Shown piece by piece: positions 1 through 64,000 of a stretch of DNA of 64,000 nt (the stretch's first letter is position 1; every line of letters starts with the position of its first letter). Under the pieces are notes generated by a model. That model was not told where the DNA came from. It saw only the letters and a program-made list of their open reading frames with translations, and did no database searches. The position numbers were made by a program, and so were the translations under genes. Source of the DNA: Octopus sinensis. Lineage: Eukaryota. The stretch is taken from positions 1 through 64,000 of the forward strand of contig NC_043013.1 in NCBI RefSeq assembly GCF_006345805.1. The letters are read 5' to 3'.

Positions 1-3000
1 TTGCATCAGAATAATTAGTTGGCCATTCTTACTGCTAACCAATCAACCATGGAAGAGGAATGAAAACTACATTCTTGGGGCAGGGGCATTTTTAGCCACA
101 TGAGCAAACAGAAAGTTATGTACTTTGCTTAGCAATCAGAGCAACAGTTGTAATTAACACATTTAAATTTATCACCATGTGGTCAGTAATTTAATTCCTA
201 AGCCTTTCAACCATAAACGATATCACAAATATATTAAGAAAATGATTAAGGCAAGAGTGAAAGAGAGAAATCAGAGAGAATTGACTAATTACACAAACCC
301 ATTGCAGTAACAGGGAAATAATTTGATATTTGTGTAATTAGTAGTAGTTATACATTACTCGTTTTAGGGAAAGAAAATATGTTTGTGAGAGCTGTGATTA
401 AACAATGCCACACTAACAAACGTTCCATATGCTGACACCTGGGTCACACTGTGTACCCAGATTCCACTTGTACATCCTAAACAATTGAATAAGGGTTATG
501 TTTTAGCCCCATGTCAACCTGCCTTGATCCAGAAGGCCTATCATCAAAGACAGTCTGGTTGTGACCATCTTATCAACATCATCATTATCATCAAGAACAG
601 TGTATCTAAAACTACATATACTAAGACCCCTTCATTTTTTCAAAGATGGTAGGGTGTAATTTCACAGAGATTTGGTTATCATTTCTATCAAGACAAGTTG
701 ACTGCATACATACCCTTCCCACATAAGCACAACAGAATATAGGGACCAAGCAGAGCTGTATTCACCATTGCAGGAAGTGCTCGATGTCTAATGAGTGTTT
801 TATAAGAACATAGTTTCATAAGGTTTGGCCTCCACCAAACTTCAACACACAAAGAAATATTCAGAAGTATTCTAAGGACCTAATAAGTTTTCAAACTTAC
901 ACATGTGTATATATGTATTTCATTATTATATTTGATGGATAATAATCTAATATCTAAAAAGAATTCTTGAGTTTTAATCTAAGAAAAATTTCATCAGATA
1001 TTTCCTATTAACAATGCTTTTCTTTTAATTTTAGTCTTCTATATTTCATACAAAGAATTATTTGCCTCCGTTATCTAAGTATGACCAGACATTAACATCT
1101 TTCCAACCTGGCAGACAAAACTGTGTTATAAACTAAGGCACATTAATAGTATTCTGAGATCTTAGTAATTTAAGGGTTGTTGTTCCCTGTCTGACCCCAA
1201 AAAGGTATCCATGAAGAGGCTCTGCTTATCACTGATTGTAGACATGCTAGCTTATCATCAGTTTACGTAGCTATCCACCAACAAGCATACTGTTTTCAAC
1301 AAAGTAGGAGATCAATAAAATTGAAATCTTAGAGGCACCTGTAAACTAAAAGATCAACTTTCATCAAAGCCCCTATCATTAGACTGCTTCATTTGGCACA
1401 GTTGACTAAAAAGATTTAAGACTCCTGTAATATTCTATAAAACATTGTGGAATGGGCGTGTGCTTTTTTTCTTTTCTTTTTTGTTTTATGAGCTTGAATT
1501 TGTAATGAAAGTAAGCATTAAACAGATATCATCACATCATCTACATTTCAAAAAGCAATTTAAAAGTAAAACCTTCATGGCAAGCCCAGTGATGGAGTAA
1601 TTATGAAAATACATCAACTAGAACAGTTGAATAATGACATAAGATAGGCCAATGCTAAGAGATGGTGAATTAATTAATTGTCCTTTTTTTTTTTTTTTTT
1701 TTTTTTTGGTTACTGATTGTAGAATGACTATTCTGCTTTCAGTTCAGAACTGCAACCACCAACACTAATTATTTCAATACTGTTCAGCAGTGCATGATCT
1801 TGGCTGTTTTCACAATTCTAACATCTACTAGAATAAATCAATCTCAAATCTGAACTTTCAAGAGAAAGCACATTCCTTATGCAAAGGTTCTTTTCCTAAA
1901 AAATGATCAGATATGTTCTAAAGAAATAGAAATTTCATAAAAGAAGGACAAACTAAGCTCAAGAACTAGAAAACCCATTTTGTGAGTGTGAAGGCAAAAG
2001 GTTTCATTAAAGGAAGGATATGTTGCCATTCAAAGCATGTTGCTTTGTTTTCTTTTAAAAAACAATGAAAATTTTATTTTGCAGAATTATGTAAATTCAA
2101 CATTCTCCAGACACCTAGGCATGGTGCCATATGGTTCCACAGCAATATGGCACAATTTTCTTGTTGAAAACTACTTGTCCAGAAGGGGACCCTTTAAACT
2201 GGTCATCTGAAGGTATCACAAGAATATTACTCCTGAAATCTCTGCTGGGTGAAACAGGATGTGGGAGAAGGAGGAGGGCATAAAATTAAGAATTCCCTTT
2301 CCTTAAAGGGAAATTAGTATTCTTGAATAAAAATTTAGGGGTTTTTTTTGTTTTGTTTTTTAATGTCCTGGCTTAAAATCAATTAGATTAATTAATAAAA
2401 TAAATTTTGGCAGCATGTTAGCATCTTGAGTGTATGTTTGTTTAGTGTCTGATACACACATTATTGTTATTATTATCACTATCATTACCACCACCATTAC
2501 CATAATCAATGGTCATTATTATCAAAGTGGCATTTACATTCCCAAATAATTAGAATTCTGTCTGTCAGTCTCTCTTTTTCTGGAGATTTCTTATCTCTAT
2601 TTTAATTTCCATTTATAATCATGTCAACAACAACTTCAGGTTTGCTCAATTCACACCCAGTATATCAACATTTAAGACAAACTAACAAAATAAATTCTAA
2701 GTAAACACTTATCTTGCTCAATATAGCAACCAAATCTTCCTCATTTTCAAAGTGGGGGCCTTTGTTTTACATTTCAGATCATTCATTCATTACAATAAAG
2801 GGAACATGGCCAAGGCTAGAAACACCAGTGAAATGCTTTGTTTAATAAGTTACCTTTTGACTACAGTTCTGTCCAAGAGCTGACTGTGGCTACTCAACAA
2901 TAACATTCAACAATGAAGATTGTTACCTCTTATTCCAACAACTGTACATTCATTAATATGTTGGCACAAAAATCTCCAAATTGGAACTAAGGTAAAAAAA

Positions 3001-3287
3001 AAAAAAATTAAGTAATTTCTTTAAAAGTCAAAAGAAAATAAAAATAAAAAAAGCTAACACAAACATTGTTCTCCCCACCCACCCCCACCCTGAAATACAA
3101 ACAACACTTTCAGTTTAAACATTAAAAAAAAAAAACATGGGGATCAAAAAATTTATCAATAGTGACATTGGTAAAATAATTTAGGATTTGCTGCCCAATG
3201 GTGAGGGGTACTGATTAAGGAAAAAACAAAAACTAATTATAATTTTAAGCAGAGTGATTAAGGCTTAAGTATTTTTATTACAATAAT

Positions 3288-3325
<38 letters not shown>

Positions 3326-3379
3326 GTTGTTGTTGTTATTATAATCATCATCATCATCATCATCATCATCATTATTATT

Positions 3380-3612
3380 ATTGTTGTTGTTGTTGATTTG
3401 ACTCAGGTTCGTTCTTATTCCTGGTAGAATTTATGTGGGTAGCAGGCTACTACCTGTAACATTAGGTATCCACAAGCTTTCAATAGTCTTTCAAGTATTT
3501 AAGACCCTCCTGATAATCTTTCCTGTCCCTAAGAGGCAAATTTTCTGTAGAAGCTCTACAGGACATTCTATTCCAATCTCCTTCAACCGTTTGAAAGGAG
3601 ATTGCAATAATT
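3380..3612 (-). mobile_element. 5'-truncated R4/Dong-type (RLE) non-LTR retrotransposon 3' end
   Basis: Frame absent from the ORF track: 3610-3491 = LLQSPFKRLKEIGIECPVELLQKICLLGTGKIIRRVLNT*, matching the RLE C-terminal LQKxxLLGTxxIxRxVL motif. Flanked by (TAA)n and (AAC)n/(AAT)n/(GAT)n. Confidence 0.7.
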
Positions 3613-4180
3613 GGAATTATTATTATTATTATTATATTATTATTATTATTATTATTATAATGATTTTTGTATATTGGCACAAGATCACAAATGTTATTAT
3701 GGGGTGGATTGGTACATAATAAGGATTTCATTTATTGGCACAAAACTACACAATTAGAGGTTGGTTGACTTCCAATTATATTAATGGTAATTATTTTTAT
3801 CAACCCCCAGAGGAATGAAAGGCAAAGTGGAACTTAAGTAGGAGTTTGAACACAGGGGATTAATAACAATAATAACAATTATTTTAATTAATTAATTGTC
3901 ACATGGCCATGTTGCAAAGGAATACCATCATCATCATCATTACAAATATTTGTAATATCATGGTGAAAGTGTAGAACAAAATATTCCAGAATGTTACAAT
4001 TTGGTAAAGATCCACTTCAAGAATTGTGCAAATTGTTCTTGGATCTATATACACCTTCTTCCTTGTTAAAGTTTTTCACATTTAATTAATCTAAATGGCA
4101 AATGAGTTGAACAATAGAAAAACTAGAAAATTGTAAAGCACAGGTGATTATTTTCTTCTTTAAAACCAAGGTATTTTAAA

Positions 4181-4222
<42 letters not shown>

Positions 4223-4627
4223 CTTAACCATACAGAAGATTCCCAGATCAAAGAATGACATTAGAAAAAAAAAATGACAAAACATTAGGAAGAAGAGGGA
4301 GAAAAATACAATAAGCCAAGTATTGCTGTTGATTTTGGTAGAATAGAATTTTGTCCAAATCTCATTTAAGTAAAGGGGAGAAAAATTCAGTGGTTTTAAA
4401 ATATTTTTAAAAAAACAAAAAAATTTTCTTTGAAATTTTTTTTTTACAATGTTTTAAAAGAATTATTAAAATACAAAGAAAAATAAATATGAGAGACAGT
4501 GGTTCCTTTAGTTCAAAATGTAAAAATGAGAATTCTAAACACAATGATGAATGAAAAACAAAAACTCTTATGACAAGGCATTCAGCAGGAAAAAAAAAAA
4601 AAAAAAAACATAATAATGATTTCAAAT

Positions 4628-5060
4628 TTTGGCACAAGGCCAGCAATTTCAGGGGAGGGGGTAAGTCGATTACATCGACCCCCCAGTGTGCAACTGGTAC
4701 TTCTTTTATTGACTGTCAAAGGATGAAAGGCAAAGTCAACCTCAGCAGAATTTGAACTCAGAATGTAAAGACAGGCAAAATGCCACCAAGCATTTTACTA
4801 GCCATGCTAACGATTCTGCCATCTGCTGCCTTTAAAAACGATGATAATCATAGCAATTGTTTCTTGTGGTAACATGGGCATAAAGCTCGTTTTGGGGAAA
4901 GAGATTAGTCAATTAAACTGACCCCAGTGCTTGACTGGTACTTTATTTTATCAACCCTGAAAGGATGAAAGGCAAAGTTGACCTCGGCAGGATTTCAAGT
5001 CAGAACATAACAAATTAAACCACATAGTTGCAAAGCATTTTGTTCTAAAGCTCAAATGGT
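4628..5060 (-). mobile_element. Two tRNA-derived SINE copies (octopus OR/OK-type, Deu/Nin-like core)
   Basis: Core gactttgcctttcatcct..ggtcgat..aagtaccagt recurs at about 7655-7881(+), 21630-21810(-), 22005-22230(+), 38595-38710(-), 56865-57050(-), 59320-59490(-) and 60040-60240(-). Family name is from memory. Confidence 0.8.
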
Positions 5061-5296
5061 TTTCCTAATAATAACTATAATAGCAATAGTAATAAAATTT
5101 AAAAACATAATTGAAGCTAAGTTTGCTTTTTAAAATGGTGAAAATAAACTTTCAATATATTTTCTTCAAAAGAAAGATTAGCCAGTATGAATTAATCTAG
5201 GCTCCTATATTTAGAATCACAGGTATATTCAGGTGTAAAAGTTAAAAGTATTTTTTGATTTGGATCAGACCAAAACTAACAAATGTACATACATAA

Positions 5297-5333
<37 letters not shown>

Positions 5334-5337
<4 letters not shown>

Positions 5338-5877
5338 GGTGAGTCAAAAAGTAATACCATTTTGTTTAGGAGAGGTATAATTACCAACACGGGAACATGT
5401 ATCATGCTTCAACATGAAGCTGGTCCTCTGTGGATCACATTGCTACTTCTCAACATAGTCACCATTTCTCTCAATAGCAATGTTCCACCTTTGAATGAGA
5501 GCATGTACCCCTGCCCGTGAAATTCTGTTGACTGTTCTTTGAGCCACTTCTTCACTACAGTTTTCACTTCCTTGTCACTGGAATAATGCTTGCCTCACAA
5601 ACCCTCTTTCATAGGGGCAAAGAGATGATAGTCCAGTGACAAGGAAGTGAAAACTGTAGTGAAGAAGTGGCTCAAAGAACAGTCAACAGAATTTTACGGG
5701 GCAGGAATACATGCTCTCATTTGAAGGTGGAACATTGCTATTGAGAGAAACGGTGACTATGTTGAGAAGTAGGGATGTGATCCACAGAGGACCAGCTTCA
5801 TTTTGATGTATGACACATGTCCCTGTGTTGGTAATTATACCTGTCCTAAACAAAATGGCATTACTTTTTCACCCTCA
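5334..5877. mobile_element. Mariner-derived fold-back MITE with about 248-bp inverted arms
   Basis: Arms 5334-5582 and 5632-5877 are near-perfect reverse complements, spacer 49 bp, TA on the left. The arms encode a transposase C-terminus (SDKEVKTVVKKWLKEQSTEF..RWNIAIERNGDYVEK*); the spacer encodes DYHLFAPMKEGL on the minus strand. Confidence 0.9.
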
Positions 5878-5887
5878 TGCATGTATG

Positions 5888-5944
<57 letters not shown>

Positions 5945-7432
5945 TGTGTGTGTGTGTGTGTGTGTTGTGTGTGTGTGGTGTGTGTGTGTGGTGTGTGTGT
6001 GTGTGTACATATATATAATGTACATAGGTATATACTTATATACATATGTCTGCATACACACACACACACACATATATATATATATGCATATACATAAATA
6101 TATATACATGCATAAAGACACACACACATATAGATATATAAAAAAAGTATATATGCAACATAAATGTATGTGTGCATATAAATACACACATACACAAATG
6201 AGTGTATATACATATACCATATACACACACGATTGTAAATATAAGCATATATATATATAAAAGCATATATGTGTATATATATATATATCCAACATAGCCA
6301 CATTTACACACATGTAAATCTACAATAGGGATTTTATTTTTGTATTTGCACAAGTAATTTCATGTTTTATGAAACAATCATCAGGGTGAACTTTTATATA
6401 AACACTGTCGAGTGCACACACACACACACGTGTGTGTGTGTGTATTTATATATATGCATATATTATATACTCACACACACAGATAAAAAGTAAATTGTGA
6501 AAATCCAGTGTTGTTGGAAGTTGGCCATAAATATATTCTTTTTTATGTAATTTTATCGAGTGTGAATAGCGTGTGTGTGTATGTATGTATATATATATTA
6601 TATTATATAAATGGATATCTCTGTGTATGTAAATGGATATATACATATGTATATGTACGTGTGTATATATACACACACACATACATACATATAGATATCT
6701 TCACACACACATATATATTTACTTATGTATTTACACACATATATTTACTTATGTATTTAAATGTGTGTACATATGATATATAACTGAGATCCCAACAAGC
6801 TGTTAATTATAAAAAATATAGCAACCAATGTCCAACAATTCATAGCAAATACGATCAATGCTTTGCTTCTTTTTTTTTTTTTCTTCTTTTGAATATTTTC
6901 AAAATTAAAGGGGAGGGGCAAGTGAGAAGAAAAAATAAAACACACTTCAAAAAAGAAGCTAACAAATCTAGCTTACATATTTTTTTTGCTTTTCTTTTCA
7001 TTTTGCTTGCATTATAAACAGTGCCATTGAGATTATAAGTTTGAAAGCAAGAAACAGCAAACATTCATGACATCATTATATTCCCAGAAGAAGAGAAAAG
7101 AAAAAGAGAAAAAAAAAATGATAGATTGCGAATCTAGTGAAAGTATGACTGTTTAATCATATAGCCATGTCTTTGAATATTGAAGACAAGTTTTCTACAT
7201 TTTGGTAAGGCAGCAACACCTCTCCACCCACTGCACTGATAAGAATTTGTTTCTAAAAGAATAAAAAAAAAATGAAGGAACTCCCCTCCTCACCCCCCCC
7301 CCCCGGTTAAGTGAAGTGAAATGGTTTCAAGTAGGAATCAAAAGAGGGAGGCGAAAGCAGCTCCTGTCTTAAATTTCCTTTGCTGTGTAGGGATAATTAT
7401 TGTCACCATATCGAATGTGTATATATACATGT

Positions 7433-7990
7433 GTAGGCACGTGGTTTAGTGGTTAAGGCATTCACCTCACAATTGGAAGGTCCTGAGTTCGATTTCCAGC
7501 AGCGCCTTGTGTCCTTGAGCAACACCCTTTATTTCATGTTGCTCCAGTCCACTCAGCTGGCAAAAAGGAGTCATACCTGTAATTCAAAGGGGCCAGCCTT
7601 GTTACGTTGTGCGTCAGACTGAATCTCCCCACTGAGAACTACTTTGATGGTATGCGGCGAACTGGCAGAACGTTAGCACGCCGGGCGAAATGCTTAGCGG
7701 TATTTCGTCTGTGTTACGTTGTGAGTTCAAATTCCGCCGAGGTCGACTTTGCCTTTCATCCTTTTGGGGTCGATAAATTAAGTACCAGTTACGAACTGGG
7801 GTCGATGTAATCGACTTAATACCTATGTCTGTCCTTGTTTGTTCCCTCTGTGTTTAGCCCCTTGTGGGTAATAAAGAAATAGGTATGCATGTCCGTGGAG
7901 TACTCAGCCACTTGCACGCAACTTTCACAAGCAGGCTGTTCTGTCGATTGAATCAACTAGAGCACTTGTCACTGTAACCGACAGAGAGCC
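7433..7990 (+). mobile_element. tRNA-headed SINE interrupted by a second SINE (about 7656-7881) with a 7-bp TSD
   Basis: ggtatgc at 7649-7655 and 7882-7888. An uninterrupted copy of the host at about 32685-32995 has a single ggtatg; another host copy lies at about 61135-61830(-). Confidence 0.85.
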
Positions 7991-8343
7991 AGAACATGAA
8001 TGTGTGTATAAATATATATGTATATACATACACACACACACATACATACATACATACATAAATAAATAAATGATACATTGATATACACAGAAAACATATG
8101 TACATGCACATTTATATATTTAAATATGCAAATATATATCATATACATGCACAACTATATACATACATGTGTATGAATATATTCTCATATACATTTACAT
8201 ATACACCCAGTATATGTAAAGGTATAAAAATGTGTGTATATATACATATATATGTACATATATAGACAGTTACACATACACATATGTATAACATATGTAC
8301 ATATATACATAAATATGAATGTGTGTCTGTGTGTGTGTATCTA

Positions 8344-8388
<45 letters not shown>

Positions 8389-8389
<1 letters not shown>

Positions 8390-8700
8390 CTCATCTGCAA
8401 ATGCATGGAAAACGAACCTCCACCAACTATTCTGCCAATATGTCCGTGCACACCTTTGAATGCAGTGTATGCCAAAAGGTTTGAAAATCCAACGGAGGCC
8501 TCAAAAGATATTTTAAGATCAGAACAAAGAGCAGAACTTATCTGCAGCTCTTCTTGGTGGTCCAAATCAGATGTGCAATCTATGTGGGTGTCTTTTCAGA
8601 ACATTGTCTGGTTTAAAAAGCCACATCAGATGCCATGATGGTTCTAAAGTGTAGGTACAGGAGGCGGTCAAACTCTGTATAAGGAGTAGACAACCACCAT
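8389..8700 (+). mobile_element. Non-LTR retrotransposon 3' end (RTE-like) with degenerate C2H2 fingers
   Basis: Encodes [21 protein letters not shown] and [26 protein letters not shown], ends gtagacaaccaccat next to (TA)n; homologous copy at 22604-22958(-). Confidence 0.6.
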
Positions 8701-9214
8701 ATATACATATATATATATATAAATATATGTATATATATATACACACACACACACCTTTACACATATGTAGGTACAAACACACACATACACACTATATATA
8801 TATACACACACACACTGCATGCTTCCATGCTTTGACTATCCATCAGGAATTTCTTAGGCAAACAGCAGGGCAGTGTTTATTATTTAAACTTGTTGCTTAC
8901 AGTGAATTTGCAAAAAAAGCTAAAATATAAATAAATAAAAGGTGTATGAAAATAAATATTTCAAAAGGTGTTTAAAAGATGATGGCAATAAAAGATTGAA
9001 GATAATGAAAAAAAGGGTATCTGGTGTGTTACCACTTCCAGCTTGATTATATCTTAGACTTTGCCCTATATCTTTGCTATTCAGAGATCACTGAGAGAAG
9101 CTCACTCTTCATGAGGCTGTGATTGATAAAGCGGGGGGGGGGGGAGAAAGAAAAGAGAGAAAGAGAAAATAATCAATCAGGAATATATTTACAGGGGAGC
9201 TTTACATTTCATGC

Positions 9215-9250
9215 AATGTGTGTGTGTGTGTGTATTTATGTATGTATGTT

Positions 9251-9288
<38 letters not shown>

Positions 9289-9370
9289 CATGTGTATGTA
9301 TATATATATGTGTGCATATATATATATATATATATACACATACATGTATGTATGCATATATACATATATA

Positions 9371-9421
<51 letters not shown>

Positions 9422-9571
9422 ATGCATATATATATATATGTGTGTGTGTGTATATATATATAATATATATATACATGTATGTATGCATATATACATATAT
9501 ATGTGTATATATATATATATGTATATATATATATGTGTGTGTCTGTATGTATATATGTATATATATGTATG

Positions 9572-9610
<39 letters not shown>

Positions 9611-9648
9611 TGTCTGTATGTATATATGTATATGTATATATATGTATG

Positions 9649-9688
<40 letters not shown>

Positions 9689-9694
9689 TGTATG

Positions 9695-9740
<46 letters not shown>

Positions 9741-9746
9741 GCATAC

Positions 9747-9779
<33 letters not shown>

Positions 9780-9793
9780 TATAATATGCATAC

Positions 9794-9824
<31 letters not shown>

Positions 9825-9841
9825 GATATATATATGCATAC

Positions 9842-9892
<51 letters not shown>

Positions 9893-9923
9893 TACATATA
9901 TATATATATGTATATATATATAT

Positions 9924-9960
<37 letters not shown>

Positions 9961-10064
9961 GCATACATATATATATATATATGTATATATATATTATATA
10001 ATATATATATATATATAATATATATATATGCATACATATATATATATATATATGTGTGTGTCTG

Positions 10065-10132
<68 letters not shown>

Positions 10133-10230
10133 ATAAACAGGATACGTGGGATGAGTAACCTAATATTACTAAGAACAATGACAGACGTGAAACCAATGGT
10201 AACTTTCTGACTGGCCATAACCAATGACTA

Positions 10231-10290
<60 letters not shown>
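9215..10290. repeat. About 1.07-kb compound (TA)n/(TG)n microsatellite with a ~95-bp unique island at 10136-10232
   Basis: Direct reading. Other large dinucleotide tracts lie at 5890-6780, 7990-8390, 31130-32260 and 53360-53750. Confidence 0.95.
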
Positions 10291-10295
<5 letters not shown>

Positions 10296-10299
10296 CCCA

Positions 10300-10560
10300 T
10301 ATATATAAACAAAACATTCAAATGCTAAGATACGAAATAAGATGTCACCATTGTTAATATCATCTGTGGATAAAATTTTAAATTGATGGTATCAACGGTA
10401 GTAGCATAGGCGGTCCACAGGCAAATAGCATTATTTAGCTATGAATTGCATATTTGCATAAAGCGTAAGGATGCATAAAAGCATACAGCTGCTAGAAATA
10501 AGAGCTAAAGTCTTAATTAAACCACCATATATATATTCAAATATATATAAGATATATAAA

Positions 10561-10606
<46 letters not shown>

Positions 10607-12349
10607 AAGTTTTACATGTAATACTGATATGAACTACTAGAGTTACCTGAAACAAAAGATCATCTCAGATGAAGATTGTCTTTGAATTACCTTTCATTGA
10701 ATACTGTTAATAATTATAAGATGAACATGGTTATACTTTCAGGGTGAACTATATAAAATTTGAGTCAATACATTTCTATAATGCTTCTATTTCATTCAGC
10801 CAATTTATAAATATACAGTCCTTTAATAAGTCAGCTGTAAGAAATTTATTTAATAAAATCAAGTCATTCGATTAGAATTTAGAAATACAAGCTACCCAAA
10901 TGGGCAGGGTTCTCAAATGTCATAATTAAAATTCATTGAAATGATACAATTAATGCAGACTTTGCCAAGTGTTATACATCCTGATTACACACCAGAAATC
11001 TAAATAAGATGAATAATGAAAATCTTAATGAGGTGTAAATCTTCTCAAATAAATACAATTTTTTCCTGTGAGTTATGAGTTTGTTGTGACAAAAGTTGAA
11101 TGAATTTTTAAGTGTTTTGAAAGGCAACTGGAGTGTAAAAAGTATCAACTCTAGTATATTATGTAAATTTGTAAAACTATCCAACCTATGCTAATATGCT
11201 ACAGTATAAAGAAAAATCTGATGCAAAATATTGGAAAGTAAAAATAAACCAAAGCCAGGACAATAATTTAATACAAACATAGAAATATATTTGAGAATTT
11301 CAGAATTTTTCTATAATTGTCTCTTTTTTTCTTTAAAAAAAAACATTCCAACACACAGCTAAATAAAATATAAATATGAGAATACCAAGAACCGAACTTC
11401 TGATTAGACTGTTTTGAGATTCTTGTCAAAAAGAAAAAAAGAATTCACATATCAATGGAGAGAAACAGATGTAAAAGGATGGAGGTGTTTCAAGTGGAAA
11501 TAAATATTGAAGATTTGATTGAATGAAATATGAATTGCAAAATCACTTCAAGGCCTTGAAAAATATGGGTAACAAGTTGTTTTCCAAAGATATAAGACAG
11601 TCCAGACAGATTTTCGCAAGCATGAAGACACTCACTCTAATGGACAGATTCATTTGTACCTTAATGTAACATCACACATCCTTCTGAGGAGCTAACACCA
11701 AAGACTCCCTCTTTGTGTAATTCTTGAGAAAATTACATTTCAAGTGGGTTCTGTAGAAGCTGCTCAAACACCAGAGGAAGATTTGAAATCAGCACCATGG
11801 TACTTTCCACGTCACAGAGATGGATGAGGCCATTGAGAGTTAAATGCCATTGTTAAGAATGGTGTACCAACCCCTAGCTGACATGGATAGTTACAACCAC
11901 AGCTTCCTTACACTTGCAGAAACCATTTCACTTCCATAGCCATTACAAAAATATTGAAATTGAAAAATATTTTTGAAATACTCTATGAAAAAAAAAAAGA
12001 AAACACTAGAAATAAAAGAAGAGAAAAATAGTTGAAATATTCAAAATGAATGTTCTGGATTGAGGAATAATGCAAAGAACTGTCTGCTTACTGTGATCCA
12101 ACCCAGAGAGGCACATACTGATTGTTTCAGAACAAATAAACAAAAAATGATGTCTAAAGATTTTTTTGAACAGTTTTAAAATTCTTTAAAAGATAATCTT
12201 AAACTGGACAACTTGTCAAGGCACAAAACCAGGGTCTTTTTTTTTTGTTTGTTTTTTTACAAGCAATACTTGGTGAGAAGATGAAAGAAATGATTCATTA
12301 TCTTTTCTACATGAGATTCACTTATGAAAAAAAAAATCAACAAAAAGAA

Positions 12350-12384
<35 letters not shown>

Positions 12385-14173
12385 TAATAATGATAATAAT
12401 ATTAATAATGAATTTCAGTTAATTTTTCTGTGTGTGTATGACTGTAATGTGTATGTGCATGAGTGCTTACGTATGTATGTACAATTTACTTGTTGAAAAT
12501 CTATTTGGAGTGAAACAGCAAACATTATAAGTTTGATATAAATACACAGATTATGTGAAGTGAAGGCCATCAAGTAGTTTTAAGAACAACTTTGCAATTA
12601 TTACATAATTAACAAATTGTAATTTTGTTGCTCACTAAAGGTTAGAAAAAAAATTTTTTTAAATAATAACAGATTCCCTCTTTGTTAGAAAGAGGGTAAC
12701 AAATTTTTGATAAGACACATAATTTGAAATTTCATTGAATTTCATTTCAAATTTTTTTTTTTTTAATTTTCATTCAAAAGAAAATATGTAAAATTTGTTC
12801 AATATCTAGTTTCAATAATTTTACCACATCATTGGAAGCCTTTGATTTTGATACCGTTTTCTTTTGATTACATAACCCCACCAATTCTCCAAATCTCTAT
12901 CCATTAACTGTGAAATTAATATGGTGTGTGTACAGCAAAGATAGAATAGAGAAAATATATTAATAAGATAGAAATAAGAACATATCCTGTAGACAAATAC
13001 AGGAAGATTTTGTGTATTCTAGCCCATGGAGGATAAAGGATATTAATTATATCTAATTTACTCTAATTTACACAGGAAGACATTATGTTGCTCTAGTCAT
13101 GCAAGCATGAAAATATGGATGCAAAACAGCAGGGAAAAAAATAAATAACCTTCCTTTAATTTATGTAGTAGAAAAATCAGTATTGCTTTGTATGCTTATT
13201 ATAAAGGCGAGGAAATATATTTTGTACTTTTATATAGAAGGGAGAAACTAAGTTATTCTGATTATCTAAATTGTATTGGGTGTTAAAGTGACAGAAATTT
13301 GATGTAAAATATCACTTTTTTTTTTTAGATCAATAATATAAAGTGAAGAGATTGAAACAGAATACTGGCAAAAGAGGGAGGGGTGAGAGATGAATATACT
13401 TCCTTCAATTTTAACATTCCTTCTTTTTATTTTGTAAATGTTTTCTGTTTTCTCTGTAACTAAAGGCACTGAGTTTAGGTTCTGAGTTCTACCTTCAAAT
13501 ATTTATCAAAGACCCACTGTGTGAAGATAATACTGGATTGGGTGAGATATAGAGAGTGAGAAAGAGAAATAGAAAGACTAGCCCTCTGAGATGACAGTCA
13601 GCAAAAACTAAAGAGAAGAAACTTTTTTTTAGTTTTTAAACTTTTTACAAAATTCTGTTTGTTGGGTAATGAAAGGCCAAAACACTACAGCTATAATATC
13701 GTAAAACAAAGCAATTCTATATCAGTTAAAAGCCAAATGATAATAAAATACATTTCAAGTGGCATTTAAGATGCCCAGATCACAAATAGAAGATACTGTT
13801 AAAACACAGCATTGTTTTATATTTTTAAGTATTTTTTTTAATTCTGTCCCCCGTCCCCCCACTTCCTTTTCAAAGGATTTTTAGGTTTCCAATATCTTCA
13901 TAACATTTTTGTCTTGTCTCTCTTTCTCTGTTCTTTCTCTTCCTTTTTTTTTTCTGAAAAAAATTCCATTATTCACAATTCTTTCTTCACTCTGGTTTTA
14001 CATCTCCCAATGATATGAAAGCAACTTTTTATAAATTTGATAATTCAAAGAAGAAAAAAAAAAAGTAAACCAAAATGATAGAGAGAGCGAATGAGAGTGA
14101 GAGAGAGAATGAGAGTGAGAGAGAAAAGCACTAAAAAAAATATTAACTTGCTAAATATTCAAAATGGAAAATG
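10300..14173 (-). other. Probable long 3' UTR of the ZNF gene
   Basis: About 3.9 kb directly after the stop codon with no recognisable SINE/LINE fragment in an otherwise TE-saturated window; U-rich on the minus strand; AATAAA (minus) at 13426-13431 and 10845-10850. Confidence 0.4.
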
Positions 14174-15521
14174 TTATAAGTTTATATACGTGATCATTTC
14201 CTCTTGGTTAGGGGGTGTGGGGTTGGTATAGGGTTGAGGGGGTGCATACATTTGGCTGTTACTGATGTAATCCTGTCTCATGACCATCGTATCCTGGGCA
14301 TAATAAGGCTGTTGTGCATCAACATTGCTCAGGAAATTCTCTTGTTTTCTGTAGGTGAATGACTGGCCATTGTATGTACAAAACTGCTGCGGTGGGACTT
14401 GATTTGCAGGATACAGATTGGTAAATTCCTGCTTCACTTGTACTTCACTTGGGTTTGGATTGGGGAGGTGGTTAGAGTTAGCAGCACTATTGCTATTGGT
14501 GCTGCTATTGCTGCCAAAAGGTTCCAATTGATGGTTTGTTCTATTTAAATTAATCACAACAGGCTTGGTATCCACGTTTGTTTGATTTGGGTATGGTGTT
14601 GGCAAAGACAAAGACACGCTGTTTGTAAGGTTGCAGTTGCTCGGTAACTTGACAGCAACACTTGTGTTAGTGACACCAGAAGATGTGGTGGAAACTAAGT
14701 TGATATCATTTGATATTGAAGAATTGATATCACAGGTGTTAATAGGATTAGGCACTGGCCCAAGGCCATTCTCTGCTATAACACCACCATTATATAAAAG
14801 TGCAGTGTTGCCATCACACATGAGTGCTGCTGGAGCTGGTGGTAACGGTGGTTTGCAGGTAAGGGTGTGCTTCTTAAGTTGCTTTGAATATGAAAAAGAC
14901 TTTTTACAGCTTTTACACTGAAACGGCTGTTCACCTGTATGAGTCCTCTGGTGAACAACCAAATTACTGCTACGAGCAAATGTTTTGTCACAGAAGGAAC
15001 AGCTGAAAGGCTTCTCACCCGTGTGAGTGCGGATGTGTAATGTTAAGTTGTATGTGCGAGGAAATTTCTTTTTACAATATTTGCACTCAAAAGAATTCAC
15101 TTTATGCGACCGAGTGTGTTCCCTTAATTCACTGAAGCAGGTGGCTGTCTTTTCACAGTACTGACACTGATACAGCTTGTCTCGATTGTGCTGGGTTTTG
15201 ATGTGCTGGGTCAGCCCATACAGTCGAGACAGGGTTTTCTTGCAATACTCACAGGTGTAGCGTTTTTCTCCGCTACTATTTGTAGTACAAGCACCACCAA
15301 CAGTGCTAGCGCTGCTACATCGACTGCTATTCAGGTTGTCACACTCAGAAGGGTGTTGCATCTTCATGTGTTGTTGCAGCTCCTCAGAACTATAAAATGT
15401 CTTTTGGCAGTGCTTGCACACTAATAGCTTCGCTTGAAGCTGTTCTGTTTTGGTGTCCAGAAGCTGTGAGAATCCAGGTGGTTGGCCAGCATTTATATCT
15501 GCTGCCATGCGTTGATGGTGG

Positions 15522-15556
<35 letters not shown>

Positions 15557-16579
15557 TGGATGAGTTTGGTGAGGAGGAAGAGGAGGTGGTGGTGGTGGAG
15601 GAGGGGCATGCTGACCAAATTCCAGCTGTCTGGCAGTGTTGCTATCAATTGATTGATTAAAGTCAATTTGGTTTTGAGGCTGAGGGAGATGCTGCAATGT
15701 TTGCGAAAAACTTATCTCTTCGATTTTCGGTTCAACTAGATGCTGCTGCTGCTGCTGTTGTTGTTGTTGCTGTTGCTGTTGTTGTTGCTGGGTTTGGAAA
15801 TCCAAAGACATAGTTTTCACTTGTTCTGGAGAAGCAAAGTCAACCTGGCCAGGTGTTCCCACAGAATTGTTTACCTGTGAAACAAAATCTAATTGTTCGG
15901 TCTTGAGTTTCACTGGTTCATTAAAATTTAATTGTTCCAACTTGTTTTCATTATGCTGAATGAGATCTATCTGTTCAGCGTCTCCCATTGATTGTGCAAA
16001 TCCAAATTGGCTGATTGTTTGGACTTTATCATCCACAGAGACAGACTGGTTAAAGTCAAGCTGCTGTTTGCTTAACTGCTCAAAATCTAAATCAGACTTC
16101 TCGCTCTTCACCATTTCACTGAAGTCAATTTGCTCTTGTTTTACAACGGAACTCAAATTATTTATGTCCTCTGGTTCATTCTTTATTTGAACTGGGAAGG
16201 ACAACTGTTGTGCTGCCACTACATCTAACTGCTCAGGGAATTCAAGAGTTCCTGATTTCAAATCCATTTGATGAGAGAACTCTATATCTAACTTACCAGT
16301 TTGTGATGTGGGAAACTGAATTGTTGCAGTATCATCACCTGTTGGCTGCTGCGGAATAAACATCAGGTGACTCGCATCTGCACCTTGGATTATATGAGTC
16401 TGCTGAGCAAAGTCAAACTGTGTGACATCAATTTGTGGGAACTGTGTTGGTGAGCGCTGCGAAGGTTGTTGAACATAATTCAGCTGACCAACAGTAATGG
16501 ACGTTGGATCTGAGTTTCGTACAAAGTTACTTGCAGTTGGGAATGTCTGTAAGAAAGGTTTTTCAGTTTTAAAAGACAT
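14174..16579 (-). CDS. C2H2 zinc-finger transcription factor, 801 aa, single coding exon; 6 fingers (last is C2HC), polyQ16, polyP, polyH11, long Q-rich N-terminus
   Basis: Intact ORF. Fingers CKHC..HMKMQH, CEYC..HIKTQH, CQYC..HTRSH, CKYC..HIRTH-TGEKP, CSFC..HQRTH-TGEQP, CKSC..HTLTC lie at about 14856-15425. In-frame TGA 10 codons upstream of the ATG and A at -3 (gtcacgATG) support the start. No orthologue recognised. Confidence 0.95.
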
Positions 16580-16705
16580 CGTGACCAGTATTTGTAGCAG
16601 CTGGTTTCACTCATAAGCAGGAACTTATAAAAGAGTTTACACACTGTGGATGATTTCAATGTTGAGACAGCAGCATGAAGTTGGATTCCTGAAATGATAC
16701 AAAAA
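16580..16705 (-). promoter_or_regulatory. 5' UTR portion of the ZNF exon (16580-16688) and its 3' splice acceptor
   Basis: Minus strand reads tctttttgtatcatttcAG|gaatcc, with AG at 16690-16689. This implies one or more upstream non-coding exons. Confidence 0.65.
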
Positions 16706-19700
16706 GATACTTCAGTATCTCAGGTAGAAATAGACAAATGGATATATAACAGACAAATATAAAATTGATCTGGCCAGGCTGAACATAAAACAGGTTGAAC
16801 ATTTTGACCAGGTATGGCTAGTTTAAATGCTAAAGGCCTAAAACATCAATAAATTTCATTCTGTTATCACAGGATAACAATGGAAAATGATCTTGAAATA
16901 ACATTTATTCAAATGCATAGAGAAAATATTTTAAAGATAGGTGATACATCAAGTTTTGAAATCACATTGATAGCTTTAGTATGAGTATTGCTTGTATCAT
17001 TGAAAATTAGACATCTGGATATCCTTGCAATAATAATGTTTCTTATTCTATGCTTCTATGCTAACATGATATAGGACTGTTACTAACCACAGGTATGATA
17101 CACAAGTTAACTGACCATAAAGTCTGACCAACCCTAATGAATGAAACTGCAGGTATGTAATGGTTTGATACAGGTGTAAGTATTCCCTTGGTATAAGTGA
17201 TCCCCTTTTCTTTTTTTTTTTTTCATCCTTATATTTGATAACAATTTAAATAATTCTTATATTCTACCCATTAATTCATACATCCAGCAGGTGTTTTCTG
17301 CTGATCAGATATTCACCTTCACAAACCATATTTTCCATTGTGGATTAAGATTAAGCAAAGAGTAGATGAGACATGCTCTAATAGACAGGTGATATCCAGC
17401 TAAAAACTGAGTATCTTCTTCAATTAACTACAACCTATTATAAATTGCAGGTGACTCAAGAAGTCAGCCGCAATTGATGATTGATTACAGGTGACTCTAG
17501 AAACCCAAAATGTTCACCCAATCTGACAAAACATCAATCAATATGAATGCAACAATCTCATCAACATCAAAAAGACAGGTAAAATTCTCTCTCTCTCTCC
17601 ATGTCTAGCAACAGCATTCTGAATGATAGTTTTGCTGAGTTTATCAATGTAATCAGGTAAATGCTATTTTAAGCGATGGGATACAAGCCAGAGGTTAAGG
17701 TCTTACATTCCTAGCCATATACACAAACCAACAGCATCACTGTAGATGCAATGCAATCAACAAACAAGGGCAGATGTAGTTTGATTTCTAAACAAAATAG
17801 TGATTGAAGTGAATGATTCTCTGGACTTTGCACGGTAAATGTCACAGAATAACAAATGTTGTAATTAAAATGTGGACAATATAGCCCTGAGAATAATCAA
17901 TCACAATAACAATAGATGACAAATGCCTAAAGACAAACTCTTACCACTTCAGTCAGACAACAGAAAAATAGAAAATCACAGTCCAGTTTGTATAAAAACA
18001 TAGAAACGGATACGAATGAACCTAAACTGAAAGCATCTCAGCATCCAGATTCTTCTTGTCAAATGTAATGCTTACATCTAATCACATTGTTTTTAATTAA
18101 TCCCACATTATCCAATAGCTTTGAGATTTCAATGATGAGATTGTTTATTTTTAGAATGACATTGTAGGGTAGGTGTGAGGGGCTAGACCTGGTCAGTTTG
18201 CATAGAAATCGAGTAGAATTTGAGAATCAAATCAACTGTCATAGAATACCAATATATTGGTAAAGATTAATAAGAAGGCACAAAATCAAAATTATGTTTA
18301 TGTTGCAGAGGCCTCTTTAAACATACAACAAAAAGCTAAAACAACACAAAGTGCATTGTGACCAATGATGTTTAACAGCATTCAATAGTCTGGTCGATCA
18401 CATGATAATATGATATATATACTATGTATGTATCACCATCGCCATCATCATTGTTTAACATCCGCTTTCCATGCTGGCATGGGTTGGATGGTTCGAGTGA
18501 GAACTGGCAAGTTGGGAGGCTGTGCCAGGTTCCAATCTGATTTGGCAAGGTTTCTACAGCTGGAGACCCTTCCTAATGCCAACCACTCCAAGAGTGTAGT
18601 GGGCGCTTTTAGTGTATAAGGTTACATGTGTGTGCAGCTGTGTGAATGTTTAAATTCTGTGGCTACACATGAAACCATTTGAGCAGCACAAAGCAATGTA
18701 TTTGTGACACACCCAGTTAAGAAACCATGCTGTGTAGCTTTGAATTCTCAATGCCTTACTTGTAATACAAATAAGGGATTTTTGTAATAAAAATAAGAAT
18801 TGATGACAGACAATGAGACAAACTGTAAAACACTAGATCAAAATACGTCTCCATCCGACTCCTGCAAACATAGCAATCTGATGTTAAGCAAAAAAATATA
18901 TAAAAATATATTGGTCCATGCTTGCATGGATGAGAGGCATTAAAGGATTATCATGATATATCTCTTTTCTTTTTTACTTGTTTCCCTCATTAGACTGTGT
19001 CAATGCTGGGGCACTGCACTGGAGGGTCTTTGGTGGAATGAATCAACCCCAGTGCTTTTTTTTTTCCTACTAGTTGTCAAGCAGCAGCAGGGAACAAATA
19101 CGGACGGGGACATACACACACACAACAGGCTTCTTTCAGTTTCCATCTACCAAATTCACTTACAAAGCTTTGATCACAAAACACCACTCGGTTGGAAAGC
19201 AAGCTTCTTACAACACAGCCATTCCTGTGTGTGGGAAGTACACACACGCACATACACAAATACATACATTCACATATATTAAGCTGTATGTACACACACA
19301 CACACATATATATATGTTTATACACACAAACATATATTTTGTACACATAATATATCTGTGTTACATAATCATGAACAGATTTACAAGAAATGCTATGTAA
19401 TTATATACATGCACACGTGATCGAAATTGCACAGGTGTGTTTGTTTTTAAGGAGACTTGCATATTTGGATCCTGCAATTAATACACATATTTATGCACGG
19501 GTATAAAAACGTGTAAAGTAACAAACACGTACAAGCAGTATATATATATATATATGTTCCAAAATGTACACCCCACACACACACACGTATACACAATTAC
19601 ATAATTGAGAACTTCTCAGAATGTGTGCACATGTAGGAATTAATGTTAATACAAATGTACAGACACATAAGACATGCACAGAAAATATATATTTTCATAA

Positions 19701-19907
19701 ACAGCCCCACCAACACTACCATCATTATCACCATCATCATGTAGGTGTGTGTGTGTTTGAAGAGAGTATTTTGTGTACATGTAACGAGATGTATGTATAC
19801 ATGTATGAAGGTATCTGAGTACATTAGAATGTGTGTGTATGTATGTATGAATGTGTGTGTAAATAAATATATATATATATGTATGTATATATATGATGAT
19901 GATGATC

Positions 19908-20716
19908 ATCATCATCATCATCGTTTAACGTCCGTTCTCCATGCTAGCATGGGTTGGACGGTTCGACCAGGGTTCTGGGAAGCCAGAAGGCTGCACCAGG
20001 CTCCAGTCTAATCTGGCAATGTTTCTACAGCTGGATGCCCTTCCTAACGCCAACCACTCCGTGAGTGTAGTGGGTGCTTTTTAACGTGCCACCTGCACAG
20101 GTGCCAGGCGGTGGCAACGGCCACGGTCAGATTGGTGTATTTTATGTGCCACCGGCACGGAAGCCAGTCGAGGCGGTGCTGGCATCGGCCACGAGTCGGA
20201 TAGTGCTTTTTTTTTACGTACCACCAGACCAGGATCCTGGCTGGTTCAATTCGATTCGATTTCGCTTGCCCCAACATGTCTTCACAAGCAAAGGGGTTGG
20301 CATGGGTGCCTGTCGTACGGTCGCATTGGAGTATTTTACGTGCCACGGCCACGAGTCGGATAGTGCTTTTTACGTACCACCAGGCCAGGGATCCTGGCTG
20401 GTTCAATTCGGTTTCGATTTCGATTGCCCCAACATGTCTTCGCAAGCATGGGGGGTGGCATGGGTGTCTGTCGTCAGGTGAGGTTCTATATCGACTTCGC
20501 TTGCCTCAACCGGTCTTTGCGTCCAGGGAGGAAAGGCATTCATAAGTGGGCTGGGCTCACTTGTCCTGCCTGGTCTTCTCACGTACAGAATATTTCCAAA
20601 GGTCTCGGTTGCTGGTCATTCCTCAGTGAGGCCTAAAGTTCGAAGGTCGTGCTTCACCACCTCGTCCCAGGTTTTCCTGGGTCTACCTCTTCCACGGGTT
20701 CCCTCAACTGCTAGGG
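19908..20716 (-). mobile_element. 5'-truncated RTE-clade LINE: RT C-terminus, 3' UTR with internal VNTR, (GAT)n tail
   Basis: 20716-20620 minus = SLAVEGTRGRGRPRKTWDEVVKHDLRTLGLTE (RTE-type RGRPRKTW motif). The 3' end ggaagggcatccagctgtagaaac...gtccaacccatgctagcatgg..gttaaacgatgatg recurs many times in the window. Confidence 0.85.
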
Positions 20717-20784
20717 AAGAGTGATGATGATATATATATATATATATATATATAATGTATATATATATATATGGTGATGATAAC

Positions 20785-21400
20785 ATCATCATCATTGTTT
20801 AACGTCCACTTTCTGCGCTAGCACGGGTTGGACGGTTCGACCGGGGTCTGGGAAGCCAGGGCCTGCACTAGGCTCCAGTCTGATCTGGCAGTATTTCTAC
20901 AGCTGGATGCCCTTCCTAACGCCAACCACTCCGCAAGTGTAGTGGGTGCTTTTTACGTGCCACCTGCACAGGTGCCAGGGGGGTCTAGCATCGGCCACAA
21001 TCGGTTGGTGCTTTTAACGTGCCACTGGCACGGAAGCCAGCCAAGGCGGCGCTGGCATCGGCCACGTTCGGATGGTGCTTTTTTATGTGCCACCGGCACA
21101 GAAGCCAGTCGAGGCGGCGCTGGCAACGGCCACGTTCGGATGGCACTTTTTATGTGCCACCGGCACAGAAGCCAGTCGAGGCGGCGCTGGCATCGGCCGC
21201 GTTCGGATGGTGCTTTTTATGTGCCACCGGCACAGAAGCCAGTGGAGGCGGCGCTGGCAACGGCCACGTTCAGATGGTGCTTTTTATGTGCCACCGGCAC
21301 AGGTATCAAAACTACTATTTCCATTGATATTTGCACTTGACTCAACAGGTCTCCTCAAGCACAGCGAGATGTTCTGGGATCTAAGGACATATAAGGACAT
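20785..21400 (-). mobile_element. RTE 3' UTR fragment carrying about 5 copies of a ~67-bp VNTR unit
   Basis: Repeated tttttatgtgccaccggcacagaagccagtcgaggcggcgctggcaacggccacgttcggatggtgc inside the same RTE tail context. Confidence 0.8.
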
Positions 21401-22603
21401 TTATCTCCATGTGCAATGGGATGTATATGTACATATAACAATATATATAGAAATGTGAAATGGGATATATGTCTAATTAAGGGCCAATCCCAATATCCAC
21501 CACCATCTTAGCCCCCCCACACACACACACACAATATGTATATATTTTTATATCAGGTTTTAATTTTAGGGGCAAGGATGTTCAAGTACAATATGTGATG
21601 TTCATGCCTTACCCAAATACTGTTTTCACAATTTGGCACAAGGCCAGCAATTTCACAAGATAGGGTAAGTTCAACTGACATTTATTTTATCAATCCCAGG
21701 AGAAAAGGAAAATGTGACTTGGTGGAATATGAACCGGTCAGAGCATAAAGACAAACAAAATGTCGCTAATCATTTTGCCCAGTATGATAACGAGTCTGTC
21801 AATTCACTGCCAAATATTAGCTACACAACAAAATTGAAATAGCTTCAACCAGAAATTGAAGCTATAGTTGTACAAATAAGTGTTTGTGTGTGTGTGTGAG
21901 GGAGAGAGAGAGAGAGAAACACCATTTTAGTTTAACATCTATGTATGTGTATATAGTGGTTTTATCTCTAATTTAATTTAAATATATATATATATATTTA
22001 CTGTTGGTGAGCTGGCAGAATCATTAACACGCCGGACAAAATGCTTAATGGTATTTCATCTGCTGTTAAGTTCTGAGTTCAAATTCTGCCGAAGTTAATT
22101 TGCCTGTCATCCTTTCGGGGTTGATTAAATAAGTACCAGTTATGCACTGGGGTCAATGTAATCGACTTAATCCCTTTGTCTGTCCTTGTTTGTCCCCTCT
22201 GTGTTTAGACCCCTGTGGGCAATAAAGAAATATATATATTTATTGTTGCGCATCCCTGTTTTAGAATAGGTACACTATTTTGAAAGGGGCTAAAATGGTT
22301 AGCAACAAGAAGGGTACTTTATTATAAACTTCAGCCTCAGCACCAAATATCTATGCCAGCAGAGAAAAGCAAATGTCAAAATGCTGACAATTTTTTACAT
22401 CCATTTTTGTCATGGGTTGGACAAACTAATTATTGAGGTGTGACCTGACATGCTCTTCCGATCACCAAGCACAGAAGTACAAGGTATTTGGTGACAGGGA
22501 ATGTTTAACATGATACCACCACTTGAGCAAAGGTATTGCAGAATATAATCATTCACACAGATATATACACACAGTTTATATAAAAAAAAAAAAATATATA
22601 TAT

Positions 22604-22958
22604 ATGGTGGTTGTCTACTCCTTATGCAGATTCTGACTGCCTCCTGTACCTACACCTGAGAACCATCATGGCATCTGTTGTGACTTTTTAAACCAGGCAA
22701 TGTATTGAAAAGCTGCAGTAAGTTCTGATCTTTGTGGATCTTAAAATGTCTTTCGAGGCCTCCATTAGATTTGCAGACCTTATGGCACATATAGTGAAAA
22801 AACGGTATGGACGATTTGTTTTGGAGTCTAATAATACCATGTACGCCTGTGAAGATTTACAAACATACTTTCCCAATGAAACTCGGTTTTTTCTCAAACC
22901 TTTTATAATGTGATGCAAGTCTTTGGTGTAGCAATGGCACACGGCTGAAGAAGGCTTT
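22604..22958 (-). mobile_element. Second copy of the zinc-finger-tailed retroelement 3' end
   Basis: Minus strand encodes CHKVCKSNGGLERHFKIH..TLPGLKSHNRCHDGSQV* and shares the 3' tail of the 8389-8700 copy. Confidence 0.6.
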
Positions 22959-23143
22959 TGATCCATCTGTTATATCGATTATGCATTGATGTAAAAATAA
23001 GTTGTTCTATAAAGCCGGAAACATATGTACCACAACATCCTTTGCATCTTGCTTTTCATTTATTTCATTTGATACACACATATATATATATAAATATCTG
23101 TAAATATAAACCATCCGATCTTCTGATTACCTCATTTCTTCTA

Positions 23144-23185
<42 letters not shown>

Positions 23186-24299
23186 GGGGGGGGAGACAGA
23201 CAGACAGAAAAAGATTATTTTGTATATTTTATTTGTTTCAGTCATTAGACTGCGGCCATGCTGGAGCACTGCCGCGAAGAATTTTTAATCAAATGAATCA
23301 ACCCCACTATTTGTTTATATTTTTTTAAAGCCTCGTACTTATTTTATTGGTCTCTCTTTGTTGAACCACAAAGTGATTTGCTTTTTCATTCTTTCATTTT
23401 TTGTCTCTTGTTTGTCATTAGGCAGTGGCCATGCTGGGGCACCACCACAAAGGGTTTCAGTTGAATAAATTGACCTCAGTATTTATTTTTTGATATCTGG
23501 TATTTGCTGTATTGCTCTCTTTGCTGAACTGCAAGTTATGGGGGCAAAAACAAACCAACACTGGATGTCAAGTGGTGCATGCATATCTTTTATTTTTTAC
23601 TCGTTTCAGTCATTAGGCTGTGGCCAGCTGGAGCACTGTCTTGAAGAGCTTTTAGTTGAATGAATCAATCCCAATACATATAAAACTGGTACATATTCTA
23701 TCAGTCTCTCTTTGCCGAACTGCAAGGTTATGGGGACATAAACATACCAGGCAATGATGGGAAGGGGGCAAACACAGACAGAAAGATACACACATACACA
23801 CACACATACATGCATGCATATATTTTTGACAGACTTCTTTCAGTTTCCATCAACCAGATCCACTCACAAGATATTGGTCAGCCCAAGATTACAGTAGAAG
23901 ACACTTGCCCAAGGTTCCACACAGTGGGACGGAACCCAGAACCATGTGGTCAGGAAGCAAACTTCTTACCACAAAGCCACGCCCTGCACCTGTATATTTT
24001 AATCAAGATTCTTCCTAATTCTGACAAATATAATTCCTTGACAGAATCATGCCATCATCATAACAGAAACCACAATCCATTTCAGAAAATTTCTTTAAGC
24101 TTGCTTCTCAACCACATGGTTCCAGGTTCAGTCCCACTGCATGGCACCTTGGGCAAATGTCTTTTACTGTCACTCTGGGCCAACCAAAGACTGTGAGTGG
24201 ATTTGGCAGACATAAACTTGAAGACTGTACAAAGGTGTGTGTGCATGTGTGTGTGTGTGTGTGCATTTGTCTCCTGCTCCCCACTACTTGACATCATCA

Positions 24300-24462
24300 T
24301 CATCATCATTTAATGTCTGCGTTCCATGTTGGCATGGGTTGGATAGTTTGACTGAGGACTAGCAAGGTAGGCAGCTGCACCAGGCTCCAATCTGATCTGA
24401 CAGAGTTTCTACAGCTGGATGCCCTTCCTAACACCAAGCACTCCAAGAGTGTAGTGGGTGCC
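24300..24462 (-). mobile_element. RTE 3' end that hosts the 66-bp array
   Basis: Same tail as 19908-20080; runs directly into the first array unit at the position of the VNTR. Confidence 0.85.
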
Positions 24463-27400
24463 TTTTATGTCCCACTGGCACTGGAGCCAGTCAGGTGGCA
24501 CTGGAACCAGCCAGGTGGCACTGGCATCAACTACGCTCGAACGGTGCTTTTTATGTGCCACTGGCACTGGAGCCAATCAGGTGGCACTGGCATCAACTAT
24601 GCTCGAACGGTGCTTTTTATGTGGCACTGGCACTGGAGCCAGTCAGGTGGCACTGGCATCAACTATGCTCGAACGGTGCTTTTCATGTGCCACTGGCACT
24701 GGAGCCAGTCAGGTGGCACTGGCATCAACTATGCTCGAACGGTGCTTTTCATGTGCCACTGGCACTGGAGCCAGTCAGGTGGCACTGGCATCAACTACGC
24801 TCGAACGGTGCTTTTTATGTGCCACTGGCACTGGAGCCAATCAGGTGGCACTGGCATCAACTATGCTCGAACGGTGCTTTTTATGTGCCACTGGCCCTGG
24901 AGCCAGTCAGGTGGCACTGGCATCAACTACGCTCGAACGGTGCTTTTTATGTGTCACTGGCACTGGAGCCAGTCAGGTGGCACTGGCTCAACTACGCTCG
25001 AACGGTGCTTTTCATGTGCCACTGGCACTGGAGCCAGTCAGGTGGCACTGGCATCAACTACGCTCGAACAGTGCTTTTTATGTGTCACTGGCACTGGAGC
25101 CAGTCAGGTGGTGGCACTGGCATCAACTACGCTCGAACGGTGCTTTTCATGTGCCACTGGCACTGGAGCCAGTCAGGTGGCACTGGCATCAACTACGCTC
25201 GAACGGTGCTTTTTATGTGCCACTGGCACTGGAGCCAGTCAGGTGGCACTGGCATCAACTACGCTCGAACGGTGCTTTTTATGTGTCACTGGCACTGGAG
25301 CCAGTCAGGTGGCACTGGCATCAACTACGCTCGAACGGTGCTTTTCATGTGCCACTGGCACTGGAGCCAGTCAGGTGGCACTGGCATCAACTACGCTCGA
25401 ACGGTGCTTTTCATGTGCCACTGGCACTGGAGCCAGTCAGGTGGCACTGGCATCAACTACGCTCGAACGGTGCTTTTCATGTGCCACTGGCACTGGAGCC
25501 AGTCAGGTGGCACTGGCATCAACTACGCTCGAACGGTGCTTTTCATGTGCCACTGGCACTGGAGCCAGTCAGGTGGCACTGGCATCAACTACGCTCGAAC
25601 GGTGCTTTTTATGTGCCACTGGCACTGGAGCCAGTCAGGTGGCACTGGCATCAACTACGCTCGAACGGTGCTTTTTATGTGTCACTGGCACTGGAGCCAG
25701 TCAGGTGGCACTGGCATCAACTACGCTCGAACGGTGCTTTTCATGTGCCACTGGCACTGGAGCCAGTCAGGTGGGACTGGCATCAACTACGCTCGAACGG
25801 TGCTTTTTATGTGCCACTGGCACTGGAGCCAGTCAGGTGGCACTGGCATCAACTACGCTCGAACGGTGCTTTTTATGTGTCACTGGCACTGGAGCCAGTC
25901 AGGTGGCACTGGCATCAACTACGCTCGAACGGTGCTTTTTATGTGTCACTGGCACTGGAGCCAGTCAGGTGGCACTGGCATCAACTACGCTCGAACGGTG
26001 CTTTTTATGTCCCACTGGCACTGGAGCCAGTCAGGTGGCACTGGCATCAACTACGCTCGAACGGTGCTTTTTATGTGTCACTGGCACTGGAGCCAGTCAG
26101 GTGGAACTGGCATCAACTATGCTCGAACGGTGCTTTTTATGTGTCACTGGCACTGGAGCCAGTCAGGTGGCACTGGCATCAACTACGCTCGAACGGTGCT
26201 TTTTATGTGTCACTGGCACTGGAGCCAGTCAGGTGGCACTGGCATCAACTACGCTCGAACGGTGCTTTTTATGTGTCACTGGCACTGGAGCCAGTCAGGT
26301 GGCACTGGCATCAACTACGCTCGAACGGTGCTTTTTATGTGTCACTGGCACTGGAGCCAGTCAGGTGGCACTGGCATCAACTACGCTCGAACGGTGCTTT
26401 TTATGTGTCACTGGCACTGGAGCTGCCTGTAAGCTGGCAGCCAGTCAGGTGGTACTGGATCACTACGCTCGAACGGTGCTTTTTATGTGTCACTGGCACT
26501 GGAGCCAGTCAGGTGGCACTGGCATCAACTACGCTCGAACGGTGCTTTTTATGTGTCACTGGCACTGGAGCCAGTCAGGTGGCACTGGCATCAACTACGC
26601 TCGAACGGTGCTTTTTATGTGTCACTGGCACTGGAGCCAGTCAGGTGGCACTGGCATCAACTACGCTCGAACGGTGCTTTTTATGTGTCACTGGCACTGG
26701 AGCCAGTCAGGTGGCACTGGCATCAACTACGCTCGAACGGTGCTTTTTATGTGCCACTGGCACGGAGCCAGTCAGGTGGCACTGGCATCAACTACGCTCG
26801 AACGGTGCTTTTCATGTGCACTGGCACTGGAGCCAGTCAGGTGGCACTGGCATCAACTACGCTCGAACGGTGCTTTTTATGTGTCACTGGCACTGGAGCC
26901 AGTCAGGTGGCACTGGCATCACTACGCTCGAACGGTGCTTTTTTATGTCACTGGCACTGGAGCCAGTCAGGTGGCACTGGCATCAACTACGCTCGAACGG
27001 TGCTTTTTATGTGTCACTGGCACTGGAGCCAGTCAGGTGGCACTGGCATCAACTACGCTCGAACGGTGCTTTTTATGTGTCACTGGCACTGGAGCCAGTC
27101 AGGTGGCACTGGCATCAACTACGCTCGAACGTGCTTTTTATGTGTCACTGGCACTGGAGCCAGTCAGGTGGCACTGGCATCAACTACGCTCGAACGGTGC
27201 TTTTTATGTGCCACTGGCACTGGAGCCAGTCAGGTGGCACTGGCATCAACTACGCTCGAACGGTGCTTTTTATGTGTCACTGGCACTGGAGCCAGTCAGG
27301 TGGCACTGGCATCAACTACGCTCGAACGGTGCTTTTTATGTGTCACTGGCACTGGAGCCAGTCAGGTGGCACTGGCATCAACTACGCTCGAACGGTGCTT

Positions 27401-30400
27401 TTTATTGTGCCACTGGCACTGGAGCCAGTCAGGTGGCACTGGCATCAACTACGCTCGAACGGTGCTTTTTATGTGTCACTGGCACTGGAGCCAGTCAGGT
27501 GCACTGGCATCAACTACGCTCGAACGGTGCTTTTTATGTGTCACTGGCACTGGAGCCAGTCAGGTGGCACTGGCATCAACTACGCTCGAACGGTGCTTTT
27601 TATGTGTCACTGGCACTGGAGCCAGTCAGGTGGCACTGGCATCAACTACGCTCGAACGGTGCTTTTTATGTGCCACTGGCACTGGAGCCAGTCAGGTGGC
27701 ACTGGCATCAACTACGCTCGAACGGTGCTTTTTATGTGTCACTGGCACTGGAGCCAGTCAGGTGGCACTGGCATCACTACGCTCGAACGGTGCTTTTTAT
27801 GTGCCACTGGCACTGGAGCCAGTCAGGTGGCACTGGCATCAACTACGCTCGAACGGTGCTTTTTATGTGCACTGGCACTGGAGCCAGTCAGGTGGCACTG
27901 GCATCAACTACGCTCGAACGGTGCTTTTTATGTGTCACTGGCACTGGAGCCAGTCAGGTGGCACTGGCATCAACTACGCTCGAACGGTGCTTTTATGTGT
28001 CACTGGCACTGGAGCCAGTCAGGTGGCACTGGCATCAACTACGCTCGAACGGTGCTTTTTATGTGTCACTGGCACTGGAGCCAGTCAGGTGGCACTGGCA
28101 TCAACTACGCTCGAACGGTGCTTTTTATGTGCCACTGGCACTGGAGCCAGTCAGGTGGCACTGGCATCAACTACGCTCGAACGGTGCTTTTTATGTGTCA
28201 CTGGCACTGGAGCCAGTCAGGTGGCACTGGCATCAACTACGCTCGAACGGTGCTTTTTATGTGTCACTGGCACTGGAGCCAGTCAGGTGGCACATGGCAT
28301 CAACTACGCTCGAACGGTGCTTTTTATGTGTCACTGGCACTGGAGCCAGTCAGGTGGCACTGGCATCAACTACGCTCGAACGGTGCTTTTTATGTGTCAC
28401 TGCACTGGAGCCAGTCAGGTGGCACTGGCATCACCTACGCTCGAACGGTGCTTTTTATGTGTCACTGGCACTGGAGCCAGTCAGGTGGCACTGGCATCAA
28501 CTACGCTCGAACGGTGCTTTTTATGTGCCACTGGCACTGGAGCCAGTCAGGTGGCACTGGCATCAACTACGCTCGAACGGTGCTTTTTATGTGTCACTGG
28601 CACTGGAGCCAGTCAGGTGGCACTGGCATCAACTACGCTCGAACGGTGCTTTTTATGTGTCACTGGCACTGGAGCCAGTCAGGTGGCACTGGCATCAACT
28701 ACGCTCGAACGGTGCTTTTCATGTGCCACTGGCACTGGAGCCAGTCAGGTGGCACTGGCATCAACTACGCTCGAACGGTGCTTTTTATGTGTCACTGGCA
28801 CTGGAGCCAGTCAGGTGGCACTGGCATCAACTACGCTCGAACGGTGCTTTTTATGTGTCACTGGCACTGGAGCCAGTCAGGTGGCACTGGCATCAACTAC
28901 GCTCGAACGGTGCTTTTTATGTGTCACTGGCACTGGAGCCAGTCAGGTGGCACTGGCATCAACTACGCTCGAACGGTGCTTTTTATGTGTCACTGGCACT
29001 GGAGCCAGTCAGGTGGCACTGGCATCAACTACGCTCGAACGGTGCTTTTTATGTGTCACTGGCACTGGAGCCAGTCAGGTGGCACTGGCATCAACTACGC
29101 TCGAACGGTGCTTTTTATGTGCCACTGGCACTGGAGCCGTCAGGTGGCACTGGCATCAACTACGCTCGAACGGTGCTTTTTATGTGTCACTGGCACTTGG
29201 AGCCAGTCAGGTGCACTGGCATCAACTACGCTCGAACGGTGCTTTTTATGTGTCACTGGCACTGGAGCCAGTCAGGTGGCACTGGCATCAACTACGCTCG
29301 AACGTGCTTTTTCATGTGCCACTGGCACTGGAGCCAGTCAGGTGGCACTGGCATCAACTACGCTCGAACGGTTGCTTTTTATGTGTCACTGGCACTGGAG
29401 CCAGTCAGGTGGCACTGGCATCAACTACGCTCGAACGGTGCTTTTTATGTGGTCACTGGCACTGGAGCCAGTCAGGTGGCACTGGCATCAACTAATACGC
29501 TCGAACGGTGCTTTTTTTGTGTCACTGGCACTGGAGCCAGTCAGGTGGCACTGGCATCAACTACGCTCGAACGGTGCTTTTTATGTGCCACTGGCACTGG
29601 AGCCAGTCAGTGGCACTGGCATCAACTACGCTCGAACGGTGCTTTTTATGTGTCACTGGCACTGGAGCCAGTCAGGGGGCACTGGCATCAACTACGCTCG
29701 AACGGTTGCTTTATGTGTCACTGGCACTGGAGCCAGTCAGGTGGCACTGGCATCAACTACGCTCGAACGGTGCTTTTTATGTGTCACTGGCACTGGAGCC
29801 AGTCAGGTGGCACTGGCATCAATAACACGCTCGAACGGTGCTTTTTATGTGCCACTGGCACTGGAGCCAGTCAGGTGGCACTGGCATCAATCAATACGCT
29901 CGAACGGTGCTTTTTATGTGTCACTGGCACTGGAGCCAGTCAGGTGGCCACTGGCATCAACTACGCTCGAACGGTGCTTTTTATGTGTCACTGGCACTGG
30001 AGCCAGTCAGGTGGCACTGGCATCAACATACGCTCGACCGGTGCTTTTTATGTGTCACTGGCACTGGAGCCAGTCAGGTGCACTGGGCCTCAACTACGCT
30101 CGAACGGTGCTTTTTATGTGTCACTGGCACTGGAGCCAGTCAGGTGGCACTGGCATCAACTACGCTCGAACGGTGCTTTTTATGTGCCACTGGCACTGGA
30201 GCCAGTCAGGTGGCACTGGCATCAACTACGCTCGAACGGTGCTTTTTATGGTGTCACTGGCACTGGAGCCAGTCAGGTGGCACTGGCATCAACTACGCTC
30301 GAACGGTGCTTTTTATGTGTCACTGGCACTGGAGCCAGTCAGGTGGCACTGGCATCAACTACGCTCGAACGGTGCTTTTTATGTGTCACTGGCACTGGAG

Positions 30401-30932
30401 CCAGTCAGGTGGCACTGGCATCAACTACGCTCGAACGGTGCTTTTTATGTGCCACTGGCACTGGAGCCAGTCAGGTGGCACTGGCATCAACTACGCTCGA
30501 ACGGTGCTTTTTATGTGTCACTGGCACTGGAGCCAGTCAGGTGGCACTGGCATCAACTACGCTCGAACGGTGCTTTTTATGTGCCACTGGCACTGGAGCC
30601 AGTCAGGTGGCACTGGCATCAACTACGCTCGAACGGTGCTTTTTATGTGTCACTGGCACTGGAGCCAGTCAGGTGGCACTGGCATCAACTACGCTCGAAC
30701 GGTGCTTTTCATGTGCCACTGGCACTGGAGCCAGTCAGGTGGCACTGGCATCAACTACGCTCGAACAGTGCTTTTTATGTGCCACTGGCACGGGAGCCAG
30801 TCAGGTGGCACTGGCATCAACTACGCTCGAACGGTGCTTTTTATGTGCCACTGGCACTGGAGCCAGTCAGGTGGCACTGGCATCAACTACGCTCGAACGG
30901 TGCTTTTTATGTGCCACTGGCACGGGAGCCAG
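24463..30932. repeat. 66-bp tandem array, about 98 copies
   Basis: Unit gtg(c/t)cactggcactggagccagtcaggtggcactggcatcaactacgctcgaacggtgctttttat; period confirmed (24541 to 24607) and 22-aa periodicity in the ORF track. Confidence 0.99.
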
Positions 30933-31162
30933 TCATTTGTTTGCATTCCCGTAACTTAGCGGTTCAGGAAAAGAAACCAACAGAATAAATAAATGACTTA
31001 AAAATAGAAAGTGTTGGAGTCAATTTGCTCGACGAAAACTCTTCGAGGCAGTGCCCCAGCATGGCCAGAGTTCAATTGTTAGAAAAGAAAAGCAATAGAT
31101 GAAAGATATATAACATTAACAGGTTCATGATGTGTTTGTGTATAAAATTATATATATAGGTG

Positions 31163-31193
<31 letters not shown>

Positions 31194-31824
31194 ACGTGCG
31201 TGCACACGCAAGCATACATGCAAGGTGTTGTGTATAATTACCTGTACTGTGATATACACCTGTTCACTTTTGTACATAGCTTATGTTACTGAAATAGAGA
31301 ATTGTCTAAGAAAGACAGGAGAAATAAAAGTGTGTAGGAGAGTGAGTGCAGGAAGAACAGACTGGAATTTTTTGTAAATTTAACTTCGTGTATGTGTATG
31401 TGTGTGTGTGTGTGTGTGAAATATGTATGTTTTAATATTTTGTATTGAATGTGTCAAGTACAGGATGTATGCGGGTGCCCACACATGTGGAAGTATTTGG
31501 GACTAAGAGTGCGTGCGTGTATTTGTAAGAATGACAGGTTTCGCTATGCTAAACATAGGATATGTATGCCAGGGTGTTTACAAATGTGTGAGTCACAGGA
31601 TGTGTATGTGTGTGTAGATACACATATGTGTGTGTGTATACACACACATGCATGAGTTTGTATGTGGGAGGTGGATAGTATATGATTACTGTATATTCCA
31701 TTTATACTCACAGCATACTAAGGATGTGTGTACATGTATATATATTTACTGTGTATTTCCTGTACACCAATCACACATTCAATGACTGAGAAAGTTTGGA
31801 GAGGGCATATATATATATATATAT

Positions 31825-31862
<38 letters not shown>

Positions 31863-33469
31863 GAGAGAGATGCTTTATATATCATACATTCCCACAATAT
31901 ACTCAGAGTGACAATATGTTTATGCATACTTACATATATATATATATATATATATTCATACATATGTACATATATTTACACACACACACACACACACACA
32001 CATATGGAAAGAGATAATGCATCTATAAACAGAAACACACTTATTATTCTAATCTTTTGCAATGACATTCTAAAATCAAACGCCAGTTTTGCTGTCCAAT
32101 TCACACAACCCTCACTTACACACGCATACACACACATGGACCTACACAAAAATGCACACACACATAGATTTTGAACTTATGTAGTAACACACAAACCTTC
32201 TTATCCATACACACACACACACACAGAGAAACACATGTGCGTGTGTGTGTGTGCACGTGCCATTTTATACACCAACACATTACCATTTTGTAAAAATAAA
32301 GAGAGTCGCAAAAATTAATACAATTAGTTGCAACCACTGACCCACACAAACATACAGTCATGCGTACATTCGTAAGTGGATTTGGTAGACAGAATCTAAA
32401 GGACGCCTGTTGCATGCGTGCATGCATGTTACTCTCTCCTTCACTTAATATAACAGTAGCAAATGAATGTCACCATCGTGCAAGCAGTGTCCTCTGTTTC
32501 CAATCTTCTGTGAAAACATGTCTGGTCTGGACATATATTACGTTGCTTGAAAACAGGGTAAGGGTTGGTGACAGGAAAAACATCCAGCTGTAGAAAAACC
32601 TGCCTCAATAAATTCTGTCCAACCCATGCAAGAATGGAAAAACAGATGTTAAACAGTGATGCTGATGATGATGATGCTATAAAGGCGTGTGGCGTAATGG
32701 TTAGGGTATTCAGTTTGCAAACGTCAGGTCATGACTTCATTTCCCAGTGGTGCACTGTCTCCTTCAACAAAACGCTTTATTTCACATTGCCCCAGTCCAT
32801 TCAGCTGGCAAAAAAGTGCTGTTCCTGTAATTTAAGGGGCCAGCCTTGTCACATTCTGTATCATGTCGAATCTCCCCAGGAACTACATTAAAGGTATGTG
32901 TGTCCATGGAGTGCTCAGCTACTTGCACATTAATTTCATATGCAGGCTGTTCCGTTGATCAGATCAGCTGAAAGCTTCATTCTCGTAACTACCAGTTACA
33001 CATAAACACACAAACACACATAAATGTGTGCTTTTGTGAATGTATGCATGCAATAATGTGTCAATGAATATGCATTCAAAGACCTTTGGAATAAAAAATG
33101 CCCCTTACTTCTAAAACAGGTCAGAGGGCAAGACTGGAAGAGTATCTGGCTGGAAAACTCTGCCTCAAATTCCCATCTAAATGTATCCTAACCTGGCAAA
33201 GAATAGTGGCAGTAGGTGGGGTGGAGGGCATGTAACCACATGTGTATTTTTCTTGGACTTTTTTCCTCTTCTCCAGATTTTTCCTTTCTCTTTCTAACAA
33301 AGAGCCATGCTCAAAACATTACAAACCCACTCTTTTTTCTATCTTATACTGAGCATCAACCTAATACATTCCATGTGTACATCCTTTTGACTTTTGTTGT
33401 TTTGTTCATCACCATCATCATTTTTCCATACTGCCAATGAGAAAGACTGTTTGACTGAATAATAATATG

Positions 33470-33805
33470 CGGAGACCCCCTTCGGTCATGACTGACCATG
33501 GGATTGCACCTAGGAAGTTACCTTCCCAAGTACAAATCCAGGCAAGGTTGTTTAAGGAAGACCAGCAATCGCCCATGCATACCGGCCTCCCCTCTCCACG
33601 CCACCAGTGTTATCCAAGGGAAAGACAAAGGCCGATACAACTTGGCACCTGTGACGTCGCAACTCATTTCTACAGTTGAGTGAAGTGAGGTAACATGAAA
33701 TAAAATGTCTTCCTCAAGAACACAACACGCAGCCCGATCCGGGATTCAAACTCACAACCTCACAATCGTAAGCTCGAAGCTCTAATGACTGAGCTATGCA
33801 CCTTC

Positions 33806-33808
<3 letters not shown>
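33470..33808 (-). mobile_element. tRNA-derived SINE, near full length
   Basis: Minus strand: A-box-like tagctcagtcattag, B-box-like gagtttgaatccc, then gtgttgtgttcttgaggaagacattttatttcatg body. Confidence 0.75.
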
Positions 33809-33851
<43 letters not shown>

Positions 33852-33891
33852 TACTTTAGGAATGAGAACCCAGGTTCAAAATTTCCCCAAC

Positions 33892-33935
33892 ACACCTGAT
33901 GAAGGTTGAAGAGTATATCTGCCGAAACGTTGTGT
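33892..33935 (+). ncRNA. Minimal type I hammerhead ribozyme motif in a dispersed repeat (about 33810-33990)
   Basis: acac-CTGATGA-a-ggttg..ctgcc-GAAA-c-GTT-gtgt; helix I acac/gtgt, palindromic aacgtt in place of helix III; helix II has one mismatch. Confidence 0.7.
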
Positions 33936-34277
33936 TAACAACAAACAAGATGAGGACAAATATCAGTCAAATGTAAATAATGTAAATACTGTTTGGTTGT
34001 GGTAAACTGGGGCTCTGTACCAGGCACCAGTCCAATTTGGTTTGTTTTCTATGGCTGGATGCCCTTCCTAATGTCAACCACTCTACACAATGTACTGGAT
34101 ACCTTTTAAGGGTCACCGGCACTGGCCACAACTATGATTTCACTTAGCTTGACGTGTCTCCTCAAGCACAACAAATCACCAAAGGTCTTCATCACTATAC
34201 ATATTCACAAACATAGATATATATCCATATGTACATATATTCTTACATATATATTCATACTTATTACACAGATACAA

Positions 34278-34321
<44 letters not shown>

Positions 34322-34380
34322 TCATCATCATCGTTTAACGTCCGTTTTCCATGCTAGCATGGGTTGGACCTATATATATA

Positions 34381-34850
34381 TATATTATATTAAATTAGAG
34401 ACAAAACCACTATTAGGCAAATCAAACAATGAAAGACTTAAGCCAATACATAAATTAATTTATATTATTTAAATATGTAACAATTATTAAAAAAATATAA
34501 TTAATATCCACTACGTCTTGATTCAAAATTAGTTCATTGTTTAAAACTCGCCAAGAAAAATTTTGAAACACCTGATGAATGACTGCGACCTAAAGATTTG
34601 ATGACAGCAGCCAGGAAACGATCGTAGTGGATATTAATTATATTTTTTTAATAATTGTTACATATTTAAATAATATAAATCAATTTATGTATTGGCTTAA
34701 GTCTTTCATTGTTTGATTTGCCTAATAGTGGTTTTGTCTCTAATTTAATATAATATAATATTTTACTATAAAATTGGATTCAATCCTAAATCTGATTTTT
34801 CCCTGTAAGTTTGGATTTATTCCCTAATATTTATTATTATATATATATAT
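34381..34850 (+). mobile_element. PLE pLTR-like palindromic element with HHR motif (34568-34629) in the spacer
   Basis: 135-bp arms 34381-34515 and 34623-34757 (1 mismatch seen). Spacer has cac-CTGATGA-a-tgactgc..gcagcca-g-GAAA-cgatc-GTA-gtg. The extra 3' tail is also found reversed at about 50100-50230. Confidence 0.7.
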
Positions 34851-34857
34851 ATATATA

Positions 34858-35305
34858 CTAGCAGCTAAGCCCGGTTTCACGTGGTCGGTTTGGATGATGT
34901 GGCTGTAAAACCTGCTCTGTGTAAGCATTTGAATTGTTTGGGCATGCTTACGTTAAAAAACAATTTTAGAATGACTTTTTTCTGTCAAAACGCTAAAAAT
35001 AACTGATGAGCAAAAAAAAAAACAACCAATATTCAACCAAATCATAAAATAAACCCAAATACTAAGCGAGCAAAGATGAACCATCCCCCTTCCATTGCAC
35101 ACGCACACACACACTCACATACCCCCCCCCCTTACATACACACACATATATTCACACGGAGTTGAAACGCTGTTTGATTTATTTTTTCAGCGTACAATTT
35201 TCATCATCCCACTACCAAGTATGACATCACCCCTCCCTTCCTTCCTTATTCATCTATCACTCCTTCCTTTCTCATTCATAAACACAAGAGTATTATTATA
35301 GTAGA
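34858..35305 (-). mobile_element. Non-autonomous Helitron, 448 bp
   Basis: Minus strand starts TCTACTATAATAATAC, ends ..ccgggcttagctgCTAG, inserted between A and T with no TSD; weak subterminal GC-rich hairpin. Confidence 0.75.
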
Positions 35306-35462
35306 TTATCTCAGTAACCATGGGAGCTATGAAAAAAATATAAAGCCAAGCATTGCCACTGGATCATTCTACACATCTGTGTAATTTTTCCTGTAGTTCC
35401 ACCCAGCTATTTAACTGTGAATCCCAAGACAAGAAAGAATCACCCATGTCAAATTTATATGC

Positions 35463-35510
<48 letters not shown>

Positions 35511-36315
35511 AATACACACACAACCAGTTATTTAAAATAAAAATTAACAATAAAAAACAAACGAACACCATCATCATCACCAGCCTCACTTCTCCGTCTA
35601 CAGCCCAGAGTATAACCAGTCTTCCTTTGCCTGAACAAACGTCTACTAAATATTCCAGGCTGGCAAGCAAGCTAACAGCAGTGGTGAGAGAGAGATTAAA
35701 TGAAGCAAGTGAAATGCAGATCTGGGTTTCCTTTACAACTAAATAGGCTTGTAGATTGTAAGTAGCAAGTTAGAAGATGAGGGGGGAAACAGACAGACAG
35801 ACAGACAGAGACTGAGTGCTGGTGGTGATTTGCTGTCTTTCTCTCTTTCTCCATCTTTCTTTACTATATTTTACACACAAACACATTAGCAAAATGAATA
35901 AAAATGAATACCACTTTATATATACAGACACATACATCCTCTATCCTGGTTCTCATTTTCAATATCTCAATTCCATTTTTTTTTTTTTCTCAATTGATCT
36001 CATCTGTGAGCATCTGTGTGCATTCACATATAGAAACACACAAAAACATATACAGACATACACATACAGGCATATATCTGTGCATATACACACACATACC
36101 TGAGCACTTTACACTCTTCCTTCTCCACAATCTCCTCTACTGATGATCGTCACAGTCAAAAGCAAGCTTGTAAATTTAGCCAGTAAAGTATCCTAGCCCC
36201 CCCCCCCCCACCAGTGGTACATATATATATATATTCCTTCATCAGTTTGGGTCACTGGTTTCACACGGAAGAATCCCCAGAGAAACAGGGTGACAGATCA
36301 GCCTAAATAAACTCC

Positions 36316-36350
<35 letters not shown>

Positions 36351-36428
36351 TTTTAATCTAATGCTGTTTCAAGTGTGACCACCTTCTTCACAAATCAGTG
36401 AATGTGTCCTTTCCTTATCCCTATAATG

Positions 36429-36727
36429 CATAGGTTCACTAAGTGGTTGCTACTGCCCCCGTTGGGCATTGAGAGGGCCCAGGTGGGCAGTAGAGAAAAA
36501 GGAGGAATTGGGAGGAAGGCAGTGGATTAGGAAACACTATGAATTTATAATATTATAGTATTGCATACAAATCATATGATATTATATTGAATATCAAATG
36601 ATTCATAGTGTATATATATATAAATTAGTAAAATATAAAATATTTATACATAAAATTAGGGGTTAGGGTGCTGGGTGTATCATATAACCATGAGGGGGCG
36701 GTGGCCCAAAAAGTTTGAGAACCTCTG
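36429..36727. mobile_element. hAT (Charlie-like) MITE
   Basis: TIRs cataggttc / gaacctctg; 8-bp flanks ctataatg and ctgtaacg (6/8 identical, both differences are transitions). Confidence 0.55.
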
Positions 36728-37509
36728 CTGTAACGGAACAAAAGTTCTAATTTAACTCAAAAGTAACCAGGAGTGTCAGTCACTGAAGAGATGAAATTAA
36801 ACATAAACACCAGTGTCTGATGGTCTGCTGACATCTGTCTGAGCAAGCTGTGTTTTAAAGAGAACTTTCTCTCAGGCAAAATATTACAGCTAGTACTGTT
36901 CTACATTTGATATACACTGATATATATATACATCATTCATACACATTCCTTTTGTTGACGGGTTCATCAAAAAAAAAATCACTCAATACATTTTAGAATG
37001 ATATTTCATACACAATATCTACAATATTTATTGACAACAGCTTATCATGTTTCCAAGGAGGATATGTGTCATGACTGTCACTCTTCATTTCATTTGTTGC
37101 TTGTTTTGTTCAAAGCTTCAAGTTGTTTTTGGTTGTCATACGTGGTTCCAGGAGAAAATGTGATTTGGAAGTGAATTTTTATTTGGAAGGTGCAACAACT
37201 CAGAAGCAGCTAAACATAAGTAGTGCCCCTTGGACCATCATTACTAAATTGACAATTTTGCTCTGTAATAAAAATTTTTTTTAAATTTAAACTTATATAC
37301 TTCAGTGTCTAAAACATTTATTTACAATTTTATGTTGGTGCATGTCTTGTCCAAGGCAAAAGATATGTCTAAAAGAATTTGATAAGAAATACATAAAGGA
37401 GTTGATATAGTCAATACATTGATTCTACATGTACATGGAGTGTAAATAATGGGAATTTAGAACTGAGAAAGAAATATTTGCTTGAGAGGATCCCCAAATT
37501 GGAGTGCTA

Positions 37510-37870
37510 TTAATTTGGTGTAGATGGTATTTTCCAATGGGACAGTATGAATAAATCCTCATTCGTACATCTGGTAAATATCTTCTCCCTTGAATTTAAA
37601 TAATTATTGGAGTTCTTTGATTTAAACAGATTGTGTGTTCTCTCTGCAATACACAGATTGCATCTCTTCAATCCAATTGTGTATGGGTTTGCTCATTCAA
37701 GGCCCCTCTATTTGGTGCAGTAATTGATGCTATGGTCTCCCAGTTTTCAGACATAGGACATAGATTGTGAACACCATGGAATTTCTTTTGTCAATGTGTT
37801 TGAGTGATGACTGCTAATTATAAAATCTTTCCTTGAGTTCACCTTCACATGTACCAATGCACCTTCTCTT
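37510..37870 (-). pseudogene. Degenerate PLE GIY-YIG endonuclease C-terminal remnant
   Basis: CIGTCEGELKERFYN*QSSLKHIDKRNS..(frameshift)..NPYTIGLKRCNLCIAER..YLNSREKIFTRC; stops and frameshifts; homologous to 48683-48955. Confidence 0.75.
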
Positions 37871-38441
37871 ATTGATTTATGTTAACTAAGGTCGTCTGAG
37901 TTACTCTTACTTTTTTGGAGACCAAGAACAACAATCTTTACTGATAATCATTTATGAAAACACCTGATGCTTACACAATTAGCAAGTTATAAGGAAACTG
38001 CAATATGACACTGAAACTTTGTCAAACCTGCAGGTAAACTATTTGCAAGACTTTGGTCTTGTACAAGAGAGATGTCCACCATGCTACAGCCAAACTAGGC
38101 ACTGGTTCCTTGTTTATAACCGCACCTACCAAGGCAATTACAGCTTAGTTAAAGAATTACTGATGAGTACATGGAATAAAATACCACTCAGAATGGTAAT
38201 CAAACCAAAAAGACATCAAAGTATTCCTGATTTCATTGGTGTAACAACATAAGACAACTAGTATCAACATGATTCTTCATCAGAGACTGATGATTCTTTT
38301 GTGTAACATGCAGAAATTTCTATCCAGTATCCAAGATAAATATTGAGTTACATAAAATGTATGAGGCTCAGACCCAAAGTCACTATTATGACCAGTTACA
38401 GCTAACCATATCACTGGTTCTGAAGCATGCATACATATATA

Positions 38442-38590
38442 CAAGGGGCAGCTGAAAAGTTCCTGGATTTAAGGGCACCACGAAAGACGTTGTCGGGAGC
38501 CCAAGCTTCTGAATTCTTTTACAGCCCTTAGAAAAACTGAAGGACCACTAAAATAAGTCTGAAAGAGGAATATGTTGAATAAAATCGTAA
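38442..38590 (+). mobile_element. Mariner-like MITE fragment
   Basis: TA|caaggggcagctgaaaagttcctgg TIR-like start; internal aga gga (g)aa tat gtt gaa taa = RG(E)YVE* transposase end. Confidence 0.45.
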
Positions 38591-38765
38591 TTAACTGATC
38601 GACCCCAGTGCAGAACCGGTACTCAATTTATCGACCCCAAAAGGATGAAAGGCAAAGCATAACGGCAGACGAAATACCACTAAGCATTTTGCCTGGTGTG
38701 CTAACCTTTCTGCTAGCTTGTCGCCAGCAAGCTTCTTACCACACAGCTATGCCTGTGCCTATGTA

Positions 38766-38813
<48 letters not shown>

Positions 38814-40258
38814 CACACACACATTAATATACACAAACCTATTCAAATTCCTTTATATAAACTCATAAACACATACATTTTACATATCTGTCATTCCAAC
38901 TTTTGGCAACAGGAAAAGAGAAAGGGCAGTGAGAGCTGTAAAGAAAAAGACATGACAGATAGGTGTGGCTGTGTAGCAAGAAGTTTGCTACCCAACCACA
39001 TGGTTCCGGGTTCAGTCCCACTGCGTGGCACCCTGGGCAAGTGTCTTCTACTATAACCTCAGGCCAACCAAAGCCTTCTAAGTGAATTTGGTAGGCGGAA
39101 ACTGAAAGAAGCCTATCATATAAATATATATATATAGAATAAAAGAAAAGTAATGGAGGCGGTGTCACAGAATGGCCCTGTTCTAATGAATGCAACAAGA
39201 AAAGATATAAAAGATACGGGGTGGGGGTAAGAGAAAAAGAATTGGGAGAAATGAAGTGAAGTCAATACTAAACTCTACAGACTCAGTGAATGATTCTACA
39301 TCGACCGAAACACACATACAAGTGTACCTAAAGACACATTGACAGTCCCATCTATGAGCACAACACACACACACAATTAAAAGAAGATATAAACAAAGAT
39401 GGATACATATGCAAAGCAATACATGCAGACAAGTATGATGGAATAGCTACACACATGCATGTGTGTGTGCATGCACACACACACACACAACCTACATATG
39501 GACGCGTACACATACAAACTGAACCAGGCTCTGAAACCATACGTGCTCAGACACACACTTACCCTCTACTCAAACAACATACACATAATATACACTTGTG
39601 TATACAGTCTCAACCATGGGAAATACACACACAACCACACTATGTATATACACATATGACCACAGTGAAAGCATACGTTACATACATATCCAGACCGTCC
39701 CCCTCTGCACCACCTCTTCAATCAAGTATATTCACAAGACACACACACACACCTACGTAGACAACGAGGATCTTCTCCACCTACTCACCTATATGTATAC
39801 ATACAGGAATACTAAATACACACACATATTGAGAAATACATAAATACACACAAACACACCTAAATACGCAGACACATACACACACACACACCTATATAGA
39901 CGAGGATCTTCACCTAGACATATACTTACAAGCATGCTCAATACACATCTACACACACATGTTGAGAGATACATGCACGCGCACACACAAACATACCTAC
40001 ATACAGATACAAAGATACGTGCATACACATACATACACACACACCTACACAGACGCGGATCGACACCTATACGTATACTTACAAGCATGCTAAATACACA
40101 CACACATACACATGTTGAGAGCTACATACACACACAAACATGCATCCAGACACCTACCTACTCACCCATACACACAAACATACTAAAATAAACACACATA
40201 CATACCTACCCAGAAGCACATATGCATCCAGACCCACCCACCCACCCACCCGTGTTCA

Positions 40259-40361
<103 letters not shown>

Positions 40362-40985
40362 AACTAATCCCAGTCAACATGTCATGAAACATTACTGCAA
40401 TAAATTGTAAAATTTTGCAGCAACTATTTTCAGAAATCAATAGAAACCATTCAACCCAGAAGGCCAAGTACTTCCTGCACCACCCATCCACCACCACTAC
40501 ACCTCTTCCTGCTCTGCTCCCCTCCTCTCACTCACTCTCTCTCCCTCTCTTTCTCCCCACCATCCCCATCCTCTTCCTGCACCTCTTCTCTTTACCACCA
40601 CCACCCTCCCCCATCCTCTTCCTGCACCTCTTTTCTCCTCCTGCTCCTCTTCCTCTACCACCACCTCTTCCCACAACTCACCCATTTATGTTTCTTCTAC
40701 TCCTCCCTCTCTCACTCACTACTCCTCCTTCTCTTCTCAAACCACACATCTCTTCCCTATTCTCTATTCTGCTCCTCTTCCTCTTTAACAACTGCTCCTC
40801 TGGCTCTCCCTCTCCTCTCACTCACTCCTAGTCTTCACCTTCCATCTTCTCTGCCTCTACCCCCCCCCCCTTCATCCCACTCTGCCACCATTTTTCTTTA
40901 TCTTGGAATGAATTTATTGATCAGTGCACTCAATAGGAATGGATGATGGTGCTTAAGAGAAAAACGGTAATCCAGTGCCGTGCGC

Positions 40986-41112
40986 GCATGTGAGAGAGGG
41001 AGGGGAGGGAGTGAAGCATGTGAGAGAGGGAGAGGAGGGAGTGAAGCATGTGAGGGAGGGAGAGGAGGGAGTGAAGCATGTGAGAGAGGGAGAGGAGGGA
41101 GTGAAGCATGTT
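40986..41112. repeat. 30-bp minisatellite, about 4 copies
   Basis: gtgaagcatgtgagagagggagaggaggga repeated; 10-aa periodicity in the ORF track. Confidence 0.9.
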
Positions 41113-41751
41113 GCGTGTGCATACATGCATGCATGTGTTTATGTTTATGTGGCTTGAATGCATGTATACGTGAGCACACAACTAGCTGAGATCCAAGATC
41201 TTAGTCATGGGTGTAGAAGGAGTAAGAGTTCTTCACAATAATTCCGCTGCCATAGCACGAGTCTTTCAGAGTACTACACTATATCACAGTGAGAGTCGTT
41301 CTTCTTCAGAGTACTTCAGTACCATAATGAAAATTATTTGCAGTGCTCCATTACCACAATGAAAATTCTTCAGAGCATCATGCTACCATTATATGAATTC
41401 TCCATAGGGCTACATTAAAATACTGAGAGTTCCAAAGGCAGTACTGCAATCACTGAAAGTTCTGAAAAGAGTTACCTTATTACCATGAGAGTTCTTACGA
41501 GAGCAGCGCTTCTATTAAGAATTCTTTGTCTTCACACAGATTGAAGCGTCTCTGTGGAGTTCTGAAGAATATCATGACACTACAAGGAGCGATCTGAAGA
41601 CAGTAATGCTATCAGAAACAGAATGTTGATTGGCAAAACTGCAGTGAAGACTTCTAAAGAGAACAACATTACCAGTGTGAGATCTGAAGAGTTACAGCAC
41701 CATATTTCTATAATGAATCCATCTCCAAGTGGTACTACCATTGCAAAAGTG

Positions 41752-41782
<31 letters not shown>

Positions 41783-41939
41783 GGATTTTTTTTTTAAGAA
41801 CTCAATACAACAGAGAGAGTTCTTTAGAAAGTAATGCAGCCAGGAAAGGGTTCAGAAGACAGCTGTACTGATTCGTCAGTAAGTAATCTTACTACAGATA
41901 GATTTCTTGAAAAGTGCCTAGATCCCTTGAAGAAGGCTG

Positions 41940-42305
41940 AAGTGTGGCTGTGTGGTAAGAGCTTGCTTCCCACTACATGCTTCTAGGTTCACTCCCACTG
42001 CATGGCACCTTGGGCAAGTGTCATCTACTATAGCCCCGGGCTGACCAAAGCCTTGTGAGTAGATTTGGTAGATGGAGGCTGAAAGAAATCTATCATGTAT
42101 GTCTGTGTCTTTGTGTCAATGTTTATCCCCCATCAGTTGGTGTGTTTACATCCTTGTAACCTAGTGGTTTGGCAAAAGATATTGATAGAATAAGTACTGG
42201 ACTTGAAAAAAATAAGTACTAGGCTTGATTCATTCAACTACAAATGCTTCAAGGCAGTGCCCCAGCATGGCCGCAATCTAAAGACTGAAACAAGAAAAAG
42301 ATAAA
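41940..42305 (+). mobile_element. tRNA-headed SINE, near full length
   Basis: tggctgtgtggtaag..gttcactcccactgcatggcaccttgggcaagtgtc head and ggcagtgccccagcatggccgc tail; relatives at about 23825-24235, 38960-39120, 53100-53240 and 55825-55960. Confidence 0.75.
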
Positions 42306-42729
42306 GATAGCAGAAAGAGAATTCTTTGAGATCCACACTTTTAGAGAATTAAGTGAAAGACAGCAAAAGTTTTGACACAGCTGAGTTCCAAGCCGAACAC
42401 TACACCACATTTCTGTACACCAAAGAATTTAACATGCAAGTAAATGTGCTGTTACTTAACCTGCAAGAAATAACAGCCAAATCTCCCTCAAATTACACAT
42501 ATCTTAAAAAAGGAAATGCACATTGGGTAATTTTGTTTTAGGTATATTACATCTGAAAAAGAAATAGATGAGAAGTTTAGGTCTCTTTTCATCGTGGGTC
42601 AATTTGATAAGAGTAGAAGTGGTGCTAAACAAGAACACAGGTTTAAACTTATCAGCAACATCTGATCCCTAAGACCTCACTAAAGTTGTCTCACCAAGGA
42701 AAAGCAAATATTTGTAAAACTAAATTTGA

Positions 42730-43060
42730 AGACTGTTTGCCAACATAACATGGCAGTCCTGGTTTAGGACTAATGCTGCTGTAATTTAGCCCCAGGAGAC
42801 ATTATCTCCAGTTGGCTATACAACATGATCTGTGTCCTTATATTTTCGAACAAGGGAATCTAGCACTCCCACTCAGCTCAAAACAATATAAGAACACAGA
42901 TCGTGTCATATAACCCGCAGGAGACAATGTCTCCTGGGGCTAAATTACAGCAACATTCGTCCTAAACCAGGACTGCCATGTTATGTTGGCAAACAATCTT
43001 TACTACAAAGTACTGTTGCTGAATATCTCACGTGGTGAGATTTAAAAATAGTAATTTTCT
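42730..43060. mobile_element. Palindromic non-autonomous element with a perfect 12-bp TSD
   Basis: aactaaatttga at 42718-42729 and 43061-43072; about 120-bp inverted arms plus a unique ~65-bp tail; second copy in the opposite orientation at 61362-61727. Confidence 0.85.
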
Positions 43061-43094
43061 AACTAAATTTGAGTTTGCATTCCAGGTAACTGTT

Positions 43095-45760
43095 ACTGTA
43101 ATTGTGTCACCGCAACCAACTCTGATGGATTAGATCTAGGATATGTAGATAAACAGTTGAAGAACATGTGGTGATTATGTACCCTCGCACATAAGACCAC
43201 CACAATTGATGGACCCTGGTTGGCCACCACTGCCACCAAGCCACCCATCATACCAACACCAACGCCATTTCTACTAATGAATATAAGAGGCTTGCTGCAG
43301 AACAGCAGTAAATGCAAAATTGAGCACCTGAAGAATCTTTCTGCATGTAATCAAGCTATATGCATTGCACTTACAGAAACACATCTATCTGCAGACATAA
43401 ATGATGCGGAGATACCCCATACCAATGTATGCTGTCTTCTGTACAGACAGAAGAAAAAGATGTCACTGTGGAGTTGCAATGTACATCCGAGAAGATGTCA
43501 CACCATTAACCCTGTTATTGAACTGGAACACGGTGTGTGACACACTCATGGTACATCTAAAGCAACTTGATATAGTGATATGCACACTATATTGCCCACC
43601 TGATGCCTCAAATCATGATGGAAAATTTGAGGAAAGCCTCAGTGTGATAAAGGAAGTACTAACACAATTGGATCAACATATTCCAGATGGGTGACTTCAA
43701 CTTCCCCAACATCAGGTGTCCTGAGGGCAATATAACCCCACGAATGACACACTAAGAGCGAAATCAAGCAGAATCTCTACTTGATCTTACAAAAATGCTA
43801 TTCATGGAGCAGATCATCCTCTCTCCAACCAGGCACAAAAATATCCTGGACCTCTGTTTTACAAACAATGTGGAAATTATCCACAATGTAAATATATCAC
43901 TGACAATATTCTCAAACCATAACATGATAGAACTGAAAATGTATGGCCCAGAATTAACTAAAGATAAACTCCACACAGATGGCACTCAAACCCTATCCAG
44001 CCTAAATTTCTATAAGGCTGACTGGAAGTCACTTGAAAAACAGAAACTTTAGCAGGACAGGCCTAAAAGCCTCTCTATGCAAGACATAGATATGAAACTC
44101 AATTAATTCATATCAATAATGCAAGCCATATGCATTAAATACATCCGAGAGAAGGGAGCCAATACACAAAAAAACATCATTCCCCAAGACAGGAGAATAC
44201 TCATGCAGCGGAGAATAAAGATCTCGAATCATTTCAACAAACACATCAATGACAGTGGGAAATCCCAGCTGACAGAGATGGAAAATAAACTCAAAATCTC
44301 CCATGGAAAAGAAAGAGAGGAAAATCCTAAAGCTTTCTACATGTTGGCAAAGGAGTCTGCCTCAGTATGCTATAAGATAGGGCCACTATTTGGCAAAAAT
44401 GGCTCACTAAATGCAGACCCAGGGAAGATAAGTGAAGCACTAAATAAACAATTCCAAAGTGTTTTCACTTTTTCCCTCTGGAAAATATGCAAATAAACAA
44501 GCCGAAGGAGTTTTTCAATGTAATTAATCTATTTCGAAAAGAGGCAACCATCGATTACATCAACATAACAGAAGAGGATGTAATATTGGCCATTGATGAG
44601 ATGAGATCGAACTCAGCAACAGGCCCAGATGGACACCCAGCTGTTCAACAAGGTGGGAGAGTGCTGCATGATTTTCCAAAGGGCAGGAGTCAGACAGCTC
44701 TAGCCAATGATGCTCACTCTAAAGAGGAACCAATTCTCAGTGAAGTCCCACAAAGAGCTGTACTGGGGCCACTACTATTTGTGGTGGCCCCCTCAGACAT
44801 GCCATCTACAGTACAGTCAGCCAATCTGACCAGTTATGCTAATGACACCAAAGTATTGCAGGCAGTTAGGAACCCAGAGGACATCATAAAACTGCAGAAA
44901 GACCTGAACGAAATATACAAATGGGCTTACAAAAATAACATGCAGTTCAAGGCTATGAAATTTCAGGCACTCCACTATTGGTCAAACATCAGGCTAAAAT
45001 CGGAATACAGTGGACCAGAAGGTAATACTATCCCAGAGTCAAAGTCGGTGCATAACCTGAGGGTTCACATGAGCAATGATGCAACATTCCATGTGCATAT
45101 TACCAAGATGGCAACACTGTGCAGGCGAGTGGCTGGACGGATTCTGAGAACATTCAAGAACCAGGAAAAGGGAGGGGCCCTGCTACCCCTACGGAGTACT
45201 TTTGTTCTCAGCTGCCTGGACTACTGCTCTCAACTATGGTCCTCAGAGAGAGTGAAACAAATTGTGGAACTCGAAGCAATACACAAAGAAGATTGACACG
45301 ATGCAAAAGATGGGCTACTGGGAGAGGCTAAGGGAGCTGAGTCTTTATTTCCTGGAGAGAAGAAGAGAGAGATATGCAGTGATATATATATTTGGAAGAT
45401 CTTAGAGGGTTTAGCTCCCAATTTTGGAATTGACAGCTATACCAATCCTCAAACTAGACAGCACTGCTTCACACCAAAGATCCCATCTTCCCCATCTAAA
45501 ATAAGGACTCAGTACTGAAATAGTCTGGGTTTCGAGGGCCTGCAATTGTTCAACATCCTTCTAGGCAACCTTAGAGATCTACATGGTATTGATGTGGAAG
45601 TTTTCTGGACAGGTTTCTCTCTGTGGTACCAGATGAACCCACGTCACGGCAGGAGACGCAGAGAAGTGTGACTCCATCCAGAAGCCGGGAACCACACCAA
45701 ATAACTACAGGTGATGCACCAGCATCACCTCAGCTCTCGGCTGAAACCAGTAAAAAATAA
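43095..45760 (+). mobile_element. Decayed CR1-group LINE (APE + RT) with an internal RT deletion
   Basis: APE motifs NIRGL, LTETHL, GDFNFP, ILDLCFTN, NFYKADW; RT motifs SEVPQRAVLGPLLF, YANDTK, LQKDL..WA..NNMQF, LDYCSQLWS; many stops and frameshifts. The exact clade is uncertain. Confidence 0.9.
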
Positions 45761-45821
45761 ACGATACATATATATAGGAGTATGTGTATATATGTGTGTG
45801 TTTGTGTGTGTGTGTGTGCGT

Positions 45822-45873
<52 letters not shown>

Positions 45874-46444
45874 TACACACATATATATTAGTAACTGGGG
45901 CAGTGATGGATTCATCCTTATCATTTAATGGCCATTTTCCCGGCTGGCATGGGTTCAATGGTCTGACAGGAGCTACCAAACCAGAGAGCTGCACCAGGCT
46001 CCAATTGTCTGTTTTGGCATGATTTCTATGGCTGGATGCCCTTCCTAATGCCAACCACTTTACAGAGTGGACTGAGTGCTTCTAATCTAACACCATCACC
46101 ACCAGAGCTTTATTCATGGCACCGGCACAGATATGAACTTACAAACAGTCAGACCAAAATGCTAAAAATGATTGTAATATAAAAGAGTAGACACAAAAAA
46201 AAAAAATCAATAAAGAACTCTTAAATATTTCTGTATAATGAGCAGATGTCTCAGGGTCACAAGCATTTCACCCCTTAGCCTGTAGCTTCACCTGAGTGGC
46301 ACAGCAAGGCCTGAACTAGTCTTAACCTATAGAAGGGTTTCATTTACAGTCTCTTCTCAAAAACAGCCATCTATTTAAATGTATCAGATGTGTAAGTCCA
46401 TTCTGATGTAATAAAAGTCTTGTTTTTCAATAAAAATAATCGAA

Positions 46445-46711
46445 TAATTTAATTATTTGCATTATTTACATTTGATGGATATTTGTCCTCATCTTGTTTG
46501 TTGTTAACACAACATTTCGGCTGATTTACCCTCCAGCCTTCATCAGGTGTCTTGGGGAAATTGCGAACCTAGGTTCTCATTCCTATGGTATTTTTCGATG
46601 ATATTATTATTATTATTATTCAGGTCACTGCCTGGAATCAAACTCGGAATCTTGGGGTTAGTAGCCCACACTCTTAACAATGCCATATGCCCATGAGCAC
46701 ATGGCGTAGTG
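46445..46711 (-). mobile_element. tRNA-headed SINE-like element carrying a hammerhead motif (46506-46551)
   Basis: Minus strand: gggcatatggc..gttaagagtgtgggctactaaccccaagattccgagtttgattcc (tRNA-like, B box), (AAT)n, then gacac-CTGATGA-a-ggctg-gagggtaaat-cagcc-GAAA-t-GTT-gtgtt. Confidence 0.75.
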
Positions 46712-47859
46712 ATGAACTTTCTTATCAAACTCAGTCGTGAATTTGCCAGCAAAGAACAAAATAATTTTTTTACAGTGACAAATGTATCAGGTTCTTATAA
46801 ATATTCAACTTGATTTTCTTTGCTATTTTGAAAATACAGGAATCTATTTTTTAATTCTAAAGTAAATTTATACTTTTGCCTTGGTAGTGTTTTTAAAGTT
46901 GGGAAACAAAATGTATCAGTGGAATATTTCTGTAATTCTCAGGATACAGGGCAGACATTGAGACATTCTTCACTTTTTTGGCACATCGTAAACAGTTAAG
47001 TAACACCATTTAAAACAGCTTGCTGCACTTGCGCGCTGACAATTAATAAACCATGCACCTCTCCACAAAACAAACATTGGTTACTTTTGTATTTGTATAA
47101 AAACATTGCTGAAAAATGCTTTCCCAGTCATAAAACAACAATCAAAACTAAATTATCAGAAATTATATATAGTAGTGGTGTTATAGAAAAAAGATGTTTC
47201 ACACATCTAGACATAGCTTAACCGTAGTTAAATAAAGACTGGTGAACAATTAACAGAATAGATTTGCCAGGAATATGGCTCATGTGAATCCAAGTAGACT
47301 AGTCATTAGTAAATGTGATAGTACTGTTAAAATTTTTTTTTAATTTATTGTTGCCAGTATGGAAGGCAGACATTAAATGGTAATGATGGTGATGAATATT
47401 TAAAAGCAAGACAGAATCTTAGAACGTTTTCTTGTTAGAAATTATTTTAGTCTAAGCAATTTATGGAATGGTATACCCATCCCACCACCAAATCTGACAA
47501 TTTTCTTGCAACTTCTCAAAGATGTTGCAATATTTCCCTCTGAGAGATACTGCAGAAACATCCAGCTCCCCAGGGTATCTTTACAAACACTCCCACCTTA
47601 CCACAACTCATGCAACAAGAGATAGTTTCTGCTGGTAACAATGGGGTTCTCCCTCAGAATGATGGGCAGATTGTATGAAGCGACTGAGTCAAATGAGACG
47701 GTACATTGCAAGGAGGCATGGGTCTTGAATGCAAAGGATCTGAGAAGATGAGAAGGAAATGAAGTGAGCCTGCTTTGCAGGACAGGCAAAACTGGTGTGC
47801 ATGAACAACTGAACAAATAAGTGGAGGCAAAAACTAAATCATAAAATGATGCAGGTGTG

Positions 47860-48685
47860 TTATTAATATTTCTAGAGGGTTGTTATTGAAAATATCAACA
47901 TTAGCAGATAATTTAGATAATCTAAATGAAATATTCTTTACTAAGTTTTTAGTAATTGCTCCAGGATGATTACTAAATTTGCTAATGTACTTAAGATTGG
48001 TCAACGGTTTATGATATGGGAGGTAAGAGTCACTGTGTAAATTAAGTGTAATATCTAAAAAGTTGGCCTTCGTCATATCGTCATCAAAAACGATTTTTAA
48101 GCCCATTCTACTGAAAAAATTAACTAAACTATTCTTAACTTTTTGTACCTTTTGGTTGGAAACATTTTGGAGGTAAAGTAAACAATCATCACGATATAGA
48201 CCTCCATAAATGTTAGGGAACTCTTCAGCCATTTCAAAAAGAATATATATACAGACCACATCAGCTATCTGTGCTGAATCAGCACTTCCCATTGGTATAT
48301 CGAAACTATCTGGTGTGTCTTTACGGACCCACAACTTATCATCAAATTTAATAATAGATCTTCTGGCTGCCAACACAACATTAATTTCTTCTCGGGTGAG
48401 ACCAGCTTTGTTATGAGCAAGCCAAAGTGCCTTATTAAGTACTATTGGATTGATAGATGAATAAAAATTGGAAATATCAAACTGGATAAACTTAGTACTC
48501 ACCTTATTGTTAATAGAACTAAACCAGTCAACTACTTCAAACGAATTAGTCCATAAACTAAGTTTTAATGTTTTGATTAAATTAGGAATATATTTATCTA
48601 GTATATTTTTACTAAGGATACCGATGTCAGAGCTAGAAGGGCAGATAAGCCTTAATGATGGGTTAGTAAAAAAATTTCTATCCAT
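47860..48685 (-). mobile_element. Penelope-like element reverse transcriptase fragment (Neptune-like, endonuclease C-terminal)
   Basis: PSLRLICP, FIQFDISNFYSSI, FDIPMGSADSAQ, GLYRDDCL, NFLDITLNL, YHKP..SNHP; open frame but truncated at both ends. Subclade name is from memory. Confidence 0.92.
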
Positions 48686-48955
48686 TACTCAACATTTAGG
48701 GATAGAAATAAATGGAATAGTACCGGTCTCAGCAAACTGATTTGGGATTTAAAAGACCACAATGAACAATTTCATTTGGAATGGTTGATCCTCTCAATTT
48801 CGATACCATATGACAAAGGCAAGAAATTCTGTCTTCTCTGCAATTCTGAGCTATTTTTCATTATTTTTTCTAAAAATACTCTAGTAAACACGGTTATAGA
48901 GCGAGCAAACAGACGTAAGCATTGGCAAAAACATACATTTAGTGCATATAAGTAG
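48683..48955 (+). mobile_element. PLE GIY-YIG endonuclease C-terminal half, inverted relative to the RT
   Basis: Start-less 90-aa frame missed by the ORF track: HYSTFRDRNKWNSTGLSKLIWDLKDHNEQFHLEWLILSISIPYDKGKKFCLLCNSELFFIIFSKNTLVNTVIERANRRKHWQKHTFSAYK*. Confidence 0.85.
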
Positions 48956-49156
48956 TCTCTATCATTATATATAATTTAAACTTTAATTTCCTTTATATTT
49001 AACATTCACTATTGGTATCCCTACTCTTTCTGTTAGCTACTTATGACGTTATATCATATAACGTTTTTTTAAACAATATTAATAGCGTTCAGTTAATCAC
49101 TATACAAATCCATCATTTTTTGCTAAAATATCTTATTGACGAGTTTCGTTTTTTTC

Positions 49157-49240
49157 ACTTTCTTGAGGAGAAGATTGCATTGTTTATACCATTTATTCTT
49201 TTGAATAGTATCAGTGGAATTTTCGAAACGTGTCGAAAGT
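49157..49240 (+). ncRNA. Type I hammerhead-like fold in the PLE pLTR (C3U variant)
   Basis: actttc-TTGAGGA-gaagatt...aattttc-GAAA-cgt-GTC-gaaagt: 6-bp helix I, 7-bp helix II base, minimal helix III. Confidence 0.65.
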
Positions 49241-49283
49241 AAAAATATTTGATTACACCTGCGTTAACTTCATTTTTTATTCA

Positions 49284-49317
<34 letters not shown>

Positions 49318-49453
49318 AAACATAATCTAATAGGGTAATAAAATAAATTATTATTACCAGTGGCCTAGCACAAAAGACGAATTAGTCATTAGACTATATA
49401 TTTTTCGTATAGAAATATAATAAACAGTCTGTGCGTCTAGGATTATGAAGGCT

Positions 49454-49530
49454 TCCCACTGAAGACCCTGGCCTGGCAAATATATTCTGTGTGTTTGCTA
49501 AAAAAGAGGTAGAAACCGTTCGGTCTGGGA
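49454..49530 (+). ncRNA. Type I hammerhead ribozyme motif, copy 1
   Basis: tccca-CTGAAGA-[helix II region]-GAAA-cc-gttc-g-GTC-tggga; perfect 5-bp helix I and 3-bp helix III; the base of helix II is imperfect. Confidence 0.7.
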
Positions 49531-49892
49531 TATAGCTGAGATGGTAAATGTTTTTAATTTTCATTCCTTTCATGAATTTATCCATTTTTGTGTTTCTAGC
49601 ACTACGCTTCCTTATTTGGAAGCCTTTTATTATATTTCTATACAAAAAAATATATAGTCTAATGACTAATTCGTCGTTTGTGCTAGGCCACTGGAAATAG
49701 TAATTTATTTTATTACCCTATTTGATTATGTTTAAATATTGCTTGATAAATTTGTTCGTAAATTTTTACCGCCATCCTCTCTGTTCGCCGGGTATGATTT
49801 GCGTCTGCGCAGAGGTTTGAAAAGTTAGGATATACAAACCGTTAGATCTACATGTGCTTCTAACAGTCTGTGTGTCCAGGATTACGAAGGCT

Positions 49893-49969
49893 TCCCACTG
49901 AAGACCCTGGCCTGGCAAATATATTCTGTGTGTTTGCTAAAAAAGAGGTAGAAACCGTTCGGTCTGGGA
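49893..49969 (+). ncRNA. Type I hammerhead ribozyme motif, copy 2
   Basis: Identical to copy 1, 439 nt downstream. Confidence 0.7.
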
Positions 49970-50494
49970 TATAGCTGAGATGGTAAATGTTTTTAATTTT
50001 CATTCCTTTCATGAATTTATCCATTTTTGTGTTTCTAGCACTACGCTTCTTTATTTGGAAGCCTTTTATTATATTATATATATGTATATATACATAATAT
50101 TAATAATAATAGTAAGGGAATATAATTCCAAACTTACAGGGAAAAACTCAATTTAGCAATTCTAAATCAAATTTCATGATATATAATATATGTATATAAT
50201 TTAGAGAAATAACCTCTATTAAGCAATTCAATAGTGAAAGACATTATCAATATTAAATAGAAAAAATTAAATATACTATAATAAATATTATTTAAAAAAT
50301 CAATAAATTAAATAAATACGCCCTATTGGGCAGTTTTTAAGCTAGCTCCTATGGAGGGCTCTTCATTAAGCCTTGGGCCCAACAATGACACTTTATGCAT
50401 TGAGTACATATTAAATTTTATTAAACTTGAACAATATTTTTCAAGCAATGAACAATTTTCATCAAAACAAGGATATAATTTGTCAACTTGGAAC

Positions 50495-50600
50495 TTATTG
50501 CAAAGCTTCATGATAAACAACATATTTTGTCGTCCCATTCGAGGAACAGTACAAATAGCTCATTTTCATTCCCTACCCTTGAACAACCAACATATAACTG
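50495..50600 (-). pseudogene. Helitron PIF1-helicase C-terminal remnant
   Basis: QLYVGCSRVGNENELFVL (frameshift) SSNGTTKYVVYHEALQ*, matching helicase motif VI and the usual Helitron C-terminus. Confidence 0.6.
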
Positions 50601-52151
50601 GCAACAATAAACTTACCTTTTAAAAGTCCAATGATAATTCTTCTGCCACCATTAATTTAAAGATAATTTGATATATGTCGGGCCTTACTTTTCGTACAAA
50701 CAATTATTTGTAGTATCTGGTACATATCTAAACCCCTGCTCATAGTTTGATGGAAAATTACACCACTGTCGCTAAAAACTATTTTAAAGTGCGATTCTTA
50801 TGGTTTGGAATTACTCTAAATGTATTTGACCATAAAGATGTTTGAAATTTCATATTTTTTAGTATTTTTTTAAGGTAATAACAAATTTAGTCAAATCTAT
50901 TTTCATGCAGTCAGAGTGTGCTAAGTTTCTATAGCTCTGACAGCCAATGGCTTGAAAACAGGTCTGCCAAATTTTTTTAATATCTGAAAAAATACTAAGT
51001 TTCCAACATTCTTATGGTAGAGAGTTGTGAAAAGTAATATTGTATGAGAGAGTGAGTTCAATATGTATTTCAGTTCCAAACATTATGGTTAAATTACTTG
51101 ATACAGTTATAATATTTAGAGAAAGATTCTTTCAAAATGTTTATTTAGGAAATTACTTTTGGAAATATTTATAATATTTAGATAAATATTTTTTTCAAAA
51201 TGTCAGGATTAAGAAAAATCCAAGAATGAAAAATAGAAGAGTCATTGAATAGTGAGAGAGAGGTAAAGCATGAGGAATAGTAGAAGTGTCATTGAATAGT
51301 GAGGGGGGGGGTCAGATGAGTAAAGTTGAAAAAGTGTGACACACTGACACATGTTTTTGCATTTATTATTATTATAAATATATATGTATATATGCACATA
51401 TATATATATATATATATATAAAACTATGTGTGTATCTTTGTGTCTGTGTCTGGTCCTACCACCATTGCTTGACAACTGGTATTGGTGTGTTTACATCCAA
51501 GTAAAAAAATTTCAGGGTGCTGCTCTAGCATGGCCACAGTCTAATTACTGAAACAAGTAAAAGATAAAACATAGCAGGAAAAAGGTTGAGAGAGAGAGAG
51601 AGAGAGAGAGGGAGGTGTATTGGTATGAATGAACATGTGATGCACTTGGAGGAAGGCATTGCACATACAAGAACTGAATGGAGCTGGTGGAAGAGAGAGA
51701 GCAAGGAAGATCTGAGATGAAGTGATGGAGACAGATCTAAAGCTGTTACACGTCATGAAGGGGATGACAAAGGACCGCAAATGACCGATAGCTTCCTGTG
51801 TTGCAGAAGAACCATTTGCCTGACCAAGACATAGACATGAAAATTATATTTCTATAAATACCAAAATGTATTGTAAGACCTATGTATATGTATGTATATG
51901 TTCCTATTGTCTAATCTACACCATTGAACCCTTAATACCTCTCATCCCACTAACACCCATATCTGTCATCTCTCACACTACATACCCCTATCATTTGTCT
52001 CTCACCCTTTCTAATGTCACCCTTGCCCCTTCCACCCGTACCTTCATCTTTCTTGTTTCCTGCACCCATGCTTATATTACTTATCTCTCAACCACTCCCT
52101 CTAATATCTACTGCAATGTACCATGCTGTCAGCGTGACTATAGACAGCAGT

Positions 52152-52189
<38 letters not shown>

Positions 52190-55100
52190 CTGTTCACCAT
52201 ACATTGCACTCCCTTGTCCATGCTGTTGTTATTCATCATCTGTTGACTATATATTGCATTTTCTGTGCCCTTGCTTGTTGCTCGGCTCTCAGACACTCCC
52301 TCTGCAATTCTCACTGGCCAACAACGTTTTCAGTGTGACAGAGAAATGGATCCCTTGTGTTTGTTATAGCTTTGTTGCCATTCAGTGTACGTAAGGATGC
52401 CACTGCACCTATTCTGACCTTCTTCCCCCATCACTCCCCTGCGCAGCTCACTAGAACAAGACCTACCAACTTTCACCCTGCCACCATCCTCTCCATCCAA
52501 CCCAAATGGCTACACAACACCAGTTCACTGACCCTTCACTCCCCCCCCCCCGTCATCAGCTCCATGTGACTGTCTGCCAGAACATTGTTACTCCTTTTCC
52601 CCTCACTCATCCTGAGCTTCTGTCATCATTATCTCCTGGCTAACATAACTTCTGTCCATGTGACCCAGGAGAGACATGGGGGTTTGAACTCCCTTTACTT
52701 GTGTCCAGGTTATCGCTACCACTTCAGCGTGCCCTCCAGCGTATGATGCTGAGACAACTCTCTAGACTTGCTGGTGACATACAAAGTAGAACCCAATCAA
52801 TTTTGTAAAAAGGTGTTAGAAAGGGCATCCAGCCATAGGAACCATGCCAAGAATGAAAGGCAAATGAGATGTCTCTCAGCTGTTTAGGTGCACAGCAACC
52901 TTCAGATACATTCTGATTGACTATGGCAACCCATCCACCTAACTCATGCCCACACAGAGAGATGTAAAAAGATGACAATGATGATAACGCACACACACAT
53001 ACCTATAGACATATGCATACATAAATACATATTAAAATACAAACACACACATATATAAACATAAATTTATATACACAAATATGCACATACACACACACAC
53101 GTATATAAATACAACAGGCTTTTTCCAGTTTCCATCCAAATCTACTATAGCCTGGGACCAGAGAAGACATTTACCCAAGGTACCATGCAATAGGACTGAA
53201 CAGAGAACCATGAGGTTGGATGGCAACCACACAACCACACCTGCACCCATATTATCATCATCATTTAATATCCTCTGTTCCATGATGGCACAAGAACAGA
53301 ATGAGCCAGGGGGACTTCACCAGATTCTAGGTCTACTTTGGCATAGTTTCCAGCACAGTGAGATCACTATGTGTGTGTGTGTGTATGTGTGTGTGTATGT
53401 GTGCATGTGTGTGTGTACATATAGACACACTTACACATACACATGCATAATCTTAATCCAAAGATAAGGCAACCAATATTCAATAAAGTACTCAATATAT
53501 ATTTCAATGTACAGTTTATATTTGTATGTGGTTCTGTATCTGATTCCAGCATAGCAACAGAATTCAAATGTAATTAAATTTATACATAGACTCGTCTACA
53601 TATAAATACACACATATACACAGATGCAGATATATATATGTGTGCATGCATGCATGCATATATATATATATACAAATATATATACATATATATATATACA
53701 TATACATATATACATATATATATAAATGAATGTGAATACACATGCATACCAACCTACAAATGGGCCTCAGTTATGCAATCTAAACACAGTAGAAAAGAAA
53801 AAAATTTTTTAAAGGTTAAGTAAACAAACAGACAAACAAATAAATACAAATTACACAATTTTATCGAATTGGAACAATAATCTGTGTAATCTGACATTGC
53901 TCGTTGGCTTCCAGGGTAACTGATAGCTGATCTTTTATTTCCACCTGAAACCTAATGTTATAATCAATGTTTATAGCCTGATACCACAACTACCTCTGGA
54001 TGCTTGTTCAATAGGTGACATACTCTGCATACAATACTAAATGCATTTTTGGTTCACACACACACATACTTACATATGCATATCCTTCTATATATATAGA
54101 TAGATACACACACACACACACACATATACACAGAAAATAGGAGTCAGAGAGATTCGTAATCCTATTCACTTCATTGTTCTCACAAAAATTTTATTCTTGC
54201 TTGTTGGCATGGAAATATCTCATGGAAACATGTTGGATTCCAGTATAATTCTTTGAATTTGACCAAAGGCATTTCCTACTTTGCAATCATTGTTTGAAGC
54301 ATCTAACGTGTATCCATGCGTCCAGCTTTAGCGGAGAAAAGCAAAATCCCTCTTCCATTCTGCAAAGTATTTTATAATAGCATGGAAAATCAGAAGATTG
54401 GAAAAGAGGTTACATTTGAAAACCTACATTAACTTCATGTTTAGAGCTGTCACCACCACCATCATCATCACTATCATAACTCTCTTTCATTTTCTGTCTT
54501 CATGTCATTGAAATGTCAGTGAGAAATTGTCACCTACAGAAGGGGTTGGGCCAACACTGAAACTTGATTTGTTGTAAAATAAGTTTGTAAAAATTGTAAA
54601 TATTTTTCCAAAGATTGCAGAGGAAATGATAATGGAAGGGTATTTAATTTCATTTATTGTGAGAATGAATGGGGATTCTGCTGCTGTTGCTGATGATGAT
54701 GATGATGATGAAGCATTTATTATGAGCATGTATAACCATGCTGTCACCTAATTGCTAACAGAAACATTTCCATGTTGCAGAGTGGTAGCAGTAGTAGTAG
54801 TAGTAGTCATGGCAAAATGCAAAGGAGGGAAGGAGAGTTTGTTATAAGTGCTCAAGCATTACTCCTTTATCCAATGTTAATCTGATGTCAGAGGGAGCAC
54901 TGCTCAGAACTGCATGTGGGAGAAAAAACAACTTTTTTTTTTAGATTTAAAAATGATGAAATGATATTTTGAGGATGGAAATATGAAGGATTTTCATTCA
55001 ATTCTAAAAAATTCTGAGACTTCTTCACATCATTTGAGTTTTTGGTATTTTGAAGAACAAAATTCCAAGTCAGAAATGGACAGAGATTGGCTGGCAAAGT

Positions 55101-58100
55101 ATTTCCTAATTGCTGACAAAAGGTCAAGATTGAAATGATTTCTTGTGAAGCTGAAGGTGACACCTGTAAGTCACACACCTGCTTTTACACAATGTACAAG
55201 AATGAAAATCTTACAAAGGTTCATTTTACATTTCATTCTTCCACATTTTCCATGTGTTTCTATGGTGACATGAGTTGGATGGTTCTCAAAGTGCCTTGCC
55301 ACATGTTGCAGACCTTCATAATTAGAAACACAGAAGAAAACTGCCAATGTCTGCCACTGATTTTACAAAATTTTGCAGGAGTGAGGGTGGGGTAGGCATA
55401 GTCTTTTAATGGCCTGAAGTGCTTCCCACTACCAAAAATGTTACAATATTCCATCAGGTCACCAGTGACAGAGAGATTATATGTGTCATGACTAAAGAGG
55501 CCTCATGGACTACATTAGTCTTTATTCAGGTAAATCTAAATAAAAACGTGGTTCAGTCCACTTCTCCATTCATTCCTCCCCTTTAACCAAAATTGACAGC
55601 TGATAAGCTAAATAACAATACTACACAAGAAATAATCCAAATGATTCTATCATTTACTTTTTCAAAAATTTATCTCCATAAGAATTTCTAATTATGGAAA
55701 ATATATTTTTATGTTTTGCTTGTGTTGAGGCAGTGGACTGAAAGGTTTATGCTTTTACTTTTCTTTGCCTGTAGGTCTTTGAAAGAACCATCAGTCATGT
55801 ACCAAAAGAATTCATAAAACTATAGAGTTAAGAAGTTGTTTTGCAACCAAAAAGTTCCAGATTTGATCCCACTGCACAACACTTTTAGCAAGTGTCTTCT
55901 ACATGACCAAGACCATGTGACTGGGATTTGGTGGAAAGAAACAGGATGGAAATTTGTGTGCATGCATGCATGTACATACATACATACAAGTAAATCATTT
56001 GCATGTAAGCATGAGTAAATCATTTGTTGATGCGTATCATCAGCTCAGGGTATAAATGTCACTAACAAAGCAGAATACTATAAAACAAGTGTACTGACTT
56101 TGACACACTGCCTGTCACTCTTGCAGTAAGCCAGTGATTGGTCCATCAGAAACCTATAAACCAATCAGCCTATTATTCACAAACTGAGACATAAAATAAT
56201 ATCAATAAACCTAGTGGTGGCCATGTACTAATCATCTGAACTACTAAAAGGACCAACACCTTGTATTATTGCATGGAATCTTTACAAAGGGTACTGACAT
56301 AAGCTGGTTCAAGTCCCTCTAGCTACAAATATCTACTACAGAGTGTCGCAGTTCACTTTTATGGGCGATAGGAGGAGCATTCTAAAGCTTACAAGCGTTT
56401 CAGTAGATTACAATGGAGCACACAGCGTGAAATCATTCCATGAAGACAAGGTTAGTTGTATGACAGACCTCGAAGGATTTTTTTTTTTTTTGATTCAAAG
56501 AATTTTAGCATTAAATATTGTAATTCTTTCTCAATATCACTGATATATATATAGATATTTGTATTACACAACTCATCTATTTGTTATGAGCTGAGATTTG
56601 TGAGAATGGTAAAGGAGGGTGCGGTTTGCTTCTTCTGGGATTAGCAAGTGAAAATCACATGTGGGGCAGTAACAACTTACGCCAGCAGCAATGAGAGCAA
56701 AAAAGTAGCAACAAGCTAATATTTATTTCCCCAGAGTAAAACTGAAGCCCAGACTGTGATTAATTAAAGAACAACATTTATAACATCCCATGCAGTTATG
56801 GAATGTTGCCATATAAAGAGAGAAAAGAAATAACCATTCTAGGAAGCAAAATATTGGTTCCATATTTTGGCAAAAGACCTGCAATTTTCAGAAGAGAAGG
56901 TAAATGGATTACATTGACCCCAGTGCACAACTGGTACTTATTTTATCAAGCCTGAAAAGATGAAAAGCGAAATTGACCTTGGTGGAATTTGTATTCTGAA
57001 CATAAAGACAGATGAAAGCCACTACGCATATGATTCTGCCAGCTCATTGCCTTAACTCCAAGGAAGTGTAATATTAAGGTTAGAAAATGTTAGAAATTTT
57101 TGGAAATAATGCTTCTGTGTCCAAACTAAGCTTTGGGATATGTATGTATGGAAGCAGTACACGAAAAAATTCAAGATGAGGTTAAGAGCCTGGAAATCTA
57201 AAATCCAACAATGCAATCAATATCAACAGTCACTCGTCACACTCTTATTTCACTGTGTTATTGTGATATTCATGTAATAGCAAAATATAGGATTGTAGAG
57301 ATGATGAGAATACAGAGGGGGACTAAATACTGTACAGCAAATAGTTTCTGTCTTCTTCAAAGAAGTCAAATGAGGTTGACTTAGTGTTTCACATTTCACT
57401 TCACAGTGCCTACCTACCTCAAATCACCTCTTGAAATCACACCCCAAATCACAGAAATTACAGAAAATTGTCTTGCATTATATGCAAAAAATATCAATGT
57501 ATAAAAGTACAAAATTTGTTACAAAGCCACAACTATAAGAGAATTGTAAATGATAAAGTCTTAAGGTTAACAACCAGAAGAGGAAAGACATAGAACTGAA
57601 AGTGAGAGGAAGACAATGGAATTGGAATGCAGGGTTGCTTTAGTCTATTTCTTGAATAATAGTTACACTTCATGCTAAACATATAAGCAATGGTAAAATT
57701 GCCAAGTGGGACTAAAAACAGTATATTTTTTAGTGATCCAAATACACCACCCATTCTGTTCACCTTCTGACCTTAACGTCTAAGCAATGAGTTTATACAC
57801 TGCATGTTTTGTATACTACAAATGATAAGAGGAAAGTTCTCATTTCATTATTCAACAATAGACATATTTAGAGCGGCACTTCATACATTTTTATAGATAG
57901 CATTGCAATTACTCCCATACTATTTTTTGCTTCCTTTTGTTCTTCCTCCTCCTCCTCCTCCCTTGCACCCCCCCCCTCGCTTCCTCCTGCATTTTCAGCA
58001 ATTACTCAGATCTGTTTTAAGTACTATGGTGAGTCAGACCCTCCTATTATATGTCAACTCCAACAATCACTTCCTATTATAGTTTTAAGTTCACTGGATG

Positions 58101-59659
58101 CCTTTGAATGATTCAACCTTATTTTTATTATTATTTTTTAATTTCCGAGGAATACTATGAAAATTGAAAAAGAAAGTATATTTACAATGCATCCATGCTG
58201 TCTTTGTTGTTTAGCCCAAGGTCAGCTCAAACTGAGCAAACCTACATTCAATAGTGTTTCAGCGACAAGCATCTTGTTTTTTCCTTTAAATAGAAAGGGT
58301 GCAATTTGAGGAATATTTGGTTGCTATTTTTAGTAGGCCAAGCAACCACATAGGGCAGCAATTTGTCTTGTAAAGATGAGATAACTGAGACAGAAATCAC
58401 TTGTTGAGTTGGAAGTTTGTATACTGCCAGAAACATTTCATTTTTGGTCTGTCTCTCTAGACATGGTGCTTAAGTCTACTTGCCTAAGATCATAATTGTC
58501 TTGCTTCAGAGATCAAGAAACAGACCTTATAATAAAAAGTTAACTGCAATGGACTAGCATCCTATCCCATGGCTGATATCCCTCTCATCCACTCAACATG
58601 ATTTGTTTTTAGCATACGGGATTAACTCTAAAGATGTAACCCTAATTAATTAATGTTTCCTGCATGCAGGACAAGGTACTAATCTATAATTACTAATTAC
58701 AAACCATAATTATTGATCAATTAGGTGGTTAAGATATTACATGACACTACTCATTTCATCCCTACCCCCACACATACGTTAAACACAAATTTATGTAGCA
58801 GAAGAGGGAAAGACATCCAACTCATTCCAATATTATATTACCAGAACTTAATTAAAATCTCTACAAAGCAAATCAACTTGCTAGAAATAGCAACCAAATA
58901 TCACCTAAACCACATATTACCATTTTAGAAATAGAAAAGACACTGTATATATTGGATTACATTAACCTATGTTCAGAAAAAAGAGGGGAAGTTTGAAGCT
59001 GTTTGATCAGGATTCAACTGGTGTTAAACAATAACTGATGCTTTGTTGTACAAGATCTGAAGGGTGAAAAGGCAAAGCTAGCTTGCCCCTTAATCATCAA
59101 CATCATTGAACAGCTGTTTTCAATGCTGAAATAACTTGCATTGGTTGACAGGAGCTGGTAAGCAGGAGAGCTGCATCAGGTTCTATGTGTCTGCTTGGGC
59201 ATGTTTTCTACAGCTGAATACCCTTCCTAATGCCAACCACTTTGCAGAGTGGACTGGGTGCTTTATACGTGGTGCCAGTACAGATGCTTTTTATTTTTAA
59301 GCATAGGTACAAGGTCTCAAAATTTGAAGAAGGGGAATTGTTGATCACATCAACTCCAGGATCTGACAGGTACTTTATTTAGTGAACCCAAAAGGCTAGA
59401 AAACAAAGTTAACTTCAGCAGGGTTTGAACTCTGAATGCAGAGTTGGGAAAAAAACTGCCAAGGCATTTTGCCCTGCATGCTCACAATTCTACCAATTAT
59501 ATAAGAATAATGTAATTGATAATGCCAAAACTTCAAACTAATTCTACAAGAGAGGCTCTAAATGGCCACTCAATGGAAAAGAAGCAGCAGTGAAACTCAC
59601 TTTTATTGCACACTGTGACTTCCAGCCTTCAACCAAAGCGTAAGGCATCTGGAGGGGTG

Positions 59660-59782
59660 TGGTGATCAGAGGGGGGGGGGTGATCTGGAGAGATAGGGTG
59701 ATCTGGAGGGATGGGGTGATCTGAAGGGGGTGGGTGATCTGGAGGGGTGGGGTGATCTTGAGGGGTGGGGTGATCTGGAGGA
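59660..59782. repeat. G-rich ~18-bp minisatellite, about 6 copies
   Basis: ggggtgatctggaggggt repeated with variants. Confidence 0.85.
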
Positions 59783-61361
59783 AGGGATTGTGCTAATGGC
59801 CTTCACAGTCTCAGAAGTGAAAAGAAATGTCAAAGGAATAATGGTAATATGACTAAAACAACCAAGAAACATTGGAACTGGAACCTAAATAACAGAACTG
59901 TGCAAGTATTTGAGATTTGATGAAATTTTGTCATTAAATCTGAGGGAATAAAACTTCAAAGTTCATTGGAAATCTTTATAGCGATGATGATGATGATGAT
60001 GATTTCTTATTTAGGCCTAAGGCCACACCATTTGAAGAAGCAACAGGGTTGTAAATAAAAACCAAAAAAAGGACCTCTTATACTACAACCTTCACCAAGT
60101 ATTTAACTGATACCAGTTTTATCAGCCCCAGAAGGAAGAAAAGCAGAATCGACCTCGGCAACAATTAAATGCAGAACGTAGAGGAATGTAACTAATACCG
60201 CAAGCTATTTTGTTTGGCACTCTACCAGCTCTGCCAACAACCGCCCCCAATAATAAAAACGATGGTTTTTGTACACTGAAACAATAATGTTGTCTGCTAA
60301 ATAATAAAGATGGGTAATGGTAATTTCTTACATTGAAACAAGCAAAAGATTTAGTTCCCATTTGCTGAATATTATAAAGCAAAGATAAGAGCTGGTCCCT
60401 TAAGACCTCTAAAGAACTTTTATATTATATCTAGATACCTATTTGAAGAATGCATAAATGATATGATATGCTTATTTATATAGAAATAGGTTGTCTTCTT
60501 TACTGCATTGCTATCTTTCATTTGTGAGTCTCTGACCTTGTTGTCGTTCACTTTTCTACAGTTTTACTGCACCATGAACATATTCTCTGTAAAAACTGCA
60601 TCAACAACATATCTTATTTTTGAGGCTGCTTCCATGATTACCGCTGTTTACTTTATGGATTCAGCCCAAATGAACCGAGGCTAAAATCAAACCTGTCATT
60701 CCCTCAATGAAATATAACTTCAGGCATAGCAGTTGCCCACTCGTTATTCAAATCTAGCCACAAGCGTCCTTGCTGAAACTTATGTAACATTGATACATAA
60801 ACTAAGGCAAGTCTTTAATCTGACAGACAGCCAGACAGAGCAAAAGAGAAAGACAGTGAGAAAGAAAAAGACGGAGAAATGGTAAGGATAAAAAGAAGCT
60901 GATTGATATGATAAAAACTGGTTGTTAATCCTTTGGCATTTAAATCAGTCACATCCTTTATGTTCAAACTGGCCAGATCTAGTAGGTGAGGGTTGGGGTA
61001 TGAAAGAAGGGGTGGGGAAGAGCACGTTCTTCTTGGAGGGAAGCTACATGGTTACTCAGATTTAGGAGAAAATAAGAAATCAGATGGCACCTCAAGGTAT
61101 AAGGAGAAATGGATGAAGATAGACAAGCGAACACACTGACACTCCTTTTTGTTATGACAACAAGGGTTCCAGCTGATCCGATCAATGGAACAGCCTCCTT
61201 GTGAAATTCACATGCAAGTGGTTGAGCACTCCACAGATACACATATCCTTAACGTAGTTCTCAGGGAGATTCAGCAGGACACAGAATATGACAAGGCTGG
61301 CCCCTTGAAATACAATTCATTTTTGCGAGCAGAGTGGAATGGAGCAACATAAAATTAAGTA

Positions 61362-61727
61362 GAAAATTACTATTTGTAAATCTCACAATGTGAGATATTC
61401 AGCAACAGTACTTTGGAGTAAAGATTATTTGCCAACATAACATGGCAGTTCTGGTTTAGGACGAATGTTGCTGTAATTTAGCCCCAGGAGACAGTCTCCA
61501 GCTGGCTATATGACACAATCTGTGTCCTTATATTTTTGAACAAGGGACTCAAAACAATATCTGTGTTTTGAGCTGAGTGTGGGGGGGGTGCTAGATTCCT
61601 TTGTTCAAAAATATGACACAGATCATGTCGTATAGCCAGCTGGTGACGATGTCTCCTGGGGCTAAATTACAGCAACATTCATCTTAAACCAGGACTGCCA
61701 TGTTATGTTGGCAAACAATCTTTACTC
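61362..61727. mobile_element. Second copy of the palindromic element, inserted into a minus-strand SINE
   Basis: Flanks cataaaattaagta (61348-61361) and catgaaataaagta (61728-61741), 12/14 identical; the host SINE resumes on both sides. Confidence 0.8.
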
Positions 61728-61972
61728 CATGAAATAAAGTATCTTGCCCAAGGACACAATGCACCACCAGGAACTGAACTCACAACCTTATAACTGTGAG
61801 CTGAATGCCCAAACCACTGACCACACACACATTCATGTGTATGTCCATGTGTGTTTTGGGTAAACTGACAAGAATTCTTTAGAATTATTTACAACACTAA
61901 AAAGAAACTCTCCAAAACTAAGCCTTCAACAAAGTGTCTTGCAACTGAGACCAGCAGAGGACTAACCCTTTA

Positions 61973-62015
<43 letters not shown>

Positions 62016-64000
62016 GGTTTTTTAGCTTATGAAATGAAGTAATATGTTGTTCTTGTTGTTCTTCTATAAAATACCACTAAACACATTGCCTCATGTGCCA
62101 GCAATTATATAAAATAGCAACAACAATACCAACAAGAACATATCCAGCTAAATATTCTGTTCTATGCTCAAAGCAGTTAGCTCCAATCTTTCACACCTAT
62201 CCTACAAGGTCCTTCTAAAAATAAACATCATCATCATCATCATCATCCAAAATCTCAAAGCTTCAAGGTAATGCATGTCTAATTCAAAACATTATCATCA
62301 TCATCATCATTGTTTAACGTCTGTTTTCCATGCTGGCATGGGTTGGACAGTTTGACTGCAGGCTGCAGAGCCAAATAATTAATAGCAAATATGAAGAGCA
62401 TATCACAGAAATAAGCTGTGAAACAACATTGCTGCTGACACAAGCTGTTAGTGTTGTTTAGCCCCAGGTCATCCCAGGTTAACAAGATCCGTGATCAAAG
62501 AGAGTCACACTAAAGACACAAACAACTGAATTTTTTCAGATTTTTCAGACACTGAATACAGGATGACATTTTCCAGTGTTTATTCCTTTTAAAAATAGTA
62601 GACTGTAATTGGAGGGATATCGGGTTGCTATTTCTAGTAAGTTGAACAACCATGCAGAGATGCTAACAAGATGGCTTCTAGTGGCACAAGTTCAATTCCT
62701 AAATGAGTCACCTCATTCTTTGTACCGGTAATTTCTAGCCACTGTGGTAGATGTACTGTCAGAATGACATGCTCTGAAGTCTTTGGTGATGACTCAACCT
62801 TTCATTAAAGGGCTACTGGCTATTTTCAGCACTTCCCCTTTATATGTGTGCTTTTGTCTATACATACACACACACACATGTATGCATACATTTGCACATA
62901 TACACACATATACACATTTACATATGTACATGCTGAATACACACATGCATGTACATATTACACGCATGCGTGCACACACACACATGCGTCCCTGTATTGA
63001 CCAGACTATTGGGTGTTATACATCACTTGCCACAATGCATTTCCTTGCATTGCTGTAGCTTTCAAATGATGCCACCCAACTGGAAGCTAGGCAGGCAGGC
63101 TTACATTTCTCCTGAGCCAAGTGAAATGGAACAAAATGAAGAGGTTTGCTGGACAACACAATGCACTGCTGGGATGGGAATCGAAAAAACCATGATTTTG
63201 TGATTATGAACGTAACACCCTGGCCACAAGGCCACGCACTATGTATCTGTGTGAGTGAGTGAGTGAGAATGTGTGTGTATGTGTATTGAGTTGTGGCAAT
63301 GCAGGAGTGCTCAATACACATTGTAGAGTATATGCTTTACTGAAACAGACTGTTTACACAGCAGAATGCAAGTGTGACAAGTCCAGTGATACTGCAATCT
63401 TCAGATGGATTCTTGCAGTCGTTTAAAACATTAGTCACAAGATAGGCATTCAATCATAGACATACAATGTTTGTTTGTGTGCACCTGTGTCGGCACCACA
63501 TAAAAAGCAGCCATGCTGGTGCCATGTAAAAAGCACCCAGTACACTCTGTAAAGTGGATGGAATTCGGAAGGGCATCGAGCTGTAGAAACCATTCTAAAA
63601 CAGACAAGTGGAGTCTAGTGCAGTTCCCCACATTGCCAGCTCCTGCCAAACCATCCAACTCAAACCAGAATGGAAGACAGATGCTAAATGATAATGATGA
63701 CAATGATGTATGGCCGTATGATTTAGAAGTTCATTTTGCAAGCGCATCATCTCCTGTTCAGTCACATCGTACAGCATCTAATGCTCATTTTCTACTCTAA
63801 TATCAAGCCACCCAACAGAAAATAGAAACTGTATCGAAGCTGCTGCTTCACATGCAATTACCTGTGCTAAAAACAGTATTGTGATGCTTATATTCATGGT
63901 CACCATTACAACCTATGGGTCTGCAGAATACCAAGCGTTTAGCAGAATACCAAAAGGTGAGGGCCAGCAACAGGAAGAGTATCTGGCTACTATTACATAC

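What the first reader, a model, noticed from the sequence alone, without database searches (positions are those of the whole stretch)
16721..17659. Strand-biased cluster of 12 CAGGT motifs immediately upstream of the ZNF coding exon
Seen: CAGGT on + at 16721, 16791, 16809, 17090, 17150, 17171, 17288, 17386, 17448, 17488, 17576 and 17654 (6 CAGGTA, 5 CAGGTG, 1 CAGGTT), and none found on the other strand in this interval. My hand estimate is about 0.5 expected per strand at ~35% GC. There is no tandem periodicity; two sites lie in a small repeat fragment. Known: CAGGTG/CAGGTA is bound by Snail/Scratch/ZEB-class factors, CAGGTAG is the Drosophila Zelda site, and CAG|GT is also the splice-donor/U1 consensus. 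Inferred: a homotypic intronic enhancer or silencer, or U1/recursive-splice sites of an antisense transcript. Autoregulation is possible but weakly supported (fingers 4-5 have R-1/N+3, which predicts NAG triplets).
Basis: partly seen in the sequence, partly recalled or inferred. Interest (0 to 1): 0.7.

Follow-up and report, generated by a model that had tools for sequence, protein, structure and literature searches.

The report
Same-strand CAGGTR cluster in ZNF intron
Twelve copies of the short DNA word CAGGT, all on one strand, really do sit in the last kilobase of the intron in front of a cephalopod zinc-finger gene, and they are neither chance nor a worn-out repeat; but they look more like a lineage-specific cluster of protein-binding sites than splice signals, and no function could be shown.

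Summary
There are 12 CAGGT on the + strand (16721-17658) and none on the - strand. Expected counts are 0.4-1.0 per strand. Eleven of the 12 are CAGGTR.

It is the only strong 5-mer cluster in the window that is not a tandem or simple repeat. The family-wise chance estimate is about 3e-5 per 64-kb window.

The zinc-finger ORF lies on the - strand (14174-16579). A 3' splice acceptor conserved in four cephalopod loci puts the exon start at 16688. The cluster therefore occupies the last ~1 kb of the 5'UTR intron, on the antisense strand.

- **Not a decayed repeat:** site flanks are no more alike than random positions. One-mismatch variants are not enriched. There is no periodicity and no second copy.
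- **Poor splice-donor/U1 array:** there is no AAGGT, only one GTRAG, and no excess of matches at +4 to +6. Only one site has an upstream pyrimidine tract.
- **Not conserved:** the Argonauta and decapodiform orthologues lack the cluster.

Best reading, at moderate-low confidence: a lineage-specific homotypic cluster of ZEB/Snail-type CAGGTA/CAGGTG sites. The uniform orientation is unexplained. It may reflect a splicing constraint of the host gene. A neutral origin remains a serious rival. Interest is modest.

The parts
16721..17658 (+). Cluster of 12 CAGGT (11 CAGGTR), all on the + strand, which is antisense to the ZNF gene. On the gene's sense strand the motif reads YACCTG.
16721..16813 (+). 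Proximal sub-cluster of 3 sites (16721 CAGGTAG, 16791 CAGGTT, 16809 CAGGTA), 32-124 nt from the acceptor.
17090..17658 (+). Distal sub-cluster of 9 sites in 569 bp.
17437..17502 (+). Local 40-bp duplication that carries two of the sites (CAGGTGACTC twice). This is the only clear flank similarity among the sites.
   Evidence: family D1, 81% over 26 nt.
16689..16691 (-). Conserved 3' splice acceptor (cag) with a pyrimidine tract. The intron ends here and the coding exon starts at 16688.
   Evidence: Searches show the same ...tttcag|GA... junction in the window, Argonauta (L001) and two decapodiform loci (L002, L003). DNA conservation with Argonauta stops at 16705.
16580..16688 (-). 5'UTR part of the coding exon, conserved with Argonauta.
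   Evidence: 77% over 129 nt.
14174..16579 (-). Single-exon ORF of 801 aa. It is a C2H2 zinc-finger protein with Q-, P- and H-rich tracts.
   Evidence: One search gives the ORF. One search gives the Pfam zf-C2H2 matches. One search shows 76% identity to the Argonauta hians protein P0001.

Best explanation
This is a lineage-specific homotypic cluster of CAGGTR sites. CAGGTG is the E2-box and CAGGTA the Z-box, both recognised by ZEB-class zinc-finger repressors; Snail/Scratch-class factors recognise the CAGGTG subset. The cluster sits in the last ~1 kb of the 5'UTR intron of a conserved cephalopod C2H2 zinc-finger gene, directly in front of the exon that carries the ATG.

Proposed mechanism (inferred, not shown): the array works at the DNA level as a multi-site platform that recruits such a repressor close to the gene's main exon, acting as an intronic silencer or tissue-restriction module.

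Proposed reason for the uniform orientation (inferred): the motif is also the 5' splice-site core. A copy in the sense orientation would place a CAG|GUR donor-like sequence in the ZNF pre-mRNA just upstream of the real acceptor. Only antisense-oriented copies would then be tolerated.

Shown here: the cluster, its statistics, its intronic position, its sharp 6-mer core with unrelated flanks, and its absence from distant orthologues. Not shown: binding, regulatory activity, and the orientation filter.
For: The motif is sharp. All 12 sites are exact CAGGT and 11 of 12 are followed by a purine. There is no information in the 20 nt on either side. Six CAGGTA plus five CAGGTG is exactly the ZEB site set; Burk et al. 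2008 (PMC2396950) describe 2 Z-boxes plus 4 E-boxes within about 1 kb at miR-200c/141.

C at the first position is required: 12 of 14 + strand AGGT have it, and AAGGT occurs 0 times. That fits a protein-DNA core and not a U1 site.

One-mismatch variants are not enriched (8 against about 11 expected). Flank identity is 0.276 against 0.281 for random positions. Gapped flank alignments score no better than controls, and there is no autocorrelation. TRF finds nothing at score 30. The copies therefore did not survive passively from a repeat.

The density is far above chance. The position next to a conserved acceptor and 5'UTR of a transcription-factor gene is established. The sense strand of the interval has no CAGGT and only one weak donor-like site, which is compatible with the orientation-filter idea.
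Against: There is no binding or expression data. TF-site clusters normally show no orientation bias, and 12:0 has P 5e-4. My explanation of that bias is an untested inference; zero sense-strand copies is not itself significant, since 0.4-0.9 are expected.

The cluster is absent from the orthologous intron of Argonauta (no ACCTG in the 2 kb before the acceptor) and from the decapodiform loci. By contrast, the 3'UTR and 5'UTR are alignable with Argonauta.

Positions flanking the core do not significantly match the extended ZEB or Snail preferences. I know those preferences from memory only.

If the first stage scanned a whole genome, about one cluster of this strength is expected by chance under the window-rate model.
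Confidence: 0.35

Rival explanations
1. The cluster has no function. It is a statistical extreme of a very large scan, or the by-product of an unknown neutral process in this lineage.
For: It is not conserved in Argonauta or the decapodiform orthologues. My extrapolation gives about 3e-5 per 64-kb window, which is roughly one per 2-3 Gb genome. Two of the 12 sites come from one local duplication. No ORF, RNA family or structural element accompanies the cluster.
Against: With the local composition the Poisson P is 5e-14, and 2000 dinucleotide shuffles of the interval never exceeded 4. The purine at position 6 (P 0.004) and the 12:0 orientation (P 5e-4) are additional and were not part of the ascertainment. 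No comparable non-repeat cluster exists in the rest of the window or in 45 kb of orthologous cephalopod loci.
Confidence: 0.33
2. The cluster is an array of U1 snRNP-binding, 5' splice-site-like sequences in a + strand RNA antisense to the ZNF gene. The sites would be used as donors, or would serve for telescripting or chromatin retention of a non-coding transcript.
For: Strict strand specificity is natural for an RNA element. CAGGUR gives 6 contiguous pairs with the U1 5' end. Seven of 12 sites match at least 7 of 9 positions of CAGGUAAGU. Clustered U1 motifs that tether RNAs to chromatin are documented (bioRxiv 10.1101/310433).
Against: Enrichment is confined to CAGGT. AAGGT occurs 0 times, GTRAG once, and G at +5 in only 3 of 12 sites. 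Matches at +4 to +6 are 13 of 36 against about 10 expected. No site reaches 6 bits in a rough donor matrix. In the cited study every one of the 7 nt GGUGAGU mattered. There is no PAS asymmetry: AATAAA occurs once on each strand. No + strand transcript is known.
Confidence: 0.12
3. The cluster is a sense-strand RNA element. Twelve YACCUG motifs in the last kilobase of the ZNF pre-mRNA intron would bind an RNA-binding protein, or pair with donor sequences, to modulate use of the downstream acceptor.
For: This explains the strand specificity and the position 32-970 nt upstream of a conserved acceptor. On the sense strand the core is flanked by pyrimidines: Y before it in 11 of 12 sites and Y after it in 9 of 12.
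Against: I know of no factor that recognises YACCUG. Six-nucleotide pairing is weak. The orthologous introns lack the motif although the acceptor is conserved.
Confidence: 0.07
4. The interval is a decayed tandem repeat or transposable-element fragment whose unit carried CAGGTR. It might be related to the nearby 66-bp satellite, which has one CAGGTG per unit on the same strand.
For: A satellite with same-strand CAGGTG lies 7 kb away. Two sites lie in a 40-bp duplication. Octopod introns are rich in repeats.
Against: Flank identity and gapped flank scores are at or below control values. One-mismatch variants are not in excess. There is no periodicity. The interval resembles neither satellite beyond shuffled controls. 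There is no second copy in the window or in L001-L004. No target-site duplication flanks the T-run at 17211.
Confidence: 0.08

Closest known systems
ZEB/Snail E2-box and Z-box clusters, for example the miR-200c/141 promoter (Burk et al. 2008, PMC2396950)
   Same: Both have a mix of CAGGTA and CAGGTG cores at high density within about 1 kb of regulatory DNA next to a regulator gene.
   Different: This cluster has twice as many sites, all in one orientation, in an intron, and it is not conserved. The miR-200c Z-boxes are conserved from fish to human. No binding is shown here.
U1-recognition motif clusters in chromatin-retained RNAs and the U1-PAS axis (Yin et al., bioRxiv 10.1101/310433)
   Same: Both are strand-specific clusters of sequences complementary to the U1 5' end.
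   Different: The known U1 motifs need the intronic half (GGUGAGU). Here only the CAGGUR half is enriched, and no transcript is known on that strand.
Su(Hw) site array of the gypsy insulator (from my own knowledge, not tested)
   Same: Both have about 12 copies of a short zinc-finger-protein core in the same orientation, separated by unrelated AT-rich spacers.
   Different: The motif is different and the gypsy array is more compact (about 350 bp). The gypsy array is part of a transposon, and no transposon context was found here.
Recursive splice sites / ratchet points ((Y)nAG|GTAAGT)
   Same: Both contain the CAG|GT junction sequence inside a long intron.
   Different: Only 1 of 12 sites (17288) has an upstream pyrimidine tract. 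The GTAAGT half is missing, and the sites are antisense to the only known gene.
Zelda TAGteam (CAGGTAG) clusters
   Same: They share the CAGGTA core.
   Different: Only 1 of 12 sites is CAGGTAG. To my knowledge Zelda is confined to insects and crustaceans.

Membership tests
Homotypic ZEB/Snail-type site cluster (cis-regulatory module) | Core CAGGTG or CAGGTA | tested here: met
   11 of 12 sites: 6 CAGGTA and 5 CAGGTG.
Homotypic ZEB/Snail-type site cluster (cis-regulatory module) | Site density well above background, not produced by a repeat | tested here: met
   12 sites against 0.4-1.0 expected. Flanks are unrelated.
Homotypic ZEB/Snail-type site cluster (cis-regulatory module) | Occupancy by a ZEB, Snail or Scratch protein and an effect on transcription | not testable with these tools
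   No ChIP, ATAC or reporter data are available.
Homotypic ZEB/Snail-type site cluster (cis-regulatory module) | Evolutionary conservation of the sites | tested here: not met
   The cluster is absent in Argonauta and in two decapodiform loci. No closer species could be obtained.
Homotypic ZEB/Snail-type site cluster (cis-regulatory module) | Sites found in either orientation, as usual for TF clusters | tested here: not met
   Orientation is 12:0, P 5e-4. This needs an extra explanation.
5' splice sites / U1 binding sites | GU at +1 and +2 with a purine at +3 | tested here: met
   11 of 12 sites.
5' splice sites / U1 binding sites | Complementarity to U1 at +4 to +6, especially G at +5 | tested here: not met
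   G at +5 in 3 of 12 sites. Matches at +4 to +6 are 13 of 36 against about 10 expected. GTRAG occurs once.
5' splice sites / U1 binding sites | Position -3 tolerant (A about as frequent as C) | tested here: not met
   AAGGT 0, CAGGT 12.
5' splice sites / U1 binding sites | A transcript on the motif strand | not testable with these tools
   No RNA data. No + strand ORF or RNA family was found.
Recursive splice sites | Pyrimidine tract and AG directly before GTAAGT | tested here: not met
   The upstream 20 nt are not pyrimidine-rich. Only site 17288 has this layout.
Zelda TAGteam | Heptamer CAGGTAG | tested here: not met
   1 of 12 sites.
Decayed tandem or dispersed repeat | Residual similarity of the flanks, degenerate copies, periodicity | tested here: not met
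Decayed tandem or dispersed repeat | Many copies elsewhere in the genome | tested here: inconclusive
   No copy in the 64-kb window or in 51 kb of orthologous loci. The source genome itself could not be searched.

The most novel reading that the evidence does not exclude
The array is a functional, recently evolved repressor-binding platform. Its strict orientation would be imposed by the host gene's splicing: a transcription-factor motif that coincides with the splice-donor core can accumulate inside an intron only on the antisense strand. If this holds generally, intronic ZEB/Snail-type sites would be orientation-biased with respect to transcription genome-wide. That would be a simple, testable interaction between the cis-regulatory code and the splicing code.
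Probability: 0.12. Interest if true: 0.55.

Novelty: new member of a known kind. Interest (0 to 1): 0.3.

Why it matters
If functional, this would be a young, unusually dense and strictly oriented repressor-site array controlling a conserved cephalopod zinc-finger transcription factor. It would also give a clean case for asking how a DNA motif that doubles as a splice-donor core is accommodated inside an intron. If it is not functional, it is a useful calibration point: even a cluster with P of about 1e-10, sharp edges and unrelated flanks can be lineage-specific and without detectable consequence.

Tried and rejected
- **Decayed repeat or satellite relative: rejected.**
- **Dispersed copies:** none in the window or in L001-L004.
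- **Strong donor array or recursive sites: rejected.**
- **Zelda sites: rejected.** Only 1 of 12 sites is CAGGTAG.
- **GATA co-enrichment:** GATA occurs 16 times on + against 3.7 expected. This is not exceptional, because other 1-kb bins of the window hold more GATA/TATC.
- **Non-coding RNA or ORF in the interval:** none found.
- **Conserved upstream exon 1:** the only upstream matches to Argonauta are dispersed repeats.
- **Closer orthologues:** a look-up of the exact window protein found nothing. A search with the N-terminal 263 aa returned nothing, although the Argonauta protein is about 80% identical there. This is a limitation of the index, not evidence of absence.
- **Autoregulation:** by the recognition code as I know it, fingers 4-5 (R at -1, N at +3) predict NAG NAG, which does not spell CAGGT.
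- **Literature:** a search for CAGGTA together with octopus found nothing relevant.

Full report
**1. The observation**

There is no - strand hit between 16337 and 18187. Six sites are CAGGTA, five are CAGGTG and one is CAGGTT.

The interval has 32% G+C. Expected counts per strand are:
- 0.43 from base composition;
- 0.60 from dinucleotide shuffles of the interval itself, where the largest of 2000 shuffles was 4;
- 0.85-0.96 from the rest of the window with satellites masked.

I scanned all 1024 strand-specific 5-mers in 939-bp frames. Every cluster that ranks above this one lies in a microsatellite or satellite. In 120 order-3 Markov simulations of 57 kb, the best cluster P had a median of 1e-5 and never fell below 8e-8. 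The observed value is 5e-10. I extrapolate a family-wise chance of about 3e-5 per window. That is small, but not negligible if tens of thousands of windows were read.

Two features that were not part of the ascertainment add support. The orientation is 12:0 (P 5e-4), and position 6 is a purine in 11 of 12 sites (P 0.004).

**2. Where the cluster lies**

The only convincing gene nearby is a single 801-aa ORF on the - strand (14174-16579) that encodes a C2H2 zinc-finger protein. It is 76% identical over its full length to a protein of Argonauta hians. It is about 40% identical to two proteins from other assemblies, which I take to be decapodiform cephalopods.

I fetched the DNA around these orthologues. 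In all four loci the sequence about 110 nt upstream of the ATG reads pyrimidine tract, then cag, then GA, followed by a conserved 5'UTR. The DNA alignment between the window and Argonauta runs through the ORF and 5'UTR and stops at 16705.

The exon therefore begins at 16688. The twelve sites occupy the last 32-970 nt of the preceding intron, on the strand antisense to the gene. The position of exon 1 could not be established, because the only upstream matches to Argonauta are dispersed repeats.

**3. Is it a worn-out repeat?**

No test supports this.
- Ungapped identity of the 20-nt flanks among the twelve sites is 0.276. For random positions in the same interval it is 0.281 +/- 0.011.
- Gapped local alignments of 40-nt flanks score slightly below control values, and the interval shows no autocorrelation peak.
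- TRF at its lowest threshold finds nothing relevant.
- One-mismatch variants of CAGGT are not in excess: 8 on + against about 11 expected. A decaying repeat should leave many.
- The interval has no second copy in the window or in the orthologous loci.
- It resembles neither the 66-bp satellite at 24.5-30.9 kb nor its 67-bp relative beyond shuffled controls. Both satellites carry the related core on the same strand.
- No target-site duplication flanks the T-run at 17211.

The one exception is a local 40-bp duplication that accounts for two sites. The source genome itself could not be searched, so a dispersed family is not formally excluded.

**4. Splice donors or U1 sites?**

The first five bases plus the purine give six contiguous pairs with the U1 5' end. 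Seven of twelve sites match at least 7 of 9 positions of CAGGUAAGU. However, all of that signal sits in the ascertained half of the motif.
- At +4 to +6 there are 13 matches in 36 positions, against about 10 expected.
- G at +5 occurs in 3 of 12 sites.
- GTRAG occurs once.
- No site reaches 6 bits in a rough donor matrix.
- Selection for U1 binding should also enrich AAGGTR and GTAAGT-type sites. AAGGT occurs zero times, while 12 of 14 AGGT carry C in front.
- The upstream 20 nt are not pyrimidine-rich. Only site 17288 has the layout of a recursive site.
- AATAAA occurs once on each strand.

In the published U1-retention element, each of the seven bases GGUGAGU mattered (bioRxiv 10.1101/310433). 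The U1/donor reading is weakened but not excluded.

**5. A protein-binding core?**

The pattern is an invariant 5-mer, a purine after it, a required C at the first position, and no information elsewhere. That is what a short protein-DNA core looks like. CAGGTA (Z-box) plus CAGGTG (E2-box) is the site set of ZEB factors, and Snail factors take the E-box subset. A mix of two Z-boxes and four E-boxes within about 1 kb controls miR-200c/141 (PMC2396950).

This is a resemblance, not a demonstration. No binding data exist. Extended preferences could not be tested rigorously. TF clusters are not normally orientation-biased.

**6. Conservation**

In Argonauta the 2 kb before the acceptor contain no ACCTG on the gene strand, and the next 4 kb contain one. 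The decapodiform loci have one or two. The Argonauta intron is instead filled with GT-rich microsatellites. All intronic sequence is unalignable at this distance. In contrast, more than 2 kb of 3'UTR blocks are alignable at 66-85%.

The cluster is therefore lineage-specific, or was lost elsewhere. Closer octopods could not be obtained.

**7. Synthesis**

Shown:
- a real, dense, strand-pure cluster of CAGGTR with unrelated flanks;
- its position in the terminal kilobase of the 5'UTR intron of a conserved zinc-finger gene;
- its absence from distant orthologues.

Inferred:
- It most likely acts at the DNA level as a homotypic ZEB/Snail-type repressor platform (confidence about 0.35).
- The uniform orientation may arise because sense-oriented copies would put donor-like CAG|GUR sequences into the host pre-mRNA just before its acceptor.

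Rival explanations:
- a neutral extreme or by-product (0.33);
- a U1-type array in an unknown antisense RNA (0.12);
- a sense-strand YACCUG RNA element (0.07);
- an unrecognised repeat (0.08).

The uniform orientation remains the one feature that no reading explains without an added assumption.

**8. Verdict**

Nothing here shows function. I rate it a new member of a known kind, of modest interest, and cheap to resolve with a genome-wide BLAST and an alignment to congeneric octopods.

Noticed in passing
24496-30935 and 20945-21302: A 66-bp satellite of about 97 units that are 96-97% alike, with one CAGGTG per unit on the + strand. It produces spurious ORFs of over 2000 aa. A related 67-bp array of 5.4 units lies 3 kb upstream. 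The unit contains CAGGTGGCAC, which from memory resembles part of the CTCF core motif; I did not test this.
   Followed up: partly
18432-18599, 19905-20061, 20784-20933: A dispersed repeat of about 160 bp with many copies in the Argonauta locus L001. This is an old SINE-like family shared by distant octopods.
   Followed up: partly
12103-14314: More than 2 kb of blocks downstream of the ZNF stop codon align with Argonauta at 66-85%. This is an unusually well conserved 3'UTR, given that the introns are unalignable.
   Followed up: no
15500-15800 (- strand ORF, aa 264-355): The polyQ tract (17 against 6 residues), polyP tract and polyH tract are longer in the window protein than in the Argonauta orthologue.
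   Followed up: no
17200-17292 (+): A T-run is followed by an AG-free stretch and then ccAG|CAG|GTG. This is the only one of the 12 sites with a recursive-splice-like layout on the + strand.
   Followed up: no
44487-45296 (+) and 47834-48685 (-): Two ORFs with weak reverse-transcriptase (RVT_1) matches below the Pfam threshold. They are degraded retroelement fragments.
   Followed up: partly
31071-31997 and 19262-19895: Sub-threshold Rfam matches to mir-297, mir-466 and snoRNA models fall on TG/TA low-complexity sequence and are not genes.
   Followed up: yes
L001 1-10000 (Argonauta hians): The orthologous upstream region is almost entirely microsatellite and minisatellite (GT, GTG, AC, TC and GTGGTA arrays). 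It includes 24-28 TAGGTG within a GT-rich array 2.4-3.2 kb upstream of the ATG, on the gene strand.
   Followed up: partly
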